Part shown: positions 1 to 64,000 of the stretch, one piece after another
How positions within the stretch are numbered: position 1 is the stretch's first letter
Layout: every line of letters starts with the position of its first letter
Assembly (NCBI GenBank): GCA_934190785.1
Contig: CAKPTA010000001.1
Span: 111,540 to 175,539 of the forward strand
DNA from: an uncultured Bacilli bacterium
GTDB lineage: Bacteria > Bacillota_I > Bacilli_A > RF39 > UBA660
Direction: 5' to 3'
Length of the DNA: 64,000 nucleotides
The notes under the pieces: model-generated
Seen by the model: only the letters and a program-made list of their open reading frames with translations
What the model was told of the DNA's origin: nothing
The model's database searches: none
Program-made: the position numbers and the translations under genes

Positions 1-177
1 GTTGGAACATATAATCCAATTTGTGAACCAGCTGAAGTTAAAATTGATGAAGAAAAAGCTATTAAATGGTTAAATAATGGAGCTCAACCAACTGATACAG
101 TAAGAGATTTACTAAGAAGTGCTGGTGTTTTAGAAAAATTCCATAATAGTAAAATGACTTCTAAAAAAGGTGAATAA
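1..177 (+). CDS. rpsP: 30S ribosomal protein S16, C-terminal fragment (gene starts upstream of window)
   Basis: Frame 1 reads through from the window edge to TAA at 175-177. The translation ...[21 protein letters not shown]... resembles the S16 C-terminus. A KH-domain gene follows, as in the rpsP-ylqC arrangement. Confidence 0.55.
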
Positions 178-178
178 T

Positions 179-424
179 ATGGATTTAGTAGCACTAACAA
201 AATTTTTAGTTGAAAGTATTGTAAAGGATCCTGATGCTATAACTGTAAAGATGTTTTCTGAAGATGAAAATGAAATTATTATTCAGGTTTTAGTGAAGGA
301 TGAAGATATGGGTGCTGTGATTGGTAAGTCAGGAACTATTGCTAATGCAATTAGAACAATTGTTCAAGCAAGTGCTTATGTTAATCATTTACCAAAAGTA
401 AAAATCAATATTGATAGTTATTAA
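179..424 (+). CDS. KH-domain RNA-binding protein (YlqC/UPF0109 family)
   Basis: VIGKSGTIANAIRTIV is a KH GXXG-type motif. The protein is about 80 aa and sits immediately after rpsP. I prefer ATG 179 to the GTG 170 of the ORF track. Confidence 0.7.
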   Translation: MDLVALTKFLVESIVKDPDAITVKMFSEDENEIIIQVLVKDEDMGAVIGKSGTIANAIRTIVQASAYVNHLPKVKINIDSY

Positions 425-519
425 GAGCAAATGCTCTTTTTTCTTTACATAATCGTATAAAAAATAAAGGGAATTTATAAAAATGTTATTAAATATAATA
501 AAAAAATGGTATAATAATA

Positions 520-1266
520 ATGGTGATTTTGATGGTATGCAAGATAGATGGTATAAATGTACATTATGAGCGTTTAGGAAATAACCAAAAACGAGCAATT
601 ATTTATCTACATGGATGGGGACAAAATACGATTATGATGGAACCAATTGCTAAACCATTTTATGATGAGTTTGATACAATTGTTGTAGATTTACCAGGAT
701 TTGGTGATAGTGAAGAGCCAAAACGTGTGTATACTGTATATGATTATGCAGAGTGTATTTATAAGTTATGTAAAAAATTAAATGTTTCTAATCCAATCTT
801 AATTGGTCACTCTTTTGGAGGAAAGGTTAGTTTAGTATTTGCTAGTAAATATGGAGCTAGTAAATTAATCTTGTTTGGAAGTCCATTTAAAAAAGAAATT
901 GAAAAACTATCTTTAAAAACAAAAATATTAAAACAAGCAAAAAAGATTCCTTTAATTAATCGTTTTTCTGAAATTGCTAAGCGTCATATTGGATCTACTG
1001 ATTATAGAAGTGCTAGTGCTATCATGCGCGAGATTTTAGTTTCAACGGTCAATTTGGACATTACTTATGATGTAAAAAAGATTACTTGCCCAACTTTAAT
1101 TGTATGGGGAGACTTAGATGCTGCTGTACCACTAGAAGATGCATATACATTAGAAGGCTTAATAAAAGATGCTGCGGTAATTGTTTATGAAGGTTGCACA
1201 CATTATGCATATTTAGAAAATTTAGGTCAAACAATTAGTATTATTGGAAGTTTTGTAAGGAGTTGA
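520..1266 (+). CDS. alpha/beta-fold hydrolase
   Basis: IYLHGWGQN and GHSFGG (nucleophile elbow GxSxG), 248 aa. Confidence 0.6.
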   Translation: MVILMVCKIDGINVHYERLGNNQKRAIIYLHGWGQNTIMMEPIAKPFYDEFDTIVVDLPGFGDSEEPKRVYTVYDYAECIYKLCKKLNVSNPILIGHSFGGKVSLVFASKYGASKLILFGSPFKKEIEKLSLKTKILKQAKKIPLINRFSEIAKRHIGSTDYRSASAIMREILVSTVNLDITYDVKKITCPTLIVWGDLDAAVPLEDAYTLEGLIKDAAVIVYEGCTHYAYLENLGQTISIIGSFVRS

Positions 1267-1270
1267 TTAT

Positions 1271-2863
1271 ATGTTACCACAATTTATTGTTTCTTTATTA
1301 ATGGCATATGTATATATTATTATTAAATCTAAAAAATCATATCATATGTTACAACAAAATTGGTATAATGACGGAAATCGTTATATTAATTGGATATTAG
1401 ATAATAAGAGAAAAGTTTTTATAACACCAGAATTATTATTTGTCTTATTTCTACTTTTCTTTATTTTACCAATTAAAGTAAGCATGAGCATTTTCATAAT
1501 TTTTTATATGATAATGTCACTTATATATATAAAAGCAAAAAAGACGGAGCAAGTAAAAAAACCACTTGTATTTACTAGTCGTGTTAAAAGATTATGTGTA
1601 ACAACGATGGTACTTTATTTAATCCCAGTTATATTATTTATCATTTTCTTTAATATAGATTATATTTATCTTTATTATTTATTATTTGGACTTATGATAT
1701 ATTTAAATTATTTTGTTGTTTATATTGCTAATATTGTTAATATGCCAATTGAAGCATCAATACGTTTAAAATTTAAACGTATGGCTATAAAAAAGCTTAA
1801 TAATATGAATCATATGAAAGTTATTGGTATTACTGGAAGCTATGGTAAAACTAGTAGTAAGAATATTTTAAGTGATATTTTAAATGTAAAATATAATGCA
1901 TTACCAACACCAAAGAATTTTAATACTCCACTTGGTATAATCAGAACAATTAATAATGATTTAGATAAATTTAATGATTTATTTATTGCTGAAATGGGAG
2001 CATTTAAAAGAGGTGAAATACAAGAATTATGTGATTTAGTTCATCCTACTTATGGAATTTTAACTAAAATTGGAACAGCACATATGGATAGTTTTGGTTC
2101 ACAAGAGAATATTCAAAAAGGTAAATTTGAATTAATTGAATCACTACCAAGTGATGGAATAGGTATTTTAAATAAAGACGATGAACTTCAAGTATCTTAT
2201 AAGCTAAAAAATAATGTTCGTATAATTTGGATAGGTATAAAAAATGAGGATGCTGATGTTAGAGCTTGTGATATAAAACTTTCTCATACTGGTACTAAAT
2301 TTAATGTTGTATTTAAAGGCGATAAAAAGAAGTATCCATTTGAAACTAAATTACTTGGTGAAGCTAATGTATATAATATTTTAGCTGGTGTAGCGCTAGG
2401 ACATGCTCTTGGTATTTCCATCAATCAGTTACAAGTTGGAGTTAAAAAAGTTTGTCCGGTCGAGCATCGCTTGGAATTAAAAAAATATTTAGATATCAAT
2501 ATTATTGATGATGCATATAATTCTAATCCAGTTGGTTCTAGTATGGCATTAGATGTTTTAGCTCTTATGCCTGGTAAAAAAATAATTGTTACCCCTGGAA
2601 TGATTGAGATGGGTGATATACAGGATGACCTTAATAAGGAATTTGGAAAACACATTGCAAGTGTTTGTGATGAGGTAATTTTAGTAGGGGAGACCCAAAC
2701 TAAACCTATATATGATGGATTAATTAGTAAAAAATATCCTAAAAAGAAAATACATGTTATTAATGATGTTAAATTGGCTTTTCCAATGATGCAACAGTTA
2801 AAAGACAAAGAAACATATGTATTATTAGAAAATGATTTACCTGATATTTTTAATGAAAAATAA
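1271..2863 (+). CDS. murF: UDP-MurNAc-tripeptide--D-Ala-D-Ala ligase MurF with an unusual ~180-aa polytopic membrane N-terminus
   Basis: Mur-ligase P-loop GITGSYGKTS and C-terminal DDAYNSNP motif. The gene lies next to ddl. The N-terminal 180 aa contain about five hydrophobic helices in place of the usual soluble N-domain. Confidence 0.75.
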   Translation: MLPQFIVSLLMAYVYIIIKSKKSYHMLQQNWYNDGNRYINWILDNKRKVFITPELLFVLFLLFFILPIKVSMSIFIIFYMIMSLIYIKAKKTEQVKKPLVFTSRVKRLCVTTMVLYLIPVILFIIFFNIDYIYLYYLLFGLMIYLNYFVVYIANIVNMPIEASIRLKFKRMAIKKLNNMNHMKVIGITGSYGKTSSKNILSDILNVKYNALPTPKNFNTPLGIIRTINNDLDKFNDLFIAEMGAFKRGEIQELCDLVHPTYGILTKIGTAHMDSFGSQENIQKGKFELIESLPSDGIGILNKDDELQVSYKLKNNVRIIWIGIKNEDADVRACDIKLSHTGTKFNVVFKGDKKKYPFETKLLGEANVYNILAGVALGHALGISINQLQVGVKKVCPVEHRLELKKYLDINIIDDAYNSNPVGSSMALDVLALMPGKKIIVTPGMIEMGDIQDDLNKEFGKHIASVCDEVILVGETQTKPIYDGLISKKYPKKKIHVINDVKLAFPMMQQLKDKETYVLLENDLPDIFNEK

Positions 2864-2875
2864 GGAGTGAGTGAA

Positions 2876-4093
2876 ATGAAGATAAAGTTAGGTGTTATAT
2901 TTGGAGGATGTACAGTAGAACATGAGGTAAGTATCATTACAGCTGTACAGGCTATGAATAATATTGATGAGGAAAAATATGATATTATTCCAATTTATAT
3001 AAGTAAGGATAGAATTTGGTATACTGGTAAAATGCTTATGGATATTGATGTATACAGAAATTTTGATACATTAAAGAAATATGCTAAAAAGGTTATGCTA
3101 GTAAAGAAGGAAAATGGGTTCTTTTTGCAAAAGGTAAATGGGATTTTTAAAAGTGATGTAGCAGAATTAGATGTTGTATTTCCAATTGTTCATGGAAAAG
3201 GTGTTGAAGATGGATCTTTAGCTGGATTACTTGATTCTGTTGGTATTCCATATGTTGGACCAAATGTATTAGGTGCTGCTTTAGGACAAGATAAAGTTGT
3301 CCAAAAACAAGTTATGTCTTCTTGTAACATAAATATACCAAAATATACATGGTTTTATGATACTGATTATTTGAATGACAATAAAGATATTTTAGCTAAT
3401 ATTAAAGCTCTAAAATATCCAGTTATTGTAAAACCAGCAAATCTTGGAAGTAGTATTGGAATTTCTGTTGCTAAGAATGAAACTGAAGTAGATAATTGCA
3501 TAATGGAAGCTATTAAATATGATAACAAAATTGTTGTTGAAGAGATGATTCCTAATTTAATGGAAGTTAATTGTAGCGTTCTTGGTAACTATGAATATCA
3601 AGAAACAAGTGCAATTGATGAAATGTTAACTAGTCATGACTTCTTAACATATAATGACAAATATTTAAGTGGCGGAAAAGGTAAGAATAAAGCTTGTAAA
3701 ACTGCTGGGGCAGGAAAAATGAGTTCAAGTGACCGTGTTATTCCTGCACGAATTTCTAGTGAAGTAGAAGCAACTGTAAGAGATATGGCTAAAGCCACAT
3801 TTAAAGCACTAAATTTGAGTGGTATTGCAAGAATTGACTTTTTAATTAATAAAAAAACAAACGAAGTATATGTTAATGAACCTAATACAATTCCTGGATC
3901 GCTAGCATTCTATTTATGGAGTTATACTGGTAAAGAATATAAAGATCTTTTAGATGACGCAATTACATTATGTATTAAGAGTTATAAAAATGATGCTAAA
4001 AAAGTATCTTCATTTGAATCAAATATCTTAAGTAATTTTAGTGGCTCAAAAGGATTGAAAGGTATAAAAGGTAGTAAAGGTAAATTAATGTAA
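2876..4093 (+). CDS. ddl: D-alanine--D-alanine ligase
   Basis: MKIKLGVIFGGCTVEHEVS is the classic Ddl N-terminus, and there is an ATP-grasp body. AAGGAG sits 8 nt upstream of ATG 2876. The C-terminus carries a Gly/Lys-rich tail (GSKGLKGIKGSKGK). Confidence 0.85.
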   Translation: MKIKLGVIFGGCTVEHEVSIITAVQAMNNIDEEKYDIIPIYISKDRIWYTGKMLMDIDVYRNFDTLKKYAKKVMLVKKENGFFLQKVNGIFKSDVAELDVVFPIVHGKGVEDGSLAGLLDSVGIPYVGPNVLGAALGQDKVVQKQVMSSCNINIPKYTWFYDTDYLNDNKDILANIKALKYPVIVKPANLGSSIGISVAKNETEVDNCIMEAIKYDNKIVVEEMIPNLMEVNCSVLGNYEYQETSAIDEMLTSHDFLTYNDKYLSGGKGKNKACKTAGAGKMSSSDRVIPARISSEVEATVRDMAKATFKALNLSGIARIDFLINKKTNEVYVNEPNTIPGSLAFYLWSYTGKEYKDLLDDAITLCIKSYKNDAKKVSSFESNILSNFSGSKGLKGIKGSKGKLM

Positions 4094-4096
4094 AAA

Positions 4097-4119
4097 AATG
4101 ACTTTATAGTCATTTTTTT
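4097..4119. terminator. bidirectional rho-independent terminator (aatgact-ttat-agtcatt) flanked by A and T runs
   Basis: Perfect 7-bp stem between convergent ddl and the 4110..4703 gene. Confidence 0.5.
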
Positions 4120-4703
4120 GCTTTTCTACCAAATAATTTGCTTTTAACTTTAATTGCATCTACATCATTCCCTAGACTGATGTTATCTTTTTCTATTTTG
4201 TTATTATTTTGATTTTGTCTTTTAATAGTTAAAGTATATCTATAAAAATATTCTAAACTAAATTCAATTTTTAAATTTCTATTATTTACAATAATATCTA
4301 TTAAGTTATTTTTTAATTTATTGAGAATGTGTTCTTGGTTTTGATAGATCTCTTTGGTATTAATAGGTTCAAGATTAACCTGTATATTATAATTTGAACC
4401 AACATACCAAATTGGATTTTCACACATTGAGAATGCTATATCAACGGCAATTTTAGCGTTTATATTATTATCACTCTTTATTATCTTATGTTTATTAATA
4501 GCTTTTACTATACAAGTAGCATCATTAAATGTATCCAACTCTTTTTCTTCATTATTTGGTACTAGCATATTATAAAGTCTTTGGTATTCTTCTTCAATCT
4601 TGTCTATTGTAGTAGGGTTAATAGAGTTGGTATTAATATTATTTTCTTTTAGTGCATCACAAATTAAATTTTCAATATCTTTTTTACTTTTCATAAACAT
4701 CAC
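4110..4703 (-). CDS. hypothetical protein
   Basis: 197-aa ORF with no recognised motif. Confidence 0.4.
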   Translation of the reverse strand: MMFMKSKKDIENLICDALKENNINTNSINPTTIDKIEEEYQRLYNMLVPNNEEKELDTFNDATCIVKAINKHKIIKSDNNINAKIAVDIAFSMCENPIWYVGSNYNIQVNLEPINTKEIYQNQEHILNKLKNNLIDIIVNNRNLKIEFSLEYFYRYTLTIKRQNQNNNKIEKDNISLGNDVDAIKVKSKLFGRKAKK

Positions 4704-4827
4704 CTGCAGTCATATTATAACATTGTAAATTAAAGTTGTAAAATATAAGTAAAATTTTGATAAAATATTGTATTTCAATAAATAAAAATATCTAACATAA
4801 ATGTGTTAGATATTTAAATACATCTAA

Positions 4828-4903
4828 TGGTGGACTGTTAGGGATTCGAACCCTAGACCCACTGATTAAGAGTCAGTTGCTCTACCAACTGAGCTAACAG
4901 TCC
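4828..4903 (-). tRNA. tRNA-Lys (anticodon CTT)
   Basis: The reverse complement GGACTGTTAGCTCAGTTGGTAGAGC...CTCTTAA...GGTTCGAATCCC...CCA folds as a cloverleaf. Anticodon loop is cTCTTaa. It is very similar to Bacillus tRNA-Lys. Confidence 0.85.
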
Positions 4904-4960
4904 AATAATGACTATTTAAGTATATCATATTTTTCTTAAATGTCAATTACTATTTTAAAA

Positions 4961-5620
4961 TTAAGTCATTCTTTTAAGATATTTTACTTTTATTTTTTCA
5001 TTTGTTCTTTTTAAAATACGAGATGTATATGACTGAGTATATCCAAATATATCAGCAATTTCATCTTGTTTGTATCTTCTATCTGAATCAAAGCCATAGT
5101 ATTTTTTAACAACCTCTTTTTCAAGTGGTGGAAGGGAATCTATAATTTCCCTAATTACAGTTTTTTCGACATCTGCTTCAACTTTATCTTCTATAAGTCC
5201 ATTTGAATCTTGCACCATTTCTTCAAGTGTAAGATCTGATATGTCTCTATCACGTGAAATAATGGGCTCATTTAAACTAGCAACTTGATCGTGCTTTTTA
5301 TTTTTTCTTAGATACATAAATATTTCATTTTGAATACAAGTTGAAACATATGTAGCAAATTTAATATTAATGTTTGGGTTAAAAGAATCTACTCCTTTTA
5401 TTAATCCTAATATTGAAACACTTACTAATTCTTCTAACATTTCGCCCTTTGATCCAGCTATTTTTTGAGCATAGGATATGGCTAATCTTAAATTATGTAG
5501 AATTAATTTCTCTCTAGCTTCTGCCTCTCCATTTTCATAATCATGAGCTAATTTCATATTTTCTTCTTGTGGTAAAACTTTATATTTTTTTAAATCATAA
5601 TTTAAATTGTAACTATACAT
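4961..5620 (-). CDS. sigma-70 family sporulation-type sigma factor (SigE/SigK-like)
   Basis: KLILHNLRL and FATYVSTCIQNEIFMYLRKNK match region 2 of SigE/SigK. A region-4 HTH is near the C-terminus. There is a short (~12 aa) N-terminal extension. Confidence 0.7.
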   Translation of the reverse strand: MYSYNLNYDLKKYKVLPQEENMKLAHDYENGEAEAREKLILHNLRLAISYAQKIAGSKGEMLEELVSVSILGLIKGVDSFNPNINIKFATYVSTCIQNEIFMYLRKNKKHDQVASLNEPIISRDRDISDLTLEEMVQDSNGLIEDKVEADVEKTVIREIIDSLPPLEKEVVKKYYGFDSDRRYKQDEIADIFGYTQSYTSRILKRTNEKIKVKYLKRMT

Positions 5621-5778
5621 TTTCTCTCTCCTTTGATGTGCCTTTCCATTTTACATAAATATTTTAATTAAATTGGTTAATTTACATAAACTGCTATTTT
5701 TGGTGTCTAAACAGAATAGTGATTGTAAAATTCGACAATATTTGATATAATGCTAAAGAGTTAGTGTGAGGTGTATGT

Positions 5779-6354
5779 ATGAACATAAAAAATAAAAAGG
5801 TCTTTATAATTATATTAGTAGTAGTCTTAATTATTACAGCTATTTCTTTATTAACAGTTAATTTTGTTAAAAATATGAAAAAAGATAGAGAAGAAACAAT
5901 AAAAACAATGGAACAAATAAAAGAAAGTTATAAAACTTTTTCACCACTAGTTGAAGAATTTAGCGGAAAAAGAACTGAATACTATACAATGAAGGATGAA
6001 AAATTATATTTAGAGGATATCTCAGATAGTAAAGAAGAAATTATTTCTTTTATGGATGAATATTCAGCTCTTGTACATAAAGTTCATGATGATTCTAAAT
6101 ATCTTGAAGATAATTGTATGAGAAAATACTCTGATAATAGAGTTAATAATACATGTAATTTATTTAAACAAGGATACGAAGCAATTATGAATTACTATAT
6201 GACTGATATAAAAGGATATAATGAATTCGTAACTTCTTATAATGAATGGCCAAAAGAAAGTAATAGCGCACTAAAGCTAGATAAAATAGAGTTTGATTTA
6301 TATAGCGATTATATTGATTATGATAAAGATGGTAGTTTTCTAGGAGGAAAGTAA
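5779..6354 (+). CDS. hypothetical membrane-anchored protein
   Basis: N-terminal TM (VFIIILVVVLIITAISLLTV). Promoter-like TTCGACA...TATAAT upstream. Confidence 0.4.
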   Translation: MNIKNKKVFIIILVVVLIITAISLLTVNFVKNMKKDREETIKTMEQIKESYKTFSPLVEEFSGKRTEYYTMKDEKLYLEDISDSKEEIISFMDEYSALVHKVHDDSKYLEDNCMRKYSDNRVNNTCNLFKQGYEAIMNYYMTDIKGYNEFVTSYNEWPKESNSALKLDKIEFDLYSDYIDYDKDGSFLGGK

Positions 6355-6355
6355 A

Positions 6356-7426
6356 ATGCATAAAGAGAAAAAAGAAGTAAAAGAAAAAAAGAAAATGAAA
6401 AAATCAACTAAGATTATAATTACTGTTTTTATTAGTCTTTTTGTCCTAGGATGTGGTAGTGGGTTAACACTTTTATATGGACCATGGTCTGGATTTAGAA
6501 ATTGGCTTATTACAACAGCTATGACTACTATGAATCATCAATATTTAGCAACGTGGTTTTATAGTGATGAGACAATAGCTAAAGTATTAGATCAAAATCA
6601 AGTTATTGAATCTGGAGAAGAAACAGATTCATCATTAATTAAATTTGTTGATTATGATTCTGCTGTTGTTACATATAAAAACAAATATGATAAAGAAGTT
6701 TTAACACGTGATAAAGGTAATGATGACTATAAGGTTATTAATATAAATGAGCCTGGATTAAGAGGTTATTTGGTTGCTATTTATCATCCTGAAAAAGTAA
6801 AAATAGCGACTTCTAAATACATGGGTAAGAGCGGACAAATGTTAGTTGATATTGCGAAAAACAACAACGCTTTAGTTGCTATGAATGCAAGTGGCTTTAT
6901 TGACCCTGAATATAATAGTAATGGTGGAGTACCACATGGTATTGTAATTAAAGATGGTAAAATTATAAGTGATGAAGCAAAACTTAATCAATCTGGCGGA
7001 ATTATAGGATTTACAAAAGACAATAAACTTATTTTAGCCAAAATAAGTGGTAAAGAAGCTATCAATAAAGGTGTTAGAGACGCTGTTGAATTTGGACCAT
7101 TCTTAATTGTTAATGGTGAACCATCATTTATTCGTGGAAATGGTGGTTGGGGAGATGCCCCAAGAAGTGCTATAGGTCAGAGAAAAGATGGAATTGTTTT
7201 ATTCCTTGTTATGGATGGCCGTGATTATACAAGCGGTATTTTAGGTGCTGATATGGTTGATATGACAGAAATACTTATGAATTATGGTGCTTATAATGCT
7301 GCAAATTTAGATGGTGGAACTTCAAGTGGACTTGCTATTAATGGAACATTAATTAACAAACCTGTAAATGGTGGAGGACAACAAATGACTAGAGCTATTC
7401 CAAACGCTTGGATTTTAGAGGCATAA
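6356..7426 (+). CDS. phosphodiester glycosidase family protein (DUF2233/NAGPA-like), secreted or anchored
   Basis: Signal/TM N-terminus. GNGGWGDAPRSAIGQ and NLDGGTSSG motifs are typical of the family. Confidence 0.55.
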   Translation: MHKEKKEVKEKKKMKKSTKIIITVFISLFVLGCGSGLTLLYGPWSGFRNWLITTAMTTMNHQYLATWFYSDETIAKVLDQNQVIESGEETDSSLIKFVDYDSAVVTYKNKYDKEVLTRDKGNDDYKVININEPGLRGYLVAIYHPEKVKIATSKYMGKSGQMLVDIAKNNNALVAMNASGFIDPEYNSNGGVPHGIVIKDGKIISDEAKLNQSGGIIGFTKDNKLILAKISGKEAINKGVRDAVEFGPFLIVNGEPSFIRGNGGWGDAPRSAIGQRKDGIVLFLVMDGRDYTSGILGADMVDMTEILMNYGAYNAANLDGGTSSGLAINGTLINKPVNGGGQQMTRAIPNAWILEA

Positions 7427-7452
7427 GAAAACATGTTCATTGAACATGTTTT

Positions 7453-8040
7453 TTATATTAAAATATCTTTATAAAGAATATTAATGGATAAGCAAAGCGG
7501 CTTTAATTTTTCTAAATATATATTAGTTTCTATATCAGATATTAGTAATATATATTTAACTTTATCGTCAAATATTTTTTCTTTAATTTCTATATCATCT
7601 AAGATATAATCAACTTTCTTAACATTATCATAGGGTAGTATTATTTCAATTTCATTACCAATGATTTCATCTCTTAAACTAGCTTTTTTTAAAGCTTCTA
7701 TTACAGAGTTTGAATATGCTCTAACAAGACCACCAGCACCAAGTTTAATACCTCCAAAATATCTAATTACGATAGCAAGAATATGGTTACAATTATTTTC
7801 TTCTAATACATGTAAAATAGGCATACCAGCAGTACCACCCGGTTCACCATCATCGGAAAATCTTTTTACTTGGTTAACTATGTATGCATAACAATAGTGA
7901 GTAGCACCCTTATACTCATCTCTTATTTTTTTTAAAATAGTGTTTACTTCATCAGTAGATTTGATATGGCATAGTAAAGTGATAAATTTGGATTTTTGAA
8001 TTATATATTCATCTTCTACATTATTCCATAGCGCTTTCAT
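7453..8040 (-). CDS. yigZ: YigZ/IMPACT family protein
   Basis: GEPGGTAGMPILHVL is the IMPACT-N signature. Confidence 0.75.
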   Translation of the reverse strand: MKALWNNVEDEYIIQKSKFITLLCHIKSTDEVNTILKKIRDEYKGATHYCYAYIVNQVKRFSDDGEPGGTAGMPILHVLEENNCNHILAIVIRYFGGIKLGAGGLVRAYSNSVIEALKKASLRDEIIGNEIEIILPYDNVKKVDYILDDIEIKEKIFDDKVKYILLISDIETNIYLEKLKPLCLSINILYKDILI

Positions 8041-8162
8041 AAAATCACCATTAACATTATAACAAAATTAGTATAAAAAGCAATATTGAAGTCATAATGG
8101 TTATTTCCTTGACTATATAAAATCTATGTGATAAAATAAACAATCAAAAAAGGGGTGGCAGT

Positions 8163-9158
8163 ATGAAAAAAGTTAGAGAATATTTAAAACAATTTGAAAA
8201 CAAGTATATTGATTCATTAGATGACTTGTTTATTTTATTTGATAGTGAAAAAATAACTTTTGATCAAAGAAAACAGCTTTTAAAAGAAGTATTAAATCAT
8301 AATGAGCAACTATATAATAAAGAGAAAATAAAAAATAAAGATGTATCTAAAAAAATTATTATCTCAGATAACGAGAACGTTTCTTCTGATATTTTAATCA
8401 ATCATGAAGAGGATAGAAAACAAGTTAAAATGCTTGATGTTAAATCTTATATAGATTTATTAATGAAGTGTAATTCAATAAATGAAATAGAGCGTGTATT
8501 ACCAGCCAGTGATAGTGAGCTATATTTAGAAAAGATTAATCAAATTTTGACTGATTGTTATCAATATAAAGTTGAAGTAATTAACTTTTTAAATTCAAAT
8601 AGTGATTTAAGTGATGAAGAAGTTAGTGAATTTAAAAAAGAAGAAGAATTAATGCAATTTATAATTGAAACTATAAGAGGTATTTTATATGAGAAAGGTG
8701 ATAATTTCTTAGAAATTGAGACTTCTAATAAATTAATATTCCAGGAAAATGGTGACAGAATAATAAGCGCTTTAAAAGATATTGATAGAGAGTATTATGA
8801 TTCTTTTAAAGAATTATTATTATCTATAAAAAATGGAAATTTTAAAAGGAATAGAAGATTTGTAAATAATAACAATATTAATGGTATTTATGAAGTTAAA
8901 AATTTTAAAACAAGAATTTTATATGATCGCATTGATATAAATACATATGTTATAATTGATGCTTTTGTAAAGAAATGTGATATTGATTCCAGATATAGAA
9001 ATCGTATTCAAAATAGTATTCAAGCTTATAGAAAAGAAGAAGCTATTTTGAGAGAAAAAGTAAAGGATGCAAATTTTCTTTCGAAACAAAAAGATATTGA
9101 AGAAGAAGTGTTTGAATTACTTGATAATAGCAAGAAAAAGGTGTTAACAAATGAATGA
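8163..9158 (+). CDS. fusion protein: unknown N-domain plus C-terminal Gp49/HigB-like (RelE-superfamily) toxin-like domain
   Basis: The C-terminus GIYEVKNFKTRILYDRIDINTYVIIDAFVKK...IQAYRKEE aligns with the Gp49-like addiction-module killer pattern G.[FY]ELR....RILY......IVL.hgFVKKTQKTP...A...Y. Confidence 0.45.
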   Translation: MKKVREYLKQFENKYIDSLDDLFILFDSEKITFDQRKQLLKEVLNHNEQLYNKEKIKNKDVSKKIIISDNENVSSDILINHEEDRKQVKMLDVKSYIDLLMKCNSINEIERVLPASDSELYLEKINQILTDCYQYKVEVINFLNSNSDLSDEEVSEFKKEEELMQFIIETIRGILYEKGDNFLEIETSNKLIFQENGDRIISALKDIDREYYDSFKELLLSIKNGNFKRNRRFVNNNNINGIYEVKNFKTRILYDRIDINTYVIIDAFVKKCDIDSRYRNRIQNSIQAYRKEEAILREKVKDANFLSKQKDIEEEVFELLDNSKKKVLTNE

Positions 9159-10872
9159 TTTAGCGGTATTAATAGGTAAAAGAATTAATATTCTAAAAGA
9201 TGAAGAATTTGATAAATTAGATGATGTATGTTTTTTTGAAGCTGCAAATGAAAAAATAGAGTTTTATTCAATACTTAAAAGTAGTATAATTATAGCTAAT
9301 TTTATTGAGGATATTTTAAATAATGATGTTTTAGAAGTAGCATGTCTTGATAACATCCCAAAGATAGATGAAGTGAATATTAGTAATGTAACTAATGAAA
9401 GAACTATTGTTGTTGATATTGAAAAAAAAGTATTTAAAGTTTCGGTTCCAAAGGATTTCAAGGAAAAATTACAAGAAGAAATAAGAAATATTTCTCTAGA
9501 TGATATTGATAGAAGAGATAAAATAATTAATAAATTTATAGAACTAGTTAGAAGTAACTACAATAATTTAAAACCACAATATGATAAATATAATAGAAAT
9601 AAAACAAAAGTACTAGTTACATATATGAAACTAGCTGAGTTCTTTCAACAATTATCACTTAAGTTAGATAATTATATTTCTATACCAGACTTTGTATATG
9701 ATATACCTTATCCTGACGATTTAAAGGCTGTTTTAAATTATATTATTGAATTAAATAAAAAATTGTATTTAGAAGAAAAAAGTAAGGAGAAAAGTGCTAC
9801 TGATTTAGAACAATATGTAGAGTTATTCCTTAAATATGGTTATAACTTTAACAATTTTAATCAAGATGAGAGAGAGCTTATTTTAAATAATAGTTCATTA
9901 TCATCTTTAAGTCACATATTTGAAATTATGCCAATTGATTTAAAAAAACTTAGTAAAAGTGATTTCTTATACATTATTTTGAATACTGATGAAAGAATTG
10001 TTTCTAATATTAAAATGTTAATTTCTAATAACAACATGAAAAAAGAATTTTTTATGAATAATCCTGGCCTTTTTGTTTCAAATTTAAAAGTTAGAATGTC
10101 AGGTAATAGAGAAGTACCACTTTATAATAATTTTATGAATAATATTGATACTTTATTTTCTCTTAATAATTTTGATTATATGATTAGGAATAATTCTGAT
10201 TTATTTTTACTTTCAAATGATATTATAAAAACTAATTTAAATCTTATAACAGAATATGGCATAGATATTTATAATGACTATAATAATAAAATATATAAGG
10301 GAGATATTTTAACTGAGTCTCTATATATGGACTATGTTGATGAATTGATTGAAATGGGATACTATAGTTATATTAAATGTCATCCTGAATATATTAAAGA
10401 AAATACCAAAAATATGATTATTAGACTTAATATTGAAGATAATATAGGTGGAAATATTATTAATGAAAAAGGTAAATTTAAAAGTAGCATAACAAGCGGT
10501 AAAAACTTTTATGTTCCAGATAGTATGTTAGATAATTACCGTATACATAAAGTTAATGAAAATAAAGAAGATATTTATTTTAAACTTTTAGATAATTCTA
10601 AAAGAAATGTTATAAGTAAAGATTTATTAAAGCTTGATATTATTAAATATTTTGATTCAAAATATAAGATAAGTGAATATGAATACTGTATTGATGATAT
10701 TATTATTTCAAGAAAGAAAGTATTAAGAAATATGCAAGCGTTAATTAATTTAAAAGAAAATGATTATAATCATATGTTGCTTTCTTCAATTGAATATAAA
10801 GCTATTATGAATGATAGTGAAATTAAAACTGTATCAGATACTATTTACGGAAAAGTATTATGTAAAAAATAG
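9151..10872 (+). CDS. hypothetical 573-aa protein, translationally coupled to the preceding Gp49-like gene
   Basis: 8-nt overlap with the upstream gene. Asn/Lys/Ile-rich. No HTH or known domain recognised. Confidence 0.35.
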   Translation: MNDLAVLIGKRINILKDEEFDKLDDVCFFEAANEKIEFYSILKSSIIIANFIEDILNNDVLEVACLDNIPKIDEVNISNVTNERTIVVDIEKKVFKVSVPKDFKEKLQEEIRNISLDDIDRRDKIINKFIELVRSNYNNLKPQYDKYNRNKTKVLVTYMKLAEFFQQLSLKLDNYISIPDFVYDIPYPDDLKAVLNYIIELNKKLYLEEKSKEKSATDLEQYVELFLKYGYNFNNFNQDERELILNNSSLSSLSHIFEIMPIDLKKLSKSDFLYIILNTDERIVSNIKMLISNNNMKKEFFMNNPGLFVSNLKVRMSGNREVPLYNNFMNNIDTLFSLNNFDYMIRNNSDLFLLSNDIIKTNLNLITEYGIDIYNDYNNKIYKGDILTESLYMDYVDELIEMGYYSYIKCHPEYIKENTKNMIIRLNIEDNIGGNIINEKGKFKSSITSGKNFYVPDSMLDNYRIHKVNENKEDIYFKLLDNSKRNVISKDLLKLDIIKYFDSKYKISEYEYCIDDIIISRKKVLRNMQALINLKENDYNHMLLSSIEYKAIMNDSEIKTVSDTIYGKVLCKK

Positions 10873-10905
10873 AAATAGTTTTGGTATAATAAAGTAGGTG
10901 ATACT

Positions 10906-12699
10906 ATGGATTATATAAAACAAAAACTTTCTTTGGTTCCTAATTTGCCGGGTTGTTATCTAATGAAGAATAAAGATGGGGTTATTATTTATGTTGGTAA
11001 AGCTAAAAAATTAAAAAACCGTGTTAGCTCTTATTTTAGAGGTACACATACAGGTAAAACAGCTAAACTTGTAAGTGAAATTGTTGACTTTGAATATGTT
11101 GTTGTTGGAAGTGAAACAGAGTCTCTGATTTTAGAGATGAATTTAATAAAAGAGCATGATCCTAAATATAATATTTTACTTAGAGATGATAAAAGCTATC
11201 CTTATATTGAACTTACAAACGATAAAGTTCCAAAACTTAGTGTTGTTAGAAGTCTAAATAAGAAAAAACACAAAGGTAACTTATATGGACCATATCCAAA
11301 TGTTGGAGCTGCAAGAAATACAGTTAATTTATTAAATCGTATGTATCCTCTTAGAAAATGTAATACATATAATAGTCGTCCTTGCCTTTATTATCACATA
11401 CATGAATGTCTTGGGTATTGTACTCATAAAGTAGATCAAAGTGTGGTCGCAAAGATGAGAGATGAAATAATTAAGTTTTTAAAAGGAGACCATACTTATG
11501 TAACAGAGCGTATTACAAAAGAAATGAATGATGCTGCTTTAAGTCTTAATTTTGAAAAAGCACAAGAATTAAAAGAACTGCTTGATTATATTAAAGTAAC
11601 ATTAGTTAAACAAAAAGTAGAAGTTCAAGATAACGTTGATAGAGATGTTTTTGGATATTATATATATAAAGGTTATATATCAATTCAAGTTTTCTTTATT
11701 CGCGGTGGTAAAGTATTAGAAAGGCATTCTAAGATAGCTACTATGATGGAAGACGAAGGAGAAGAACTTACAAATTATATTGCTAAGTTTTATTCTGGTA
11801 GCTTTTTACTTCCTAAAGAAGTTCTTGTACCAGAAATTGTTGATTATAATACTTTGTCAGAATTCCTATCTGTATCTGTAAAAGCCCCACAAAAAGGTGT
11901 TAAGAAAAAATTAGTTGATATGGCAAAAGAAAATGCCAAAATATCACTTTTAAATCAATTTGAAATGATTGAAAAAGATCAGACTAAAACATCTAGCGCT
12001 AATGAAGAATTAAGAAATATTCTTAAACTTGATAGTTTATATCGTATTGAACTTTTTGATAATTCTCATCTTTTTGGAACATATAGTGTTTCTGGAATGG
12101 TTGTTTTTAAGGATGGTAAACCAAGTAAAAATGATTATCGTAAATTTAAAATCATGGAAGATTCAAACGATGAATATGGAATGATGAAGGAAGTTATTTA
12201 TAGAAGGTATTTTCGCATTTTAAGAGATAACTTAGAAAAACCAGATTTAATTATTGTTGATGGTGGATTAGGACAAATTCATGTGGCAAGAGAAATCCTT
12301 AAAAGTTTAGGTATGAATATACCAGTAGTTGGATTAAAGAAGGATAATAAGCATAATACTAGTGCTCTTTTAGCTTTTGATCCTATTGTTGAAATTCCAA
12401 TTGATAAAAAAAGTAATTTATTTTATTTCTTAGAAAGAATGCAAGATGAAGTACACGATTTTACAATTGCATATCATAGACAAATTAGAAGTAAGGGTGC
12501 AGTTGAAAGCATTCTAGACAATGTAGCTGGAATTGGTAGTGTTAGAAAAAAACAATTGTTAAAAAAATATAAAACTATTACTAAAATCAAAGAAGCTGGT
12601 GTAGAAGAAATAGGAAAAATTGTTCCATCTTCTGTTGCACTTGAACTTATGAATGTAATTGATGAATACCTTAAAAATAATAAGGAACTTAAAAGTTAA
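10906..12699 (+). CDS. uvrC: excinuclease ABC subunit C
   Basis: N-terminal GIY-YIG (PGCYLMKNKDGVIIYVGKAKKLKNRVSSYF), 597 aa. Confidence 0.9.
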   Translation: MDYIKQKLSLVPNLPGCYLMKNKDGVIIYVGKAKKLKNRVSSYFRGTHTGKTAKLVSEIVDFEYVVVGSETESLILEMNLIKEHDPKYNILLRDDKSYPYIELTNDKVPKLSVVRSLNKKKHKGNLYGPYPNVGAARNTVNLLNRMYPLRKCNTYNSRPCLYYHIHECLGYCTHKVDQSVVAKMRDEIIKFLKGDHTYVTERITKEMNDAALSLNFEKAQELKELLDYIKVTLVKQKVEVQDNVDRDVFGYYIYKGYISIQVFFIRGGKVLERHSKIATMMEDEGEELTNYIAKFYSGSFLLPKEVLVPEIVDYNTLSEFLSVSVKAPQKGVKKKLVDMAKENAKISLLNQFEMIEKDQTKTSSANEELRNILKLDSLYRIELFDNSHLFGTYSVSGMVVFKDGKPSKNDYRKFKIMEDSNDEYGMMKEVIYRRYFRILRDNLEKPDLIIVDGGLGQIHVAREILKSLGMNIPVVGLKKDNKHNTSALLAFDPIVEIPIDKKSNLFYFLERMQDEVHDFTIAYHRQIRSKGAVESILDNVAGIGSVRKKQLLKKYKTITKIKEAGVEEIGKIVPSSVALELMNVIDEYLKNNKELKS

Positions 12700-12754
12700 A
12701 TAAAAGTAAAAAATACATTGCTTTTTAATAAAATATAGTGTATATTATTTATGT

Positions 12755-12801
12755 ACTTATTCGTGGAGATTCGATCCTCCGACGATTTCTAGGAATAAGC
12801 G
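12755..12801 (+). promoter_or_regulatory. putative rpsO leader stem-loop (possible S15 autoregulatory element)
   Basis: acttattc...gaataag 8-bp outer stem encloses ggag/ctcc inner helices, 24 nt upstream of the rpsO ATG. Confidence 0.3.
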
Positions 12802-12824
12802 AATTTTAGAAAAGGAGAAAAATT

Positions 12825-13094
12825 ATGGCATTAACAAGCGAAAAGAAACAAGAAATTATAAAGAAATATGCAAGAACTGAAGGAGATACAGGATCTGCTG
12901 AAGTACAAATTGCTATTTTAACTGCTGAGATTAACGAATTAACTGAGCATTTAAAGGAACATAAACATGACTATCATTCAAGAAGAGGTCTTTTAAAGAA
13001 AGTTGGTCAAAGACGTAGTTTACAAAGATATTTACTTAAGACTGACGTTACTCGTTATAGAAACTTGATAGCTAGTTTAGGACTTAGAAAATAA
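12825..13094 (+). CDS. rpsO: 30S ribosomal protein S15
   Basis: 89 aa, ...[29 protein letters not shown]..., with a strong RBS. Confidence 0.95.
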
Positions 13095-13098
13095 TAAA

Positions 13099-13135
13099 GT
13101 AGGCACTTATTTTAAGTGTCTTTATTTTTATTTAT
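13099..13135 (+). terminator. rho-independent terminator after rpsO
   Basis: aggcacttattttaagtgtct hairpin followed by a T-run. Confidence 0.55.
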
Positions 13136-13230
13136 AAATAAAAAAATAATAATTTTTTATAACTTTAATTCTAAAATATTAAAGTGTTAGTTTTAAGAAT
13201 ATAAAGTTATTTGAAAGGAAATAATAAGAT

Positions 13231-13860
13231 ATGGATAGTAAAAGAGTTTTTATTGGAGTATACAAAGATACTAATCAAGAATCATTGTTTTACCAAAAAG
13301 ATAATGGCTTATTTCGTGATTTGATAAAAAGTAGATCTGTTTCTATTGATGAATTAGAAAGTAATTTAATTTCTTATGATAGTTTTTGTGATAATATTAT
13401 AGAACACAGCAGTAAGGCAATTTCTTATGATAGTTTTTATGCTAACATTATAGAACACAAAAGTAAATTTAAAAGAAATATGATTAAGCTATATAATTAT
13501 GATAGAATGCAGAAAGTATCGTTAAAAAGAGTGTTTATAGGGAATAGTTATGTAGTTGCTAAAATACTTAATAGAGATTTTTTTGGTTTTTCATCATGTA
13601 CAACAACTTATAGCAGTCAAAAATTAGGTGATAGAATATTATTATATTCTGAAGATTATGATCTAGAATATAGTGATTTTATTGATATAGAGAATAATGA
13701 ATATTATAAGAATTTATTTTGTCCAGAAAAAGGAGATATTTATATTTCGATAGATGATTTAAAACCGGCTTCATTAGAACTTAATATTCATGATACGGTT
13801 GTTGAAAAACAAAAGTTGTTAGAAAAATATAGAACGTATAAAAAAGGAGGTAACAAATGA
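13231..13860 (+). CDS. hypothetical protein inserted between rpsO and pnp; contains an internal tandem repeat
   Basis: 209 aa. The repeat unit ISYDSF(C/Y)(D/A)NIIEH(S/K)SK occurs twice. A second module (KRVFIG...) is also duplicated. Overlaps the pnp start by 4 nt. Confidence 0.4.
13369..13470 (+). repeat. direct tandem repeat, 2 x 51 bp (~85% identical), in-frame within the CDS
   Basis: Copy 1 at 13369-13419 and copy 2 at 13420-13470, read directly. Confidence 0.7.
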
Positions 13861-15995
13861 AAAGAGTATTTGAATTAGATTTTAGAGGAAGAAAAATTGT
13901 TGTAGAACATGGAGAACTTGCTAAACAAGCAGATGGAGCTGTTTTAGTTCGTTATGGTGATACAGTTATTTTAACTGCAGCTGTTGTTGCTAAAACTGCT
14001 AATTTATTATCTGATTTTTTTCCATTAACAGTTTTATATCAAGAAAAACTTTATTCTGTTGGTAAAATACCAGGTGGTTTTATAAAAAGAGAAGGACGTC
14101 CTACTGAAAATGCTACATTAGCAGCTAGAATGATTGATCGTCCTATGCGACCACTATTTAAGGATGGATTTAAAAATGAAGTACAAATAGTTAATACAGT
14201 TTTATCAGTAGATCAGGATAATTCACCAGAAATGACAGCAATGTTAGGTTCAAGCTTAGCAGTATCAATTAGTAAAATTCCATTTGATGGGCCTATTGCT
14301 GGTGTAAAAGTGGGAAGAGTTAATGGCGAATTTATTATAAATCCAACAAAAGAACAAATGGATAACTCTGATATTGATTTAACGGTAGCAGGAACTAAAG
14401 ACGCTATTAATATGGTAGAGGCAGGTGCAAAAGAAGTAAGTGAAGACGATATGCTTGAAGCTTTAATGTTTGGACATGAAGCTATTAAGGAACTTATTGC
14501 TTTTGAAGAAGAAATAATATCAGCAATTGGTGAAGAAGATATGGAATATGAAACACTAGAGATTACTGATGATTTCAAAAAAGAAATCGAAGTTCTTGCT
14601 GGTCCTACTTTAAATACAGCTATGCGTATTAAAGATAAGTTAGAAAAATATGCTGCTATTGATGCAGCAAAAGAAGATGTTGTTAAAATTTATGAAGAGA
14701 AGGGCGCATCTTTAAGTGAAGATGAGAAAAAAGAATTAATTACTAAGGTAAAATTAGTACTTGAAAATATTGAGTATGAAATATTTAGAAATATAGTTGT
14801 AAAAGAACATACAAGAGCTGATGGAAGAGAAATGGATGAAATTAGACCACTATCAACTGATATTGATCTATTACCTCGAACTCATGGTTCTGCTTTATTT
14901 ACAAGAGGACAAACTCAAGCTTTAGGTGTTGTTACGCTTGGAGCTTTAGGGGAACATCAAATTTTAGATGGACTTTCTATTGAAGACGAGAAAAGATTTA
15001 TGTTACATTACAATTTCCCTCAATTTTCAGTTGGAGAAACAGGACGTTATGGTGCACCTGGAAGAAGAGAAATTGGACACGGTGCTTTAGGAGAACGTGC
15101 ATTGCAACAGGTAATACCAAGTGAGGATGAATTCCCATATACAATTCGTGTTGTTTCCGAAATACTTGAATCCAATGGTTCATCAAGCCAAGCATCTATT
15201 TGTGCTGGTTGTATGGCTTTAATGGCAGCAGGTGTGCCAATAAAAGCTCCAGTAGCAGGTATTGCTATGGGATTAATTACACATGAATCTGATTATACAA
15301 TTTTAACTGATATTCAAGGTATGGAAGATCATCTTGGTGATATGGATTTCAAAGTAGCAGGAACTAGAGATGGAATTTGTGCTCTTCAGATGGATATTAA
15401 AATTAAAGGTATTACAAAACAAATACTAAAAGAAGCTTTAGATAAGGCCAAAAAAGCACGTATGCAAGTTTTAGATGTTATGGAAAAACAAATTGCTGCA
15501 CCTAGAAGCGAAGTTAGTAAATATGCTCCTAAGACAATGTCATTCTATATTAATCCAAATCGTATTAAAGAAGTAATTGGAAAAGGTGGAGAAATGATTA
15601 CTAAGATAATTCTAGAATCAAGCCACGTAAATACAGTAACTGATGTTAATGCTGTAAAAGTTGATATAGAAGAAGATGGTAGAGTAATAATTTATCATAG
15701 TGATAAAGATATTATTGATGAGACAGCACGTCGTATCAAAGATGTTGTAAGAGAAGTAGAAGATGGTGCTATTTACAAAGGAAAAGTAGTAAAAGTTGAA
15801 GATTTTGGATGTTTTGTTGAATTGTGGCCTGGATGTGAAGGACTTGTTCATGTTTCACATTTAGATAGTAAGCGTGTTGAAAAACCTAGTGATGTTGTAT
15901 CTGTTGGTGATGAAATCATTGTAAAAAGTTTAGGTTATGACAAACGTGGAAGACTTAATTTATCAAGAAAAGAAGCTTTGCAAGAAGAAAAATAA
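13857..15995 (+). CDS. pnp: polynucleotide phosphorylase
   Basis: 712 aa with two RNase PH domains, KH and S1. The [15 protein letters not shown] motif is present. Confidence 0.95.
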
Positions 15996-16020
15996 AAAGG
16001 TGACTAATTAGTCGCCTTTT
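15996..16020. terminator. bidirectional terminator shared by convergent pnp and the HIT gene
   Basis: aaaggtgactaattagtcgcctttt hairpin. The HIT-gene stop codon lies inside the stem. Confidence 0.5.
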
Positions 16021-16376
16021 ATTATGTCATAAATTTCAGATGGGTTTTTAATTTCCACATTATTTTCATAATGTGGAACTACATGTAAGTGAAAATGTTT
16101 TACTTCTTCAACATCACCATTATTCTGAGAAAAAGTAATACCTGTACATTTTAGCTTTTCTTCAAGTAATTTTTTAACTTTCAAACCTACTTTAAAAATA
16201 TGCATAACAGTATCACTATCAATATCCATACTGTCAACAAAATGATTCTTAGGGATTATTAAAGTATGACCATTACTAGCTGGATTAATATCTAAGAATG
16301 CTAAAACAGTTTCATCTTCATAAACTTTATAGCTTGGAATTTCTCCATTTATAATTTTACAAAAAATACAGTCCAT
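16008..16376 (-). CDS. HIT-family (histidine triad) hydrolase
   Basis: NGHTLIIPKNHF and HFHLHVVP histidine-triad motif. Confidence 0.8.
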   Translation of the reverse strand: MDCIFCKIINGEIPSYKVYEDETVLAFLDINPASNGHTLIIPKNHFVDSMDIDSDTVMHIFKVGLKVKKLLEEKLKCTGITFSQNNGDVEEVKHFHLHVVPHYENNVEIKNPSEIYDIIKGD

Positions 16377-16557
16377 AATATCATCTCCATATAAAATTAT
16401 ATCAAAAAGAAAAAAAGAGTAAACTCTTTTTGGTGAATATCTGCGAATATTCTATTTAATTATGAGTAAAAATGTACATTTTAAACAAAAAATTGACAAA
16501 AGAGGTAAATAACTATATATTATAAGTGTTGTAAACATTTAGAACGATGGTGATTTT

Positions 16558-19182
16558 ATGATTCAAGATTTTAAAAATAAAACAAAAGAAGAACGCCTTA
16601 TGCTATTATCAAACAGTGAATTTATAAAAAGTATTTTAGCGATGCCACCAGCTTCTCTTAATGCTTTTGGACTTTCCCTTAGTAATGATGAAATGCAAAA
16701 GTTTGTTCCATATGCATCTGATTTTACAAAAGTAGATAGAATTCGTTTTAATGCTTTTTTTAAAACATTTGGTTCAAATATTCAGAAACAATTTTTTGAT
16801 AATGAAGAATTTTTAACGTTTTACATGGAAGCAAAAAAAACACAGCGAGGATATCATCCTTTTATGTCACTTCCTGAGGATGTAAAATTATACGTTTTAG
16901 AGAAACATGAATATATTATGAGTCATATAAATAATCTTGAATATATACATAATTTAAATAAAGAAAATGAAAGATTATATCTTGATTCACTTGATACATA
17001 TATAAAAAATAATTGTAGTGATGAGCTTAAAAACATTCCTATCACTGAGCTTAGATATGTATATAGCTTGTACCATGATAAAGATTATTCTAAAGTTAAA
17101 GCTTGGTGTAAACGGGAATTTCAAATTGAAGATGAAGAATTATTTGAAAGCTTATTTAATTTAATTATTCATAATCATGCTAAACTTACTTATGCCCTAA
17201 CACTAAAAACAGAGTTAGAATGGTTATTATATTTAAAATTTGATATTTATATACCATCATTAGATGAAAAAAGTGAAAATCTAGGTATTAAACTGGATAA
17301 AGAATTATTAAAAAAAGTTAGAGTACATGATGTTAACCGTATATATAGAGAATTAGCTAATACTAATGAATTAAATGATTATGAAAAGCTTATTTTATCA
17401 CTTAATGCGTATAGTGTTTTGGGGCTTGATAATAGTTTAAAACTAGTCCGTGGTAAGTTTTCAAATATAACAGATCGTGCTCTTGATAGATCAGCAAGAT
17501 TAGATTTTACTGATAGTAGAAGAGAATATAGAATAAAACATCAAGATGAGTTTTACGGTTATCAATTATTTGATAAAGTAAAAAGGTGTTTTAAAGATGA
17601 AGAATATACATATCTAGAAAATATTTTTAAAATAAATCATAATGAAATAGATGAGTATATAAATGAAATATATTCCATGTGGAAGAAGAATGAAAAACAT
17701 GAAGAGTGGGATACCTTTTTAGCCCATATAATAAAAACAACAATTACTAGACGTGAGAAAAATTTAGAAAAAGAACACATTGAAAAATTTAAGAAAAATT
17801 ATCTAGCAAAAAGAACACATGATGTAACAATTAAAGATGTATTTATGTGTTTTCGTGATATTGATTTAAGTAATATTTCTTACAATGATAAGGGTAAACC
17901 TATAATTAATCCAGTTTTAGTTACATTTTTACTGGGAAATGAAAAAGTTGATAATGATTGTTTAATTAGACTTGTTTTAAATGGACTAGCTTTTGGACTT
18001 AATTATACGCTTGCAAATACAATTAATCATTTTAAAGCTTTAAATGATATAATTGAAAAATCTAAAGGTAAAATGAATATTAATTCTCTTTTAGATGTAA
18101 TTGATGCTAGTAAAGTATTACTTTATGAATTAGAGCCTGATGAGCAAGATATTTCTCTTGCTACAATAGCTAAAATTCAGTCTTCAAGGCAGCATTGCAA
18201 TGAACCTGTTGATGTAATTATAAGAAAAGTAAAAAAGCTTCATCATGAGAGAAAAAGTAAAGTAGCAGCTACAATTCCATTTGTTCGTGGAATAAGTGCT
18301 AATGGTATTTCTTATGGTATATTAGAGTATGATGATGAAAAAGTACTTACGGCTGGAATAGATACTGGAAGTTGTTTTAGAGTAGGCGCTAGAGGTGAAG
18401 ATTTTCTACGCTATTGTGCATTAGATAAAAATGGCGCTATATTATCCCTTACAACTAAAGAAGGTAATTATTACATTTGTCCACTTATTAGAAATGGGAA
18501 CAGTGTTTATGGAAATGGCATAGATCCAGAACCAAAAACAGAAAAAGAGACAGAGGAACTATTAACAACAATTAAAGAATGTTTCTCTAAAATGTGCCTT
18601 CGAAGTGATAAAAAAGAACCAATTGAAATAGGTGTTATCACTGATTTACATAATAAAAATTATTTTGAACATGAAACTTATGAAAAATTTAATTCTAAGG
18701 AAGCTTTTATGCTAGGAGAATACTGTTATACTGATTACTATAAATCAACAATTCAAAATTATATAATTTATAAAGAAAATAATGCTGAAACTAAATATTA
18801 CAATCCTAACATTGTTTATAGTGAGCCACGCCAAAAACCATATACATATATTTCATCAGTAGAGCAAGATAAAGAACGAATTAACCTTTTAATAAATTCA
18901 ATTGGTTACACAATATATAAAGAGGAATTAATTAAAGAAAAAAGTAGAAAAAAAGCTTTTAAAACATATAAACCATTTAATGTTGATGATTTTAAATCAA
19001 TTAATGGTGCTAAAGATTGGTTTGTAGGAATAAAAGACAACTTAACAGTTGAAAGTAGATGCTTACCATATGATAAAAGAGCAAAAATTGAAATGTATAA
19101 CGCTTTAGCTAAAATAGAAGAACAACTAAATTTTTCAGAAACTATGGAGGAAAATCTATCATGCGAGAAGAAAAAGGTATAA
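16558..19182 (+). CDS. large hypothetical protein (874 aa)
   Basis: Long uninterrupted ORF with TTGACA-17-TATATT promoter upstream. No recognised domain. Confidence 0.4.
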   Translation: MIQDFKNKTKEERLMLLSNSEFIKSILAMPPASLNAFGLSLSNDEMQKFVPYASDFTKVDRIRFNAFFKTFGSNIQKQFFDNEEFLTFYMEAKKTQRGYHPFMSLPEDVKLYVLEKHEYIMSHINNLEYIHNLNKENERLYLDSLDTYIKNNCSDELKNIPITELRYVYSLYHDKDYSKVKAWCKREFQIEDEELFESLFNLIIHNHAKLTYALTLKTELEWLLYLKFDIYIPSLDEKSENLGIKLDKELLKKVRVHDVNRIYRELANTNELNDYEKLILSLNAYSVLGLDNSLKLVRGKFSNITDRALDRSARLDFTDSRREYRIKHQDEFYGYQLFDKVKRCFKDEEYTYLENIFKINHNEIDEYINEIYSMWKKNEKHEEWDTFLAHIIKTTITRREKNLEKEHIEKFKKNYLAKRTHDVTIKDVFMCFRDIDLSNISYNDKGKPIINPVLVTFLLGNEKVDNDCLIRLVLNGLAFGLNYTLANTINHFKALNDIIEKSKGKMNINSLLDVIDASKVLLYELEPDEQDISLATIAKIQSSRQHCNEPVDVIIRKVKKLHHERKSKVAATIPFVRGISANGISYGILEYDDEKVLTAGIDTGSCFRVGARGEDFLRYCALDKNGAILSLTTKEGNYYICPLIRNGNSVYGNGIDPEPKTEKETEELLTTIKECFSKMCLRSDKKEPIEIGVITDLHNKNYFEHETYEKFNSKEAFMLGEYCYTDYYKSTIQNYIIYKENNAETKYYNPNIVYSEPRQKPYTYISSVEQDKERINLLINSIGYTIYKEELIKEKSRKKAFKTYKPFNVDDFKSINGAKDWFVGIKDNLTVESRCLPYDKRAKIEMYNALAKIEEQLNFSETMEENLSCEKKKV

Positions 19183-19373
19183 TAAAAGAATATATAGATG
19201 ATATTAATGGAATAATACTAGGTGAAGATAATATTGAATACTTTTTTTCAAAAGTAAATATGGACTCGGATATAACAGGTAGTGTTAATGAAAAAGTAAG
19301 ATTTATTGTAAAAAATATAAAAACAGAAAATGGATATATTATCCATAAAGCTATCGATATTACAGGGTTATAG
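19161..19373 (+). CDS. small protein with cold-shock-domain-like pattern
   Basis: 70 aa. KGIIKEY..NGIILGEDN.IEYFF...GSVNEKVRFIV...GYIIHKAIDI resembles the CspA layout. Overlaps the upstream gene by 22 nt. Confidence 0.3.
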   Translation: MREEKGIIKEYIDDINGIILGEDNIEYFFSKVNMDSDITGSVNEKVRFIVKNIKTENGYIIHKAIDITGL

Positions 19374-19423
19374 TTTTATTATATAAGAATTCTAAGTACA
19401 CCCACGCTCCACTTGACAAGTGG

Positions 19424-19454
19424 GGGGGGGGTGTATGCTAAAATACACTTTAGA
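19424..19454 (+). promoter_or_regulatory. putative sigma-A promoter (TTGACA ... TAAAAT) with a 19-nt spacer containing a G9 homopolymer
   Basis: -35 TTGACA at 19424-19429 lies inside the perfect palindrome ccacttg-a-caagtgg. -10 TAAAAT at 19449-19454. G run at 19433-19441. Confidence 0.4.
19433..19441. repeat. poly-G homopolymeric tract (9 G)
   Basis: Read directly. This is the only such G/C run in the window. Confidence 0.9.
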
Positions 19455-19472
19455 ATAGAGGTGTATTTTTTT

Positions 19473-21065
19473 ATGAAAAAGAAAGGTTTTACTTTAATAG
19501 AATTACTTGCCGTAATAGTTATTTTAGCTGTTGTTGCACTAATATCAATGCCACTAGTATTAAATACAATAGATAAGGCAAAGAAAGGTGCAGCTATAGA
19601 ATCAGCTAATGGTGTTATATCAGCAGCTGAGAATAAATACATGAGTAGTATGATAACAGGAGATAAAGATACAAGATTTGATTTTCCAAGTGATACCAAG
19701 TTATCAATCAAAGGAACAAGACCAACAAGTGGAACAGTTGTCGTTGATAAGAAAGGTAATATAAGTGCTACTTTAGAAATAAATGGATACTGCATAGAAA
19801 AGACGTTTCTTGAAACATCACCAAAAGTAATAGAAAAAAGTCCATGTACAATTAGTGATAGTGAGCTTTTTGAAGCAGAAAAATATAAAGATTCTGTTTT
19901 AAATGGAGCAGACCCTGTTATAAATAGTGACTTAGTAGCAGTAACAATAGAAAATGATGGAACAGTAAAAAAAGCCGATATCAAAAAAGAATGGTATAAC
20001 TATAAAAATAAAGTATGGGCCAATGCGATTATTCTAAAAGATAAAACAATAAACTATGAAGATAATGAGGTAATACCAGAAAGTAATATAGAATCATATT
20101 TTGTATGGATACCAAGATATAAATATAGAATCTTTAATGAAGGAAATTATACAAACTATATAGAAGGAAAACCAGAAAGTTCAAGCAAACCAGATACAAT
20201 AGAAATAGTATTTGAAAATAAAGATACAAGTGTATCAAATGGTTCAAAGGTAGGAGAATACTTAACACATCCAGCCTTTACAAGTTTTGAAAGTAATGGA
20301 TTTTGGATGGGAAAATTTGAAACAACTGGAAGTACAAGTAATATAACAGTAAAACCAAATAATACATCACTTCGAAATATAAATGTAAAATCAATGTTTG
20401 AGTTAGCTTACAATTATAATAGAAATCTAGATAGTCATATGCTAAAGAATACTGAGTGGGGAGCAGCTACATACTTATCATATTCAGTATATGGAATAAA
20501 TGATGAAGTAAATATAAATAATAATAGTAACTTTGTAACAGGATATAGTGCGGTTTCTGGAACAGATCAAAGTAGTTATCCTGGAACATATGGAACTGAT
20601 ACAAGTGTAACACTTGCATATAATACAGAAACAGGGTATAAGGCAAGTACAACTGGAAATATAAGTGGAGTATATGATATGAGTGGAGGAGCATGGGAAT
20701 ACATGGCTTCATATATGAAAGATACATATAAAGATAGCGGTTTTGATGCAGCCTCAATATCTTCATATAATTCAAAATACTTTGATATTTATCCAAGTGA
20801 TAGTGGTTGGACAAGTTATAATAAACGAATTTTAGGAGATGCGACAGGAGAGATAGGGCCATTCTATTATTACAAAGATAAAGATGGAAATAACAGAATA
20901 CATAACTCTTGGTTTGGGGACTACTCTTATTTCGTTGACGCTTCTTACCCTTGGTTCGTACGCGGAGGCCGTTACGCCAACGGTGTTCTTGCAGGTCAGT
21001 CGTTTTTTGATAGGTCTACTGGTGTTGCGAGCAGTTGGAATGGCTTCCGCCTTGCATTAATATAA
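19473..21065 (+). CDS. type IV prepilin-like N-terminus fused to a formylglycine-generating-enzyme (FGE/SUMF1) family domain
   Basis: MKKKG|FTLIELLAVIVILAVVALI is the prepilin cleavage/methylation motif (Gly-1, Phe+1, Glu+5). The C-terminal domain carries FGE hallmarks (...TEWGAATY..., GGAWEYM, RGGRYANG...SWNGFRLAL). I prefer ATG 19473 to the upstream track start, which reads through the G tract. Confidence 0.6.
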   Translation: MKKKGFTLIELLAVIVILAVVALISMPLVLNTIDKAKKGAAIESANGVISAAENKYMSSMITGDKDTRFDFPSDTKLSIKGTRPTSGTVVVDKKGNISATLEINGYCIEKTFLETSPKVIEKSPCTISDSELFEAEKYKDSVLNGADPVINSDLVAVTIENDGTVKKADIKKEWYNYKNKVWANAIILKDKTINYEDNEVIPESNIESYFVWIPRYKYRIFNEGNYTNYIEGKPESSSKPDTIEIVFENKDTSVSNGSKVGEYLTHPAFTSFESNGFWMGKFETTGSTSNITVKPNNTSLRNINVKSMFELAYNYNRNLDSHMLKNTEWGAATYLSYSVYGINDEVNINNNSNFVTGYSAVSGTDQSSYPGTYGTDTSVTLAYNTETGYKASTTGNISGVYDMSGGAWEYMASYMKDTYKDSGFDAASISSYNSKYFDIYPSDSGWTSYNKRILGDATGEIGPFYYYKDKDGNNRIHNSWFGDYSYFVDASYPWFVRGGRYANGVLAGQSFFDRSTGVASSWNGFRLALI

Positions 21066-21080
21066 AAATAATTATTTTTA

Positions 21081-21101
21081 AAGACAATTTTGTCTTTTTT
21101 T
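21081..21101 (+). terminator. rho-independent terminator after the pilin-FGE gene
   Basis: aagacaa-tt-ttgtctt followed by T7. Confidence 0.5.
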
Positions 21102-21125
21102 GTTATACTATTAGCAGTGATATTT

Positions 21126-22079
21126 ATGAATGAATTAGAATTAATAAATGATGTTGTTAGCAAGTATATATCCGATTGTAATATAGAAGATATGAACGAT
21201 TTTAGATTTTTAACGTCTTTAATTGATATTTTTGATAGTAATTATAAGGGAAATAAAGTTAGAGATTTTAAGAAACGTGTTTCTTTGAAACGTTGTCTTA
21301 AATATGCATATGATTTTTTTATGTCTATTAATTCAGACTATGCGGCTTACTTAGAAAAACGTTTAGATGAAGGTGCTTTTATCTTTGAAACTGGTAAAGA
21401 AAAGTATGACAATAATTTATCTATTTCTAGTATTATTGATGGTAAAGCAAAGATGATAGTATATCTTCAAAATACTATTAATGATGCTTATGCAATTACG
21501 CATGAGCTTATTCATGATATGACTATAGAAAGAGAAGGAGTAGATAATTCTGCTACAAGATCTGTATTTTGTGAAATGTTTTCCTTATTGGGAGAAGAAC
21601 TTTTAAGAGATTATTTTGAAAGGACTACTAGGCCAAGTGAGTATGAACTTGAGAGTAAATATAATTTATATGTAATCTCTTGGAAAAATAAAATTATTTT
21701 ATATGAGCTTCATTTAATTGAAACTTATCTTAATAATGGGTATATTCATGCTACTGATTTAGCTTATGGTGATGATGATCTTGTATGCGGTATTGCACTT
21801 GATGATATTTTAGATAATAAGGATTTAAGTTTTCCTTTTGAAGAAAGGTATGTAATAGGTTATTTATTTGCGTGTTATATGCTTGATAGAGTTGATAGTA
21901 ATAGTAAAAATATTAATGAATTTTTTGAACTTAATGATATTATTAATAAATTTAAATTTTTAAATTTGACAAATTATTTAGAACTTGATGTAGTGGATGC
22001 TAGAACATTTGATTTAACAGATGAATCTTATAAAAAGATAGAAAATGCTTTTGTTAAAAGGTTAAAGAAAGTTAGGTAA
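21126..22079 (+). CDS. HExxH...E putative gluzincin metallopeptidase, paralog 1
   Basis: HELIH, then a Glu about 20 aa downstream (FCEMFS). I prefer ATG 21126 because the track TTG start lies inside the terminator. Confidence 0.45.
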   Translation: MNELELINDVVSKYISDCNIEDMNDFRFLTSLIDIFDSNYKGNKVRDFKKRVSLKRCLKYAYDFFMSINSDYAAYLEKRLDEGAFIFETGKEKYDNNLSISSIIDGKAKMIVYLQNTINDAYAITHELIHDMTIEREGVDNSATRSVFCEMFSLLGEELLRDYFERTTRPSEYELESKYNLYVISWKNKIILYELHLIETYLNNGYIHATDLAYGDDDLVCGIALDDILDNKDLSFPFEERYVIGYLFACYMLDRVDSNSKNINEFFELNDIINKFKFLNLTNYLELDVVDARTFDLTDESYKKIENAFVKRLKKVR

Positions 22080-22107
22080 ATGATTGTAAAATAAAGTGGG
22101 GGTAATA

Positions 22108-23151
22108 ATGGTGACAGTAGAAGAGTATAAAAAATTAAATGATTATTTAAATGGCTGTTTTATTAAATTAGAAAGAAATGACTGGTTTTTATTAGATAAT
22201 ATAAGTTTTTTTGATAAACTTAGTAAAGCTTTTATTGAAACTGTTAATGAATATGATTTAGGCATGAATACTGAAGCTTGTAATATTAGTTTTAATGATA
22301 TTTACGTTTTAGCTCGTGAAATTCTTGAAGATATTTCACCATCATATTTGCCTATATTTGATACTTTAATAAAAAGCGGCGAGCTTGATTTTAGTTATGA
22401 GAATGAATATAAAACTTCTTGTGTTACATATGATCATTTAAATGATGTTTCTCTAATTAATATTAATTTAAGTTTTACACATCAAGATGTTGCTACTTTA
22501 ATTCATGAGTTTATGCATAAAATTAATTATGGCAATTCTTTTAATTGGTATATATTTACAGAATTTATCTCTATTTATTTTGAGGAATATGCGAAACGAT
22601 ATTTACTTAATAAAGGCATTTTTAAAGATAGTTTGAATTTAAATCTTAGAATATCTAATACATTAATATGTGCAAGTGATATTGTTAGTTATTCTCGTAT
22701 TATTTTTGCATATGAAAAAATGGGTAAAATTGATATGAATTCATATGAATTTTTAGATGAATATTTTACTCCTACAGATAAAGATGATTTTGAAGATGAA
22801 TGTAAAGTATTTTTACAAAAAATTCAAAAAATTGAGAATAGTTATAAAATGTCTATTTTGTATGAAAAAGATTTTAATGAAAATGAATTATATGATAAAA
22901 TTATTAGAAGTTTATCTAAGGGGTATCGTTATATTTTAGGAACTGCCGTAGCTTATTATGCATTAGAACATTGTAATAAAGAAGATATTGTATATTTATC
23001 TTGGCATATTAATGATGAAGAGTTTAGAAATATTTCTTTTTTTGAATGTTTAAATAAAATTGGAATAAGTAGTGATATTATAACGATTAATGATTGTACT
23101 GATGCGGTAAAAAAGGTACTTGAAAATAATTCACATAAAAAAGATAGGTGA
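22108..23151 (+). CDS. HExxH...E putative gluzincin metallopeptidase, paralog 2
   Basis: HEFMH ... FTEFIS. Same size and layout as paralog 1. Ends 5 nt before miaA. Confidence 0.45.
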   Translation: MVTVEEYKKLNDYLNGCFIKLERNDWFLLDNISFFDKLSKAFIETVNEYDLGMNTEACNISFNDIYVLAREILEDISPSYLPIFDTLIKSGELDFSYENEYKTSCVTYDHLNDVSLININLSFTHQDVATLIHEFMHKINYGNSFNWYIFTEFISIYFEEYAKRYLLNKGIFKDSLNLNLRISNTLICASDIVSYSRIIFAYEKMGKIDMNSYEFLDEYFTPTDKDDFEDECKVFLQKIQKIENSYKMSILYEKDFNENELYDKIIRSLSKGYRYILGTAVAYYALEHCNKEDIVYLSWHINDEEFRNISFFECLNKIGISSDIITINDCTDAVKKVLENNSHKKDR

Positions 23152-23155
23152 TTAG

Positions 23156-24037
23156 ATGGTTATTGTAATTACAGGTCCAACTTGTGTTGGTAAAACAAAA
23201 ATGAGTGTAGAGCTTGCTCATATATTAGATGGAGAAGTTGTGAATGCAGATTCAACACAAGTATATAAAGAGATGGATATAGCAACTGCTAAAGTAAGTG
23301 AAGAGGAAAAAGAAAATATACCTCATCATTTGTTTGATATTAAAGATATTAGTGATGACTATAGTATTTATGATTATCAACAAGATGCAAGACTTATAAT
23401 TAATGATATATTAAAACGTGGTAAAATTCCAATTTTAGTTGGAGGAACAGGACTATATATAAAGGCAGCTCTTTACAATTATCAATTTATTGAGGAAGAA
23501 AAAAAGTATGATTATAGCACTTATTCTAATAGTGAGCTTTATCAAGAATTACTTAAAGTTGACCCAAATACTGATATTCACATGAATAATAGAAAAAGAG
23601 TAGAACGTGCACTTAATTATTATAAAAACAATAAAGTACCTATGAGTTCTAAAGAACGTAGTAGTGAACTTATGTATGATGATGTGTTATTTATTGGTCT
23701 TACTACTGATAGAAGTATTTTATATGATAAGATTAATGCTAGAGTAGATAATATGGTAGATAATGGTTTACTTGATGAAGCATTTAAAATTTATTCATCT
23801 GGTATTAGGAGTAAAGCTGTTTTAACACCTATTGGATATAAGGAATTGTTTCCATATTTTGAACATAAAAAAGAGCTTTATGAATGCCTAGATGATATAA
23901 AGAAAAACAGTAGACATTATGCGAAGAGGCAATACACTTTTTTTAATAATCAACTTCCTATCAAGTGGTTTTATGTTGACTATAACTATTTTAATAAAAC
24001 AATTAATGATGTTTTAAATTATATAAAAAATAGCTAA
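23156..24037 (+). CDS. miaA: tRNA dimethylallyltransferase
   Basis: ITGPTCVGKTKMSVELA P-loop and DSTQVYKEMDIATAK. Confidence 0.9.
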   Translation: MVIVITGPTCVGKTKMSVELAHILDGEVVNADSTQVYKEMDIATAKVSEEEKENIPHHLFDIKDISDDYSIYDYQQDARLIINDILKRGKIPILVGGTGLYIKAALYNYQFIEEEKKYDYSTYSNSELYQELLKVDPNTDIHMNNRKRVERALNYYKNNKVPMSSKERSSELMYDDVLFIGLTTDRSILYDKINARVDNMVDNGLLDEAFKIYSSGIRSKAVLTPIGYKELFPYFEHKKELYECLDDIKKNSRHYAKRQYTFFNNQLPIKWFYVDYNYFNKTINDVLNYIKNS

Positions 24038-24045
24038 TCATGTGA

Positions 24046-24918
24046 TTAACTATTTTCTTTTTTATCAAAAAAATATATTACAAAGGCACCAAATATAAAT
24101 GTTATTATAGATGTTAAGATTGTAGTTATATTGTAACCACTAGTTGGAATAATTGAAATTGCACTAGCAATTATAAGTCCTAAAATTAAACTCATAATAT
24201 TTCTTTTATAATGTTTTAATAAATAATTTGTTATAATAGCGCTTACTACTATACCTAAAATAACACCAATTCCAATAAAGATAATTGGAATAATTATTTT
24301 AGTGTCAAAAGATGTTACATTAGCAACATATCCTTTGAATAGGTGATATTTACCTAGAACAAGTAGTACCATTGATCCTGATACACCAGGAAACATCATT
24401 GATGCTCCACCAATTGCACCAAGTCCTGTTAGCATAATTAAATATCCTATCGTTAGATTTTGATTTAAAAGAACTTCTTTTTTTACAATGTTGCCTTCTT
24501 CGCCAGGAGCTAGGTAAGTTATAAGACCTATTATTAAACAACCGATAATTAAGAATAACCAATTAATTTTTTCACCTTTTAATTCATTTTTCTTTAAAAT
24601 AGGAACTGAACACAATATTAAGCCAATAAACCAGTATAGAGTTTGAACTTCGAATGAAACAAACAAAAATTCAAGTATTTTAGCAAATCCAACTAATCCA
24701 ATTCCTGCTCCAAGTAGGAATTCTAATAAAAAAATAAAGCTTTCTTTTTTGTCTCTTAATTTAATTTTAAAGTTAAAAACATTACTAATACTTTCCATTA
24801 ATTTATCAAATAGTCCCATTAAAACAATAATGGTACCACCACTAACACCAGGAATTATATTAGCAATTCCGACACATATTCCCCCAATTATATTTTTCAT
24901 GAATTTCACCTCTATCAT
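24046..24918 (-). CDS. DUF368 family polytopic membrane protein (PopT-like putative polyprenyl-phosphate transporter)
   Basis: GVSGGTIIVLMGLFD and FPGVSGSMVLLVLG duplicated motifs. Confidence 0.6.
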   Translation of the reverse strand: MIEVKFMKNIIGGICVGIANIIPGVSGGTIIVLMGLFDKLMESISNVFNFKIKLRDKKESFIFLLEFLLGAGIGLVGFAKILEFLFVSFEVQTLYWFIGLILCSVPILKKNELKGEKINWLFLIIGCLIIGLITYLAPGEEGNIVKKEVLLNQNLTIGYLIMLTGLGAIGGASMMFPGVSGSMVLLVLGKYHLFKGYVANVTSFDTKIIIPIIFIGIGVILGIVVSAIITNYLLKHYKRNIMSLILGLIIASAISIIPTSGYNITTILTSIITFIFGAFVIYFFDKKENS

Positions 24919-25000
24919 ATTATAACAAACATAATAATAATTTAAAAGATATTTTATTGCTTATAATTTTATAAAGTGTTATACTTACTTCGGCGATTTT

Positions 25001-25435
25001 ATGAAAGAAGTAAGTATAAAAAAAATAATTTTATGGATATTATTATTAGGTTGGATGGCTTTAATTTTTATGCTTTCTAATCAAAATGGGACTTTAAGTG
25101 ATAAAACATCAAATGGCGTTTTATCATTTGTTTCAAATGCTTTATCACTTCATGTTAGTCCATTTTTAATTAGAAAAGCGGCTCATGCTACAGAGTATAC
25201 GATTTTATCACTTTTAATGATCTTGCTTATAAAAGAGTATAGAAATGTTAATTTTTCTATATATATTTATGTATTGTTTATATCAGTAATTTATGCTACA
25301 AGTGATGAATTACATCAGATTTTTATATCTGGAAGAAGTGCACAAGTCTTAGATGTATTAATAGATACGTGTGGAATTATAATAGGTATATTTTTACATT
25401 TTATCTGGTCTTTAAGGAGAAAATGTAGTAATTAA
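25001..25435 (+). CDS. VanZ family membrane protein
   Basis: AAHATEYTILSLL and DELHQIFISGRS. Confidence 0.6.
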   Translation: MKEVSIKKIILWILLLGWMALIFMLSNQNGTLSDKTSNGVLSFVSNALSLHVSPFLIRKAAHATEYTILSLLMILLIKEYRNVNFSIYIYVLFISVIYATSDELHQIFISGRSAQVLDVLIDTCGIIIGIFLHFIWSLRRKCSN

Positions 25436-25468
25436 TATGCATTTTTGATATAATGTGATAGAGGTGAT

Positions 25469-26617
25469 TTGGTGTTAGGAAGAAAAGAAAAAAAGCAGGA
25501 GAGTGTTGATACAAATAAGATTAATGATGTACTAACACTTTCTAACAAAATATTAAAAATTGTTTATATTTTGCTTGTTATATTAGGAGTATATATTGCA
25601 ATTATTGTATGTAAAGAACTTAGTATTAAAAAGACAATTTTAACGATACTTAAGATTCTATTTCCTTTATTTATTGGTATATTTGTAGCATGGCTTTTTG
25701 ACCCTTTTGTTACTTTTTTACAAAGAAAAGGTTTAAAAAGAAGTGTTGGAACATTTATTACCTATGTTTTATTTATTGGAACTCTTTTGATTATTGTAGG
25801 GGCAATTGTTCCAATTTTGTCTGAACAAATTAATGAATTTGTAAAAATGATTCCATCTACTTTTGATACTATTAAAGTATGGTGTGATAATTTATTTGAA
25901 CGTATTAATAATATTAATATTGTAGATGCTGTTGCAATAAAAAATGAATTATTCAAAAAGATTGAAGAAATTGGTATTGGTCTTACAAATTCACTTCCAG
26001 ATATGTTAGTATCATCCGTTAAAACTTTATTCTCATCACTTGGAACATTTATTGTAGGACTTATTATAGGATTTTATTTGCTTCTTACTTTTAATAATGC
26101 TAATGACTTGCTTATTACATTACTTCCAAAGAAAATTCAGGTAGATGCAAGAGATTTAGTAAATGAAGTAAATACTTCGCTTAGAAAATTTATTGAAGGG
26201 GCTATTGCTGATTGCAGTTTGGTATTTGTTGTTACTTCACTTGCTTTTTATATAGTAGGTCTTAGAGCGCCTTTGCTTTTTGGACTTTTCTGTGGTATTA
26301 CTAACATTATTCCATATGCAGGGCCTTATATTGGTGGTGCACCAGCTGTAATTGTTGGCTTTTCACAAAGTCCTTTAATTGGTATTTTAACACTTGTATC
26401 AGTATTTGTTGTTCAGTTTTTAGAAGGTAACTTCTTACAACCATTAATCATGAGTAAAACAACAAAACTTCATCCTGTTACAATTATGCTTGGATTACTT
26501 ATTTTTGGACACTTCTTTGGTATTATTGGAATGGTTATTTCAACACCTGTTATTGCAGCATTTAAAGCAACATTTATGTTCTTTAATGATAAATTTGGAA
26601 TTTTAAATAATGAGTAG
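25469..26617 (+). CDS. AI-2E family transporter (PerM/YhhT-like)
   Basis: Eight TM helices and the conserved ...RKGLKRSVG... loop, 382 aa. Confidence 0.7.
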   Translation: MVLGRKEKKQESVDTNKINDVLTLSNKILKIVYILLVILGVYIAIIVCKELSIKKTILTILKILFPLFIGIFVAWLFDPFVTFLQRKGLKRSVGTFITYVLFIGTLLIIVGAIVPILSEQINEFVKMIPSTFDTIKVWCDNLFERINNINIVDAVAIKNELFKKIEEIGIGLTNSLPDMLVSSVKTLFSSLGTFIVGLIIGFYLLLTFNNANDLLITLLPKKIQVDARDLVNEVNTSLRKFIEGAIADCSLVFVVTSLAFYIVGLRAPLLFGLFCGITNIIPYAGPYIGGAPAVIVGFSQSPLIGILTLVSVFVVQFLEGNFLQPLIMSKTTKLHPVTIMLGLLIFGHFFGIIGMVISTPVIAAFKATFMFFNDKFGILNNE

Positions 26618-26624
26618 GTGAATT

Positions 26625-27164
26625 ATGAAATTTGAAAAACATGATATTAAACTAATAATTTTATCAGGTAAAGCACATAGTGGTAAAAGTTTGGTTGCTG
26701 ATATGATAAATGATTATTATGGGAGTAAATGTATTAGTATTTCTTATGCTTACTATATTAAAGATTATTTAAGTAGAATGAATAGATATTCTGATAGTAA
26801 TAAAGAAGAATATAGAAGCTTAATGCAAGACTTTGGAATTAAACTTTTGCATGACAAAATTGACCATGATTTTCTTATCAATAGAGTTTGTGAAGATATT
26901 GAAGTGTTTTCTTACTTTTATGATGTTATTGTTATATCTGATGCTAGAATGTTACCTGAAATAGAAATTCCAAAATCATTATATAAAAATGTTACAACTA
27001 TTAGAGTTACGTCTAATTTGCCTGGAATATGTGATGAACTAAAAAGTCATATTACGGAAGTTGCACTAGATAAATATGATGGGTATGATTATATAATTGA
27101 TAATAATGGTTCCCGTGATGAATTAAAACTTAAAGTTTCAAATATATTAAGTGAGGTGTTATAA
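26625..27164 (+). CDS. deoxynucleoside monophosphate kinase-like protein (phage T4 gp1 dNMP kinase family)
   Basis: KLIILSGKAHSGKS Walker A. The C-terminal HITEVALDKYDGYDYIIDNNGSRDELKLKVSNIL parallels T4 dNMP kinase ...THITEAGLP..DGDLVITNDGSLEELFSKIKNTL. Confidence 0.5.
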   Translation: MKFEKHDIKLIILSGKAHSGKSLVADMINDYYGSKCISISYAYYIKDYLSRMNRYSDSNKEEYRSLMQDFGIKLLHDKIDHDFLINRVCEDIEVFSYFYDVIVISDARMLPEIEIPKSLYKNVTTIRVTSNLPGICDELKSHITEVALDKYDGYDYIIDNNGSRDELKLKVSNILSEVL

Positions 27165-27712
27165 TGAAACCTATAATTGCGCTTGTTGGAATGTGTGGAG
27201 CTGGTAAATCTGTTGTAACTGATTATTTTACTAATTTAGGGTATGAAAAGATTTACTTTGGGAAAGTTACTATGGACAAATTAAAAGAAAATGCTTTAGA
27301 AGTAACTCCTGAAAATGAAAAGAAAGTAAGAGAAGGTCTTAGACGTGAATATGGAATGGGAGCGTATGCTTATCTTCTTTTAGATGAGATAGAGCATGCA
27401 TCCTCACATTCAAAAGTTGTATTAGATGGATTATACTCATGGGATGAATATAAGATTTTAAAAGATAGGTTTGGTGATAGCTTATACGTAATTGCTGTTG
27501 TCGCAAACAAAAAAATACGTTATAATAGATTAGAAAAAAGAAGTGTTAGACCATTTAGTAAAAATGATGCAGTTAAAAGAGATATATCTGAAATTGAAAA
27601 TATTAAAAAAGCAGGTCCAATTGCTTTTGCTGATTATTATTTGCTAAATAATAAAGATACTAACTATTTATATCACGAACTTGATGATATAATGAACGAT
27701 ATAATGAGGTGA
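27164..27712 (+). CDS. P-loop nucleotide kinase-like protein (adenylate/dephospho-CoA kinase-like fold)
   Basis: ALVGMCGAGKS Walker A. Start overlaps the preceding stop (ATGA). Confidence 0.4.
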   Translation: MKPIIALVGMCGAGKSVVTDYFTNLGYEKIYFGKVTMDKLKENALEVTPENEKKVREGLRREYGMGAYAYLLLDEIEHASSHSKVVLDGLYSWDEYKILKDRFGDSLYVIAVVANKKIRYNRLEKRSVRPFSKNDAVKRDISEIENIKKAGPIAFADYYLLNNKDTNYLYHELDDIMNDIMR

Positions 27713-27716
27713 TGTT

Positions 27717-29459
27717 ATGAATTTAAAGGATTTATATATTAATTTTTTTGTAAGTAAAGGACATGTTCAAATACCAAGTGCACCAGTTGTACCTGAAAAT
27801 GATCCATCTGTTTTATTTAATACTGCAGGAATGCAACCACTTGTACCGTATTTAATGGGTGAAGTTCATCCATATGGGACACGCCTTTGTGATTATCAAA
27901 AATGTGTTCGAACAAATGATTTAGAAGAAATTGGTGATACAACGCATCATACTTTTTTTGAAATGCTTGGTAATTGGAGTTTAGGAGACTATTTTAAAGA
28001 AGAAGCAATTTCTTGGAGTTTTGAATTTTTAACAAGTGTTTTAAAAATACCAGTTGAAAGACTAGCTGTTACGGTATTTGGTGGTAATGAATATATTGAT
28101 TTTGATAAAGAGTCTTATAATAAGTGGTTATCACTTGGAATTAAAGAATCTAGAATTGCTAAGACTAGTGATGATAATTTTTGGATAGCAGGAGAAGCAG
28201 GACCTTGTGGACCTGACACAGAAATATTTTATTGGCGTAGCGATGATGAAATTCCTGATACTTTTGATACTGAAGATGATAGATGGGTTGAAATATGGAA
28301 TAATGTTTTTATGGCATACAATAAAAGCCTAGAGGGTGTTATTACTGATTTACCAAAGAAGAATGTAGATACTGGTATGGGTGTTGAGAGAGTAACAGCA
28401 ATTTTAGAGGGTGTAGATGATAATTATTTATCTTCTATATGGCGTGATGTTATAAGTTTAATAGAAAATATTTCTGGACTTTCTTATAATGGTAATGAAA
28501 AAAGTATGCGTGTTATAGCTGATCACATTAGAACAGCGGTATTTATTGCAGCTGATCCTGCTGGTATTAAGCCAAGTAATACAGATCAAGGTTATATTTT
28601 AAGAAGATTAATAAGACGTGCGATTAGACATGCAAAGAAACTTAATATTGATATTAATAGTAATTGGGAAAGTGAAATAGCTAAATTAATTATCGATAAA
28701 TATAAAAAATATTATAGTGAAATTGAGAGTAATAAAAATGTTGTTTTAGATGTTTTAAAACAAGAAAAAGAAAAATTTAATCGTACACTTGAAAAGGGAC
28801 TTAGGGAATTTGAAAAAGTAAGTAATACAGATATTGACGCTAATGTTGCTTTTCATCTTTATGATACTTATGGCTTTCCAATCGAACTTACTTTAGAGCT
28901 TGCATCTGAAAAAAATCTTAAAGTAGATGTTGAGGGCTTCAAAGAAAAATTTAGGGCTCATCAAGAATTATCTCGTACAGCTTCTAAAGGAAAATTTAAA
29001 GGTGGACTTGCTGGAAATAGTGAAATAGAAATTAAGTATCATACAGCAACACATTTACTTAATGCTGCTTTAAAAGTCGTTTTAGGAAGCGATGTTCATC
29101 AAAAAGGTTCAAATATAACTGATGAGAGAATGCGTTTTGATTTTTCTTGTGATCACAAGTTAACAGATGAAGAGAAAAAAGCGGCTGAAGATTTAGTAAA
29201 TAAATGGATTAGTGAGGCTATTCCTGTTACAAAGAAGGAAATGTCTAAGGAAGAAGCAATTAAATCAGGTGCAGAATGTATGTTTATTGAAAAATATCCA
29301 GATGTTGTAACTGTATATAGTATAGGCGATGTCTCACATGAACTATGTGGAGGTCCACATGTTAAAAACACAAGTGAACTTGGGCACTTCAAAATAAAGA
29401 AAGAAGAAGCAAGTAGTGCTGGTGTTCGTAGAATTAAAGCAATTTTAGAAGATGCATAA
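27717..29459 (+). CDS. alaS: alanine--tRNA ligase, short form (catalytic, tRNA-recognition and editing domains; no C-Ala domain)
   Basis: N-terminal FNTAGMQPLVPYLMG...GNWSLGDYFK. Editing motifs HTATHLLNAAL and CGGPHV. The ORF stops at 580 aa in front of a terminator. Confidence 0.85.
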   Translation: MNLKDLYINFFVSKGHVQIPSAPVVPENDPSVLFNTAGMQPLVPYLMGEVHPYGTRLCDYQKCVRTNDLEEIGDTTHHTFFEMLGNWSLGDYFKEEAISWSFEFLTSVLKIPVERLAVTVFGGNEYIDFDKESYNKWLSLGIKESRIAKTSDDNFWIAGEAGPCGPDTEIFYWRSDDEIPDTFDTEDDRWVEIWNNVFMAYNKSLEGVITDLPKKNVDTGMGVERVTAILEGVDDNYLSSIWRDVISLIENISGLSYNGNEKSMRVIADHIRTAVFIAADPAGIKPSNTDQGYILRRLIRRAIRHAKKLNIDINSNWESEIAKLIIDKYKKYYSEIESNKNVVLDVLKQEKEKFNRTLEKGLREFEKVSNTDIDANVAFHLYDTYGFPIELTLELASEKNLKVDVEGFKEKFRAHQELSRTASKGKFKGGLAGNSEIEIKYHTATHLLNAALKVVLGSDVHQKGSNITDERMRFDFSCDHKLTDEEKKAAEDLVNKWISEAIPVTKKEMSKEEAIKSGAECMFIEKYPDVVTVYSIGDVSHELCGGPHVKNTSELGHFKIKKEEASSAGVRRIKAILEDA

Positions 29460-29470
29460 GCATCTTTTTT
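29450..29470 (+). terminator. rho-independent terminator overlapping the alaS stop
   Basis: agatgc-ataa-gcatct followed by T6. Confidence 0.45.
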
Positions 29471-29508
29471 TCGTATCCTCAATATGATATAATTTATATG
29501 GTGATACT

Positions 29509-29721
29509 ATGGAATTTTTAAATATAACAATTGATGGTAAAAGATACGATTATGTAACATCTATAAATTATAATTCAAAATCATATGTAGCACTCGCTAA
29601 TGCGGATGTTATAACTATAAGTGAATATGATATTGTTGATGGGAAACTTATTTTGTATCAAATCAGCGATGATGTATTTAAAAGTGTGAGTGAGGTGATG
29701 TGCTTAAATGATAAAGTATAA
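29509..29721 (+). CDS. small DUF1292-like protein (paralog of the 32777..33067 gene)
   Basis: 70 aa. The pattern (..YDYVTSINYNSKSYVAL.....ITISEYDIVDGK) resembles DUF1292/UPF0473. Confidence 0.3.
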   Translation: MEFLNITIDGKRYDYVTSINYNSKSYVALANADVITISEYDIVDGKLILYQISDDVFKSVSEVMCLNDKV

Positions 29722-30892
29722 ATTTTATGTTGATAATGATGGCACTTTAAACTGCCTAAAAAGTGATTCCATAAAAAATGAGAAAATGGAACCAGAAAAA
29801 GCTATTCAATTATTTAAGAAATTTGACAAAAAATCATTTACTCATGTTGATATAAGTTCTAGAAATATGATTTTTAAAGTTGATAATGTAGAAATTCACT
29901 TTATAAATTATCTAGAAATAATTTCTGAATATAATTTTTATTTATCAAACACTTTACCTAAAATAGAGAGGTTACTTAATCGTAATCAAAAGAAAAAACA
30001 TAGTAATAAGCGCCTTCATAATTTGAAATTAGCAGGTATTGGCGTTACTGTTGGCTCACTTGCAATGTGCTCTTTAGTAATGAACTATAATGCTAAAAAA
30101 AGTAACTTTGTTAATAATAATATTGATGAAATATTATTGGATGATAGTGATACAAAAGAGAATAATTATGATTTAGGTGATAATGTTAAAATTAATGAAA
30201 ATATAGTTGATAAAGAACAGGATGTAACACATATTGATTATGAGAGCGAGAGATATTCAAAGACAGGTGAATATGCGTATAATCTTTATTACGAAACTAT
30301 TTTGCCTTATGCTTGTGAGTGGGGAATTTCGCCTGAACTTGTAATGGCAATTTTAACACAGGAAAGTGCAGGTAAAAATTCTAATTTAATGCAAATAGAA
30401 TTTTCGGCCTGGGAAGATCAAGTTCTTAAAGTATATAATTTTGATAGTAATGAAAATAAAAAATATGTTTTAACTAATGATCCTAAAAAATATAATGGTA
30501 AAGATATTATTTGTATTAGTGAAGAATAATTAAATAATCCAAGAATTAATATATCTGTTGGATGCATTCTTTTAACTGAAGCTATGAAAAGTATGCATTA
30601 TCATATTGGAGCTGGAATTCAGTGCTATAATTTTGGCGTTGGTAATATGCGTAAAGTTTTAGAAAAAACAAGTAGTGAAACTAAAGAGAGTATTGATGAA
30701 ATTTTATCTTCACAAAAAAATCTTGATTTTACTAATTATACAAATATTATTAAAGCTGGAGATAAGGATTATTTAAAACATGTTTTAAGGTATTTAAGTG
30801 ACTATGATGATGGTATTAAAATAAAATATGTAGATGATAGTGGTAATATATGTGAGAATAATGTAACAATATTACCAAGTAAAACAAAGTAA
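29708..30892 (+). pseudogene. membrane-anchored family-1 lytic transglycosylase (SLT domain) interrupted by a single in-frame TAA at 30527-30529
   Basis: ORFs 29708..30529 and 30584..30892 share a frame. The SLT motifs are split across them: ...AILTQESAG... before the stop and ...YNFGVGNMRKV (AYNAGxGxV-like) after it. Confidence 0.5.
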
Positions 30893-30903
30893 GGAGTGGT
30901 AAT

Positions 30904-32022
30904 ATGAGTATTAGTAAAAATATGACTAGATGTGAAAATAGTTTGAGTAAGTATGCTTGTAAAAGTAAAGAAGCAATTCGTATTTATCCTGTAAAAGAAG
31001 ATATTCGTCCACCATTTTTTCATGATATAGATAGAATTATTTATTCTCTAGCATATACTCGTTATATTGATAAGACACAAGTATTTAGTTTAAATGAAAA
31101 TGATCATATAAGTAGAAGAATGATTCATGTTCAATTTGTAAGTAAAATAGCAAAAACAATTGGGAGGGCGCTTGCTTTAAACGAAGATTTGATTGAAGCT
31201 ATTGCTCTAGGTCATGATCTTGGACATGTACCTTTTGGACATGTTGGAGAAAGAATTTTGAGTAATCTTAGTTTTTCTTATAATCACACCTATTTCAATC
31301 ATAATATTCAAAGTGTTCGTCAGTTAATGGTTTTAGAAAATCACGGTAGGGGATGTAATATAACACTTCAAGTTTTAGATGGAATAATGTGTCATAATGG
31401 AGAATTTTTAGAGGGAAAGTATTATCCTAAAAAGAAAACTTTAGAAGAATTTTTAGCTGAATATAATGATAGTTATACGAAAGAAGATATTATAAATAGA
31501 CTTGTTCCTTCAACTCTTGAAGGATGTGTTGTTAGAATTAGTGATATGATAGGTTATATTGGACGTGATATCGAAGATGCTATTTTGCTTGGCGTTTTAA
31601 AAAGAGAAGACTTACCGGTAGAAATTACAAAAATTTTAGGAAATACGAATCGTGATATTATAAATAGTATTACATTAGATATAATAAAAAATAGTGAAGG
31701 TAAAAATTATATCTGTATGAGTTCTAATGTATATAAAGCTTTACGTGATTTAAAGGCGTTTAATGCAAATGAAATATATGCAAAGGCAAACACAAAAGAA
31801 CAAATTGCTAAATATGAAGAAATGTTTAAAACTGTCTTTACAACTTATCTTAATGATTTAGAAGTACAAAATAGATCTAGTGATATATTTACTTATTTTT
31901 TGAATGATATGGATTTAGAATATTTTGCTAAAACAGATAACGTTCAAATGGTTGTTGACTATATTGCTGGTATGACAGATGACTTTTTTGTACATCAGTA
32001 TGAGAAAATTAAAAATTCATAA
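30904..32022 (+). CDS. dGTPase-family HD-domain phosphohydrolase
   Basis: HDLGHVPFGHVGE and upstream RRMIHVQFVS are the dGTP triphosphohydrolase-like HD motifs. Confidence 0.7.
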   Translation: MSISKNMTRCENSLSKYACKSKEAIRIYPVKEDIRPPFFHDIDRIIYSLAYTRYIDKTQVFSLNENDHISRRMIHVQFVSKIAKTIGRALALNEDLIEAIALGHDLGHVPFGHVGERILSNLSFSYNHTYFNHNIQSVRQLMVLENHGRGCNITLQVLDGIMCHNGEFLEGKYYPKKKTLEEFLAEYNDSYTKEDIINRLVPSTLEGCVVRISDMIGYIGRDIEDAILLGVLKREDLPVEITKILGNTNRDIINSITLDIIKNSEGKNYICMSSNVYKALRDLKAFNANEIYAKANTKEQIAKYEEMFKTVFTTYLNDLEVQNRSSDIFTYFLNDMDLEYFAKTDNVQMVVDYIAGMTDDFFVHQYEKIKNS

Positions 32023-32103
32023 ATTATGATATAGAATTGCTTAAATGAAAAAAGCATGTTACAATATAAATGTATTGATATATGATAATCGGATGGTGAT
32101 AGC

Positions 32104-32355
32104 ATGAATAATTTAGATGAAACAAAAATCTATAATGCAAGTGATGTAGAGAATGCTTACATTTTACACGAATTAAAAGAGATTAGTGATATTCTAAAAG
32201 AAAGAGGTTATAATCCTATTCATCAGTTAGTTGGATATATGCTAAGTGGGGACCTAGGTTATATAACAAGTTATAAAAATGCTAGAGGAAGAATTATGCA
32301 ACTAGATAGAATAAAACTACTAGAAGCTATGGTTAAAAACAGCTTGGAATTATGA
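32104..32355 (+). CDS. IreB family regulatory phosphoprotein (UPF0297)
   Basis: 83 aa in the position between alaS and ruvX where the YrzL/IreB-family gene sits in B. subtilis. Confidence 0.65.
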   Translation: MNNLDETKIYNASDVENAYILHELKEISDILKERGYNPIHQLVGYMLSGDLGYITSYKNARGRIMQLDRIKLLEAMVKNSLEL

Positions 32356-32780
32356 GATATTTAGGCCTTGATTTAGGAACTAGAACTCTTGGAATATCGT
32401 TATCTGATACTTCTCTTACAATAGCAACTCCATATACTGTTTTAAGATTTAATGATGGATGCTATGAAGATACATTCCCTGATATTAAAAAAATTGTGGA
32501 TGAGTATGGTATCAAAAAAATCATTTTAGGTTTTCCTAAAAATATGAATAATACAGTTGGAGATAGAGGTACAACAACTATACTATATAAAGAGAAACTT
32601 GAAAAATATTTGAATCTTGAAGTTGTTCTTCAAGACGAAAGATTATCGACAGTAGAAGCTACACACTACATGATACAAGCTGATATTTCTAGAAAAAAAA
32701 GAAAGAAAAAAATAGATAGCTTAGCTGCTAATATCATATTACAAACATATTTAGATAAAGAGAAAGGACTAAAAAAATGA
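32352..32780 (+). CDS. ruvX: putative pre-16S rRNA nuclease / Holliday-junction-resolvase-like YqgF
   Basis: YLGLDLGTRTLGISLSD N-terminus (RNase H-like YqgF). Confidence 0.85.
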   Translation: MRYLGLDLGTRTLGISLSDTSLTIATPYTVLRFNDGCYEDTFPDIKKIVDEYGIKKIILGFPKNMNNTVGDRGTTTILYKEKLEKYLNLEVVLQDERLSTVEATHYMIQADISRKKRKKKIDSLAANIILQTYLDKEKGLKK

Positions 32781-33067
32781 AAGAAGAATTAGTAAAATTT
32801 AAAGTATTTGATGAAGATGGTAAGGAAGTAGAGTGCGAAGTATTATTTACTTTTGATTCTGATGAAACAAATAAAAGTTATATGGTGTATACTGATAATA
32901 CTGTTGATGAAGATGGTAATACACGTGTTTATGCATCAATTTACAATCCAGAAGCAGATGAAGTTAAATTGGAACCAATTGAGACAGATAAAGAATGGAA
33001 AATTATCGAAACAATTTTAAATGAAATACAAGATTCTGTTAAAGATGGAGAGGAAAGCGAGCAATAA
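32777..33067 (+). CDS. DUF1292 (UPF0473) family protein
   Basis: Acidic ~95-aa protein between ruvX and mltG, as for YrzB in B. subtilis. Confidence 0.65.
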   Translation: MKEELVKFKVFDEDGKEVECEVLFTFDSDETNKSYMVYTDNTVDEDGNTRVYASIYNPEADEVKLEPIETDKEWKIIETILNEIQDSVKDGEESEQ

Positions 33068-34154
33068 TAGCTCGTCTTTGTATATGAAGAAGTATAATTC
33101 ACTTTTGAAAATTATTGTTACATTTATAATTAGTATTTTAATGTTTTTATATATTCTATATCACTTTTTATTATCTAGTCCTTCTAGTAATAAGAATATT
33201 ATTTCTTTTGAAGTAAAGTCAGGTGATAGTCTTCTTACTATTGCAGATGAATTAAAAGACTCAGGACTTATTAGGTCTAAGCTTGCTTATAAGTTATACA
33301 TTAAATTTCATAAAGTAAGTGGCCTAGAAGCTGGTGTTTATGAACTTACGCCTAATATGGATGTTGTTGCTTTAACTAAAACTTTATCGGGAAAAAGTAA
33401 GAATACAAATAATATAAAAATAACATTTAAAGAAGGCATAAATATGCGAGCTGTTGCAGCTTTAATTGAAAAGAATACTAATTATAGTGAAGAAGATGTA
33501 TATGATCTTTTATCTGATGATGAATTTCTTAATGAATTAATTGAAAAGTATTGGTTTTTAACAGATGAAATAAAAAATAAAAATATATATTATTCTCTTG
33601 AAGGATATTTATTTCCAAATACATATGAGTTTAAAAAAGATGCTACTTTAGAAGAAATGTTTATTACGCTTTTAAACGAAACAGATAAAGTATTAAGTAA
33701 ATATAAAAGCGATATTAATAAGAGTTCTTATTCTATCCATGAACTTTTAACACTAGCTTCTATAGTTGAGCTTGAAGCAAGTAGAGATGTTGATAGAGCG
33801 TCAGTAGCAGGTGTATTTTATAATCGTTTAGAGAATAATTGGTCACTAGGAAGTGATGTTACAACTTATTATGCGGCTCGTGTTGATATGAGTGAACGTG
33901 ATTTATATGTATCTGAATTAAATGATTATAATGCTTATAACACAAGAAGTAGTAAAATGGCTGGTAAACTTCCTGTTGGACCAATTTGTAATCCTAGTGA
34001 AGAATCAATTCTAGCAGCGATTAATCCAGTGAGTCATAATTACTTTTATTTTGTTGCTGATAAAAATAAAAAGACTTATTTTTCACGTACTTCAAGTGAG
34101 CATGCAAAAACAATAAGTGAGTTAAAGGAAGCGGGATTATGGTACGAATACTAG
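33021..34154 (+). CDS. mltG: endolytic murein transglycosylase MltG (YceG-like)
   Basis: N-terminal TM and YceG-like domain. The true start may be ATG ~33087 (MKKYNSLLK). Confidence 0.8.
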   Translation: MKYKILLKMERKASNNSSSLYMKKYNSLLKIIVTFIISILMFLYILYHFLLSSPSSNKNIISFEVKSGDSLLTIADELKDSGLIRSKLAYKLYIKFHKVSGLEAGVYELTPNMDVVALTKTLSGKSKNTNNIKITFKEGINMRAVAALIEKNTNYSEEDVYDLLSDDEFLNELIEKYWFLTDEIKNKNIYYSLEGYLFPNTYEFKKDATLEEMFITLLNETDKVLSKYKSDINKSSYSIHELLTLASIVELEASRDVDRASVAGVFYNRLENNWSLGSDVTTYYAARVDMSERDLYVSELNDYNAYNTRSSKMAGKLPVGPICNPSEESILAAINPVSHNYFYFVADKNKKTYFSRTSSEHAKTISELKEAGLWYEY

Positions 34155-34720
34155 AAGAAATGGAAGAATATGCAGCATTAAATAATATTCCTATTATGAT
34201 GCCAGATGGTATAGAGTTTTTACTTGAATATATAAAAGAACATCATGTTAAGAATATTCTTGAGATAGGTAGCGCTATTGGATACTCTTCAATTAGGATG
34301 GCTAGTGTAGATGAAAGTATTAAAGTTACAACAATTGAAAGAGACGAAAAAAGATATGCGATGGCTTTGAAAAATATCCATAAAGCTGGGTTAGATAATA
34401 GAATAGAAATAATAGCTGGAGATGCTCTAGAGACTAATATCGATTCTATATATGATTTAATTTTTATTGATGCTGCCAAAGCGCAATATATTAAATTTTT
34501 TGAAAAATATAAGCATAATTTAAGTATGGATGGAGCAATTGTATCTGATAATTTAAATTTTCATGGATTAGTTCATGAAGACACCAGTACAATGAGTCGT
34601 AATGTTAGGGGACTTGTTAGAAAAATTAATTTGTATGTTGATTTTTTAACTAATAATGATGAATTTAAAACAGAATTTTATTCTATTGGTGATGGTATTG
34701 GAATAAGTACAAGAAAATAA
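34139..34720 (+). CDS. class I SAM-dependent O-methyltransferase (TrmR/YrrM-like tRNA ho5U methyltransferase)
   Basis: O-methyltransferase family 3 motifs (ILEIGSAIGYSS, IFIDAAK). Confidence 0.7.
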   Translation: MVRILEEMEEYAALNNIPIMMPDGIEFLLEYIKEHHVKNILEIGSAIGYSSIRMASVDESIKVTTIERDEKRYAMALKNIHKAGLDNRIEIIAGDALETNIDSIYDLIFIDAAKAQYIKFFEKYKHNLSMDGAIVSDNLNFHGLVHEDTSTMSRNVRGLVRKINLYVDFLTNNDEFKTEFYSIGDGIGISTRK

Positions 34721-34772
34721 CTTGTACTTTTCTTTTTCTGTGATATAATAAAAGACCAAATGAGGGGTTATT

Positions 34773-35831
34773 ATGGAGTATAGTTTTGATAAAAATGAAT
34801 TAAAAAGTAAACTAAAAGAAAGTAAAAGATTATATAAAAATGGAATTATAACACAAAATGAATATAACATACTTATGCGTCAAATTAAAATGTTATTAGG
34901 TCATGTAAAAAAAGAAAAGAGTAGTTTTCCTTCATTAAAAGAAAAGCTAACAAAAATAAATAATATGCTTGTTTATTATGATCAAATGTTAACTGATGAT
35001 AGCGTGACTACATTAGAAACATTAGTAGATAATGTTTTAGATGATGAAATTCCAAAACCTAAAGAGATATCTTATCCAGTAGGAAATGAAGAACTTCTTA
35101 AATTAGTGCTGGATTTATATAAAGAGGTAAGCAGTGATGATAGTGATTTTTTAAGTGAGTTAGCAAATAATGGTAAACTTGAAATATCTCTTCCAAAATA
35201 TAGTTTTGATATGACTTCAATAACACAACTTCTATATTATAATGATTTCTATATAAGAATTGTACGTAGTAATACAGTTTATGATGCTTGTAGTATCGCT
35301 CATGAATTTAGACATATTTTAGATCGTAAAAATACAACTAAAATTGAAGGTAATGTTTTAAGCGAGATTAATCCTATTTTTATGGAACTTTATTTTAATT
35401 CTAAATTATATAAAGAAAATAATACTTTTGGAGAAGCTATTATAGATAGACTATATGATAATTATAAAATGGCTAGTAATATTAACGCTTTTCTAGCTCT
35501 TCTTAATTGTAGATATAATATAGCTCCTGCAACTGATGATATTATTTATGAGTGTTTTAATTGTAGTAATGAGTTAGAGCTTCTAGATATTATTGATGAT
35601 TTATCAAGTGGTTTGTTCTGTTTAAATTTTGATTATTTTATTGGTACAATAGGTGCTATAAATATATATTATAAAGCGCTAGATAATATATATGATGCTT
35701 TAAAAATAGTAAATAAAATAGCTTATAATATATCTTCACCAATTGAACTTGATGATGTTTTAAAATATTTAGGTAGTGATTCTGTAGAGCAATATCATAA
35801 TTTTGTAAATACATATGTTAAAAAGAAATAA
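34773..35831 (+). CDS. HExxH...E putative gluzincin metallopeptidase, paralog 3
   Basis: HEFRH ... SEINP. Same ~350-aa architecture as the 21126 and 22108 genes. Sits between trmR and the U32 pair. Confidence 0.45.
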   Translation: MEYSFDKNELKSKLKESKRLYKNGIITQNEYNILMRQIKMLLGHVKKEKSSFPSLKEKLTKINNMLVYYDQMLTDDSVTTLETLVDNVLDDEIPKPKEISYPVGNEELLKLVLDLYKEVSSDDSDFLSELANNGKLEISLPKYSFDMTSITQLLYYNDFYIRIVRSNTVYDACSIAHEFRHILDRKNTTKIEGNVLSEINPIFMELYFNSKLYKENNTFGEAIIDRLYDNYKMASNINAFLALLNCRYNIAPATDDIIYECFNCSNELELLDIIDDLSSGLFCLNFDYFIGTIGAINIYYKALDNIYDALKIVNKIAYNISSPIELDDVLKYLGSDSVEQYHNFVNTYVKKK

Positions 35832-35860
35832 AAATGATATAATGGATTAGGAGTGATTTT

Positions 35861-36721
35861 ATGACAAAACTAATTACTATACCAACAAAGCAAAATTTAA
35901 GTAATATTGTAGAATATAGTGATGCTATATTAATTGGAATTGATAATTTATCGGTTAATGTTCCAGATACTTATAGTATTCATGAAGTAGAAGAGATTAT
36001 TAAAAAATATAATCAAATAGAGTTTTTTGTAGCACTTAATAAAAATATGCATAAATGTGATCTAGATAGCCTAAAAGACACTTTAATAAAACTAGATAAG
36101 ATGAATATAGCAGGAATTTTTTATTATGATATAGCTGTTTTAGAATACAGAAACACTTTAAATTTAAAGGTTCCTTTAGTATGGAGTCAAGAACATTTAA
36201 CTACTAATTATGCGACTATGAATTATTGGTATAATGAAAATGTTAATTATACTTATGTATCTAGTGAAATAACACTAGATGAAATTATAGAAAATAGAAA
36301 AAATACAAAAATGAAACTTATTGTTCCTATTTTCGGGTATTTACCTATGTTTGTATCAAAAAGACATCTTGTAGAAAATTATTTAGAATATTTTAACCTT
36401 GATAAAAAGAGTAGCAAATATGAACTTGAGAAAGATTCAAAATTATATCCTGTTAGTATAATATCTAATGATACTACTATATATTCATCACATATTTTAA
36501 ATGGATTATCTGAACTTAAAGTTTTGGAAGAAAATAATATTGAATATGTGACACTTAATTCATACAATATTGATACGTCTAAGTTTATTGATGTTTTAAA
36601 AATATATAAAAGCAGATTATATGAAAGTGAAAAGGAAATTGATATGGTGTTTGATAATTTAGATAAAGGATTTTTATATAAAGAAACGGTATATAGGGTG
36701 AAGAAGAATGAAAAGAAGTAA
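35861..36721 (+). CDS. peptidase U32 family protein, YrrN-like
   Basis: Adjacent to and overlapping the canonical U32 gene. This is the YrrN-YrrO arrangement of B. subtilis. Confidence 0.55.
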   Translation: MTKLITIPTKQNLSNIVEYSDAILIGIDNLSVNVPDTYSIHEVEEIIKKYNQIEFFVALNKNMHKCDLDSLKDTLIKLDKMNIAGIFYYDIAVLEYRNTLNLKVPLVWSQEHLTTNYATMNYWYNENVNYTYVSSEITLDEIIENRKNTKMKLIVPIFGYLPMFVSKRHLVENYLEYFNLDKKSSKYELEKDSKLYPVSIISNDTTIYSSHILNGLSELKVLEENNIEYVTLNSYNIDTSKFIDVLKIYKSRLYESEKEIDMVFDNLDKGFLYKETVYRVKKNEKK

Positions 36722-37925
36722 ACCAGAATTATTAGCTCCAGCAGGAGATTTAGAACGTTTAAAAATAGCCATTTTATATGGCGCGGATGCTGTATATTTA
36801 GGAGGGCCTAGCCTAGGACTTAGAGCAAATGCAATAAATTTCACTTTTGAAGAACTAGAAGAAGGATGCCGTTTTGCGCATGAACATAATGCAAGAATTC
36901 ATGTAACGGTTAATATTGTACTTCATAATAAAGAAATACGTGAAGTTAAGGATTATTTAATACGCTTAGAAAAAATAGGTGTTGATGCTATAATCGTGAG
37001 TGATCCCGCAATTATTGATTTAGCTCTTAAATACACTAATTTAGAAATTCATCTTTCGACGCAACAATCTACTTTAAATAGAGAAGCTTGTCTTTATTGG
37101 TATAAAAAGGGTGTTAAGCGAATTGTAATGGGAAGAGAAGCTAGTAGGGAAGAGATTAAAGATATTATTGATAATGTTCCAATTGATGTTGAATGTTTTA
37201 TACATGGCGCTATGTGTGCATCTTATAGTGGTAGATGTGTTTTATCAAATTTTTTAACAGCTCGTGATGCTAATCGTGGAGGATGTAGTCAAATTTGTAG
37301 GTGGGATTTTAATCTTTTAGGTGATTCTAAAAAACTAAAAGGCGATAAAGATTTTACTTTGTGTACTAAAGACTTATCGATGCTTAAGTATTTGAATGAA
37401 ATGATTGATATGGGAATTACTTCTTTTAAAATAGAAGGAAGAATGCGCTCTATATATTATGTTGCAACTATTGTTGATGTTTATAGACGTTTTATTGATG
37501 CATATTTAAGTGGTGATAAAACATATAATAATTATGATTATTATGAACAAGTTCTTAGAAATTGTGCTAATAGGGATGCTGTACCACAATTCTTTAATGG
37601 TGTAAATGATGTAACGACACAGTATTATAATGGTAGAGAAGAAGTATCAAATCAGGATTTTTTAGGTATTATTTTATCTTATGATAATAAAACTAATTTA
37701 GCGCTTGTTGAAGAACGCAATTATTTTAAAGTTGGTGATAAAGTTGATATATTTGGTCCTAATATAGAGCCTTTTACATTTACAATATCCGAAATATTTG
37801 ATTCTGATTATAATGAAATAGATGTAGTTAGACATCCAAAACAACTTGTTTATGTTAAAATACCAGAAATTGCTTATCCAAATGATATGATTCGTATTAA
37901 TCGTATTAATAAGTTGACAAAATAG
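36708..37925 (+). CDS. peptidase U32 family protein (YrrO/TrhP-like tRNA hydroxylation factor)
   Basis: ELLAPAGDLERLKIAILYGADAVYLGG is the U32 N-terminal signature. Cys cluster CASYSGRC. Confidence 0.85.
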   Translation: MKRSKPELLAPAGDLERLKIAILYGADAVYLGGPSLGLRANAINFTFEELEEGCRFAHEHNARIHVTVNIVLHNKEIREVKDYLIRLEKIGVDAIIVSDPAIIDLALKYTNLEIHLSTQQSTLNREACLYWYKKGVKRIVMGREASREEIKDIIDNVPIDVECFIHGAMCASYSGRCVLSNFLTARDANRGGCSQICRWDFNLLGDSKKLKGDKDFTLCTKDLSMLKYLNEMIDMGITSFKIEGRMRSIYYVATIVDVYRRFIDAYLSGDKTYNNYDYYEQVLRNCANRDAVPQFFNGVNDVTTQYYNGREEVSNQDFLGIILSYDNKTNLALVEERNYFKVGDKVDIFGPNIEPFTFTISEIFDSDYNEIDVVRHPKQLVYVKIPEIAYPNDMIRINRINKLTK

Positions 37926-37983
37926 TTATTTCGTAGTATACTTTTGCAAGTTTAATGATTATAGAAAATTTGAGGTGAAATGT

Positions 37984-38454
37984 ATGGCAAATACAAATGA
38001 AATATATTTAACAGAAGATGGATTAAACGAAATAAAACGTGAGCTTGATTATTTAAAACAAGTTCGTAGACCTGAGGTAATTAGTGCACTTAAAGATGCA
38101 CGTGCTCTAGGAGATTTAAGTGAAAATGCTGAATATGATGCTGCAAGAACAGAGCAGGCTGAAGTAGAGGGAAAAATTGTTGAACTTGAAGCTATGATTG
38201 AGAAAGCTGTTGTTATTACCTCTGTTGATAAAGACAAAGTATCAATTGGAAGTTGCGTTAAAATTAAGTATGTTGATGATGGTGAAGTTGAAGAGTATAC
38301 AATTGTTGGAAGCAAAGAGGCTGATCCTTTCCAAAATCGTATTTCTAATGAATCACCACTTGCTAAAGCTATTTTAGGAAGTACTGTTGGTTCAACTGTT
38401 GATGTTGATAGCCCAAGTGGAAAATATCAGGTTGAAATTGTTGAAATCGCATAA
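37984..38454 (+). CDS. greA: transcription elongation factor GreA
   Basis: LTEDGLNEIKRELDYLKQVRRPEV...AEYDAAR. I prefer ATG 37984. Confidence 0.9.
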   Translation: MANTNEIYLTEDGLNEIKRELDYLKQVRRPEVISALKDARALGDLSENAEYDAARTEQAEVEGKIVELEAMIEKAVVITSVDKDKVSIGSCVKIKYVDDGEVEEYTIVGSKEADPFQNRISNESPLAKAILGSTVGSTVDVDSPSGKYQVEIVEIA

Positions 38455-38460
38455 GTAATA

Positions 38461-38484
38461 AGATAGATATTTCTATCTTTTTCT
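38461..38484 (+). terminator. rho-independent terminator after greA
   Basis: agataga-tatt-tctatct followed by a T-run. Confidence 0.55.
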
Positions 38485-38545
38485 TTAGATAACTTGAAAA
38501 AATAATTAATATAGTATATACTATAAATGTTTTAAGGAGGATATT

Positions 38546-39811
38546 ATGGCAAAAGAAACAAATAAAAATATACGTGAAGTTAGTGTTAAAATAGAAGGCG
38601 CTGACTGGGAAAAAGCACAAGATAAGGCTTATAAGGAAGCCAGTAAAAAGGCACATATTGACGGATTTAGACCAGGTCATGCTCCAAAGGAAGTATTTAT
38701 AAAAAAATATGGAGAAGATAATCTTTTATTAGATGCAGCTGACAGTGTACTTGAAGATGCATATAAAAGAATGATTGATGAAAATAAGGATTTAGAAATT
38801 GTTGCACAACCAGAAGTACATTTAAAATCTTTAGGTAAGGAAGCAGTTGAATTTAATTTTGTACTTACAACTAAACCAGAAGTTAAATTAGGTAAATACA
38901 AAAAATTAGGTGTTAAAAAAGAAGAAATTAAAGTTTCAAAAGAAGAAATTGATAAGGCTGTAGAAGAGACTTTAAATAGATATGCTGAAGCTGTATTAAA
39001 AGATGGCGCTATTGAAGATGGAGATACTGCTGTTATTGATTTTGAAGGATTTAAAGATGGTGTAGCTTTTGATGGTGGTAAGGGTGAAAATTATTCCTTA
39101 ACTATTGGTTCACATACATTTATTCCAGGATTTGAAGAACAAATGATTGGTATGAAAAAGGGAGAAGAAAAAGAAATTAATGTAGTTTTCCCAGAAGACT
39201 ATCACAGTGAAGAATTAAAAGGGCAAGCAGTTGTATTTAAAGTTAAAGTTCATGAAATTAAAACAACAGTTATTCCAAAAATGGATAAAGATTTCTTTGA
39301 TGATTTAGGAATGGAAGGAATTGATTCTGAAGAATCTCTTAGAAAACAAATGGAAGAAAATATCCGTGCTCATAAGGAACACCATGCAGAGGATCATTTT
39401 ATTGATGAATTACTTGATGCAGCTATCAAAAATATGGAAGTTGATATTCCAGAGGCAATGATTGAAGAAGAAGTTAATCGTATGATTAAACAATATGAAG
39501 AAAACTTAAAAATGCAAGGAATTACACTTGAACAATTCTATAAGTTTACTAATTCAGATGAAGCTCTTCTTCGCTCTCAAATGAAGGAAGAAGCAGAAAA
39601 AAGAGTTTCTTCAAGACTTTTATTAGAAGCTATCATGAAAGAAGAAAAAATTGAAGTTGCAAGTGAAGATGTCGATAAGGAAGCTTCTGACTTAGCTAGT
39701 AAATACAATATGAAAAAAGAAGAATTCTTAAATTTATTTGGCGGACTTGAAATGGTTGAATATGATATGAAAATGCGTAAAGCAATAGAAATATTAAAAG
39801 AAAACAACTAG
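38546..39811 (+). CDS. tig: trigger factor
   Basis: GFRPGHAPKEVFIKKYGE ribosome-binding signature, FKBP-like middle domain, 421 aa. Confidence 0.85.
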   Translation: MAKETNKNIREVSVKIEGADWEKAQDKAYKEASKKAHIDGFRPGHAPKEVFIKKYGEDNLLLDAADSVLEDAYKRMIDENKDLEIVAQPEVHLKSLGKEAVEFNFVLTTKPEVKLGKYKKLGVKKEEIKVSKEEIDKAVEETLNRYAEAVLKDGAIEDGDTAVIDFEGFKDGVAFDGGKGENYSLTIGSHTFIPGFEEQMIGMKKGEEKEINVVFPEDYHSEELKGQAVVFKVKVHEIKTTVIPKMDKDFFDDLGMEGIDSEESLRKQMEENIRAHKEHHAEDHFIDELLDAAIKNMEVDIPEAMIEEEVNRMIKQYEENLKMQGITLEQFYKFTNSDEALLRSQMKEEAEKRVSSRLLLEAIMKEEKIEVASEDVDKEASDLASKYNMKKEEFLNLFGGLEMVEYDMKMRKAIEILKENN

Positions 39812-39829
39812 TTTTCTTTTTTAATTAAA

Positions 39830-40282
39830 GTGAATCCTGTTTGTACATTTATTGATTTTATCAAAAATTTAACAGATGATGACTATGGTCATAATATTTC
39901 TTATTTTTCAAGTAAACTTTATTTTAAAAGTGGTGGGTGTTATGAACTTGTTAAAACACTTAAATATTTTTTACCTGATAGTGAAATATATGTTAGAAAT
40001 GACTATGGTCATTGTACTTTAAAGTATAAGGGTATATTATATGACATTGATGGAATTGTCGAAGATAATTCAATTTATCATTTAGCAACAAAAGAAGATA
40101 TGTTATATTTAAATGACCCACAATTTTATGGACGCATTGAAATAAAGTTTGATTTTAAAAGTCCGTCAGATGCTCTTATTCAAAATATTTTAAAATGTAG
40201 AGTTATGAGTTTAGTTGATGCTTGTCGTAAGATGGATAGTATAGATGATTTTTATAAACCAAAGCAAAAAATAAAAGAATAA
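39830..40282 (+). CDS. hypothetical protein
   Basis: 150-aa ORF with no recognised motif. Confidence 0.35.
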   Translation: MNPVCTFIDFIKNLTDDDYGHNISYFSSKLYFKSGGCYELVKTLKYFLPDSEIYVRNDYGHCTLKYKGILYDIDGIVEDNSIYHLATKEDMLYLNDPQFYGRIEIKFDFKSPSDALIQNILKCRVMSLVDACRKMDSIDDFYKPKQKIKE

Positions 40283-40288
40283 TATATA

Positions 40289-40318
40289 GTAAAAACATCC
40301 CATTTGGAGATGTTTTTT
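40289..40318. terminator. bidirectional terminator
   Basis: aaaacatccca-ttt-ggagatgttttttt hairpin between convergent genes. Confidence 0.4.
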
Positions 40319-40322
40319 TATG

Positions 40323-40640
40323 TCAAGCTTGAAGTTCATCGTATTTTTGCTTTAATTCATCTTTAGTCTGATTTATTTTGTCATCACAAGCCTTTTCTAT
40401 TTGATACCATCCATTTTTAAACATACATTCATATAGGTTACGACTACTTTGTTTGATATCTTTAAAAATAGTGAAAAGTTCATCATATAGTTTTTCGTTA
40501 CTTGCTTCATTTAAAGCAATAGTCATGTTAACGCTTATATTTTTTTCGGTTTGTAATAAATCATTTAAAAAATCACGATCATTCATATCTTTGTTTTTTT
40601 CAATTGTTACCTCTTCATTTGTTATTTTTTCATTATTCAT
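40323..40640 (-). CDS. spore coat protein F-like (Coat_F domain)
   Basis: The protein is about 105 aa and contains ...FKNGWYQ... It sits next to a second small coat-like gene (YraF/YraG-like pair). Confidence 0.45.
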   Translation of the reverse strand: MNNEKITNEEVTIEKNKDMNDRDFLNDLLQTEKNISVNMTIALNEASNEKLYDELFTIFKDIKQSSRNLYECMFKNGWYQIEKACDDKINQTKDELKQKYDELQA

Positions 40641-40649
40641 AATATTCTC

Positions 40650-40880
40650 CTAATCTAATATATTTAATATTTTTTCTAAAATATTAGTGTGCATTTTGTA
40701 AATTTTTGTTATTAGTTTTTGTATTTCTTCATTTTTGGTAGCATTAATATAACATAATGCTTTTTTACTTGCTACAAAATTCCATTCAAATATATCAGTT
40801 AAATAAGATAAATCTTTTGTTCCAATAATTGCTGGTACTTGTTCCATAAAATCATCCTTTCTTCTTTTATTTTGAAACAA
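40650..40880 (-). CDS. small CotF-associated protein (YraG-like)
   Basis: 76 aa, co-oriented partner of the Coat_F gene. Confidence 0.3.
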   Translation of the reverse strand: MFQNKRRKDDFMEQVPAIIGTKDLSYLTDIFEWNFVASKKALCYINATKNEEIQKLITKIYKMHTNILEKILNILD

Positions 40881-40959
40881 TTTTTTTATGTTTATTCATA
40901 ATTATTGTTAAATAAAAAGAATAATGTTATAATAAATTCATGTGAAGAGGAGATATAAT

Positions 40960-42390
40960 ATGAGTAATAAAAAAAATGATGCTATATGTTCTATGGATGT
41001 TGATTTTGCTAAATGGTATACTGATGTTTGCCGTAAAGCAGAACTTATGGAATATTCTAGCTTGAAAGGATTTATTATATATAGACCTTATGGTTATGCA
41101 ATATGGGAAAATATACAAGCGTATTTAAATGATAAGTTTAAAAAAACTGGTCATGAAAATGTATATATGCCCCTTCTTATACCGGAGAGTTTATTAAAAC
41201 GTGAGGCAGATCATGTTATAGGTTTTGCTCCTGAGTGTGCTGTTGTAACAAGAGGTGGAGTAGATGAGCTTGAAGAAAATCTAATTATTCGTCCAACAAG
41301 TGAAACTTTATTTTGTGAGCATTTTTCTAACATTGTAAATTCATACCGTGATTTACCTAAGAAATATAATCAATGGTGCAGTGTTGTACGTTGGGAAAAA
41401 ACAACTAGACCTTTTCTTAGAGGAAGTGAATTTTTATGGCAAGAAGGGCATACTATTCACGCAACAGAAGAAGAGGCTAGACGTGAGACTCTAACAATGT
41501 TAAATATATATAAAGATATGTGTAAGGATTTACTAGCACTTCCTATGCTTACAGGAAGAAAGACAGAAAAAGAAAAGTTTGCTGGTGCAGAAGAGACTTA
41601 TACTATTGAGGCACTAATGCATGATGGAAAAACACTTCAATCTGGAACATCACATTATTTTGGACAAGGATTTGCACGTGCTTTTGATATTACTTATCTT
41701 GATTCAAATAATGAAGAACAATATGTATATCAAACTTCATGGGGAGTATCTACACGATTACTTGGTGCTATTATAATGGTTCATGGAGATGATAATGGTC
41801 TTATTTTACCTCCAAGAGTTGCTCCTACACAAGTTATGATTATCCCAATTAAGAGTGAAAATAAGGCAGTTTTAGAAGCTAGTGAGGCTTTGCTTGATGA
41901 TTTAACAAAACTTAATATTAGAGCTAAAATAGATAATAGTGATAAGTCGCCAGGATGGAAGTTTAGTGAAGCAGAAATGCGTGGAATTCCTGTTCGCATT
42001 GAAATAGGTCCAAATGATGTTAACACTAATAATTGTGTTGTTGTAAAAAGAAATGATGGCGCTAAAGAAAATGTTTCTTTAAGCGAGACTGCTATTTATG
42101 TTAGGGGCTTACTTGATATTATTCATAATGAAATGTATGCTCATGCTTTAAAACATTTAAAAGAACATACTTATCGTGTTAATACATATGATGAATTTAA
42201 GGAAACTTTAAATAATCATCCGGGATTTATAAAAGCTCCTTGGTGTGGCAAAACTTGTTGTGAAGAAAAAATAAAAGAGGAAACTGGTGCAACAACACGT
42301 TGTATTAGTGAAGAAGAAGTACATAATGAAGTATGTATGTATTGTGGTGATAGTGCTCGTCATATTGTATATTTTGGTAAATCTTATTAA
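40960..42390 (+). CDS. proS: proline--tRNA ligase, archaeal/eukaryotic type
   Basis: Class II motifs and ProRS-C ending ...YFGKSY. No editing insertion. I prefer ATG 40960 (MSNKKN). Confidence 0.9.
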   Translation: MSNKKNDAICSMDVDFAKWYTDVCRKAELMEYSSLKGFIIYRPYGYAIWENIQAYLNDKFKKTGHENVYMPLLIPESLLKREADHVIGFAPECAVVTRGGVDELEENLIIRPTSETLFCEHFSNIVNSYRDLPKKYNQWCSVVRWEKTTRPFLRGSEFLWQEGHTIHATEEEARRETLTMLNIYKDMCKDLLALPMLTGRKTEKEKFAGAEETYTIEALMHDGKTLQSGTSHYFGQGFARAFDITYLDSNNEEQYVYQTSWGVSTRLLGAIIMVHGDDNGLILPPRVAPTQVMIIPIKSENKAVLEASEALLDDLTKLNIRAKIDNSDKSPGWKFSEAEMRGIPVRIEIGPNDVNTNNCVVVKRNDGAKENVSLSETAIYVRGLLDIIHNEMYAHALKHLKEHTYRVNTYDEFKETLNNHPGFIKAPWCGKTCCEEKIKEETGATTRCISEEEVHNEVCMYCGDSARHIVYFGKSY

Positions 42391-42393
42391 AAG

Positions 42394-42421
42394 TCTAATG
42401 ATAAAATCATTAGATTTTTTT
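42394..42421 (+). terminator. rho-independent terminator after proS
   Basis: tctaatgat-aaaa-tcattaga followed by T8. Confidence 0.55.
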
Positions 42422-42506
42422 GTATAAAAAGGAATTAACTTTTTTAATTGGTATAATATATATGAATGATTAAAATAAGCTTTTATTCGACAAAATATTA
42501 AAATAT

Positions 42507-43004
42507 ATGGCGTATATTAATATTGAAGGTGATGATATGCGATTTAAAAATATATACTTTTTTGTAGTTTGTATTGTTATAGGAATTTTTCTTGGTAATT
42601 TTATGCTTTCTGAATATAAAAGAGGAAGTAATACGAATGAAACTTTTAATCAATTAAAAAGTGTAACTTATTTTGAACAGGGTATTTATAATAGTAAAGA
42701 AGAAATGGAAGAAAATACAACATCAATATCTTATTATATTTATTCAGAAAATAATGGAAAATACTATGTTTATATTGGAATGACGGGAGAGAGTGATAAT
42801 ATCGAGAAATTAACTAATTATTTTAATTCAAAAGGATATAGTGTTAATACTAAAACATATGATGTATATAATGCTGCATTTTTAGAGGTCCTAGCACAAT
42901 ATGATTTGATGTTAAAAGAAAGTACAGGAGACACTATTGGTTCAATAGAAAGTCAGGTATTAGGCAAATATGAGGAGTTAGTAATTCGTGATAAGGATTT
43001 GTGA
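42507..43004 (+). CDS. hypothetical membrane-anchored protein
   Basis: Single N-terminal TM, 165 aa. Confidence 0.35.
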   Translation: MAYINIEGDDMRFKNIYFFVVCIVIGIFLGNFMLSEYKRGSNTNETFNQLKSVTYFEQGIYNSKEEMEENTTSISYYIYSENNGKYYVYIGMTGESDNIEKLTNYFNSKGYSVNTKTYDVYNAAFLEVLAQYDLMLKESTGDTIGSIESQVLGKYEELVIRDKDL

Positions 43005-43668
43005 TATACCTGTTTTAGATAGACCAGTTGAGCGACTACTTAATTTAGGAGCACATAATCTAAATAATGAAGAGCTTATCGCAATTTTATTAAATACTGG
43101 AACTAAAAATTCATCATCGAAGGTATTATCAAGTGAAATTTTAGCACAAGCAGGTAATGTCAAAAATATTGGTAAAATGACTTTGGAAGATTTGATATCA
43201 ATTAAAGGTATTGGTAAGAAGAAAGCTGCTAGCATATTAGCAGCTGTTGAACTTGGATATAGGATTAATAAAAAGGATGAAAATATTTTGTATAAGCAAA
43301 TTCACAATGCTGATGACGTTTACTCTTATTTTGCTGATATTTGTGAAAATTTAGATCAAGAACATTTTTATTGCCTTTACTTAGATGTCAAAAAAAGAGT
43401 TATAGCATGTAAACTTTTATTTGTAGGAACTCTTAATTATAGCTTAGTTCATCCAAGAGAAGTTTTTAAAGAAGCCTATTTAAATCACGCAATTTCTGTT
43501 ATTTGTATTCACAATCATCCAAGTGGTGATGTAACTCCAAGCAAAGCAGATATTGAGCTTACAAAAAGATTGGTTGAAGGTGGGCTTATTCTTGGGATAA
43601 GTATTGATGATCATATTATTGTAGGAAATAATCATTATTACAGTTTTTTTGAAGATGGAAAAATTTAG
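42988..43668 (+). CDS. radC: RadC-like JAB-domain protein (UPF0758)
   Basis: HNHPSGDVTPSKADIELTKRL JAMM motif. Upstream of mreC, as in Bacillus. Confidence 0.8.
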   Translation: MIRICDIPVLDRPVERLLNLGAHNLNNEELIAILLNTGTKNSSSKVLSSEILAQAGNVKNIGKMTLEDLISIKGIGKKKAASILAAVELGYRINKKDENILYKQIHNADDVYSYFADICENLDQEHFYCLYLDVKKRVIACKLLFVGTLNYSLVHPREVFKEAYLNHAISVICIHNHPSGDVTPSKADIELTKRLVEGGLILGISIDDHIIVGNNHYYSFFEDGKI

Positions 43669-44530
43669 AGGAAGTGATCTTGTGTATCGTAGAGTAAAAA
43701 AGAAAATAGATAGTCGTTATATTATTTTAGCAATTTTAATTTTGATGATGATTGTTTTAGGAGGAACTTTTTTATTTCTTAAAGAAAATAGAAAAGTTTC
43801 CTTTGTTGAAAATGCCTTTAAGAGTACAGGCGCATTTACTTTAAAAATTGTTTCTTATCCCATTAATTTTTTTAATGATACGATAAAGAGGGAACGTGAA
43901 AAAAATAGAATTTATGATACATATCACTCAATGCAAGAAAAATATGATTCTATAAATACATTAGCAAGTGAACTTAAAGAAGCTAAAAAAGAAGTTGCTG
44001 ATTTAGAGGAATTGCTCAATTTGAATTCAACTTTTAGTGAAAATAGCTATGTAAATGCAACTGTTTTATCTAGAAATGTAGGATATTGGTATGATGATAT
44101 AATTTTGGACAAGGGCTCTAGTGATTCTATTTCAGAATTTAGTGCTGTTGTAAATCAAGATGGCTTGATTGGATATATCACTTCTGTAGCTAAAAGAAGC
44201 AGTACGGTTAAGCTTCTTACTAATAGTAATATAAATAAAATATCAATTAAAATTGAGGTAGGAGATTCATTTGTATATGGATTATTAACTGGTTATGACC
44301 GTGATACTAATACATTTAAAATTGAAGATATCTCAGAAAATACAGGTATCCCTGAGAATGCAAGGGTAACAACTACTGGTCTTGGCGATAAATTTCCAAG
44401 TGGCCTTTTAATTGGAACTGTAGAGGAGGTTACTTTAGATAATTTTGAACTTGCTAAGACAGTTTATGTTAAACCTTCTACTAATTTTAATGACATTCAT
44501 TATGTTAGTGTATTAAAGAGAGGAGAGTAA
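43649..44530 (+). CDS. mreC: rod shape-determining protein MreC
   Basis: N-terminal TM and coiled coil, C-terminal beta domain. Conserved order radC-mreC-mreD. Confidence 0.75.
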   Translation: MKMEKFRGSDLVYRRVKKKIDSRYIILAILILMMIVLGGTFLFLKENRKVSFVENAFKSTGAFTLKIVSYPINFFNDTIKREREKNRIYDTYHSMQEKYDSINTLASELKEAKKEVADLEELLNLNSTFSENSYVNATVLSRNVGYWYDDIILDKGSSDSISEFSAVVNQDGLIGYITSVAKRSSTVKLLTNSNINKISIKIEVGDSFVYGLLTGYDRDTNTFKIEDISENTGIPENARVTTTGLGDKFPSGLLIGTVEEVTLDNFELAKTVYVKPSTNFNDIHYVSVLKRGE

Positions 44531-44532
44531 CT

Positions 44533-45030
44533 TTGATATATATACTTTTATTTGTTAGTATTATTTTAGAGGGGATTATATCGCTTATAATTCCAATATA
44601 TCATAGTATATTTGTACCTACATTTTTACTTATAACAATTATTTGTATATATCCATATTTTAAAGATAATTATAAAAAATATTTTATGATAATTTTTATA
44701 GCTGGGTTAGTTTATGATTTTTTATATACACAAACATTATTTTTAGACGCTGTTATATTTGTATTATTAGCGTTTTTGTATCATAAAGTTTATAAATATA
44801 TTAATTATAAATTTTTGGGGACAATTGTTACCTTTATTTTAGCTATTAGTTTGTATAGAATAAGTATTTTTCTTATTTTATGTATAACTGGATATAATAT
44901 TTTTTCTTTTTCTAGGTTATGGATGTCAATTTTAGATAGTTTAGTTTTAAATATTATATATGGTCTTCTTTTACAAAAATTCCTAGAACGTTTTTATGAA
45001 AGACGCTTTTTATATTCTAAAATTTACTAA
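44533..45030 (+). CDS. mreD: rod shape-determining protein MreD
   Basis: 165-aa polytopic membrane protein directly after mreC. Confidence 0.6.
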   Translation: MIYILLFVSIILEGIISLIIPIYHSIFVPTFLLITIICIYPYFKDNYKKYFMIIFIAGLVYDFLYTQTLFLDAVIFVLLAFLYHKVYKYINYKFLGTIVTFILAISLYRISIFLILCITGYNIFSFSRLWMSILDSLVLNIIYGLLLQKFLERFYERRFLYSKIY

Positions 45031-45044
45031 TATGCATATATTGT

Positions 45045-45683
45045 ATGGGTGATACTATGGATAGCGAAATTGAAAAAATAAGAAATGATATACGTTCTAA
45101 AAAAGGAAAAAAACATACAAGTGTTAAATATAAAAATAATAATAATAATAAAAATATTACTTTGTATGTAACAAAGTTTCTTTTTACAATTATTTTTACA
45201 TTAGTAGCGTTAATTCTTTTAAAGAAAAATAGTTCCTTTAAAGATAGTTTTTATAGACATGTTTATGAAGAAAATATTTCTTTTGCTAGTATCAACAATT
45301 TATATAAAAAATATTTTGGAAATACTATTCCTTTTTCTGATTTGTTTTTAAAGCGTGATACAACTGTATTTAATGAAACACTAACGTATAATAGTAAAGA
45401 AGCATATTTAGATGGAGTTAAACTTAATGTTAATAACAATTATTTAGTTCCTGTTTTAGAAAGTGGCATGGTTGTTTTTATAGGTGACAAGGGAGAGTAT
45501 GGTAATACTATTATTGTTCAACAAATGAATGGTGTTGATGTATGGTATTCAAATATTGAATCTAATGTAAAATTATATGATTATATTGAAAAAGGTGAAG
45601 TGTTAGGTGAATGTAAGAGTAATTTTTTGTATTTAACATTTAAACGGGATGGAAAAGTACAAAATTATGAAGATTATATCTAA
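45045..45683 (+). CDS. SpoIVFA-like membrane protein with degenerate M23/LytM domain
   Basis: TM segment plus C-terminal LytM-like VVFIGDKGEYGNTIIVQQ. Precedes an M50 site-2 protease. Confidence 0.45.
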   Translation: MGDTMDSEIEKIRNDIRSKKGKKHTSVKYKNNNNNKNITLYVTKFLFTIIFTLVALILLKKNSSFKDSFYRHVYEENISFASINNLYKKYFGNTIPFSDLFLKRDTTVFNETLTYNSKEAYLDGVKLNVNNNYLVPVLESGMVVFIGDKGEYGNTIIVQQMNGVDVWYSNIESNVKLYDYIEKGEVLGECKSNFLYLTFKRDGKVQNYEDYI

Positions 45684-46404
45684 GGTAAAAATTCATCCTT
45701 TATATTATATTACTGCTTTAATATGTATTCTAACCGGTACATTTAAAAGCTTTATAATAATTAATTTTCTAATTTTTATTCATGAGATTGGTCATATTTT
45801 AGCAGGAATGTATTATAAATGGTCTATTAAATGTATTCATATTTTTCCATTTGGTGGAATGAGCAAGTTTGATGTAATTATAAATTCTCCTATTAAAGAA
45901 GAGCTTGTAGTTGCACTATCTGGTCCCTTATTTCAATTTTTGGGTTATTTTATTTTAGAAGGTTTAGGTGCACATGCTTATATGTATCATTATGCTTTAC
46001 TTTTATTTAATCTCTTACCCATAATTCCACTTGATGGGTCTAAAATTTTGTCATGCATATTATATTTTTTTCTGCCATTTAAGAATGCGCTTAAAGTCTT
46101 ATTTTATTTATCTATCATCTTTATTATAATATTTATTATTTATTCATTTTTATATAATAATTTTCTTTTGTTTTTGATGATCATGGTTCTTATAAAAGAA
46201 AATTATAAATATTATAAAAATATTAATTATATATTTTATAAATTTTTACTTGAGAGATATTTTAGACAAATTATTTTTAATAAACGTTATTTAATTTATA
46301 ACCAAAATATTAAATTAATGAAGAAAGATTATAATCATTTGTTTAAAGTTGAAGAGGGTTATTTAAGTGAAAAAGCTTTTTTAAAAAAGGTGTTAAAAAT
46401 ATAG
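45649..46404 (+). CDS. M50 family site-2 protease, SpoIVFB-like
   Basis: HEIGH in a TM helix and the downstream LPIIPLDGSKIL (LDG) motif. Confidence 0.6.
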   Translation: MEKYKIMKIISKVKIHPLYYITALICILTGTFKSFIIINFLIFIHEIGHILAGMYYKWSIKCIHIFPFGGMSKFDVIINSPIKEELVVALSGPLFQFLGYFILEGLGAHAYMYHYALLLFNLLPIIPLDGSKILSCILYFFLPFKNALKVLFYLSIIFIIIFIIYSFLYNNFLLFLMIMVLIKENYKYYKNINYIFYKFLLERYFRQIIFNKRYLIYNQNIKLMKKDYNHLFKVEEGYLSEKAFLKKVLKI

Positions 46405-46410
46405 ATAGCG

Positions 46411-46536
46411 TTGACAAATATATAAAAATGTGGTAACATTTTATATTGTGTAGAGCCTCACTCTACAACCACACAGAAAAGGTTATAAACGTAAGTGCCT
46501 TAATGGTGAGTCTTAGAAATTTATAAGGAGGTTAAT
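46411..46536 (+). promoter_or_regulatory. sigma-A promoter (TTGACA-17-TAACAT) plus structured rplU (L21) leader
   Basis: Consensus -35/-10 spacing. A ~90-nt leader with hairpin tgtagag-cctca-ctctaca is in the position of the Firmicute L21 leader. Confidence 0.4.
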
Positions 46537-46836
46537 ATGAAAGCTGTCATTGAAACTGGTGGAAAACAATACTATGTAGAAGAAGGTACAGTTCTTTATG
46601 TAGAAAAATTAGATGTTGAACCAGGAAAAACTGTAGAACTTGATCATGTATTAATGGTAAATGATCAAATTGGTACACCTTATGTTAATGGTGCGAAAGT
46701 TGTTTGTGAAGTTGTTAAACACGGAAAACAAAAGAAGGTTTTAATCTTTAAATACAGACAAAAGAAGCATTCTCATAAAACACAAGGACATCGTCAACCA
46801 TATACTAAACTTGAAGTTAAGAAAATTGAAGCTTAA
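46537..46836 (+). CDS. rplU: 50S ribosomal protein L21
   Basis: [17 protein letters not shown]. Confidence 0.95.
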
Positions 46837-46838
46837 TT

Positions 46839-47144
46839 ATGATTAAGGTTAGTATAAAAGAATGTGCAGGTAATGTATGCAATATAACAATTGAAGGTCA
46901 TTCTGGGTATGCTCCTATGGGACATGATATTGTGTGTGCAAGTGTAAGTACACTTGTAATTACAAGCGTTAATATGATTATTCGTCTTGATAAGGATGCT
47001 ATACATTATGTAGCTCGTGATGGATTTATAAGTGTAGATGTTATTAAACATTCTGAATTTATAGATATTGTCGTTCAAAATATGATTAGTTTGTTAGATG
47101 AGTTAGCAAACGATTATAAGAAATATATAAAAATTATTAAATGA
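46839..47144 (+). CDS. prp: ribosomal-processing cysteine protease Prp
   Basis: GHSGYAPMGHDIVCASVS. Sits between rplU and rpmA. Confidence 0.85.
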   Translation: MIKVSIKECAGNVCNITIEGHSGYAPMGHDIVCASVSTLVITSVNMIIRLDKDAIHYVARDGFISVDVIKHSEFIDIVVQNMISLLDELANDYKKYIKIIK

Positions 47145-47156
47145 GGAGGTGTATCT

Positions 47157-47450
47157 ATGAACAAGTTAATGATGTTAAACATTCAAATGTTTGCCCATAA
47201 AAAAGGACAAGGTTCTACAAAAAATGGTCGTGATTCTGAATCAAAGAGACTTGGTGCAAAAGCTAGTGATGGTGAATTTGTAACAGGTGGATCTATTATC
47301 TATCGTCAAAGAGGTACAAAGATATATCCAGGTAAGAACGTTGGTATTGGTAGTGATGATACTATATATGCTAAAATAGATGGGTATGTTAAATTTGAAC
47401 GTGTTGGTAAAGATAGAAAACAAGCAAGCGTTTATGCAGAGAGAGTATAG
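47157..47450 (+). CDS. rpmA: 50S ribosomal protein L27 (with Prp-cleaved N-terminal extension)
   Basis: MLNIQMF|[15 protein letters not shown]. Confidence 0.95.
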
Positions 47451-47478
47451 TTATAATTAGTGAGGAATTAAAACTAGT

Positions 47479-47506
47479 GCAATGTGTAATACATTGCTTT
47501 TTCTTT
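47479..47506 (+). terminator. rho-independent terminator after rpmA
   Basis: gcaatgt-gtaat-acattgc followed by a T-run. Confidence 0.55.
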
Positions 47507-47541
47507 TATAGACTAAACATATATTATAAGGTATAATATAG

Positions 47542-48843
<1,302 letters not shown>

Positions 48844-48908
48844 GAGAGTATCTCTTACTTTTTATTTATTAGAACAAGATTTTATGATACAATAGTGTAG
48901 GTGATTTC

Positions 48909-49778
48909 ATGAATGGGGTTATTTTAGTAAATAAGTGTGAAAATTATACAAGTAGGGATGTTGTAAATGTTATTTCGAAGACATTACATATAAAGCGTGT
49001 CGGTCATACAGGAACATTGGATCCAATGGCAACGGGTGTTTTAGCTGTATGCGTTGGAGAAGCAACTAAGTTAGTTGAAATATTAATGTGTAATGATAAA
49101 GAATATGTTGCAGAAGTTACACTTGGTATTGATACTGACACACTAGATACTACAGGTCATGCTTTAAATAAAATTGATACCCATTTAAGTGCATTAGAAA
49201 TTGATTCGACTTTAGAAAAAATGGTTGGATGTTATATGCAAGAGGTTCCTAAGTATTCAGCCGTTAAAGTCAATGGTAAGAAATTATATGAATATGCCAG
49301 GGAAGGAATAGATGTAAAGCTTCCAAGCCATGAGGTTTCAATCTTTTCCCTTTATCGAATAAGTGAAGTTACATATGAAAATGGTCTTACTAAATTTAAG
49401 ATAAAAACCGAAGTTAGCAAAGGAACTTATATTCGTAGTTTGATTCGTGATATAGCAATTAAACTTGGTACTGTTGGTGTTATGTCATCACTTGTAAGAA
49501 CAAGGCAAGGGTCTTTTACAATTGATGCGTGTAATACATTAAGTGAGATTACTAGTGGTAATTATAAAATGTATTCGATAGCAGAAATGCTCGATTTTGA
49601 ATATACAGTTATTGTAGATGAAATTTTGGAAAGTATGATAAAGAATGGACGTATTTTAGAGAATAGATATGATTCTAATTTTGTTGTCTTTAAAAATAAA
49701 AAAGGCAATGTACTAGCAATTTATAAAGAAAAAGAAGATGGAATGTTACATGTATTTAAAATGTTTCATGAAGAGTAA
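48909..49778 (+). CDS. truB: tRNA pseudouridine(55) synthase
   Basis: GHTGTLDPMATGVL catalytic Asp motif. Confidence 0.85.
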   Translation: MNGVILVNKCENYTSRDVVNVISKTLHIKRVGHTGTLDPMATGVLAVCVGEATKLVEILMCNDKEYVAEVTLGIDTDTLDTTGHALNKIDTHLSALEIDSTLEKMVGCYMQEVPKYSAVKVNGKKLYEYAREGIDVKLPSHEVSIFSLYRISEVTYENGLTKFKIKTEVSKGTYIRSLIRDIAIKLGTVGVMSSLVRTRQGSFTIDACNTLSEITSGNYKMYSIAEMLDFEYTVIVDEILESMIKNGRILENRYDSNFVVFKNKKGNVLAIYKEKEDGMLHVFKMFHEE

Positions 49779-49787
49779 GGTGATATA

Positions 49788-50915
49788 ATGGTTTATTTAG
49801 ATTATTCGGCAACAACGCCTGTTAATAAAGATGTATTAGATAGTTTTAATAAAGTAACATGTGATTTTATTGGTAATGCGAATTCTATTCATTTACTTGG
49901 TGTAAAAGGAAGAACTTTAGAAGAACAAGCAACAAATCAAATTAGGGATATTTTGAAAATTAATGATTATGATATTATTTATACAAGTGGCGCTAGCGAA
50001 GCAAATAATACAGTAATTAAAGGTATTGCTAGTATGTATAGTAATCGTGGTAAAAAAATTATTACAACAAATTTGGAACATTCTTCAATATATGGTCCAC
50101 TTGAATATTTAGAAAAATATGGATTTGAAATTATAAAGATGCCAACTGATAGTAATGGAATTGTTATACTTAGTGAACTAGAGAAACTTATCGATGATTC
50201 TACAATTCTTGTTACTGTTGCAGCTGTAAATAGTGAAACAGGAATCCTTCAACCAATAAATGAAATAGGGAAAATCGTTAAGCAGAATAAAAAATGCTTC
50301 TTTCACGTTGATATGACTCAAAGCATAGGAAAGATTAATATGTCATTTAATGATGTTGATTTTGCAAGTATGTCTGCACATAAAATATATGGCCTTAAAG
50401 GTATTGGTATTTTATTTAAGAAAAAGAATATTGTTATAGAACCACTTATTCATGGAGGTAAAAGTACTACTAAGTATCGTAGTGGAACGCCACCTTTAGC
50501 CTTAATTGTATCAACTTCTAAAGCCCTTAGACTTGCTTATTCTAATATAGAACAGAAGTATGAATACGTATCTAAGTTAAATAAAAAAATCATTACTAAA
50601 TTAAGATGTTATGATAAAGTACGTGTCAATAGTAATGATAAATGTATACCTCATATTATTAATTTTAGTGTACTAGGTGTAAAACCAGAAAGTATGCAAC
50701 ATGCATTAGAAGAATATGAAGTTTATATATCTACTAAAAGTGCATGTAGTGGTGGTAATGATGTTTCTTTAGCTGTACTAGAAGTTACTAAGAATAGTGA
50801 AATTGCTAAACATAGTCTTCGTATAAGCTTATCACATCTAACTAGTGAAGAAGATGTAGATAAATTTTTATTTGCTTTTGATAAGTGTTATCAAAAAATG
50901 TGTAATTTAAAATAA
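49788..50915 (+). CDS. cysteine desulfurase family protein (class V aminotransferase, NifS/IscS-like)
   Basis: MVYLDYSATTP N-terminus, SAHKIYGLKG PLP-lysine region, active-site Cys near SACSGG. Confidence 0.75.
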   Translation: MVYLDYSATTPVNKDVLDSFNKVTCDFIGNANSIHLLGVKGRTLEEQATNQIRDILKINDYDIIYTSGASEANNTVIKGIASMYSNRGKKIITTNLEHSSIYGPLEYLEKYGFEIIKMPTDSNGIVILSELEKLIDDSTILVTVAAVNSETGILQPINEIGKIVKQNKKCFFHVDMTQSIGKINMSFNDVDFASMSAHKIYGLKGIGILFKKKNIVIEPLIHGGKSTTKYRSGTPPLALIVSTSKALRLAYSNIEQKYEYVSKLNKKIITKLRCYDKVRVNSNDKCIPHIINFSVLGVKPESMQHALEEYEVYISTKSACSGGNDVSLAVLEVTKNSEIAKHSLRISLSHLTSEEDVDKFLFAFDKCYQKMCNLK

Positions 50916-50945
50916 AAAAGCTAATTTTAGCTTTTATTTTTTTGA
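50916..50945. terminator. bidirectional terminator
   Basis: aaagctaa-tt-ttagcttt between convergent genes. Confidence 0.5.
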
Positions 50946-52408
50946 TATAAAATATATGTTGTTGTTTGATTTAAATTGTTTGTTTGAGTGTGTCTTTTAA
51001 TTTCATGATAATTTTTTCTAATTTTATCAATTCTTTTTTTTGAAATAGTATTTTTAACAATAATGAAGTTTACTTTAGCTTCATCTACGTATCTATCTTG
51101 TTCATCCATCATTTCTGGATAATTTTTATATGGAATATTATTTTTCATAAAATAATAGTATTTAGGAATAACTTCAGCTTCGAGATAAAATCCACCATCT
51201 AAGAAGCCATAATTTAAAAGTGATTTGTCATTGTTTTGTTTTATAATATCAGAGAATATTATTTGAGCATAGTCACTATTTTTTTTCTTTAACATGAGTG
51301 TATTTGATGATAATTTAAAAGTTAGTGGAATTAAAATTGATAATACAAAGAAATATGTATACCATTTAATTTTAAAAGGATATATTTTTAACAGTAGTGA
51401 AATACCAATTATAATAAATATAGATAGAGGAAGAGAGTAGTAGTGAAAGTTTGTACCTCCAATATAGATAAATATACCAGTTGTAAGTAAACATAAAAGT
51501 AATGCTAGTTTACTATATTTTTTTGCAAAGATATTCTCTTTCATGAAAAGAGCTATAAATCCTACCACTATTCCAAGAAATAAAATATAATTTTTAAATA
51601 TATTTTTAAATAATAAAGTAAATGTTTTAATTATCTTAGCACCTATACTTGCTTTAACTGGATAGGATTTAATATTAATAATAAAATATACATTAAAGAA
51701 GTCATACAAAGCATTATTTAGACTGAAGTAAATAAGCCATGGAAGAACAGGAAGTGCCATACCAAGTAAAAAGATAAGGCATGACATGAAAGCATCTTTA
51801 TATTTTTGATCTTTTAATTGATATAGAAAAATTATAATCATAAATCCAAAGTGAAATCCAAGTAACGTATATTTTATTAAGAGAACCATACCAGCTATAA
51901 ATCCATTTATAAATAGTTCTTTGCTATCCATTTTGGAACTATCACTTTTAAGATATTTAATTAAATAATATCCAGATATTGCTAGAAGTGGAAGAGTAAA
52001 CTCTTCGGCGCTTCCACCATGAGAGAAAGATCTTAAAGTAACAATTCCAAAAGTAATAATTGGAAGAGTGAGTATACTTTTTTTTGTCTCTATGAAAAGA
52101 GCTACAATTTTTTCTATATAGTATAAAAATATAGAAAACGATATTACTTCTAATATAAATACTCCAGTAAAACTGTTATAACTTATAAGTGAACCAATTC
52201 CATAAATTAAATAAAGCAGGGGTCCTTTTTGTTCAAATAAGTCACGGTATGGAAGGAGTCCTCTCATCATACTTTTTCCAACTGTAAAAAATGCATTAGC
52301 GTCAACCCAATCGTTCATTATATAAAGAGGAGAGTTTTTGCTGCATATAAGTAAAAAAATAGTTGATATAAATACACAAATACCATATATTTTTAAATTC
52401 TTTTTCAT
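50927..52408 (-). CDS. GT-C fold polytopic membrane glycosyltransferase (ArnT/PMT-like)
   Basis: About 12 TM helices. N-terminal loop ...DANAFFTVGKSMMRGLLPYRDLFEQKGPLLY is typical of family-39/83-like glycosyltransferases. Confidence 0.45.
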   Translation of the reverse strand: MKKNLKIYGICVFISTIFLLICSKNSPLYIMNDWVDANAFFTVGKSMMRGLLPYRDLFEQKGPLLYLIYGIGSLISYNSFTGVFILEVISFSIFLYYIEKIVALFIETKKSILTLPIITFGIVTLRSFSHGGSAEEFTLPLLAISGYYLIKYLKSDSSKMDSKELFINGFIAGMVLLIKYTLLGFHFGFMIIIFLYQLKDQKYKDAFMSCLIFLLGMALPVLPWLIYFSLNNALYDFFNVYFIINIKSYPVKASIGAKIIKTFTLLFKNIFKNYILFLGIVVGFIALFMKENIFAKKYSKLALLLCLLTTGIFIYIGGTNFHYYSLPLSIFIIIGISLLLKIYPFKIKWYTYFFVLSILIPLTFKLSSNTLMLKKKNSDYAQIIFSDIIKQNNDKSLLNYGFLDGGFYLEAEVIPKYYYFMKNNIPYKNYPEMMDEQDRYVDEAKVNFIIVKNTISKKRIDKIRKNYHEIKRHTQTNNLNQTTTYILYQKNKS

Positions 52409-52609
52409 AAAATCACCACTAGTTATATTGTACCATGTTCTTTGCTAGATAAAATGAATAAATTGTCATATTGACATATTTTATAAATAATTTAAATTTA
52501 TAAAAAAATAAAACTACTATATAGTTTAATTTCTTTAAATAATAATTATTTATATAAAAAATTTATTTTGAAAACAAAAGAAAAAATCAGTAAATAATAT
52601 TACTGACTT

Positions 52610-53230
52610 TTATTTCTTTAATAATTTTACTCTAGCGATTTTAGCTTCGTTTTCTTTACAATACTCTGTTAAAAAGCTATGATATTGATTAAATATCTGT
52701 TCCATATATTCTTCTCTAACGTTTTCATTTTGCGAAAAACCGCTATTATAAGCATTAATAAATTCAATTTGTAATTTTAACTGATAATGATTAATTTTTA
52801 AATCGTCGTATACTAACTTGAATTTTGAAAAAGATGGAATTTCATTTAATACATCTTTAGTAAATGCAAGATGAAGATTTAATGAAGTATTGTCTTCTAT
52901 TAATTTTAATACGGCTTTTCTTTTTGTTACTATTTCATTATATCTTTGATTTAATTCATTTTTGTTAGTTGCTTCATCAATGACTCTATAAGATTTTAAT
53001 AAGTTAGATATATTAACTATCAATGAGTCTATATATCCTAAATATGTTATATATATTTTCATTTGGTTTACTAATTTTTGTTGCCAAAGAAAAGCATCGT
53101 AAGTAGTAGAACCTGTATTTATAAATTCAATAGAACTTTTTGCTTCTTTATCAGATATATGTTTTAATTCTTTATAATTTCTTTTCATCATAAGTTTATA
53201 TACTTTTTCGTTTTTGTTTAATTTATTCAT
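52610..53230 (-). CDS. hypothetical protein
   Basis: 206-aa ORF downstream of the tRNA pair. Confidence 0.35.
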   Translation of the reverse strand: MNKLNKNEKVYKLMMKRNYKELKHISDKEAKSSIEFINTGSTTYDAFLWQQKLVNQMKIYITYLGYIDSLIVNISNLLKSYRVIDEATNKNELNQRYNEIVTKRKAVLKLIEDNTSLNLHLAFTKDVLNEIPSFSKFKLVYDDLKINHYQLKLQIEFINAYNSGFSQNENVREEYMEQIFNQYHSFLTEYCKENEAKIARVKLLKK

Positions 53231-53400
53231 AATTTATTTTACCTTTCTTAAATTTATTATTAAAATTAAAGTGTTATTTATTTTTTTAGTTTGAGTAAGT
53301 ATCGATGAATCTTCAAAATGGTAAAAGTAGTAGAGGAACTCATTCAAAATATTTGGGTAATAAAAAACTCAAACTTTTATAGTTCGAGTTTTATATCAAT

Positions 53401-53487
53401 TTGGTGCGAGTGAAGGGACTTGAACCCCCACGCCGTAAGGCACTAGATCCTAAGTCTAGCGCGTCTGCCAATTTCGCCACACTCGCA
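53401..53487 (-). tRNA. tRNA-Leu (anticodon TAG)
   Basis: Reverse complement GCGAGTGTGGCGAAATTGGCAGACGC...CTTAGGA...long variable arm...GGTTCAAGTCCC...CCA. Confidence 0.85.
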
Positions 53488-53496
53488 AATTTTAAA

Positions 53497-53573
53497 TGGT
53501 GGACCCAGAAGGACTCGAACCTGCGACCGCCCGGTTATGAGCCGGATGCTCTAACCAACTGAGCTATGGGTCC
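53497..53573 (-). tRNA. tRNA with CAT anticodon, most likely tRNA-Ile2 (lysidine) rather than Met
   Basis: Reverse complement GGACCCATAGCTCAGTTGGTTAGAGC...CTCATAA...GGTTCGAGTCC...CCA, close to Bacillus tRNA-Ile(CAU). Confidence 0.8.
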
Positions 53574-53733
53574 GCAACCACTGCTATTACATAATAGCAT
53601 ATTTTTTTTGATAGTGCAATAAAAATTTTAAAAAATTTATAAAGTTTACAAATAAATTTATTTGTATAGTATATTATATTCTGATTTTTTTAAATTATTT
53701 TATCTTTTTACTAAAATATGATAGAATGAATGT

Positions 53734-54384
53734 GTGATGAATATGTATGGTAATAAGTTAGATAAAAGTACTATTGAAAAATATTTATGTGATGATTATT
53801 TTCTTGGCTCTGGTAAAGAGGTTAATGCATATAGATATAATGACTTAGTAATTAAAATTTTTAAGGAAGACAAAACTTCACCGTTTGTATCATTAAGCGA
53901 GGATGCTATTTTAAAGTTAGCGTCTCTTCCGTTAAAGTGTTTTAATAAACCAATTGATATTATAGTATCTGGTAATAAAATGGTTGGCTATACAGAAAAA
54001 TATCTTGAAGAGTGTATGACTAGTGATGGTGTTATATATGATTCTCTTTGTGATATAAAGGATGATATTACTGTTCTTAGCCAAAATGGTTTTGTTATTA
54101 ATGATTTATTTTATAATTATGCTTTAGTAAATGATAAAATTGTTTTTTATGATATGACAAGTTATAATTATGTTAATACGAACGTACCTTTTTTGTTAGA
54201 TAAATTTTTCAAACAAAATATTGATGTTATGAATACGTTTTTAGTTGGTTATTTATATTTTGATGCTTTTAGAAAAGGAAGTAGGAATGAATATACTAAA
54301 ATATATAATGCACAGGAATATATTAGATGTAATTTAAATGGGGAATTTTTTTCTGAGACTTTAACTAATAGCCATGTAAAATAG
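53734..54384 (+). CDS. hypothetical protein, possibly protein-kinase-like fold
   Basis: Gly-rich loop followed by VIKIF (GSGKEVNAYRYNDLVIKIF). Weak. Confidence 0.3.
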   Translation: MMNMYGNKLDKSTIEKYLCDDYFLGSGKEVNAYRYNDLVIKIFKEDKTSPFVSLSEDAILKLASLPLKCFNKPIDIIVSGNKMVGYTEKYLEECMTSDGVIYDSLCDIKDDITVLSQNGFVINDLFYNYALVNDKIVFYDMTSYNYVNTNVPFLLDKFFKQNIDVMNTFLVGYLYFDAFRKGSRNEYTKIYNAQEYIRCNLNGEFFSETLTNSHVK

Positions 54385-54396
54385 AGAGGTGATTTT

Positions 54397-55791
54397 ATGA
54401 AAATTTATAATACACTTACACATTCAGTTTGTGACTTTATACCAAATAAAGAGGGACATGTTAAAATGTATACATGTGGACCTACGGTATATCATTATGC
54501 TCATATTGGTAATTTAAGAACATATATTACAGAGGATATTTTAGAAAAAACATTAGAGTATATTGGGTATGATGTCGATAGAGTTATGAATATTACTGAT
54601 GTTGGGCATTTAAGTAGTGATTCTGATTCTGGTGAAGATAAGATGTTAAAAGGTGCTAAAAGGGAGCATAAATCGGTTATGGATATTGCTAAATTTTATA
54701 CTGATGCCTTTTTAGCTGATTGTAATGAGCTTAATATTAAAATACCTAAAAAACTTATTCCTGCAACTACTTGTATTGATGAATATATAAAAATAATTGA
54801 AGTTCTTTTAGATAAAGAGTTTGCATATATATCTGGAGGCAATGTTTATTTTGACACATCTAAGTTAGATGATTATTATGTATTAACAAATCACAAGGAA
54901 GATGAGATGGTTGTTGGTGTAAGAGAGGGTGTTTTAGCTGATTTAAACAAAAAAAATCAGAATGATTTTGTTTTATGGTTTACAAAATCAAAATTTGATT
55001 CACAAGAATTAAAATGGGATTCTCCTTTTGGACTTGGTTATCCAGGATGGCACATAGAATGTTCTGGAATAAGCCTTAAATATTTAGGTGAATTTCTTGA
55101 TATCCACTGTGGTGGGGTTGATAATATTTTCCCTCATCACACAAATGAAATTGCTCAAAGTGAATCTTATATAGGACACAAATGGTGTAATTTCTGGGTT
55201 CATAGTGAACACTTAAATGATGAAACGGGAAAAATGAGTAAATCTAAAGGAGAGTTTTTAACGGTATCACTTTTAAAAGAAAAAGGATATAATCCTCTTG
55301 CATATCGTTTATTTTGCCTTCAGTCTCATTATCGTAAAACTTTATTATTTAGTTATGATGTTTTAAATCAAGTACAAAGTGTTTATGATAAACTTATAAG
55401 ACGTATTCAAAATATTAGTGAAGATGGTTCTGTTTCAATGGATGCAGTAGCAGCTTATAAAGAAAAATTTATTGAATGTATTACTAATGATATGAATACA
55501 GCATCAAGTTTAACAGTATTATATGATGTATTAAAGGATAAAAATATAAATGGTAGTACAAAACTATATTTGGTTAAAGATTTTGATAAAGTTCTATCTT
55601 TAAATCTTATAACAAATAATTCTGTAGTTTCTAATGAACTTGATTGTTATATTGAAGAGATGATTACTAAGAGAAATGAAGCTAAGAAAAATAAAGATTT
55701 TTGCCTTGCTGATGCAATTAGAAATGAACTTTTAGATAAAGGTATTGTTCTTATGGATACAAGAGAAGGAACAAAGTATGAATTAAGGTAG
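54397..55791 (+). CDS. cysS: cysteine--tRNA ligase
   Basis: HIGN (HYAHIGNLR) and KMSKS motifs, 464 aa. Confidence 0.95.
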
Positions 55792-55799
55792 GTGTTTTT

Positions 55800-56495
55800 A
55801 TGTATTATTATGGATTAGAAAATATAATTACAATTATGCTTTCTGTTATTGGTTTTGTTATTGTTCTTGCAGCTCAATCTTTTATAAGTAGCTCTTATAA
55901 TAAATATAAGAAGGTTTCTAATAATAAAAATATTAGTGGAAGTGAAGTTGCTAGAATTATTTTGGATAAGAATGGTCTTAATGATATTCATGTTGTTGAA
56001 GTTAGTGGTGAACTTACGGATCACTATGATCCAACAAGAAAAGTAGTCCGACTTTCATCTTCTATTTTTCATGGTAACAGCATTGCTGCTATGGCTGTAG
56101 CTGCTCATGAGTGTGGTCACGCTATTCAAGATAAAGAAAATTATACATTTATGAGAATTAGAAGTAGTTTAGTTCCTATTGTTAATTTTGTTAGTTATGC
56201 AGGATATTTTGTGACATTGTTTGGTCTTTTTATTGGTGTTACAGGATATCTTAAGGTAGGTATTTTTATGCTTCTTGCAACAATTTTATTTCAACTTGTA
56301 ACGCTTCCTGTTGAATTTGATGCATCAAGAAGAGCTAAGGCGCAAATTGATGAATTATCTTTAGCCTCAAATAATGAATTAGATGCAGTTAAAAATATGC
56401 TTTTTGCTGCGGCAATGACTTATGTGGCAAGTCTTGTATCATCTATTTTAAATTTACTTCGATTAATTATTATGTTGAGGGATAGGAATGATTGA
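55800..56495 (+). CDS. YugP-like membrane zinc metallopeptidase
   Basis: AAHECGHAIQ HExxH motif and TM helices. Confidence 0.7.
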   Translation: MYYYGLENIITIMLSVIGFVIVLAAQSFISSSYNKYKKVSNNKNISGSEVARIILDKNGLNDIHVVEVSGELTDHYDPTRKVVRLSSSIFHGNSIAAMAVAAHECGHAIQDKENYTFMRIRSSLVPIVNFVSYAGYFVTLFGLFIGVTGYLKVGIFMLLATILFQLVTLPVEFDASRRAKAQIDELSLASNNELDAVKNMLFAAAMTYVASLVSSILNLLRLIIMLRDRND

Positions 56496-56510
56496 TTTAT
56501 TCCTTTTTTT

Positions 56511-57962
56511 ATGGTATTATCTTGTAGTTGGGATGTGGTATGCATGAAATTACCTAATTTGTTAGAAGCAAAGAAAAGAAGTAGTCATGAAGTTTTAACA
56601 AAAACAATTGATTATATAATTAGTCAAAACTTAAAAGATTTAGGTCGCGGTAAAAAGTATTTTGTTAGAACTTATGGATGCCAAATGAATGAGCATGATG
56701 GTGAAAATATAAAGGCAATTTTAGAAGATATGTCTTTTACAGAAACTGATACTATGGAAAATGCTGATTTAATTTTATTAAATACTTGCGCTATTCGCGA
56801 AAATGCACATAATAAAGTATTTGGCATGATTGGAAGAATAAAGCATTTAAAAGAAGAAAAGCCTGATATAATAGCAGGAATTTGTGGTTGCATGGCACAA
56901 GAAGAAGTTGTTGTTCGTGAAATTCTTGAAAAGTATAATTGGCTTGATATTGTCTTTGGTACTCATAATATTTATGATCTTCCTAATATTTTATCTCGTG
57001 CAATCGAGAAAAAAGGTATTGAAGTCGATGTTCTTAGTATTGAAGGAGATGTCATTGAAAATATTCCTGTTAAAAGGGATAGTAAGTATAAAGCATGGAT
57101 TAATATAATGTATGGTTGCGATAAATTTTGTACTTATTGTATAGTTCCATATACAAGAGGAAAACAAAGAAGTAGACAACCTGAATATATTTTATCTGAA
57201 GTTAAAGGCCTTATAAATGATGGATATAAGGAAGTTACACTTTTAGGTCAGAATGTTAATGCTTATGGGAAAGATTTAGATATAGATTATCGCATGGAAA
57301 ATTTGCTTGAAGATGTTGCTCTAACAGGGATTGAGAGAATTCGTTTTGTAACCAGTCATCCATGGGATTTTACGGATGAGATGATTTCAGTAATTGCTAA
57401 ATATCCTAATATTATGCCGTATATTCATCTTCCTTTACAAAGTGGTTCTAATAAAATATTAAAACTTATGGGAAGACGATATACTAAAGAGGAGTATATT
57501 GAACTTTTTTCAAAACTAAAAAAAGCACTTCCTTACTCATCAATTACAACTGATATAATTGTTGGATTTCCAGGGGAAAGTGAGGAAGACTTTCTTGATA
57601 CACTTGATGTTGTAGATAAATGTGCATATGATTCGGCATTTACATTTATTTTTTCTAAAAGAGAAGGTACGCCAGCAGCACGTATGGATGATGATACACC
57701 ATTATCAGTTAAGGAAGAACGTTTACATAGATTAAATGAAAAAATCAATTTTTATTCTAAAAAAGCTAATGATGCTTATTTAAATAAGGTTGTTCCTGTA
57801 TTAATCGAAGGTAAAAGTGAAAAAGATTCATCTATGATGGCTGGATATACTGATACAATGAAATTGGTAAATGTTAAGGGTGATTTTTCTAATATTGGGA
57901 AAATTGTTAATGTAAAAATAACAAGTGTAAAAACTTGGAGTATGGATGGAGAAATTGTTTAA
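56511..57962 (+). CDS. miaB: tRNA-i6A37 methylthiotransferase MiaB (radical SAM)
   Basis: MTTase N-domain YGCQMNEHD, radical-SAM CTYC, TRAM C-terminus. Start may be ATG 56544. Confidence 0.85.
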   Translation: MVLSCSWDVVCMKLPNLLEAKKRSSHEVLTKTIDYIISQNLKDLGRGKKYFVRTYGCQMNEHDGENIKAILEDMSFTETDTMENADLILLNTCAIRENAHNKVFGMIGRIKHLKEEKPDIIAGICGCMAQEEVVVREILEKYNWLDIVFGTHNIYDLPNILSRAIEKKGIEVDVLSIEGDVIENIPVKRDSKYKAWINIMYGCDKFCTYCIVPYTRGKQRSRQPEYILSEVKGLINDGYKEVTLLGQNVNAYGKDLDIDYRMENLLEDVALTGIERIRFVTSHPWDFTDEMISVIAKYPNIMPYIHLPLQSGSNKILKLMGRRYTKEEYIELFSKLKKALPYSSITTDIIVGFPGESEEDFLDTLDVVDKCAYDSAFTFIFSKREGTPAARMDDDTPLSVKEERLHRLNEKINFYSKKANDAYLNKVVPVLIEGKSEKDSSMMAGYTDTMKLVNVKGDFSNIGKIVNVKITSVKTWSMDGEIV

Positions 57963-58001
57963 TTGCTATAATTTTTCATATAATTAAGATGGGGTGATAA
58001 A

Positions 58002-58466
58002 ATGGTAGATAAATATAAAGTGTTATTATTACATGTTGATTTATTTTTAAAACAGATGAATGAACAAAATAAAAGTTTAAAAAGTGTAAGAGCATATGAT
58101 GAATATAAAAAACGTGAATTATTAGAGTCGCTATATAAGAATTATCCATTATATTTAATAGGTGGGACTGACAAGAACAAATTAATTCGTGAGTCTAATA
58201 TAATTGGTATAAATGATTATTTTAAGGGGTTTTATTCTTTGGATAAGAACGATCCATCTTTGGGACCTATTATGTATGATTTGAACATGTCTAATCCTGA
58301 AGAATATTTGGTATGTGGTACGAATGAAGAATATGAAATTTCTATGGCTATTAGAGCTTATATGGACAGTTGTTATGTTGGGTCTAGTGGAAATAGTGCG
58401 GCATTGGATGCTACATATCGAGTTACTGATGAAAGCGATATTAAAAAAGTATTAAAACTACAATAG
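58002..58466 (+). CDS. hypothetical protein
   Basis: 154 aa between miaB and mutL. Confidence 0.35.
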   Translation: MVDKYKVLLLHVDLFLKQMNEQNKSLKSVRAYDEYKKRELLESLYKNYPLYLIGGTDKNKLIRESNIIGINDYFKGFYSLDKNDPSLGPIMYDLNMSNPEEYLVCGTNEEYEISMAIRAYMDSCYVGSSGNSAALDATYRVTDESDIKKVLKLQ

Positions 58467-58510
58467 TAGTTTTTTTTCTTTTATTTTGATATAATGTATA
58501 TGGTGATGTT

Positions 58511-60331
58511 ATGTCTAGAATACATGTAATGGATGAACTTTTAGCAAATAAGATTGCGGCTGGAGAAGTAGTTGAAAGATGCGCTAGTGTTGTAAAAGAA
58601 TTAGTTGAAAATAGTATTGATGCAAAATCGACTGAGATTAGAGTCATCTTAGAAGAAGCTGGGACAAAAAAAATATGCGTTATTGACAATGGAATAGGTA
58701 TGGATAGGGAAGATGCTGTTTTAGCGTTTGGAAGACATGCTACAAGTAAACTTAGGAGTGAGGCTGATTTATTTAGAATAGAGACACTTGGATTCCGTGG
58801 TGAAGCGCTTGCATCTATTGCCAGTGTTAGTAATATTAACTTAAAGACTTCTGATGGTGTTGTTGGAACAGAAGCTAATTTAAGGGGTGGTAAAATTGAA
58901 TCAGTTACTTCTGCTGATTTGAGAAAGGGAACCTCTATTACAGTTTCCGACTTATTTTATAATACTCCAGCTAGATTAAAACACATGAAGAGTTTATATA
59001 CAGAACTTGCCTCAACAGTTGAATATATAAATAAAATTGCTTTATCTCATCCTGAAATTAAATTTACGTTAGAGAATAATGATAATATTTTAGTTAAAAC
59101 GGATGGAAGTGGTCAGTTATTAAAAACAATTAAAGATATTTATGGTATTTCAACTGTAAGAAAAATGATTCCAATTTCAGGAAGTGACAGAGATTATGAT
59201 GTATCAGGATATATTTCACTTCCAGAGGTTCATCGTTCAAATAGGAATCATATGGTTACTCTTGTAAATGGAAGGGTAGTTAGAAATAGTGAAATTAATA
59301 AAATAATTAATGATGCTTATCATTCTTATAAACCAGATACTCGTTATCCTATTGTTGTTATAAATATTGAACTTGATCCTAGTTTAGTAGATGTTAATAT
59401 TCATCCAACTAAAATGGATGTTAAGTTTTCCAAAATTGAAGAACTTAAAACACTTATTTATAATTTAATTCGTCATGAACTTGAAAAAGGAACGTTTATT
59501 CCGGATGCGGTTGAATCTGATGAAAATACTAGTATAACTGTTACTCCAGATACAGAAAGAAATGTTGATATTGAAAAAAAGCCTGTATATGTTGAACAAA
59601 AAATATCATTTGATATGATAAATGATGATAGTGATGAATATGTTTTAATTAGTGATAGTGATTCTTCTAATTCAGAATTATTTAAAACTGATGATTTTTA
59701 TAAAACTGAAGATAACAAAGAAAAAATTGAACCTAAAAAAGAGAGATTTCCAGAAATGTATCCAGTTGGTGTTGTTCATGGAACGTATATTGTGTGTCAA
59801 AGTGATAAAGGGATGTATTTAATTGATCAACATGCTGCTAAAGAAAGATGTAACTATGAGTTATTTAAAGAAGAGATGGGGCATCCTACTAAGGAAAAAA
59901 CAGCAATGTTATTTCCTTTTACAGAAGAATTTAATGCTAGTGAATTTATTGTTTTAAAAGAAAATTTTGATGTTTTAAGAAATATTGGATTTGAAATAGA
60001 GGAATTTGGTGTTAACTCAATTATTATAAAAGCTCATCCTGTTTGGCTTAATCATGATAATATAGAAGAAGCTATCCGTTCTATTTTAGAAATTGTAATT
60101 AAAATGGAAAAAAATTTCTCAGTAGAAAAATTTAATGAATCTGTTGCTACACTTCTTTCATGTAAAAAAGCTATTAAAGCTAATGATTTTATAACGATGG
60201 CTGAGGTTGAAAAGCTTATATCAGATTTAGGAAAGTGTAAGAATCCTTTTCACTGTCCACATGGAAGACCAACAACAATTTTTTATTCTAATTATGATTT
60301 AGAGAAACTATTTAAAAGAAGTGGTTTTTAA
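58511..60331 (+). CDS. mutL: DNA mismatch repair protein MutL
   Basis: N-terminal GHKL ATPase (ANKIAAGEVVERCASVVKELVENSIDA). C-terminal dimerisation domain ends ...HGRPTT. Confidence 0.9.
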   Translation: MSRIHVMDELLANKIAAGEVVERCASVVKELVENSIDAKSTEIRVILEEAGTKKICVIDNGIGMDREDAVLAFGRHATSKLRSEADLFRIETLGFRGEALASIASVSNINLKTSDGVVGTEANLRGGKIESVTSADLRKGTSITVSDLFYNTPARLKHMKSLYTELASTVEYINKIALSHPEIKFTLENNDNILVKTDGSGQLLKTIKDIYGISTVRKMIPISGSDRDYDVSGYISLPEVHRSNRNHMVTLVNGRVVRNSEINKIINDAYHSYKPDTRYPIVVINIELDPSLVDVNIHPTKMDVKFSKIEELKTLIYNLIRHELEKGTFIPDAVESDENTSITVTPDTERNVDIEKKPVYVEQKISFDMINDDSDEYVLISDSDSSNSELFKTDDFYKTEDNKEKIEPKKERFPEMYPVGVVHGTYIVCQSDKGMYLIDQHAAKERCNYELFKEEMGHPTKEKTAMLFPFTEEFNASEFIVLKENFDVLRNIGFEIEEFGVNSIIIKAHPVWLNHDNIEEAIRSILEIVIKMEKNFSVEKFNESVATLLSCKKAIKANDFITMAEVEKLISDLGKCKNPFHCPHGRPTTIFYSNYDLEKLFKRSGF

Positions 60332-60387
60332 GTATTTACTTATAGCTATAATTGTGATATTTTTAAAATGTGAAGGAGTGATTATGT

Positions 60388-61611
60388 ATGTTTTGTCCTG
60401 AATGTGGAACAAAAAATCTAGAAGATGCACAATATTGTGAAAATTGTGGTTCTAAGTTAGAAAACACAACTAGTCAAAATATTGTAAAAAAAGAAAGGAA
60501 ACCATTGAGTAAGAAAAGTAAAATTACAATAGGTTGTGCAACTATTATTTTAGTTATTTTAGTTGTTTGTTATTCTATTTTGAGTAGTTTAACTAGCCCA
60601 AGTAAGGTTGCTATAAATTACTTTAAGGCTGTAACTAGTTATGATGCTGATAAAATATATAGTTACATGGATGTTAGCACAGGTGATTTTACAACCAAAG
60701 ATATGTTTAAGAAAGTTTTAAATAATGAGCTTGAATCAAAAGATAAGACTGAGGTTGTTAATTATACAGTTGATAAAGAGACTATATCTTCAGATAAGAT
60801 GAGTGCAACAGTTACAGTTAAATATTTATTAAAAGATAAAAGTGATACTGAAACTATGGACATTAAGCTTGTGAAGGAAAAGAAGAACAAATGGCTTTTA
60901 TTTGATAATTGGAAAATTAACAATAAATCTACATCTGTAGTAAAAGATTACAATATTAAAGTTCTAAAGAATTCAAAAGTTAAAGTAGAAGGAAAAACTT
61001 TAGATAGTAAATATTTAGATAAAAAGAAATCTACAGATTCAATGGATGTTTATGTTATACCAGCAATGTTTAATTCAAGCTATAAATTTGAAGTAGAATT
61101 ACCTATTGGTATAAAGTTAGAAGATACAGTAAAAGTAAGTAGTTATTCTTCTTATATAAGTAGTTTATCTTTGAATGATTTATCTGATGAAACAAAAAAC
61201 ACTTTAAGTGATGCAGTTAAAACAAGCTTACAAACATTATATGATGGTGTTAAAGATAAAAAATCATTTGATGATATTAAAAAGACATTTGAATATAAGA
61301 ATGCTGATTTATCTGATTTAAAGAGTGATTATGAAGCATTACTTTCTAATATAGGTAATGATTATACGCTTGCAAGTATTACATTTAAAGAAATTAGTTT
61401 AAAAAGTTTGGATATTGATTCTGATGGTCACTTGGAAGTATATGTTAAAGCAAATTATGATTATTCAGTAACATATAATTCTGGAGAAGAATCTAAGACA
61501 AATAATAAGAGCGACTATGATTATGCTTATTTAACATTTGACTATGTAGATAGTAGTTATAAATTAATTGATACATCTAGTTTAAATACATATTTTTCAA
61601 AATATTTCTAA
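60388..61611 (+). CDS. zinc-ribbon plus single-TM protein with large extracytoplasmic domain
   Basis: CPECGT...CENCGS N-terminal zinc ribbon, then a TM segment. Confidence 0.45.
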   Translation: MFCPECGTKNLEDAQYCENCGSKLENTTSQNIVKKERKPLSKKSKITIGCATIILVILVVCYSILSSLTSPSKVAINYFKAVTSYDADKIYSYMDVSTGDFTTKDMFKKVLNNELESKDKTEVVNYTVDKETISSDKMSATVTVKYLLKDKSDTETMDIKLVKEKKNKWLLFDNWKINNKSTSVVKDYNIKVLKNSKVKVEGKTLDSKYLDKKKSTDSMDVYVIPAMFNSSYKFEVELPIGIKLEDTVKVSSYSSYISSLSLNDLSDETKNTLSDAVKTSLQTLYDGVKDKKSFDDIKKTFEYKNADLSDLKSDYEALLSNIGNDYTLASITFKEISLKSLDIDSDGHLEVYVKANYDYSVTYNSGEESKTNNKSDYDYAYLTFDYVDSSYKLIDTSSLNTYFSKYF

Positions 61612-61626
61612 GAGGAGGATTTTAAA

Positions 61627-62376
61627 ATGGCAAAGTTTTGTACAAAATGTGGTAAAGAACTTGTAGATGGAGTTTGTCCATCATGTGCAAGTAGTGAAAA
61701 AGAAACAGTAAGTGGAAGTGTTGATATTAAAGGAAGTTTAATGGAATGTGTAAATGTATTTAAAAAAATATTTACAAAACCATTTGATGCAATTAAAGAA
61801 TTTGTATCAGAAAATAAATTTATTGCTGGAATTATAATGGTTGTTATATCAGCATTATCAACTGGTATATATAAAATTGCAACTTTAAAGAATGTATATT
61901 CATCAAGTAAATCACTTGACTCATTTACATCTAGTGATTTTGCTGATATTTTGAATAGTGCTTTATCAGGTGGAAGTGTTAGTGCTAAACCAGAATATTT
62001 GAAAGAATTTATGACTTCTTTCGCTATGAATTTAGTTTTAAGTGCTTTAGTTATTATAATTGGTTACTTAATTGTTTCTAAATTATTTAAAGGAAAGACA
62101 TCAATAAAGGAAATGATTAATGTTGTTGCAGTTAGTTTAACAGTTATTGTTATGGCTAATTTAGTAAATTCGGTTTTGGTATTTATAGACGGTGAATTTA
62201 TTGCAAACTTAAGAGTATATATTAGTTCATTTGCAACAATTATGAGTACACTTGTTTTATATGGTGCTGTAAAAGAATCTGCTGATATAGATTCAAATAA
62301 ATTATTTGTAAGTGTTGCTTCTATGTCAGTTTTAGCTACTATTGCAATGGATTTAATTCAAAAGGTATTAAATTAA
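61627..62376 (+). CDS. zinc-ribbon polytopic membrane protein
   Basis: CTKCGK...CPSC ribbon, several TM helices. Terminator follows at 62377-62404. Confidence 0.45.
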   Translation: MAKFCTKCGKELVDGVCPSCASSEKETVSGSVDIKGSLMECVNVFKKIFTKPFDAIKEFVSENKFIAGIIMVVISALSTGIYKIATLKNVYSSSKSLDSFTSSDFADILNSALSGGSVSAKPEYLKEFMTSFAMNLVLSALVIIIGYLIVSKLFKGKTSIKEMINVVAVSLTVIVMANLVNSVLVFIDGEFIANLRVYISSFATIMSTLVLYGAVKESADIDSNKLFVSVASMSVLATIAMDLIQKVLN

Positions 62377-62497
62377 GAATTATCACTTGATAATTCTTTT
62401 TTATTAAGTTTTATGTATTATTTAATTTGTTTTGACGGCACTTAATTTTTCTGCTATAATGTATAGGTGATTTCATCTATTTGGAAAGGAGTTTATA

Positions 62498-64000
62498 TGA
62501 GTAAAATAAAAATATTTAGTTTAGGTGGTCTGAATGAAAATGGAAAAAACATGTATGTTGTTGAAGTTGATAAATCTATTTTTGTTTTAGATGCTGGGCT
62601 AAAGTACGCAGATGATAAAATGTTAGGAGTAGATTATATCATTCCTAATTATGATTATATTAAAGAAAATAAAAGTCGTGTTCGTGGTATTTTTGTATCG
62701 CATGGACATGATAGTCAAATGGGGGCTATTCCAGATATTGTAAAGGATATCCCTGATATTGATATATATGGAACGGATTTTACAATTGATATTATTAAAA
62801 ATGAGCTATTGGAAGAGAAGTTAAATATAGACCATTTACATGTTATTACACCTCATAAAAAAATTAATTTTGGGGCTGTTAGTATTTTTCCAGTATCGCT
62901 TACACATTCTGTACCAGGTGCTGTTGGTTATGCGATAAATACAAGTGATGGTGTTATTTTTTATACAGGAAACTTTGTGTTCGATCAAACTATGTCAGGA
63001 GCTTATAAAACTGATATTGGTAAGTTAGCGTATATCGGAAAACAAGGTGTTTTGTGTTTACTTAGTGAGTCTTTGTATGCTGATAAGAGAGGATATACTT
63101 CTCCTAATAATCGTATTGCTTCCATCGTAAGAGAAACATTGGATAAATTTGATGGTAGAATATTATTCAATATTTTTCAAGCTCAACTTTATCGTATTCA
63201 AGAGTTATTTACTGAAATTATGCATACTGATAGAAAAGTTGTAATTATGGGAAAAAGGCTTGAATCTATGATCATGCAAGCTATTGAAAAGGGATATGTA
63301 GATTTTGATAAAAAGAAAATAGTTGGGGTACGTCATATTAATGATGAAAATGTTGTTGTTTTAATTACTGATGAGAGAGAAAAACCTTTTTCTAATATTT
63401 CAAGAATAATTAAAGGGTATGATAAATTTGTAAAGATAAGTGATACAGATACTGTTGTTTTTGCTTCCCCTGTATATGATGGAATGGAGCGAAGTGCAAC
63501 AAAAGTATTTGATGAAATTGCTAAAATTGGTTCTGAATTAGTTATTTTGCCAACTAAAAAATATTTAGGTCATCATGCATCTAGTGAGGATTTAATGATG
63601 ATGATAAATTTAATGAATCCTAAATATTATATCCCTGTAATTGGTGAATATAGACATCAGGTGGCAAATGCTGAGACTGCTAAAAAAATGGGTCTTAATG
63701 ATGATAATATTATTTTAATGCTTAATGGTGATGTTGCATCATTTGAAGGTGGTAAGTTAGTATCAACAAATGAAAAAGTTAAGATAGATGAAATTCTTGT
63801 TGATGGTAAAACTGCTGGAGATATTGGAGAACTTGTATTAAAAGATAGGGAACTTTTAAGCGAAAATGGAGTTGTACTTATTAGTGCTACTTTAGATAAA
63901 TCATCTAAACAAATTCTTGCAGGACCTGAAATTTTAACAAGAGGTTTTATATATGTTCGTGATAATGTTGATATTATAAAGGAAGCAAGTAAAATAGCAC
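62498..64000 (+). CDS. rnj: ribonuclease J (partial, continues past window)
   Basis: MSKIKIFSLGGLNENGKNMYVVEV...VSHGHDSQMGAIP metallo-beta-lactamase/beta-CASP. Confidence 0.9.

Follow-up and report, generated by a model that had tools for sequence, protein, structure and literature searches.

Does the MurF step of peptidoglycan-precursor synthesis, which is thought to be purely cytoplasmic, take place at the membrane in some bacteria? The four Mur ligases are soluble cytoplasmic enzymes of three domains, of which the N-terminal one binds UDP, the next is an ATPase and the last is the C-terminal domain. In canonical MurF, the N-terminal domain 1 is a soluble unit of about 80 aa, which holds the UDP end of UDP-MurNAc-tripeptide. 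The window, a 64-kb stretch of DNA from an uncultured Bacilli bacterium, encodes a ligase for which the original prediction was that translation starts at ATG 1271 and that a polytopic membrane domain of ~180 aa stands in place of the soluble N-terminal domain. This central claim is supported by the evidence below, and the MurF step appears to take place at the membrane. With a probability of roughly 55%, the gene product is the MurF (D-Ala-D-Ala-adding enzyme) of RF39-like uncultured low-GC gut Bacilli, made as a membrane-integral protein in which cytoplasmic loops replace domain 1. The features of the locus are collected in Table 1.

Table 1. Features of the murF locus, with positions numbered within the window
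Feature	Residues	Position	Strand	Basis
Terminator-like hairpin closing the upstream rpsP-khpA unit		423..438	+	
Alpha/beta-hydrolase, 248 aa, GHSFGG, 4 nt 5' of murF		520..1266	+	Pfam Abhydrolase_1/6
Shine-Dalgarno AAGGAG, 8 nt spacer to ATG 1271		1257..1262	+	sequence
Membrane-integrated MurF-type ligase, complete ORF (530 aa + stop)		1271..2863	+	ORF list, full-length homologues, AlphaFold2
N-terminal membrane domain	1-158	1271..1744	+	hydropathy, AlphaFold2 helices, positive-inside pattern
TM1	about 3-19	1277-1327	+	AlphaFold2 models
Predicted cytoplasmic loop 1, HMLQQNxYxxxxRYxxW	20-50	1328..1420	+	alignments A1, A2, A3
TM2	about 51-66	1421-1468	+	AlphaFold2 models
TM3	about 69-90	1475-1540	+	AlphaFold2 models
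Predicted cytoplasmic loop 3, KKPLxxTxRxxR	91-107	1541..1591	+	alignments A1, A2
TM4	about 106-125	1586-1645	+	AlphaFold2 models
TM5	about 130-156	1658-1738	+	AlphaFold2 models
Junction, NxPIE + long helix from TM5 into the ligase	157-182	1739..1816	+	alignments, AlphaFold2
ATP-binding P-loop GITGSYGKTS	186-195	1826..1855	+	sequence
Mur ligase central (ATPase) domain	187-376	1829..2398	+	Pfam PF08245 (Mur_ligase_M), E = 3.3e-41
Mur ligase C-terminal domain	399-515	2465..2815	+	Pfam PF02875 (Mur_ligase_C), E = 2.2e-10
DDAYNSNP, inside the C-terminal domain	413-420	2507..2530	+	aligns with MurF-type motif
D-alanine--D-alanine ligase (Ddl), 3-12 nt 3' of murF, likely start ATG 2876		2867..4093	+	Pfam, NCBIfam
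Terminator-like hairpin 3' of ddl, end of the three-gene unit		4090..4121	+	

Family distribution, selection and translation start

The full-length architecture is a property of a family. The length of the product is kept in all 14 related genome loci, which belong to MAGs of RF39-like Bacilli/"Tenericutes". Full-length homologues form at least 120 clusters with 64-99% identity and further ones with 43-57%, and the cluster labels, all from MAGs, read Bacilli, Tenericutes/Mycoplasmatota, Firmicutes and Bacillales bacterium. The N-terminal region used alone as query retrieves 480 clusters among 1.84 billion representatives, and its full-length matches all have 521-559 aa, which is the identical architecture. 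The short matches inspected as candidates for stand-alone N-domain proteins are contig-end or frameshifted fragments. Public annotations label the family members MurF.

Purifying selection acts on the N-terminal part, with dN/dS of 0.26-0.29 in four closer pairs and of 0.33-0.58 in four more distant pairs, in which dS is saturated. The ligase portion, with dN/dS of ~0.08, is strongly constrained. The reading frame runs from ATG 1271 without interruption, as had been claimed, and the aligned position is an ATG in all eight orthologues examined. Most of these have a site of the AGGAG/GGAGG type within 25 nt 5' of the aligned ATG, while locus L004 has only AAAGGA there. By inspection of the sequence, the internal ATGs 1805 and 1814 have no Shine-Dalgarno like that of ATG 1271, and in the family alignment none of the distant members has a Met aligned to the internal Met.

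These data bear on the explanation that the architecture is an artefact of a wrong start or of a fusion, in which the N-terminus is either untranslated or a small membrane protein of its own, while the ligase is made from near Met179/Met182. An in-frame ATG pair does lie just 5' of the P-loop, and a few database gene calls begin at Met26 (P0066 and similar entries), but the strong Shine-Dalgarno of ATG 1271, the conserved upstream start with its ribosome-binding site, the constraint on the N-terminal part, the unconserved internal Met and the finding of N-domains on their own only as fragments all argue against it, and an internal start would leave a MurF without any N-terminal domain. This explanation is hardly credible, and the start proposed at 1271, not at ~1811, holds: orthologues retain the whole architecture, instead of beginning at the internal Met behind an unconstrained upstream region.

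Membrane domain

Five hydrophobic segments had been proposed ahead of a P-loop near residue 190, and both analyses of the domain agree with this. The Kyte-Doolittle profile is strongly hydrophobic over residues 1-20, 47-90 and 105-156, regions that AlphaFold2 resolves into five helices of membrane length at about 2-19, 51-66, 68-90, 103-125 and 129-156. The full-length model has a mean pLDDT of 91.1 and a pTM of 0.78, with pLDDT of 93-97 for the helices, and the membrane domain has pLDDT of ~91-97 across the AlphaFold2 models.

The topology is predicted to place the N-terminus outside and the C-terminus inside. Among 17 diverse family members, the three segments predicted to be cytoplasmic have mean K+R of 5.5 (loop 1), 4.6 (loop 3) and 5.9, and the predicted outer turns, of 2-4 residues, have 0-0.5. 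Since the outer loops are this short, the domain is probably not an external sensor. A single helix spans residues 146-178 in the AlphaFold2 model, so that TM5 would run as one long helix into the ATPase domain and the catalytic domains would lie on the cytoplasmic face of the membrane.

The invariant residues of the membrane domain (Tyr32, Trp41, Arg104, Arg107, Pro159, and Glu161) are all located in the basic segments that are predicted to be cytoplasmic. Loop 1 contains Tyr32 and Trp41, together with the nearly invariant His25, Gln28, and Tyr38 (alignments A1, A2 and A3). Loop 3 contains Arg104 and Arg107, while Lys97, Leu99, and Thr102 are nearly invariant (A1 and A2). Pro159 and Glu161 belong to the NxPIE motif of the junction; the homology to canonical MurF begins in this region, which marks it as the junction of a domain swap.

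Residues 1-158 match no Pfam or NCBIfam model. When 20 family members were scanned against Pfam with permissive settings, the matches were only scattered hydrophobic noise, most often DAGK_prokar (6 of the 20, E = 0.18), and a fold search of the AlphaFold2 model found no structural relative of the membrane domain in the PDB.

Ligase portion and absence of domain 1

The MurF-type ligase portion comprises residues ~160-530. In the P-loop, Gly189, Ser190, Tyr191, Gly192, and Lys193 are invariant in the family alignment, and so are Glu241, His271, Lys285, Asn301, and Arg400 elsewhere in this portion. The DDAYNSNP motif, in which Asp414, Asn417, Ser418, Asn419, and Pro420 are invariant (A3), aligns with DDSYNANP of Pseudomonas aeruginosa and Escherichia coli MurF and with NDSYNSNP of the canonical MurF in locus L015. 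The seven best matches of the PDB sequence search and the ten best matches of Foldseek are all MurF. The best NCBIfam model is TIGR01143 (murF), with 226.6 bits vs about 75-88 for the murC/murE models (murC at most 77); the MurT model reaches 22.6 bits vs a cutoff of 800, and no CapB/PgsB match is detectable in the NCBIfam scan. The catalytic part is thus of the MurF type, closer to MurF than to MurC, MurD, MurE, Mpl, MurT or FolC. The TIGR01143 score is below the curated NCBI cutoff of 288.6 bits, with profile positions 64-402 of 418 matched; this is expected because domain 1 is missing, and by the cutoff alone the protein is not certified as MurF.

Canonical domain 1 is absent, not diverged. 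The match to the MurF profile begins past it, at position 64 of 418, as do those to the solved structures, at chain residues 63-99, and the corresponding alignments start at query residues 161-171. A comparison of the N-domain profile with canonical domain 1 by hhalign finds no relationship (0.08% probability), so the polytopic domain does occupy the place of the soluble one, as first proposed. The "TSRVKR" loop was considered as a remnant of the DSR motif of domain 1 and was rejected on the same hhalign result. As the lost domain binds the UDP end in Mur ligases, recognition of the substrate, and possibly the substrate itself, must differ in this family. For Mur-ligase relatives that have no domain 1, such as MurT, FolC, CapB/PgsB and cyanophycin synthetase, the substrates are not linked to UDP, which calls for caution about the acceptor.

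Gene neighbourhood

In each of the 14 genome loci, as well as in L020 and L021, the hydrolase, murF and ddl genes follow one another, and the unit is retained even in members that are only 43-45% identical. For Ddl, NCBIfam NF002528 scores 289.6 bits vs a cutoff of 262. In L016, the genes murG, murB, ftsQ, ftsA and ftsZ lie directly upstream of the unit; in L020, mraY and ftsW are no more than 10 kb away. No gatD-like neighbour is found near murF. A promoter scan of the AT-rich DNA gave fewer matches than shuffled controls.

The 64-kb window has no second Mur ligase, and the sole additional one in the flanks (up to 10 kb) of the 14 loci is a canonical MurE, the enzyme that produces UDP-MurNAc-tripeptide. 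This MurE, from a related genome, is normal, full-length and of the mDAP type. Peptidoglycan of the mDAP type is predicted for most RF39 (PMC10868615), and the supplement of that study holds no per-gene murF data.

The score below the curated cutoff and the different acceptors of other relatives without domain 1 would fit a MurF-derived paralogue that adds D-Ala-D-Ala, or another amino acid or dipeptide, to some other membrane-associated acceptor, with a canonical MurF encoded elsewhere in the genome. This is very unlikely, given the tight linkage to ddl, the division/cell-wall cluster at or near every locus examined, the MurF-like and strongly constrained catalytic part and the MurF label of public annotations. 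The genomes of RF39 are small and reduced, which also makes a spare copy less likely.

Role of the membrane domain and nature of the acceptor

In the preferred reading, that of a membrane-integral MurF, the unrelated five-TM domain of ~158 aa would do the work of the ~80-aa canonical domain 1. The loops HMLQQNxY..RY..W and KKPL..T.R..R, together with the NxPIE junction, may form a surface that takes over from domain 1, and this putative surface would bind the substrate at its diphospho-MurNAc end. ATP-dependent ligation of D-Ala-D-Ala would proceed as usual in the central and C-terminal domains, with the dipeptide supplied by the co-transcribed Ddl, and the product would be released at the membrane and probably used there by MraY.

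The membrane domain could instead be a passive anchor without substrate binding. The enzyme would still be a MurF acting on UDP-MurNAc-tripeptide, with nucleotide recognition left to the central and C-terminal domains, while the loops and helices would attach the ligase to MraY, MurG, FtsW/RodA and MurJ in a membrane-bound precursor assembly line. Mur enzymes are proposed to assemble at membrane scaffolds and occur as natural fusions (PMC10214165, PMC6420597), murG, mraY and ftsW are found near the gene, and the short outer loops, which speak against an external sensor, are compatible with docking. A tether, however, needs neither five helices nor invariant Tyr, Trp and Arg residues in two cytoplasmic loops, and docking leaves unexplained why domain 1 was lost instead of being retained behind an added anchor. 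We give this passive role a minor but appreciable chance.

The acceptor could also be linked to lipid, in which case the membrane domain would bind undecaprenyl-pyrophosphate and, once MraY has acted, the tripeptide of lipid I or lipid II would receive D-Ala-D-Ala. A precedent is MurT/GatD, which acts on lipid II and whose MurT subunit belongs to the Mur-ligase relatives that have no domain 1; MurT is among the fold matches, and in the protein studied here the UDP-binding domain has given way to a membrane domain whose invariant arginines lie at the cytoplasmic membrane interface. The presence of a canonical soluble MurE nevertheless means that UDP-MurNAc-tripeptide is made, and this is the simplest acceptor. 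A lipid-linked acceptor would further require that MraY uses a tripeptide precursor efficiently, and MurT itself needs no membrane domain, so that we regard this possibility as unlikely.

Comparison with known systems

The nearest proteins by both sequence and fold are canonical MurF enzymes, such as those of E. coli (1GG4), P. aeruginosa (4CVK), Acinetobacter baumannii (4QF5) and Thermotoga maritima (3ZL8). They share with the RF39-like protein the central ATPase and C-terminal domains, the P-loop, the DDxYNxNP motif and the linkage to ddl. While canonical MurF has a soluble domain 1 and is cytoplasmic, the RF39-like protein has an unrelated five-helix membrane domain and is membrane-integral.

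MurT, of the MurT/GatD lipid II amidotransferase, likewise lacks the N-terminal domain that binds UDP, and its step belongs to the membrane stage of the pathway, but it is soluble, has a C-terminal domain of the DUF1727 type and works together with GatD, and its model matches here with 22.6 bits only. CapB/PgsB, the poly-gamma-glutamate synthase, is an amide ligase of the Mur-ligase fold that is membrane-associated via an N-terminal hydrophobic segment, and in these two respects it resembles the protein described here; it differs in having one anchor helix, another substrate and a pgsBCA operon. The natural Mur chimeras (MurE-MurF, MurG-MurC, MurC-Ddl and MurF-Alr) are also fusions and unite consecutive cell-wall steps (PMC10214165), and bifunctional Mur models are among the matches of the NCBIfam scan. 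In these chimeras complete soluble enzymes are joined and every domain is kept, whereas the RF39-like protein has one domain exchanged for a membrane domain that has no known enzymatic relative. The literature searched contains no description of a membrane-integrated MurF.

Biological significance

A whole lineage of abundant gut bacteria would thus have a membrane-integral MurF that has lost the UDP-binding domain. These bacteria are a natural setting in which to test a long-standing proposal, the channelling of precursor synthesis to MraY at the membrane. The membrane domain, of ~158 aa and with no known relative, would be a new one with a role in recognising a cell-wall precursor or at least in positioning it. 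As proteins of this kind score below the curated MurF cutoff, claims that RF39-like bacteria lack peptidoglycan steps should be re-examined. The family also raises the question of whether the acceptor is the nucleotide precursor or a lipid intermediate; if it were lipid-linked, the last cytoplasmic and the first membrane steps of peptidoglycan synthesis would be inverted in this lineage.

The ligase gene and its start codon

The ligase gene (Table) encodes 530 aa in a single frame, and the region 1271..1830 forms the 5' third of this ORF in the ORF list. Its Shine-Dalgarno site overlaps the final codons of the upstream alpha/beta-hydrolase gene, and inspection of the sequence finds no such site ahead of the in-frame internal ATGs at 1805 and 1814. 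In all eight homologous loci examined the counterpart of ATG 1271 is also an ATG; most of these loci carry an AGGAG- or GGAGG-type site closely 5' of it, and one (L004) has AAAGGA alone. The five hydrophobic segments preceding the Mur-ligase P-loop, and the reading frame open from ATG 1271, are as the original prediction described them; the ORF, hydropathy, Pfam and ribosome-binding-site readings thus establish the feature in the sequence. That prediction had named orthologues starting at the internal Met, with an unconstrained upstream region, as the case against it. The aligned ATG is kept, dN/dS of the extension is below 1, and distant family members have no Met aligned with the internal one, which argues against that case, and a mis-called start is very improbable.

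Features of the ligase gene, its product and its operon (residues refer to the ligase product; K+R, mean lysine plus arginine count in 17 family members)
Feature	Position	Strand	Remark
Alpha/beta-hydrolase, 248 aa	520..1266	+	GHSFGG nucleophile motif; first gene of unit
Shine-Dalgarno AAGGAG	1257-1262	+	8-nt spacer to ATG 1271; read in sequence
Membrane MurF (ligase)	1271..2863	+	middle gene of unit
Ddl	2867/2876..4093	+	third gene of unit
Loop 1	residues 20-50		K+R 5.5
Loop 3	residues 91-105		K+R 4.6
Post-TM5 segment	residues 157-182		K+R 5.9
Other two turns	2-4 residues each		K+R 0-0.5
P-loop GITGSYGKTS	residues 186-195		sequence
Mur_ligase_M	residues 187-376		Pfam, E = 3.3e-41
Mur_ligase_C	residues 399-515		Pfam, E = 2.2e-10

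Catalytic part and loss of domain 1

The top NCBIfam model for the product is TIGR01143 (murF), with 226.6 bits against ~75-77 bits for the murC and murE models. The best seven PDB sequence matches are MurF enzymes (P. aeruginosa, E. coli, T. maritima, A. baumannii and S. pneumoniae), and the best ten Foldseek matches of the full-length AlphaFold2 model (mean pLDDT 91.1, pTM 0.78) are MurF structures. The P-loop, E241, H271, K285, N301, R400 and DDAYNSNP (413-420) are invariant in the family alignments; these are residues expected in an active Mur ligase. The protein is clearly derived from MurF, and a MurF-like activity is predicted for it. Its score lies under the curated TIGR01143 cutoff of 288.6 because domain 1, the canonical N-terminal domain of MurF, is missing, and it departs from a standard MurF on these two counts, score and domain 1. 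Public records name it MurF or "Mur ligase middle domain protein". It is improbable that the gene is a paralogue acting on a different acceptor while another locus of the genome encodes a canonical MurF; the 64-kb window encodes no second Mur ligase.

Every MurF match, by profile or PDB sequence, starts past domain 1. The alignment begins at position 64 of 418 in TIGR01143, at position 84 in the E. coli-type model, and at chain residues 80, 84, 63 and 99 in solved MurF structures. A profile of the N-terminal membrane part (residues 1-~158, the N-domain) shows no relationship to domain 1 of a canonical MurF from another locus, L015 (0.08% probability), and BLASTP against that full protein aligns residues 184-464 and nothing outside. 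By these comparisons the N-terminal domain is replaced rather than diverged, and the claim that a membrane domain takes the place of the soluble one holds. In Mur ligases, domain 1 binds the UDP-MurNAc-peptide precursor (PMC10214165).

Membrane domain and its conservation

Strongly hydrophobic stretches cover residues 1-20, 47-90 and 105-156, and residues 1-186 have no Pfam match. The N-domain has pLDDT 93-97 in the full-length AlphaFold2 model (mean 90.9 when modelled alone), with helices at 2-29/31, 31/37-44, 46-50, 53-64/65, 68-92, 103-125 and 129-144, and a helix 146-178 that connects to the ATPase domain at its first strand. K+R counts, taken for the segments between hydrophobic helices in 17 family members at 37-67% identity, split these segments into two classes (Table). 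By the positive-inside rule, this pattern predicts five transmembrane helices; the N-terminus would lie outside and the C-terminus, with the ligase, inside, leaving hardly any of the protein exposed extracellularly. The three predicted cytoplasmic segments hold every invariant residue of the domain (Y32, W41, R104, R107, P159 and E161), along with the nearly invariant H25, Q28, Y38, K97, L99 and T102; T111, also nearly invariant, is at the cytoplasmic start of TM4. That the membrane domain is a mere docking or anchoring module is rather unlikely, though the foremost of the alternatives.

The extension is full-length in homologues and under purifying selection. At least 120 protein clusters, at 64-99% identity, span all 530 aa (search of 5.8 billion proteins), and a profile search adds clusters of equal length at 43-57% identity. 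The N-terminal 182 aa as sole query give 480 matches at E <= 0.001 among 1.84 billion cluster representatives, and the full-length ones are all 521-559 aa and share the architecture. Stand-alone N-domain proteins were considered and rejected: the short matches inspected are fragments that break off within the ligase or end with a frameshifted tail. The gene is carried by 14 genome loci from different species. Among the four closer pairs, Nei-Gojobori dN/dS is 0.26-0.29 for residues 1-160, whereas the ligase part gives 0.08-0.17, with ~0.08 in three of these pairs. The N-domain shows 0.33-0.58 in four pairs that are more distant. These values are rough because dS is near saturation in all pairs, and their direction is clear.

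Operon and neighbouring genes

The related loci come from MAGs labelled Bacilli, Tenericutes, Mollicutes, Candidatus Scybalousia and Erysipelotrichaceae bacterium, which we take to be the uncultured order RF39; window G+C is 27.5%. The hydrolase, ligase and ddl genes are separated by 4 nt and then 3-12 nt, flanked by terminator-like hairpins (423-438 and 4090-4121), and adjacent in 14/14 genome loci and in the further relatives L020 and L021 (the latter with a member 43-45% identical). The hydrolase keeps its position in every locus examined, and therefore the three genes look like a conserved functional unit. The best NCBIfam match of the hydrolase is "EstV family lipase", which at 137 bits does not reach its cutoff of 300. 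Ddl clears the curated NCBIfam Ddl cutoffs. At 405-408 aa it exceeds its matched models (305-366 positions), with a Gly/Lys-rich insertion of ~20 aa (…KYLSGGKGKNKACKTAGAGKMSSSDRVIPA…) in the presumed omega-loop region and a K/G-rich C-terminal tail (…SKGLKGIKGSKGKLM).

Directly upstream, on a contig encoding the identical protein (L016, where 1..10000 covers the 10 kb ahead of the window), are murG, murB, ftsQ/divIB, ftsA, ftsZ, rpsP and khpA. Since large dockerin- and cadherin-like proteins, in place of ftsW/murD/mraY, precede murG, this organism has a split division/cell-wall cluster. L020 instead carries mraY and ftsW no more than 10 kb from the operon. The stretch just 3' of ddl there (14891..21596), with a phage-type integrase, HTH regulators and an ApeA_NTD1/HEPN_Apea protein, resembles a mobile or defence island acquired by insertion, which the window lacks. 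The window has a sigma-70-family gene at 4961..5620 (-) and several neighbouring ORFs without matches in the family libraries searched, at 4110..4703 (-), 5779..6354 (+) and 8163..10872 (+). For the 197-aa and 191-aa ORFs among these, Pfam has no match on record and NCBIfam none that is meaningful; the 331-aa and 573-aa ORFs likewise lack a recorded Pfam match (Pfam alone).

In the related locus L011, a canonical full-length mDAP-type MurE (2151..3542, +; NF001126, 392.7 bits, curated cutoff 373) lies ~6.5 kb upstream of the membrane MurF; therefore the preceding step appears conventional and membrane embedding limited to MurF. Most RF39 are predicted to have an mDAP-type peptidoglycan wall, with "missing steps" (PMC10868615).

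Proposed function

Full-text literature searches found no description of a transmembrane MurF. Known Mur chimeras are fusions of complete soluble enzymes (PMC10214165), whereas here a membrane domain replaces domain 1. The five predicted TM helices also set the protein apart from CapB/PgsB, which carries a single anchor helix and sits in another operon type. MurT is likewise a Mur-ligase relative lacking domain 1; it is soluble and has a GatD partner, and the ligase product matches the MurT model very weakly (NCBIfam). By analogy with MurT the acceptor could be lipid-linked, a doubtful proposal and somewhat less probable than simple anchoring.

A membrane-integrated MurF, with cytoplasmic loops in place of domain 1, is the best-supported reading, at a probability of about 0.55. 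A rigid helix continuing TM5 would keep the catalytic domains on the cytoplasmic side of the membrane, and Ddl from the shared transcript would supply D-Ala-D-Ala. The conserved cytoplasmic loops, with their basic and aromatic residues, would sit where canonical MurF has domain 1 and would bind the acceptor at its diphospho-MurNAc end. The pentapeptide product would then emerge at the membrane, where MraY acts, and may be channelled to it.

Follow-up and report, generated by a model that had tools for sequence, protein, structure and literature searches.

The locus described here lies in a 64,000-nucleotide stretch of DNA from an uncultured Bacilli bacterium (the window) and comprises two genes between yigZ and uvrC, which encode protein A and protein B (Table 1). 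Pfam identifies both flanking genes, bearing out an earlier note on this DNA that placed the pair alone between them. The 8-nt overlap that it reported is plain in the sequence, with the B start codon (ATG, 9151) falling within the last codons of A and the A stop codon TGA occupying 9156-9158. Across the family, gaps at the A/B junction range from -59 to +2 nt, and -8 is seen repeatedly. Between yigZ and A, the TTGACT-17-TAAAAT site scores highest. The DNA is AT-rich, and its promoter-like sites show no enrichment over shuffled sequence (54 seen, 48.7 expected), so the candidate promoter of A should be read only as a consensus match. Downstream, a scan of the 34-nt gap between B and uvrC finds no terminator-like site, and transcription may therefore read through from B into uvrC.

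Table 1. Genes, expression signals and protein regions at the A-B locus (positions in the window)
Feature	Position	Strand	Remarks
yigZ (UPF0029/Impact_N)	7453..8040	-	left flank, outside the module; Pfam PF01205, E 2.5e-37
Promoter-like site TTGACT-17-TAAAAT with TG extension	8109..8137	+	26 nt 5' of the A start
Shine-Dalgarno-like AAGGGGTGG for A	8150..8158	+	read from sequence
ORF A, 331 aa, multidomain RelE/ParE-superfamily (Gp49/HigB-type) protein	8163..9158	+	
A residues 1-92, variable helical N-terminus with low-confidence linker 58-91	8163..8438	+	
A residues 93-185, conserved acidic helical module	8439..8717	+	alignments, AF2, charge
A residues 186-275, predicted RelE/HigB (BECR) fold domain	8718..8987	+	
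A residues 276-331, two C-terminal helices	8988..9155	+	
A/B junction with Shine-Dalgarno-like AAAAAGGTG	9136..9158	+	read from sequence
ORF B, 573 aa, member of an unannotated all-helical family	9151..10872	+	
B residues 1-212	9151..9786	+	conservation profile, charge
B residues 213-440, conserved core, probable helical repeats	9787..10470	+	
B residues 441-573, conserved C-terminal region	10471..10869	+	
uvrC	10906..12699	+	right flank; Pfam

Structural models generated by AF2 predict that residues 186-331 of A adopt a RelE/HigB (BECR) fold, with a beta-alpha-alpha arrangement, an antiparallel sheet and a C-terminal helix. The earlier note had proposed this fold and had chosen its prediction beforehand as a test; on the model, the C-terminus of A very probably has it. 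The note's picture of a toxin domain at the tail of a 331-aa protein also stands, and the region ahead of the domain spans about 185 aa. The overall model of A has a pTM of 0.44, and its inter-domain arrangement is uncertain. Within the N-terminal part, which aligns poorly across the family, the linker has a pLDDT below 50. The acidic module carries a net charge of -11, forms AF2 helices at 94-182 (pLDDT 72-87) and conserves Y96, L113-P114, Y121, I128 and D148, and within the species it varies more than any other part of A (17% of positions). The RelE domain, whose key residues are N189, K228, K/R231, E244-V-K246, R251, Y262 and F268-x-K270-K271, is the least polymorphic (4.4%). The two C-terminal helices resemble the long alpha3 of HigB(TAC).

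Pfam, which the note had suggested as a check, did not return the expected family: A has no PF05973 match at E<=1, and only five of 24 family members give weak hits (best E 0.0036), all under the gathering threshold of 23.9 bits, against 103 bits for the N15 gp49 control. Profile comparison by hhalign aligns the A family with Gp49 over 74 columns, covering gp49 residues 9-89, at a probability of 72.9% (P 3.1e-5), which is supportive though under the usual 90-95% confidence level; the negative control gives 0.09%. [quoted passage not shown] With residues mapped by the hhalign register and reading by eye, the equivalents of K58, E66, R68, R77, F93 and K95 are kept in 21-24 of the 24 A members. 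Across these sequences, whose mean column identity is 26%, E244, R251 and K270 are invariant, and K/R246, K271, K228, K/R231 and F268 are nearly so. The same members have no conserved equivalent of N73, or of Q98 and K99 in the Gp49 'KKTQKTP' motif. Y278 in the C-terminal helices, conserved in 20 of 24, may stand in for the absent pocket residues, like Y87 of RelE. HigB2 and HigB3 of M. tuberculosis, which also lack several HigB(TAC) pocket residues, are non-toxic, and one divergent A member (L037) has lost both E-V-K and KK while keeping B. A has about an even chance of being an active RNase.

Protein B belongs to a large family of uniform length, with at least 273 clusters at 50% identity and members of 560-700 aa, that has no relative in Pfam, NCBIfam, PADLOC, PHROGs or the PDB. 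Direct scans of A and B against the first four libraries give no usable match, profile-versus-PDB searches of both yield merely coiled-coil or low-complexity noise, and neither family has a name or accession in the sources searched. An AF2 model of B built from three sequences reaches a pLDDT of 34, too low to be usable, and a deep alignment of the family takes in 132 sequences. Residues 1-120 are acidic and divergent between species, residues 121-212 are basic and coiled-coil-like, and within the species this whole segment is nearly invariant (1-2% variable). The core is a polymorphism hotspot and conserves N331, Y369, D397-x-F-I-E401-L-G and R425, with N202 nearby. Helical repeats are probable in the core, though weakly supported: three pairs of its segments resemble each other faintly at profile level (P 2-5e-4), and a DNA-level repeat codes for F-M-N-N in copies 27 aa apart. 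The C-terminal region conserves F453, Y512 and S520-R-x-K-V-L-R526-N and shows no HTH similarity.

In the earlier note, B takes the place of the antitoxin but is large and has no HTH, and the searches agree. Pfam detects no DNA-binding domain (HTH, RHH or similar) in 67 B and 24 A members, and hhalign against XRE-HTH antitoxins stays below 0.4% for B and for the N-terminus of A, which rejects a hidden XRE-HTH. No recognisable enzyme motif was found in B. An mTERF-like identity, suggested by motif appearance alone, was also discarded after PF02536 matched none of 17 and 67 members and profile-versus-PDB searches of B returned no mTERF chain.

Genomic comparison shows that the two genes travel together, as the note's second preset test asked of relatives. 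B lies directly downstream of A in 22 of 23 distinct A loci, A lies upstream of B at every B locus examined, and one natural A-B fusion was found. The fusion occurs on one contig, where an assembly indel could have produced it. The two proteins co-diverge, tandem diverged paralogous pairs exist, and A and B probably work together as a complex. The remaining A locus, L020, has an intact A with the catalytic motif and no B at all, so surviving A does not universally require B; the N-terminal module of this A is divergent and lacks the LP...N.NY motif. A 142-aa ORF beside the pair in L001 and L010, considered as a third component, proved unrelated.

The site at which the pair is inserted is variable. 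In relatives whose UvrC is 59-71% identical, yigZ and uvrC are direct neighbours or are separated by a single unrelated ORF; the pair is missing from this site in all 50 informative loci, and unrelated accessory genes are found there. The pair occupies different sites in different lineages. Synteny is maintained between species with 80% identical UvrC. It is also among the fastest-evolving genes of its neighbourhood. A claim of positive selection on A was dropped, since the closest-strain dN/dS comparison offers too few substitutions (six nonsynonymous, one synonymous). All contexts are housekeeping, with no mobile-element genes around the pair, and the pair was never found in phage, plasmid and IMG/VR viral collections. 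Around the cassette there are no insertion scars or flanking repeats, merely AT-rich chance matches.

Comparison with known systems reveals several likenesses and distinctions. Gp49-like/HigB toxins (PF05973), such as phage N15 gp49 (of gp49-gp48), M. tuberculosis HigB(TAC) Rv1955 and S. pneumoniae HigB, are stand-alone proteins of ~100-120 aa with an XRE-HTH antitoxin of ~90-100 aa. A-family proteins, by contrast, are 314-357 aa long; the domain forms their C-terminal third and lacks the 'TQK' residues of KKTQKTP and the N73 loop, and their helical partners measure 560-700 aa and have no XRE-HTH. The A-B pair is moreover carried on the chromosomes of uncultured Bacilli and was absent from the plasmids and phages searched. 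Like type II toxin-antitoxin (TA) systems, it is bicistronic, overlapping and co-occurring, but it has no antitoxin DNA-binding domain for autoregulation. Menshen (NsnABC)/ptuXYZ similarly places a RelE-like domain inside a larger protein with non-canonical partners, and the PADLOC NsnC model matches three of 24 A members, solely through its C-terminal BECR part (positions 199-292 of 294; best E 1.5e-5). That system, however, has three genes rather than two. The N-terminus of A is all-helical, not PIN-like, HTH or transmembrane, and has no PIN match; the pair, with yigZ and uvrC as neighbours, has no ParB/DUF262 nuclease or P-loop ATPase partner. Work on Menshen does not describe the B family, and PADLOC assigns the pair to no system. 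By a purely functional analogy with fused or sensor-bearing TA proteins and HigB-based TAC modules, the toxin may be controlled by an extra, fast-evolving part, though unlike TAC the pair has neither a SecB-like chaperone nor HigA. In TAC modules, the Gp49-family HigB functions in abortive infection (PMC11980606). The RelE-like phage proteins that a BFVD search yielded are all small and stand-alone, with no two-domain analogue among them.

We infer a TA-like or anti-phage function for the pair. The favoured reading, held at slightly less than even confidence, is that A-B, a translationally coupled chromosomal accessory cassette of uncultured low-GC gut Bacilli, forms a non-canonical type II TA-like, possibly abortive-infection, module. 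It is favoured because the catalytic-pocket residues are conserved and because the pair is a fast-evolving accessory insertion at a variable site with tandem paralogues. It is weakened by the A without B at L020, by the absence of the pair from phage, plasmid and viral collections, and by the lack of a matching defence system beyond the domain-level likeness to NsnC. The missing autoregulatory DNA-binding domain, the absent N73, Q98 and K99 equivalents, the motif losses in L037 and possible co-transcription with uvrC count against it as well. In this mechanism, the RelE domain of A would enter the ribosomal A site and cut mRNA, as the Gp49-family toxin HigB(TAC) does. The acidic module of A, B, or both would hold A inactive, and coupled translation would supply B in stoichiometric amounts from the antitoxin position of the toxin-first higBA gene order. 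The fast-evolving N-terminal half of A and the repeat region of B would serve as recognition or sensor surfaces, and disturbing them would free the nuclease. That B acts as neutraliser or sensor is a tentative proposal.

Few bacterial growth inhibitors have been studied as thoroughly as the RelE/ParE-superfamily toxins. Multidomain members were catalogued only lately (Gerdes 2025), and A-B adds an architecture wholly missed by sequence-based annotation. The B family is unannotated in any library, and its near-obligate partnership with a nuclease domain is the sole clue to its function. If B neutralises A or senses for it, HigB-type toxins could be controlled by a partner quite unlike the small DNA-binding antitoxins, which would provide an entry point to immunity or growth control in gut Bacilli that are abundant, uncultured and genome-reduced. 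More speculatively, B could represent a new large helical-repeat class with either of two roles, a rather unlikely proposal as a whole. It could directly gate a ribosome-dependent RelE/HigB-type RNase, as a giant sensor-antitoxin without a DNA-binding domain in a two-gene immunity or growth-control system found only in uncultured gut Bacilli, or it could be a repeat protein that binds nucleic acids and redirects a domesticated RelE domain to specific RNAs.

Domestication in a broader sense is a less likely reading. Here the pair would be a non-selfish ribosome- or RNA-associated factor acting in RNA processing or translation control in this lineage. Its RelE-like domain would attach to the ribosome or to an RNA, whether or not it cleaves, and would be targeted by B, a helical-repeat scaffold or nucleic-acid binder. 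The exclusively housekeeping contexts, the synteny between species, the absence from phage, plasmid and viral sets, the missing terminator ahead of uvrC, the persistence of A without B, the repeat-like helical motifs in the B core and the size and uniform length of the B family all suit this view, which would imply a rare recruitment of the RelE fold to host physiology. However, the empty site in all informative relatives, the differing sites between lineages, the fast evolution and the tandem diverged pairs point to accessory or conflict genes, unlike core translation factors. It is unlikely that A is instead a single-chain toxin neutralised in cis, with residues 93-185 as an antitoxin-like inhibitor of its own RelE domain and B as an accessory sensor, activator or chaperone-like regulator, on the model of fused TA proteins such as CapRel and of toxin-antitoxin-chaperone systems. 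The acidic module directly precedes a basic-pocket domain and is motif-conserved yet the most polymorphic part of A, A occurs without B, and single-gene fused TA modules are documented for the superfamily (PMC11980606). Nevertheless, known Gp49 fusions carry their antitoxin C-terminally and of HTH type, the domain arrangement in the model is uncertain, the module of the B-less A is itself divergent, and the near-obligate partnership with B is left unexplained.

A catalytically dead RelE fold, serving as a protein-interaction module with the activity elsewhere, for example in B, is improbable. It would fit the absent Gp49 Q98/K99 and N73 equivalents, the motif losses in L037 and the invariant polar residues of B (D397, E401, R425, Y512, S520 and R526), which could form a site of their own. 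B has no recognisable enzyme motif, however, and the conserved pocket and the constraint on the RelE core, the strongest in A, are hard to explain without a functional pocket. Gram-positive LXG toxins have an architecture of a helical N-terminal region, a C-terminal nuclease domain and a downstream partner gene. The similar layout of A, with ~185 helical residues ahead of a BECR-fold nuclease domain and then a partner gene, could suggest a secreted polymorphic toxin of the LXG/T7SS type, paired with an immunity protein. This reading is effectively refuted and far-fetched: no LXG or other secretion-domain Pfam match occurs in 24 members, T7SS genes are present at no locus, and an L.G motif lies within the first 120 aa in only two of the 24. 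The partner, moreover, is far bigger than immunity proteins, and A combines a conserved C-terminus with a variable N-terminus, the reverse of polymorphic toxins.

The C-terminus of protein A is a RelE/HigB domain that escapes detection by sequence libraries, and the A-B pair is best read as a non-canonical type II toxin-antitoxin-like module. Searches of A against Pfam, NCBIfam, PADLOC and PHROGs give no match, PF05973 is absent even at E<=1, and a nine-homologue profile finds no match by sequence in the PDB. The AlphaFold2 model, built from 13 homologues (mean pLDDT 74; most of residues 190-320 at 86-93), is helical over residues 1-182, where residues 58-91 form a linker of low confidence. 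It continues with a strand at 190-193, helices at 194-206 and 209-224, strands at 230-232, 242-247, 250-258 and 261-269, and helices at 276-299 and 303-321. A Gp49 profile was assembled from six diverse plasmid homologues and gp49 of phage N15, which founded PF05973 and scores 103 bits against that model. Hhalign matches the A-family C-terminal profile to this Gp49 profile with a probability of 72.9% (P = 3.1e-5) over 74 columns, covering gp49 residues 9-89, and pairs E-V-K with E-I-R, T-R-I with A-R-x-I-Y and FVKK with FVKK; the A N-terminal control gives 0.09%. Two lines of weaker evidence agree: among Pfam families, PF05973 alone recurs in the 24 A members (5/24, best E a weak 0.0036), and the PADLOC model of the Menshen effector NsnC is matched by three members over its C-terminal BECR part (positions 199-292 of 294), at a best E of 1.5e-5. 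The Gp49/HigB-type tail that the earlier note assigned to this 331-aa protein is therefore supported by the modelled fold and the Gp49 alignment. That note had tied its claim to a RelE/HigB fold prediction, which AlphaFold2 supplies; the Pfam match it looked for did not appear, and the profile match is supportive at a probability below the usual 90-95%.

The putative active site is largely retained. The pocket of the Gp49-family toxin HigB(TAC), known from mutagenesis and from a structure on the ribosome, consists of K58, E66, R68, N73, R77, F93, K95, Q98 and K99, in which R68, R77 and K95 are the counterparts of RelE K54, R61 and R81 (PMC9098466). Equivalents assigned by the hhalign register and counted over 24 A-family sequences are K/R231 (23/24), E244 (24/24), K/R246 (23/24), R251 (24/24), F268 (21/24), K270 (24/24) and K271 (22/24), in an alignment with a mean column identity of 26%. 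This alignment holds no conserved equivalent of 'TQK' (Q98, K99) or of N73, so the pocket is largely kept yet not canonical. Y278, seven residues past KK and conserved in 20/24, may take the role of RelE Y87. Mtb HigB2 and HigB3, which do not have several of these pocket residues, are non-toxic (PMC9098466), and activity of A therefore cannot be assumed.

Locations of the A-B pair, its neighbours and related loci (window positions unless a locus is named)
Feature	Location	Strand	Remark
A	8163..9158	+	331-aa ORF
B	9151..10872	+	573-aa ORF
yigZ/UPF0029	flank of pair	-	Pfam
uvrC	flank of pair, start 34 nt past B stop	+	Pfam
Sigma-70-family factor	4961-5620	-	two genes upstream of yigZ
209-aa ORF	13231-13860	+	between rpsO and pnp; no Pfam match
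Rfam elements (three tRNA genes, L21 leader)	4831-4903 (-), 53405-53573 (-), 46457-46523 (+)
Tandem A-B pairs	L018 2482-8374
A-B fusion (P0135)	L027 2371-5325		single 984-aa ORF
A without B	L020 107-1093
P0017	L012 3615-5060, L013 1622-3067		481 aa
154-aa gap ORF	L086 5343-5807

A and B behave as a unit. A ends in ...AAT GAA TGA, with the ATG of B within these codons and AAAAAGGTG directly 5' of it; A itself has a strong Shine-Dalgarno site, AAGGGGTGG. The 122-nt gap between yigZ and A contains a TG-extended TTGACT-17-TAAAAT site, which is a consensus match only, because promoter-like sites in this AT-rich DNA are not enriched over shuffled sequence. A terminator scan of the interval between B and uvrC finds no terminator-like site, and neither protein has a hydrophobic stretch of signal-peptide or transmembrane-helix length. 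Local HMM searches across all fetched loci place B directly after A, both in the window and in 21 further distinct loci, with junction gaps of -59 to +2 nt. Even the B members out to E 4e-12 (P0060, P0104, P0162) each have an overlapping upstream gene that matches the A family at E 5e-65 to 7e-19. One locus carries two complete pairs in tandem, deeply diverged from each other (A1/A2 34.5% identical, B1/B2 32.5%), which implies that the second pair came from an ancient duplication or was acquired, and that each A has stayed with its B. In P0135 a full A (residues 32-336, E 1.4e-36) is fused to B (residues 505-959); it is seen on one Logan contig, so it may be either a genuine Rosetta-stone fusion or the product of an assembly indel. 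The P0135 gene adjoins a Tad/T2SS-like pilus cluster.

Three exceptions occur. In L020, A is intact with its catalytic motif, there is no trace of B, and the downstream tRNA-synthetase-like gene is 80% identical to the gene after B in L014. The 245-nt gap there (1094-1337), before a 438-aa aaRS-like protein, carries a T-box-like GGTGGCACCGCGGG motif. P0017 has the same RelE-like C-terminal domain, but its N-terminus is longer and different, and its loci, from a spore-former and flanked by recX and spoIIIAH/gerE-like genes, contain no B; this suggests a multidomain toxin family wider than the A-B pair. In L037, B is kept beside a partial A without the E-V-K and KK motifs.

B belongs to a real, large family without annotation. 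A word-indexed search finds three relatives only, and exhaustive HMMER searching of 1.84 billion cluster representatives finds 273 at E<=1e-3 and 160 at E<=1e-10, nearly all of 560-700 aa. The conserved zone spans residues ~190-570 and includes N202, N331, Y369, D397-x-F-I-E401-L-G, R425, F453, Y512 and S520-R-x-K-V-L-R526-N, and the first ~120 residues differ between species. B members (17 + 67) show no recurring Pfam family; B has no PADLOC match and only coiled-coil noise in the PDB. Segments 213-262, 263-312, 322-378 and 384-440 resemble each other weakly at profile level (P 2-5e-4 for three pairs), and a repeat in the DNA codes for F-M-N-N at two sites spaced by 27 aa; the two results suggest, short of proof, a helical repeat array. 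The AlphaFold2 model from 3 sequences reaches a pLDDT of 34. Against the XRE-HTH antitoxins cognate to Gp49 toxins, hhalign gives <0.4% for each B segment and likewise for the N-terminal parts of A. The earlier note's picture of the architecture stands: a 573-aa partner lies where the small HTH antitoxin would be expected, the 8-nt overlap is read from the sequence and -8 recurs across the family, and the co-occurrence in relatives on which the pairing was made to depend is found almost throughout.

The pair is a chromosomal accessory cassette that occupies a variable site and passes vertically within its sublineage. It occurs in MAGs of uncultured 'Bacilli/Tenericutes' recovered from gut samples, and neither protein is named in any source. 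Among eighty metagenomic loci with UvrC relatives at 59-71% identity, 50 have sufficient upstream sequence, and A-B precedes uvrC in 0/50: yigZ abuts uvrC or one unrelated gene intervenes (radical-SAM/SPASM, beta-lactamase-like, isochorismatase, or unknown 154-199-aa ORFs). Other lineages carry the pair in quite different housekeeping neighbourhoods. These observations together support the accessory reading. No repeats flank the insert, and its GC content is 20-24% vs 26-29% for uvrC. A 154-aa ORF recurs in the yigZ-uvrC gap of many human-gut contigs and weakly matches the endoribonuclease antitoxin GhoS (E 0.005).

Mechanistically, the C-terminus of A would be a HigB/Gp49-type mRNase domain, presumably ribosome-dependent. 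Toxin-first order is typical of the HigB/Gp49 family (PMC11980606), and A-B shows it. In place of a small HTH antitoxin, the domain would be neutralised by the acidic helical module in the N-terminal part of A (net charge -11), by B, which is also acidic and is translationally coupled to A, or by both; the pair may also act in phage defence. The main rivals assign the same parts differently. A-B could be a domesticated ribosome- or RNA-associated factor, as its housekeeping contexts, the existence of A without B and the lack of mobile-element links would favour; searches of 50,697 phage records, 72,556 plasmids and IMG/VR yielded no relative of A. Alternatively, A could be a toxin neutralised in cis, with B as sensor or regulator, or its RelE domain could be a dead fold reused for binding. 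The toxin-antitoxin-like module remains the best-supported reading.

Multidomain BECR-fold toxins are a recognised kind. Their catalogue includes gp49-HTH fusions, ToxM and PtuZ/NsnC, which joins a PIN-like to a YoeB-like part and has a nuclease and an ATPase as partners; many multidomain BECR proteins were omitted from it because the antitoxin could not be identified (Gerdes 2025, PMC11980606). A 2026 BECR classification preprint makes no mention of Gp49 multidomain forms like A. A-B shares the fold and principle of these toxins but departs from PF05973 in the gathering score, size and HTH partner that define that family, and does not have the PIN domain or the ParB-like and ATPase partners of Menshen/ptuXYZ. 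The partner family B is new to annotation, and a giant non-HTH partner beside a cryptic Gp49 domain is noteworthy to the specialist. An LXG-type polymorphic toxin reading was rejected.

Sequence comparison indicates that the pair is fast-evolving. Amino-acid identity to the syntenic relative L025, a different species, is 94% for rpsO, 89% for NAGPA, 80% for uvrC, 58% for a 191-aa ORF, 55% for yigZ, 45% for A (N-terminal half 38%, C-terminal half 53%) and 39% for B. The near-identical strain L039 leaves the RelE core and tail of A unchanged; all 7 substitutions in A (6 nonsynonymous) fall in residues 1-185. In B, 39/44 substitutions lie in residues 213-440 (9787-10470), where dS is 0.15 compared with 0 in 1-212, which looks like a recombination tract or localised hypervariable region, not uniform divergence; B has a dN/dS of 0.29, against 0.05 in uvrC. 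Across 15-16 within-species variants, varying positions make up 4.4% of A residues 186-275 vs ~17% of the flanking helices, and 1-2% of B residues 1-212 vs 12-14% of 213-440.

The only Rfam RNAs at gathering level in the window are three tRNA genes and one L21 ribosomal-protein leader, with no rRNA genes for placing the organism. The sigma-70-family factor, at 44% identity between the syntenic species, is as diverged as A/B, which is unusual for a sigma factor inside a conserved block (uvrC 80%). The 209-aa ORF, whose stop overlaps the pnp start (13857), keeps its position in L039 and is the most diverged gene against that strain (93.8% identity, neighbours 99-100%), with a dN/dS of 0.45.

Follow-up and report, generated by a model that had tools for sequence, protein, structure and literature searches.

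Proteins of the GNAT superfamily, among them the FemA/FemX aminoacyl-tRNA transferases, which have a pair of GNAT-like domains and take aminoacyl-tRNA as donor, and the MbtK-type acyltransferases, share a common fold, and in GNAT enzymes the loop between α1 and α2 lines the acceptor site. In Pat/PatZ (YfiQ), a protein of about 880 residues, the GNAT domain is C-terminal and is preceded by a large N-terminal part, an α/β domain similar to NDP-forming acyl-CoA synthetases that is detectable with Pfam. The known GNAT toxins have about 160-180 residues, with an RHH/DUF1778 antitoxin gene upstream, and ornithine decarboxylase antizyme is a binding protein with a GNAT-like fold. Cold-shock-domain (CSD) proteins carry two consensus motifs, KGFGFI (RNP1) and VFVHF (RNP2). 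A search of the literature returned nothing on the function of DUF4116, and nothing on defence systems that combine a CSD with a GNAT.

We compared these systems with a pair of overlapping genes from an uncultured Bacilli bacterium. The window, that is, the whole stretch of DNA that was analysed, is 64,000 nucleotides long, and the features of the pair are collected in Table 1. As the first-pass annotation had claimed, ORF calling placed a large and a small gene in different frames at positions where they share 22 nt. The GGAGG of the small gene lies 10 nt ahead of its ATG, and an equivalent GGAGG or GAGG is found ahead of the small-gene start in the other lineages. The consensus promoter that had been attributed to the large gene is indeed the top-scoring promoter-like site of the 5.3-kb region from 15900 to 21200, but it is a consensus match in AT-rich DNA that yields many such matches (52 observed versus 36 expected).

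Table 1. Features of the large/small gene pair (positions in the window; aa, residues of the large protein).
Feature	Position	Strand	Basis or remark
Promoter-like site, TTGACA-17-TATATT	16493..16521	+	11/12 consensus match, 37 nt before the large-gene ATG
Large gene, 874 aa	16558..19182	+	ORF call; helical domain and predicted divergent GNAT-fold domain
aa 1-200, N-terminal short helices	16558..17157	+	Poorly conserved; all-helical in the model
aa 201-565, conserved all-helical domain with polar/charged motifs	17158..18252	+	44-sequence alignment; helices from the model
aa 570-740, predicted GNAT-fold core	18265..18777	+	β1-α1-α2-β2-β3-β4-α3-β5-α4-β6
Cys606 codon, α1-α2 loop of the GNAT-fold domain	18373..18375	+	Invariant in the 44-sequence alignment; position checked
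aa 741-874, C-terminal α/β subdomain	18778..19179	+	Three-stranded meander and helices; alignment and model
GGAGG ribosome-binding site of the small gene	19146..19150	+	Sequence; within the 3′ end of the large gene
Small gene, 70 aa	19161..19373	+	ORF call; putative cold-shock-domain-like partner, 22-nt overlap with the large gene

The large protein had been described as an orphan, which proved to be wrong. An exhaustive search, from which the family size is taken, recovered at least 261 representatives (clusters) at E ≤ 1e-3, with 65 at E ≤ 1e-30; a word-indexed homologue search had been saturated by low-complexity candidates and gave only 3 clusters, also when a 44-sequence profile was used. 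The only source annotation recovered for the family was 'hypothetical protein [Bacilli bacterium]'. Comparison with the orthologue of lineage L002 gave a dN/dS of 0.17 for the large gene. No paralogue is present within the window, a tblastn search of phage and plasmid collections with the window protein gave no match, and a scan of a viral contig collection found nothing. The further statement that the protein has no recognisable domain held with respect to sequence. There was no match in Pfam, NCBIfam, PADLOC or PHROGs, the GNAT sequence models (Pfam Acetyltransf_*, FemAB and others) matched neither the window protein nor any of 44 + 54 relatives at a threshold as loose as E ≤ 1, and PDB sequence searches, one of them with a C-domain profile, gave nothing meaningful. 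Across 98 relatives, Pfam identified DUF4116 alone, in a few distant members. An Intein_splicing match in one family member was judged spurious because the alignment shows no corresponding insertion. The large protein is a member of a family from uncultured gut Bacilli that has no name and is described by no domain database.

The same statement failed when structure was considered. An AF2 model of the large protein built from the 44-sequence alignment (pLDDT 88.3, pTM 0.76) was used for Foldseek searches, which returned only GNATs from the PDB and GNATs again from BFVD; FemA/FemX-like proteins were among the structural matches. The model predicts the mixed β-sheet, the splay between β4 and β5 and the helices α1 to α4 of the GNAT fold. 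As modelled, the C-terminal domain is a GNAT fold that has become too divergent for any sequence model to detect. Unlike described GNATs, the protein adds to this core a C-terminal subdomain of about 130 residues, in which R758 and D820-W821 are invariant and D839-x-R841-A842 near-invariant, and an N-terminal helical region, about 565 residues long, with invariant polar motifs of its own. The motifs occupy invariant or near-invariant columns of the 44-sequence alignment (DxRREYR at 319-325, R399-E400, FLLGNxKxDNDCLxR at 457-471, and N490), and the structure search gave no match for residues 201-565 among the matches listed. One idea for this part of the protein, a HEPN motif (R-x5-H at 556-562), was dropped; the Arg is Lys in P0003, and the His is lost in distant relatives.

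Total length and the C-terminal position of the GNAT domain give the large protein a resemblance to Pat/PatZ, but its N-terminal part is all-helical and without a Pfam match, and no homology between the two was detected. Distant relatives that match the last 430 residues of the large protein bear DUF4116 repeats in their N-terminal part. A similar series of short helices is seen in the model of the window protein, but Pfam does not detect DUF4116 in it. Residues 1-200 are poorly conserved, with a mean column conservation of 0.21-0.35 versus 0.5-0.6 further on.

Two features of the predicted GNAT-fold domain bear on whether it is an enzyme. The first is the motif A loop (Q/RxxGxG/A) that binds the pyrophosphate of CoA in GNATs between β4 and α3, which was not recognisable by eye in the model or the alignment. 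In the segment that follows β4 (residues 652-661, G-N-G-I-D-P-E-P-K-T) only N653 and P657 are invariant, and the loop N-G-I-D-P-E-P is acidic. With motif A unrecognisable and the loop acidic, a different donor is conceivable for the domain, and so is the role of a pseudoenzyme. The second is the cysteine in the α1-α2 loop, which sets the large protein apart from GNATs. When distant relatives of 700-1250 residues were added to the alignment, only three columns stayed invariant, and these are G600, C606 and G647. One could therefore envision a dead GNAT-fold domain on a helical scaffold, with the GNAT-like and CSD-like modules doing no more than binding a ligand or partner, much as antizyme does. 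The missing CoA loop, the failure to find a GNAT of similar sequence in Pfam or the PDB and the helical nature of about 565 of the 874 residues would all fit such a scaffold. We nevertheless regard it as rather unlikely, because G600, C606, G647 and N648 are strictly invariant, and R645, W821 and D839 nearly so, throughout a highly divergent superfamily, a pattern that fits an active site better than a scaffold.

The first-pass annotation had also matched the residue pattern of the small protein to the five-strand layout of CspA-like domains, and this is upheld only in part. The Pfam CSD model (PF00313) matched none of 13 small-protein homologues, even at E ≤ 10. When the profile of these 13 sequences was used to search the PDB with hmmsearch, however, the top four matches (E of 0.018, 0.022, 0.024 and 0.58) were 2kcm (0.018), 2k5n (0.024) and 3cam (0.58), all named as cold-shock-domain proteins, and the CSD-like segment of the hibernation factor 9t0z. 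Alignment with CspA-type sequences in hhalign gave P of about 1e-3 over 43-61 columns, the best value being 7e-4 over 61 columns with a probability of 26%, whereas seven control domains (six small β-barrels and ubiquitin) gave P ≥ 0.055 over short fragments. The small protein is similar in length to CspA, CspB and the atypical CSD proteins 2kcm and 2k5n, and its hydrophobic and glycine residues are spaced alike over all five putative strands. It differs from them in falling below every Pfam threshold and in its altered motifs. The window copy has INGIIL at the place of RNP1 and YFFSK at that of RNP2, so that the aromatic residues of RNP1 and the histidine of RNP2 are missing; some relatives retain D-F-G-Y-I-I and Y-L-F-S at these places. 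A shallow alignment of 9 close sequences gave a failed AF2 model of the small protein, with a pLDDT of 47, and the assignment consequently rests on borderline profile statistics. These point, weakly but specifically, to a CspA-like barrel as the best available description of the small protein.

CSD proteins are encoded by stand-alone stress genes, whereas the small protein is encoded downstream of the large gene, as a partner that overlaps or abuts it. The small ORF lies on or against the large-gene stop, at −38 to +1 nt, in 13 of 19 lineages, and it still accompanies large genes whose products have diverged to about 28-33% identity. Its dN/dS of about 0.22-0.37 indicates purifying selection. 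These results confirm that the small ORF is a genuine, conserved and tightly coupled partner and that the two genes travel together. A programmed −1 frameshift fusing the two products, suggested by an AAG AAA AAG sequence in the overlap, was rejected because the position of the junction varies over this range among lineages. The other 6 lineages, which make up three clades, have no such partner behind the large gene; it is therefore dispensable, or its gene may lie at another place. No residues specific to the presence of the partner were found in the large protein. The pair looks like a two-gene operon that is conserved on the chromosomes of uncultured low-GC Bacilli from the gut.

A GNAT fold next to a small, acidic and translationally coupled partner also brings to mind toxin-antitoxin systems such as TacT and AtaT, in which case the large protein would acetylate aminoacyl-tRNA and the small one would neutralise it. 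We consider this extremely unlikely. The large protein has 874 residues, and the small gene is downstream and looks CSD-like, an arrangement other than that of TacAT and AtaRT. Moreover, the loss of the partner in three clades with the large gene intact is difficult to square with the role of an antitoxin.

The layout of a large gene with a tiny coupled partner had been taken as a mark of defence or conflict systems, with the pair forming part of an island of about 6.6 kb that lacks housekeeping signatures. In such a system, a large effector or sensor and its small partner would trigger abortive infection. Apart from the layout itself, this reading could draw on the strain-variable spot directly downstream of the pair, on two phage proteins, one of a Microcystis phage and one from BFVD, that share the fold or core, and on the distant relative L039, which lies beside a resolvase/Mob_Pre gene and is followed by a minus-strand ORF of 249 aa that appears by eye to be AbiEii-like. 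That mobile-element relative, however, is without the small partner, and at E ≤ 1 the PADLOC-DB 2.0 models matched neither protein to any defence family. All six strain contigs of the species carry the pair in the same place, between a HIT gene and the variable spot, and what lies 3′ of the small ORF differs among them, being a pilin, a pilin and a DGR, or a DNA methylase. The order uvrC-rpsO-x-pnp-HIT-large-small is syntenic in a relative in which the large protein is just 44% identical. In other lineages the neighbours of the family members are unrelated housekeeping genes, different in every lineage, with no recurring defence genes (the neighbours include pnp, HIT, polC, suf, dnaJ, tadA, ddl, frr, PFOR and xerD-like and deoB-like genes). 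Neither variable presence nor a defence-island neighbourhood was found in the strain contigs, the 44%-identical relative or the other lineages, and purifying selection is seen in place of rapid turnover. Because the flanks are housekeeping genes that differ by lineage and the pair is fixed beside HIT, the defence reading is not supported and we hold it to be very unlikely. The pair has the look of two genes stably settled in the chromosome, and not of an anti-phage island.

The pilin and HExxH genes with which the pair had been grouped behave as a separate unit. The adjoining pilin-FGE gene is a DGR target and lies behind a variable poly-G promoter tract. One might suppose that the pair is an accessory of this surface system and, for example, modifies or chaperones the pilin-like variable protein, given that pilin-like (N_methyl) homologues adjoin the pair in the window, lie two genes downstream in L002-L005 and are directly upstream in the distant L029. 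This is most improbable, since no pilin occurs within the fetched flanks of most lineages (L012, L016, L018, L021, L023, L024 and L030), a methylase takes the place of the pilin in strain L006 with the pair unaltered, and the pilin gene has a promoter-like site of its own. Within the explanation that we prefer, the pair is unrelated in function to the adjoining DGR-targeted pilin.

That explanation, to which we lean with modest confidence, is that the conserved operon encodes two subunits of one cytoplasmic acyltransferase-like enzyme, possibly linked to RNA. Coupling by termination and reinitiation would supply the subunits in roughly equimolar amounts for assembly into a complex. The GNAT-fold domain would transfer an acetyl or other acyl group from CoA or possibly an aminoacyl group from tRNA, the latter donor being considered because the CoA loop is missing and FemA/FemX-like proteins are among the structural matches. 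The CSD-like subunit would hold single-stranded RNA or an RNA-associated substrate, or serve as a specificity adaptor, and the variable N-terminal repeats might dock the target. A bolder version, which we think improbable, would make the pair an RNA-directed acyl- or aminoacyl-transferase of a kind not described before. In it, a cysteine-dependent GNAT-fold domain devoid of the CoA loop would receive from the CSD-like subunit either single-stranded RNA or a substrate bound to RNA, tRNA for instance.

The analysis removes a false lead, in that the locus is not a defence island, and it turns the former orphan into a family with a testable assignment to the GNAT fold, with C606 as candidate catalytic residue and with a small partner that looks obligate. 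An active enzyme would represent a further branch of the GNATs, one whose active site is laid out unusually and which has a cold-shock-like subunit, in poorly studied Bacilli of the human gut. Were the RNA-directed transferase to prove true, this pair would define a new family of enzymes, found in uncultured Bacilli of the gut and with phage relatives.

The 874-aa ORF and the 70-aa ORF that overlaps its 3′ end lie where the first-pass annotation had placed them, and the small ORF, which is read in a different frame, carries its own ribosome-binding site. A promoter-like sequence stands upstream of the large ORF, and no terminator-like site was found across 15900-21200. G+C content is about 27% across the window, and the GC skew is strongly positive. 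The pair is preceded by rpsO, a 209-aa ORF without assignment, pnp and, on the minus strand, a HIT-family gene. It is followed by a prepilin-type gene whose product weakly matches FGE-sulfatase (pilin-FGE), two unannotated HExxH ORFs and a 293-aa ORF that reads as a putative miaA.

Features of the large-small gene pair and its surroundings (window positions)
Feature	Position	Strand	Remarks
Unannotated ORF	13231-13860		209 aa; between rpsO and pnp
Tandem duplication within it	13360-13461		51 nt; 84% identity
Promoter-like TTGACA-17-TATATT	16493-16521		best match in surrounding 5.3 kb
Large ORF	16558-19182	+	874 aa
GGAGG ribosome-binding site	19146-19150		10 nt 5′ of small ATG
Small ORF	19161-19373	+	70 aa; 22-nt overlap with large ORF
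TTGACA (by eye)	19413-19418		flanks the poly-G tract
G10 homopolymer	19422-19431		region 19413-19444
pilin-FGE ATG	19476
pilin-FGE 3′ end	20897-21072		aligns to a DGR template
HExxH ORF 1	21090-22079		329 aa; THELIHD
HExxH ORF 2	22096-23151		351 aa; IHEFMHK
Putative miaA	23156-24037		293 aa

Close homologues of the small ORF (74-100% identity) occur on many contigs. When the lineages of the large gene were grouped by eye, 13 of the 19 were found to carry a small homologue of 62-76 aa whose start falls −38 to +1 nt from the stop codon of the large gene, with GGAGG or GAGG ahead of it. The partner is retained down to approximately 28-33% identity of the large protein, and moderately diverged pairs gave dN/dS values of 0.22-0.37, so that the small ORF proved to be conserved, a point on which the first-pass annotation had made its reading depend. 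We regard the two genes as very probably a genuine two-gene module. Three clades, comprising the other six lineages, have no adjacent 3′ partner, and the large protein can, therefore, exist without one; the partner is also missing beside the remote relatives of 700-1250 aa described below.

The large protein had been called an orphan, a label that no longer holds. A word-indexed homologue search returned three clusters only, and an exhaustive profile search, run over 1.84 billion representatives, yielded 261 relatives at E<=1e-3. The 65 at E<=1e-30 are mostly full-length (790-885 aa), the remainder being fragments; the distant shell consists of 700-1250-aa proteins whose likeness is confined to the last ~430 residues. 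The family is unannotated: neither the large nor the small protein matched Pfam, NCBIfam, PADLOC or PHROGs, Pfam found nothing in 98 large-protein relatives apart from DUF4116 repeats in a few distant ones, and the sole source name encountered was "hypothetical protein [Bacilli bacterium]". A Pfam Intein_splicing match (E 7.8e-6) in one of the 44 aligned family members was rejected, as no aligned member has an intein-sized insertion.

An AlphaFold2 model built on the 44-sequence alignment was confident (mean pLDDT 88.3, pTM 0.76), with residues 1-565 wholly helical and residues 570-870 forming an alpha/beta part of the order beta1-alpha1-alpha2-beta2-beta3-beta4-alpha3-beta5-alpha4-beta6. Foldseek against the PDB returned GNATs only (E 0.02-0.2, TM to target ~0.5-0.6), and a BFVD search returned GNATs together with one uncharacterised 656-aa phage protein, aligned over most of the length (E 9e-7). 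Because the two fold searches agree, the modelled alpha/beta part very probably adopts the GNAT fold; GNAT membership by sequence was found neither for the large protein nor for its relatives. By inspection, there is no canonical CoA loop of the form Q/RxxGxG/A, and the loop following beta4 reads NGIDPEP. Conservation is poor over the first 200 residues and highest at 450-650 and 800-850, and R325, R399, G460, R471, N490, G600, C606, G647, N648, N653, P657, D726, R758, D820 and W821 are invariant in the 44 sequences. When the distant shell is added, only G600, C606 and G647 remain so. C606 is located in the alpha1-alpha2 loop, which in GNAT enzymes lines the acceptor site. Whether the large protein is an active transferase is, in our judgment, an even call; a rival reading is a pseudoenzyme or scaffold.

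The proposal that the small partner is cold-shock-like was upheld in part. A 13-sequence profile of the partner gave as its best PDB match 2kcm (E 0.018), named a "cold shock domain family protein", followed by 9t0z, a hibernation factor matched in its CSD-like C-terminal part (E 0.022), 2k5n, a "putative cold-shock protein" (E 0.024), and 3cam (E 0.58). In hhalign, the profile aligned with CspA/CspB-type sequences over 61 columns in register (P 7e-4), whereas the controls S1, IF1, Hfq, SH3, KOW, Sso7d and ubiquitin gave P>=0.055 over few columns each. However, no single small-partner sequence reached Pfam CSD, and the aromatic/His residues of RNP1 and RNP2 survive only in part. A structure model from a shallow alignment had a pLDDT of 47. 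From these profiles the partner is probably a CSD-like barrel, but only a candidate member of the CSD family.

The pair had also been read as a defence-like system within a ~6.6-kb island shared with the pilin-FGE and HExxH genes. The two genes travel together in most lineages, but a defence neighbourhood does not accompany them. The pair occupies an identical location in six strain contigs of the species, and a relative with 44% identity in the large protein (L012) keeps the order uvrC-rpsO-x-pnp-HIT(−)-large-small; with no PADLOC match and with varied neighbours elsewhere, the island and defence readings are not sustained. In another species, the pair sits after polC. Upstream neighbours in other lineages are a response regulator, an AAA kinase, UDG, dnaJ, a tadA-like deaminase, a polysaccharide deacetylase, a xerD-like gene and ddl, and downstream ones are GDPD, an ABC ATPase, ogt, frr, a deoB-like gene and PFOR; the only recurrent neighbour of the large gene is the small partner. 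An improbable rival reading makes the pair an accessory factor of the adjoining pilin; in L012 it is followed by suf genes and no pilin, and in the six strain contigs by pilin alone, by pilin together with a DGR cassette, or by a DNA methylase. The spot directly 3′ of the small ORF is strain-variable, and the context as a whole fits a core gene pair rather than an island.

A GNAT toxin-antitoxin system is a further, improbable way to read a GNAT-fold protein with a small coupled partner. No relative of the window's large protein was found in phage and plasmid collections, and the partner is absent from the members linked to mobile elements and phage. One distant relative adjoins a resolvase/Mob gene. 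A hypothetical 697-aa protein, ORF68L, of Microcystis phage MaMV-DC (NC_029002.1, 2507-4600) has GNAT-core motifs in common with the distant shell (32% identity over 134 aa, E 1e-6), and the superfamily thus extends beyond chromosomes.

Several observations concern the surrounding genes. The rpsO-pnp slot of L012 holds a 171-aa ORF that looks unrelated to the window's 209-aa ORF. In a contig colinear with the window, VOFC01000530.1 (large protein 69% identical), nearly all genes are broken into several ORFs, among them uvrC, pnp, the large gene, pilin and miaA, a pattern that looks like error-prone assembly rather than pseudogenisation. In strain contig L006 (3473-6213), DNA methylase and HTH genes replace the pilin-FGE and HExxH genes found from 19374 onward in the window, and a poly-G tract (G8) persists at the junction. 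In this 27% G+C genome, the G10 tract lies just 5′ of the pilin-FGE gene, flanked by TTGACA and the −10-like hexamers TATGCT/TAAAAT; its length varies among metagenome copies of the locus (G8, G10, G11), and in a related species the tract 5′ of the pilin gene is G9 and lies between TTGACA and TACAAT. The region is a candidate phase-variable promoter in which slipped-strand changes would alter spacer length.

Repeat comparison marks the pilin-FGE protein as a DGR target. Strain contig L007 carries, after the pilin-FGE gene, MutS_I-like, bAvd and reverse-transcriptase genes as well as a 168-nt template repeat that shares 91% identity with the 3′ end of the pilin-FGE gene (4746-4913 and 5072-5239), all differences lying at template adenines (AAC to GGC, TAC or GAC). 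The window's pilin-FGE 3′ end differs from this template mostly at the same A positions, and no second copy of the repeat lies within the 64-kb window. DGRs are known to target FGE-sulfatase/CLec domains (PMC5758913). The two HExxH ORFs, found only in the window's species group, have no match in Pfam, NCBIfam, PADLOC or PHROGs, nor does the 329-aa ORF in the PDB; their mutual similarity is marginal (E 0.19) and restricted to the HExxH surroundings.

As to mechanism, we infer that the overlapping stop and start, with the ribosome-binding site, would couple translation and so yield a stoichiometric large-small complex. The GNAT-fold domain would act as an acyltransferase; since it lacks the CoA loop, it may use a non-canonical donor, possibly aminoacyl-tRNA, as in Fem enzymes. 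The CSD-like subunit would bind single-stranded RNA or an RNA-associated substrate, and the variable N-terminal helices may select the target. That the substrate is RNA-linked we consider doubtful.

The GNAT fold itself is already known. In the libraries and literature searched, no description was found of the family and its architecture, of the absence of the CoA motif, of the invariant cysteine or of the CSD-like partner. None of the data are startling, but the pair is a solid target for biochemical characterisation.

Follow-up and report, generated by a model that had tools for sequence, protein, structure and literature searches.

The gene at positions 19473 to 21065 of the window (the whole 64-kb stretch of DNA that we analysed) encodes a type-IV-pilin-like protein, and the promoter region in front of it is built around a run of ten G's. 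The features of the locus are these:

19376 to 19396, + strand: left edge of a shared promoter/gene cassette, placed by alignment of copy L042
19396 to 19436, + strand: hairpin 1, a long imperfect inverted repeat holding the -35 hexamer and the G tract, from repeat search and folding
19413 to 19418, + strand: -35 hexamer TTGACA, read from the letters
19422 to 19431, + strand: poly-G tract, G10, the putative hypermutable element
19434 to 19444, + strand: extended -10, TATG-c-TAAAAT, likewise read from the letters, comprising the -16 'TRTG' motif and the hexamer at 19439-19444
19440 to 19469, + strand: hairpin 2 of the MFE fold, with 5' arm AAAATACACTTT (19440-19451, overlapping the -10), loop (19452-19457) and 3' arm GAGGTGTATTTT (19458-19469, covering the Shine-Dalgarno sequence)
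19451 to 19453, + strand: predicted transcription start, 7-9 nt past the -10 and located from the position of the latter
19457 to 19463, + strand: Shine-Dalgarno sequence AGAGGTG, with the ATG 9 nt further on
19466 to 19472, + strand: T7 run between the Shine-Dalgarno sequence and the ATG; T6, T7 or T8 in other lineages and paralogues
19473 to 21065, + strand: gene for the 530-aa type-IV-pilin-like protein (MKKKG followed by FTLIELL...), with a C-terminal CLec/FGE-like domain, from Pfam and PDB matches
20906 to 21055, + strand: 3' end of the gene resembling a DGR variable region, 84% identical to the template repeat beside the orthologue in L070

The protein begins with a prepilin motif in which the basic short leader MKKKG is followed, after a G/F cleavage site, by FTLIELLAVIVILAVVALI, with Glu5 and a hydrophobic N-terminal helix, as expected of a pilin. 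The Pfam N_methyl family (PF07963) matches above its cut-off at E 1.8e-7. At the other end of the protein, FGE-sulfatase (PF03781) scores 20.1 bits (E 5.6e-4), below its curated cut-off of 23.3, and the match to PDB entry 5vf4 is weak (E 4e-4). Of the pilin-FGE fusion proposed in an earlier note on this DNA, the prepilin-type N-terminus is borne out, while the FGE-sulfatase/CLec match is weak. More than 7,500 homologues of the protein were found at E<=1e-20. An exact look-up of the window protein returned zero matches, and orthologous loci were reached via the neighbouring 70-aa ORF.

In one of these loci, L070, the orthologous gene is followed by a MutS_I-bAvd-RT (RVT_1) series, and the template repeat (TR) and variable region (VR) differ at 15 positions, 14 of which are TR adenines. 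Measured against this foreign TR, the VR of the window gene shows 24 differences, 13 of them at TR adenines. A nucleotide search of the 64-kb window with the L070 TR returned the VR itself only, and a protein search for paralogues within the window returned only the gene itself, neither search bringing up an RT or Avd gene; the window gene would be a DGR target acted on in trans. The protein joins a prepilin methylation motif to a DGR-type variable region, the combination looked for in a surface or contingency function. Judged from these motifs, it is a typical contingency-type surface protein, pilin-like and presumably diversified by a DGR.

The promoter itself was described in the earlier note as a G9 run at 19433-19441 between TTGACA at 19424-19429 and TAAAAT at 19449-19454. 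A single long G run is indeed present between these two hexamers, but it is a G10 at 19422-19431, and the hexamers lie at 19413-19418 and 19439-19444, the inner coordinates having been about 11 nt off. The spacer, agt-G10-tgtatgc, measures 20 nt rather than the 19 nt given previously, so that three G's, not two, would have to be lost to reach 17 nt. As that note had observed, the tract has no counterpart in the window: it is the sole run of G or C of 6 or longer, the next longest being 5, and the number of G>=10 runs expected there by chance is about 0.0012. In other words, a homopolymer of at least about 7 nt lies inside a recognisable -35/-10 spacer, as in the promoters of porA and tp0126.

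The TATG upstream of the -10 hexamer is one that we take to be the Gram-positive -16 motif. For comparison, a canonical promoter elsewhere in the window reads TTGACT-17-TGTGaTAAAAT; it is the one clear 17-nt example in an otherwise sparse estimate of typical spacer length in the window. Our promoter scan admitted spacers of 16-18 nt only and was blind to the G-tract promoter. Rfam, run over the whole window, reported three tRNAs and an L21 leader, all of them elsewhere, and zero matches at the G-tract locus. Two alternative reading frames were considered. A TTG start at 19413 would give a 550-aa ORF with the G tract in frame, and was rejected because it has no Shine-Dalgarno sequence, because a pilin leader must be short, and because G9 and G11 alleles break the frame. 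An antisense ORF at 19379-19984 was dismissed as spurious.

As described previously, the -35 hexamer lies within a perfect palindrome, CCACTTG-A-CAAGTGG (19409-19423), nested in the longer imperfect repeat that forms hairpin 1, with outer arms TACACCC (19397-19403) and GGGTGTA (19429-19435). Overall, the arms of hairpin 1 are 19 nt long and 84% complementary. The count of 7-1-7 palindromes in the window is statistically unremarkable (18, versus 13.5 +/- 2.5 in shuffles), this one being the only G+C-rich example among them. Hairpin 1 alone folds as DNA at -14.6 kcal/mol (z -4.9), and hairpins 1 and 2 jointly reach -36.5 kcal/mol (z -6.6) in RNA and DNA folds. Hairpin 1 may serve as insulation from upstream transcription, or as a protein-binding site.

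The 5' arm of hairpin 2 ends at the predicted transcription start. Since that arm lies upstream of the start, hairpin 2 should form only in read-through transcripts, where it would bury the ribosome-binding site, and it probably silences them, as far as the fold can be trusted. Pairing between the -10 box and the Shine-Dalgarno sequence, with other arm sequences, also appears in the homologous promoters of L010, L012 (twice), L013 and L020, with z scores from -3.8 to -5.8. Covariation in hairpin 2 is weak, with three pairs changed on both sides in an automatic alignment of five sequences analysed with RNAalifold. Hairpin 2 (19440-19469) and the extended -10 TATGcTAAAAT are both absent from the earlier note.

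The promoter is not confined to this gene. A conserved module of about 100 bp, consisting of the -35 TTGACA, the G tract, the extended -10 TATGcTAAAAT, the Shine-Dalgarno sequence and the ATG, precedes every member of a multicopy pilin-like family with a C-terminal DGR variable region, comprising at least 8 paralogous genes or loci. These Bacilli turned up in assemblies of Hadza samples, of a human gut metagenome and of numerous further samples. One copy, L042, lies in another genomic context, downstream of suf genes, and aligns with the window only from 19376 rightwards. Among paralogous copies, conservation starts about 35-40 nt upstream of the -35; the outer TACACC of hairpin 1 is kept and the 5-6 nt inside it are variable. 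The sole variable base in the extended -10 block is the 'n' of TRTGn (C, T or A), a pattern that fits an extended -10 motif. In L059, the same module drives an unrelated membrane protein.

Tract length varies both at fixed loci and across the family. In short-read assemblies, we found 27 reliable copies, of which 5 have G9, 20 have G10 and 2 have G11; all have spacers of 19-21 nt, and none has 17 or 18 nt. The module carries G9, G10 or G11 at no fewer than 8 loci. The clearest evidence for change comes from pairs of assemblies that are otherwise the same. Over 10,521 nt, for example, the only difference between L072 and L078 is G9 versus G10, with 0 mismatches. Between L072 and L073 the G tract is the only indel in 20.2 kb of alignment, and between the window and L064 the only indel in 6.1 kb is G10 versus G11. 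L060 (G9) and L110 (G10) form a further same-locus pair. The shared 10.5 kb contains 19 long homopolymers, two of which vary: the G tract and the lineage-specific T run at 19466-19472. At the level of consensus assemblies, then, the tract is hypervariable relative to its flanking DNA, and comparing related genomes, which the earlier note had put forward as a test of its own claim, gives a length that is not invariant. Tract length does not track relatedness, which points to recurrent change.

Homopolymer length is subject to sequencing error, and an error of +/-1 at G10 is possible in low-coverage short-read assemblies, since there is no comparable G or C run to act as an error control. The contigs of VOFC01 carry G7, G8, G9 and G11, and so seemed to include the predicted ON lengths. 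We discarded them because A/T-homopolymer indels number about 45 per 9.6 kb in this error-prone long-read assembly, coding DNA included.

As a further check, we examined homologues outside the species. Homologues from other Bacilli and from a Nomurabacteria MAG have a run of G6-G11 at the equivalent promoter position: in 9 of 9 cases a TTGAC-type -35 precedes it and a TATAAT-type -10 follows, with a family member a short way downstream, and the spacers that include it measure 14-20 nt, on either side of 17. The earlier proposal that the palindrome is an operator has conservation among paralogues as its one argument; in other species the palindrome is not conserved, unlike the cTTGAC core before the G tract, which is kept. 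In Saccharibacteria homologues, a tract of G6, G8 or G9 is placed in the 5' coding region. Five widely distributed tract-less homologues (P0089, P0076, P0061, P0082 and P0038), which are negative controls and not replicates of hypermutability, have a 17-nt spacer or an extended -10 only, and show zero promoter indels among 4-10 samples each. A search of viral contigs for the promoter pattern gave 0 matches. Two hits from the metagenome scan, L052 and L061, were set aside as G+C-rich chance matches.

We give a probability of roughly 70% to the reading that the G10 is a homopolymer prone to slippage that sits in a sigma-A-type promoter spacer and controls expression of a DGR-diversified pilin-like family. 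Its assignment to the hypermutable promoter-spacer tracts of the porA and T. pallidum tp0126 type is well supported by these comparisons. The candidate phase-variation switch put forward in the earlier note is partly supported: the idea of a slippage-prone tract in a surface-gene promoter is backed by the G9-G11 variation, its standing as the sole indel and the G6-G11 runs of other species; the geometry given there is wrong. We infer that slipped-strand mispairing in replication gains or loses G's, altering the distance and helical phase between the -35 and the -10. Transcription of each copy would then shift stochastically and heritably, as phase or 'volume' variation. Under the canonical 17-nt optimum, full activity would be expected at G7-G8, and the prevailing G9-G11 (19-21 nt) would be low or OFF states relying on the extended -10 alone. 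The ON length predicted by this geometry, G7-G8, occurs in 0 reliable assemblies, and for an extended -10 promoter the placement of the -35 may matter fairly little. The two hairpins would confine expression to the gene's own promoter, hairpin 1 extending over the -35 and the G tract and hairpin 2 acting in read-through transcripts.

A different account would have the G run held at about 10 as a fixed structural element, either because it makes up the 3' arm of hairpin 1 (which would terminate or insulate the operon upstream, or be a cruciform or a protein-binding palindrome) or because an activator bound at the palindrome or at TACACC needs exactly this spacing; regulation would be conventional, and G9 and G11 would be noise of sequencing or assembly, or neutral polymorphism. 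The prevalence of G10 (20 of the 27 reliable copies, spread over at least 8 loci) is a narrow spread for a freely drifting tract, hairpin 1 is strong with conserved outer arms, and in other species (L008 and L020) a canonical terminator lies directly upstream of the -35, which suggests that an insulating element at that place is the rule. Yet several comparisons of 6-20 kb show no indel other than the tract, whose changes recur regardless of relatedness. The 5'-arm bases facing the G run vary freely among paralogues and pair poorly, which argues that there is no selection for hairpin 1 pairing with the run, and other species have tracts of 6 to 11 G's without a matching C-rich arm. Nor do the two hairpins look like terminators: hairpin 1 has no U tail, hairpin 2 is A/U-rich though T7 follows, and a scan of 18800-21300 for rho-independent terminators found none. 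We consider a fixed element unlikely.

Two other explanations take the tract as something other than a tuning device. If the palindrome and G tract were a site or microhomology for cassette exchange, the locus would be a recombination junction that places different genes behind a fixed left flank. The gene's right-hand context does vary among samples, with 10 kb of left flank constant, and DNA of L075/L032 is identical to that of the window up to G8, beyond which lies a DNA-methylase/HTH region unrelated to it; a comparable junction, TTGAC-N2-G8-aga...aaagccttataatacaa, is present in L013, another species. Most breakpoints, however, lie away from the tract, either where the cassette begins on its left (19376) or where the gene's VR ends (21052-21078), and there they are the expected product of homologous recombination between paralogues that share promoter and VR. 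A single junction within the tract was observed, no recombinase gene is adjacent, and the position of the tract in promoter spacers across species would be left unexplained, which together make this explanation very unlikely. The spacers of 19-21 nt in all 27 reliable copies might instead be the working geometry of an activator-dependent promoter. A MerR-like regulator would then bring the -35 and -10 into register by untwisting or bending the DNA, with the G tract as a stiff spacer and G10 as a competent rather than an OFF state. MerR-family promoters have characteristic 19-20-bp spacers, and there are dyad symmetries around the promoter. Although the 20 nt fits, the centres of these dyads fall on the -35 (19416) and the -10 (GTGTAT-N6-ATACAC), whereas in MerR operators the dyad is inside the spacer; homologous promoters of other species carry the same tract with spacers of 14-18 nt, and we saw no MerR-type gene beside any copy. 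We rate this the least probable of the alternatives.

The slippage-prone promoter tract that we favour has precedents in N. meningitidis porA and T. pallidum tp0126, tprE/G/J and tprL, where a G run (about 7-12 there) likewise lies inside the sigma-70-type promoter of a surface-protein gene and its length polymorphism changes the -35/-10 spacing. For the poly-G promoter of tp0126, the optimum spacer is 17 nt, and in tprL, G8 is active, G10 is about at background and most cells have G9 (PMC7864442). Most copies of the window family are likewise above the predicted optimum length. Unlike porA and tp0126, the host here belongs to an uncultured gut lineage of Bacilli with very AT-rich DNA and an extended -10 of the Gram-positive type, the near-identical module is portable and present at 8 loci or more with the tract embedded in a hairpin, and the gene is pilin-like and an apparent DGR target whose switching is a prediction from sequence.

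In Mycoplasma hyorhinis, the vlp genes form a multigene family of surface lipoproteins with a poly-A tract in the promoter spacer. The resemblance extends to a multicopy family in a small AT-rich Bacilli-related genome, a spacer homopolymer belonging to each copy, combinatorial ON/OFF states and most copies at non-permissive lengths, so far as these can be predicted here. The vlp products are lipoproteins with repetitive C-termini, associated with poly-A and with no retroelement, in contrast to the poly-G and pilin-like CLec proteins of the present family. Hairpin 2 has its closest parallel in the 'fold-back inhibition' of externally initiated transposase transcripts in IS10/Tn10, reportedly described by Davis, Simons and Kleckner in 1985. 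As in IS10, the predicted structure should form only in transcripts begun upstream of the gene's own promoter and sequester the ribosome-binding site, so read-through transcripts would be untranslatable. Unlike the IS10 transposase, the gene here is a chromosomal surface-protein gene and its hairpin 2 is a prediction.

The downstream protein resembles DGR proteins such as Bordetella phage Mtd, Treponema denticola TvpA, archaeal AvpA and CPR targets in its C-terminal VR, in differences at TR adenines (14 of 15 in the L070 orthologue) and in the bAvd and RT genes adjacent in L070, and its weak FGE-sulfatase and 5vf4 matches recall DGR proteins of the C-type-lectin/FGE-sulfatase fold. It differs from the named proteins in having a type-IV-pilin class III signal/methylation motif at its N-terminus, in that one DGR apparently serves many dispersed paralogues, and in the poly-G promoter tract of family members. 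A literature search brought up no study that connects DGR targets to phase variation by homopolymers, and the full text of a Bacteroides DGR preprint has no phase variation, invertible or homopolymer terms.

A wider scheme, which we offer tentatively and hold to be somewhat less probable than not, is a two-layer diversification of a pilus-tip-like adhesin family in uncultured gut Bacilli and CPR. Each of the many dispersed copies would have its own insulated slippage promoter (with poly-G in the spacer, except in Saccharibacteria, where it is part of the 5' coding sequence), so that cells would express stochastic subsets of the copies. One DGR would rewrite all the ligand-binding tips in trans, and the shared promoter and VR ends would serve as handles for recombination, reshuffling the chromosome. 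Given its use for an unrelated membrane protein in L059, the module would amount to a portable 'phase-variable expression cassette'. For metagenomics, such loci break assemblies, and tract lengths from long-read assemblies are unreliable. The promoter module is compact and easily testable. If the switch works, little-known uncultured gut Bacilli share the contingency-locus logic of Neisseria, Treponema and Mycoplasma. Stochastic ON/OFF control and retroelement-driven hypermutation would then be joined on one surface protein family, a combination that would make these proteins strong candidates for the interface with a host, phage or partner cell.

The only long G or C homopolymer in the window lies between the -35 and -10 hexamers of the pilin-like gene (19473..21065, plus strand). 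The earlier note had described it as a G9 run at 19433-19441, with TTGACA at 19424-19429, TAAAAT at 19449-19454, and a 19-nt spacer that the loss of two G would bring to 17 nt. The feature is real, but these coordinates and counts are wrong: the run is G10, the spacer is 20 nt, and a 17-nt spacer needs G7. The elements are placed as follows.

Elements of the pilin-like gene promoter (window coordinates, plus strand)
19397-19403, outer arm TACACCC
19409-19423, perfect palindrome CCACTTG-A-CAAGTGG
19413-19418, -35 hexamer TTGACA
19422-19431, G run of ten bases
19429-19435, outer arm GGGTGTA
19439-19444, -10 hexamer TAAAAT
19457-19463, Shine-Dalgarno (SD) sequence AGAGGTG; gene ATG at 19473

That the tract is the single G/C homopolymer in 64 kb was borne out: there is no other G or C run of six or more (the longest is five), and base composition predicts about 0.0012 runs of ten or more G in the window. 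The sequence also agrees that the -35 sits within a perfect palindrome nested in a longer TACACCC...GGGTGTA repeat. A 7-1-7 palindrome as such is not unusual (18 in the window versus 13.5 +/- 2.5 in shuffles); CCACTTG-A-CAAGTGG is the only G+C-rich one of the 18. Overlooked until now was TATGc directly before TAAAAT, which makes this an extended -10, an element that in its Gram-positive form reads TRTGn-TAnnnT. Elsewhere in the window, a canonical promoter at 8109, TTGACT-17-TGTGaTAAAAT, has a 17-nt spacer. The motif GGTGTA/TACACC occurs four times within 19397-19465 (at 19397, inverted; 19430; 19444, inverted; and 19460), and a perfect dyad, GTGTAT-N6-ATACAC (19431-19448), is centered on the -10. 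These copies and the dyad could form a regulator binding site, instead of or besides an RNA structure.

The promoter is part of a module of approximately 100 bp, TACACC-N5-6-CCACTTGACAAGT-Gn-TGTATGnTAAAAT-ACACTTTAGAATAGAGGTGTAT(6-8)-ATG, that precedes pilin-like genes and is present in at least eight genomic contexts of this species. Copies were recovered by an exact-pattern scan of metagenome contigs and by look-ups of neighboring proteins; public contigs and loci compared with the window carry L numbers. Between TATG and TAAAAT, the copies vary only at the 'n' of TRTGn (C, T, or A), which is what the extended -10 assignment predicts. In a single case, on contig L059 (7349-8366), the module extends through TAAAAT with a G11 tract and is followed by another 5' UTR and a gene for a 277-aa membrane-anchored protein. 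Because it stands there before a different gene, the promoter is modular.

Contigs of the VOFC01 assembly series (L053, L054, L058, L063, L066, and L067) have tracts of G7 to G11. We discarded these lengths because, relative to the window, the series has about 45 A/T-homopolymer indels per 9.6 kb, some of them shifting the frame of coding sequences. As an error-prone long-read assembly, it is no guide to homopolymer length. At the window's own locus, 14 short-read samples have G9 in 2, G10 in 11, and G11 in 1, so that the tract is not invariant across related genomes, a check that the earlier note had proposed. Over all paralogous short-read copies, the tally is G9 in 5, G10 in 20, and G11 in 2. 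Over 10,521 nt, the only difference between contigs L072 and L078 is G9 versus G10. The tract is the sole indel between L072 and L073 (20.2 kb aligned, 39 substitutions) and, as G10 versus G11, between the window and L064 (6.1 kb at 99.5% identity); L060 (G9) and L110 (G10) are another same-locus pair. Length is independent of relatedness, in that L079 (G9) is nearest to L071 (G10) just as L072 is to L078, and the change is therefore recurrent. Only 2 of the 19 long homopolymers in the shared 10.5 kb differ, the G tract and a lineage-specific T7/T8 before the ATG. The variation is modest and is seen in consensus assemblies only.

In nine of nine cases from other species, a family member has a G6-G11 tract a short distance upstream (L001, L005, L008, L010, L012 twice, L013, L020, and the Nomurabacteria locus L024). 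In eight of these it separates a cTTGAC-type -35 from a TATAAT-type -10, while L005 is without a clear -35. The -35/-10 distances, read by eye, are 14, 15, 16, 17, 17, 18, 19, and 20 nt, and so fall both above and below the optimum. As a control, we considered five tract-less homologues: the spacer is exactly 17 nt in four, the fifth has only an extended -10, and none shows a promoter indel in its 4-10 independent samples. The best case for a selected contingency element, as opposed to an accident, is this family-wide association together with the tract-less contrast. In Saccharibacteria homologues, the tract is part of the 5' coding region, directly ahead of the signal-peptide core (G6 at L025 1985, G9 at L026 1982, G8 at L029 1878, and C8 at L027 2055), and G6 and G9 keep the reading frame. 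Such a tract would act by frameshifting, pointing to phase variation at the level of translation within the same family.

Slipped-strand mispairing in the promoter-spacer homopolymer is the best-supported reading, with a probability of roughly 0.7. Slippage would shift both the spacing and the phase of the -35 and -10. With n G residues the spacer is 3 + n + 7 nt; G7 gives 17 nt, and the observed G9-G11 give 19-21 nt. From these spacers we infer that the prevailing alleles are low or OFF, dependent on the extended -10 alone; the ON states would then be rare alleles with shorter tracts. The phase switch proposed in the earlier note is plausible, with support from the comparisons; the reliable copies, however, include nothing shorter than G9 and so lack the predicted ON length. 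The mechanism is the one described for Neisseria meningitidis porA and Treponema pallidum tp0126, tprE/G/J, and tprL; in tprL, activity is seen with G8 and is close to background with G10, and most cells have G9 (PMC7864442). The window tract appears to be of the porA/tp0126 kind in anatomy, consensus-level hypervariability, and gene type, and at the family level the system resembles the vlp genes of Mycoplasma hyorhinis. The narrow peak at G10 across at least eight loci could reflect gene conversion between near-identical modules, selection favoring the OFF state, or a geometry that departs from the canonical one and depends on an activator. It is not a MerR-type promoter, as the dyads are misplaced for one.

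Considered as RNA, 19385-19480 folds into two hairpins (-36.5 kcal/mol, z -6.6). Hairpin 1 (19396-19436) holds the -35 and the tract. Among paralogues its outer arms are conserved, while the bases facing the G run vary and pair poorly; therefore, the tract is not kept for base pairing. Other species have a canonical terminator at this position, immediately 5' of the -35 (L008 and L020), which suggests an insulating role for hairpin 1. A terminator scan did not support either hairpin as a canonical terminator, and no Rfam family was found at the promoter locus.

Hairpin 2 (19440-19469), also overlooked earlier, pairs the -10 box with the Shine-Dalgarno sequence through the arms AAAATACACTTT (19440-19451) and GAGGTGTATTTT (19458-19469). 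Its 5' arm ends at the start predicted from TAAAAT, about 19451-19453, so it should be formable only in transcripts from upstream. In such read-through transcripts it would bury the ribosome-binding site, making expression strictly dependent on the tract-controlled promoter. The predicted hairpin resembles the fold-back inhibition that shields IS10 transposase from outside transcription. The same design is predicted with other arm sequences in L010, L012 (twice), L013, and L020 (z -3.8 to -5.8; arm cores ATAAC/GTTAT, AATCA/TGATT, and ATACAC/GTGTAT), and a formal alignment test on five sequences was weak. The T run between SD and ATG (19466-19472) is T7 in the window, T6 in L108 and L109, and T8 in promoter lineage B (L060, L071-L073, L078, and L079); both the SD-ATG distance and the hairpin 2 stem change with its length.

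The gene product starts MKKKG|FTLIELL..., a prepilin-type N-terminus (Pfam N_methyl, E 1.8e-7). Its family is very large (more than 7,500 proteins at E<=1e-20), with hosts among uncultured 'Bacilli' MAGs of human, rabbit, and mouse gut and more distant members in Saccharibacteria and Nomurabacteria; several copies per genome are common. The ortholog on contig L070, 98.9% identical, is followed by components of a diversity-generating retroelement (DGR).

Features of contig L070
11746-11913, variable region (VR)
12072-12239, template repeat (TR)
12431-14167, MutS_I, bAvd, and reverse transcriptase genes

The 3' end of the L070 gene differs from the TR at 15 positions, 14 of them TR adenines, a bias that is the signature of a DGR. 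In the window gene, the 3' end (20906-21055) is VR-like, 84% identical to the L070 TR with the same codons varying; the TR matched nowhere else in the 64-kb window, in which no reverse transcriptase gene was identified. The C-terminal half of the protein weakly matches PDB 5vf4, an archaeal DGR variable protein. The supposed pilin-FGE fusion therefore appears to be a pilin-like DGR target protein; its FGE-sulfatase match is weak and under the curated Pfam cut-off. Many dispersed paralogues are probably served in trans by one DGR.

The samples agree in the 10 kb left of the module and differ in the sequence right of the gene, which is the miaA side in the window, the DGR in L070, other genes in L074, and a DNA-methylase/HTH region without the pilin gene in L075. 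Breakpoints fall at the left edge of the module (19376, versus L042), at the VR end of the gene (21052-21078, versus L070 and L074), and once inside the tract (19429, versus L075). Recombination between paralogues via the shared promoter and VR would yield those at 19376 and 21052-21078, and their position at the cassette edges points to such recombination or to assembly misjoins. Metagenome assemblies break systematically at the pilin-like gene, which is multicopy and hypervariable: in independent assemblies, many contigs (L036-L041, L043-L051, and L055-L069) stop 30-190 codons into it or start in its last 50-300 codons. L075 (9013-9240, the same as L032 3262-3480) is identical to the window through G8 and then continues as unrelated agattgaagg...aaagccttataatacaa, beyond which lie a split cytosine DNA methylase, two minus-strand ORFs, and HTH genes. 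A different species has a similar junction, TTGAC-N2-G8-aga...aaagccttataatacaa (L013 4920-4996).

Directly 3' of the gene are two adjacent paralogous ORFs (21090-22079 and 22096-23151; 329 and 351 aa) that have HExxH-like motifs (THELIHD and IHEFMHK), no Pfam match, and travel with the gene in some strains. On the 5' side of the cassette, 16558-19373 holds an 874-aa ORF and an overlapping 70-aa ORF, neither of which matches Pfam; the 70-aa sequence recurs without change in 188 blocks of the public assembly collection. Within ORF 13231-13860, a tandem 51-nt repeat (13360-13461; two copies, 84% identical) is found, and the two strain lineages are set apart by small indels and substitutions clustered at about 13412-13437.

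In our literature search, no paper connected DGR targets with homopolymer phase variation. The combination of an insulated, portable, phase-variable promoter with DGR diversification of a multicopy pilin-like family, in Bacilli and CPR, is possibly new.
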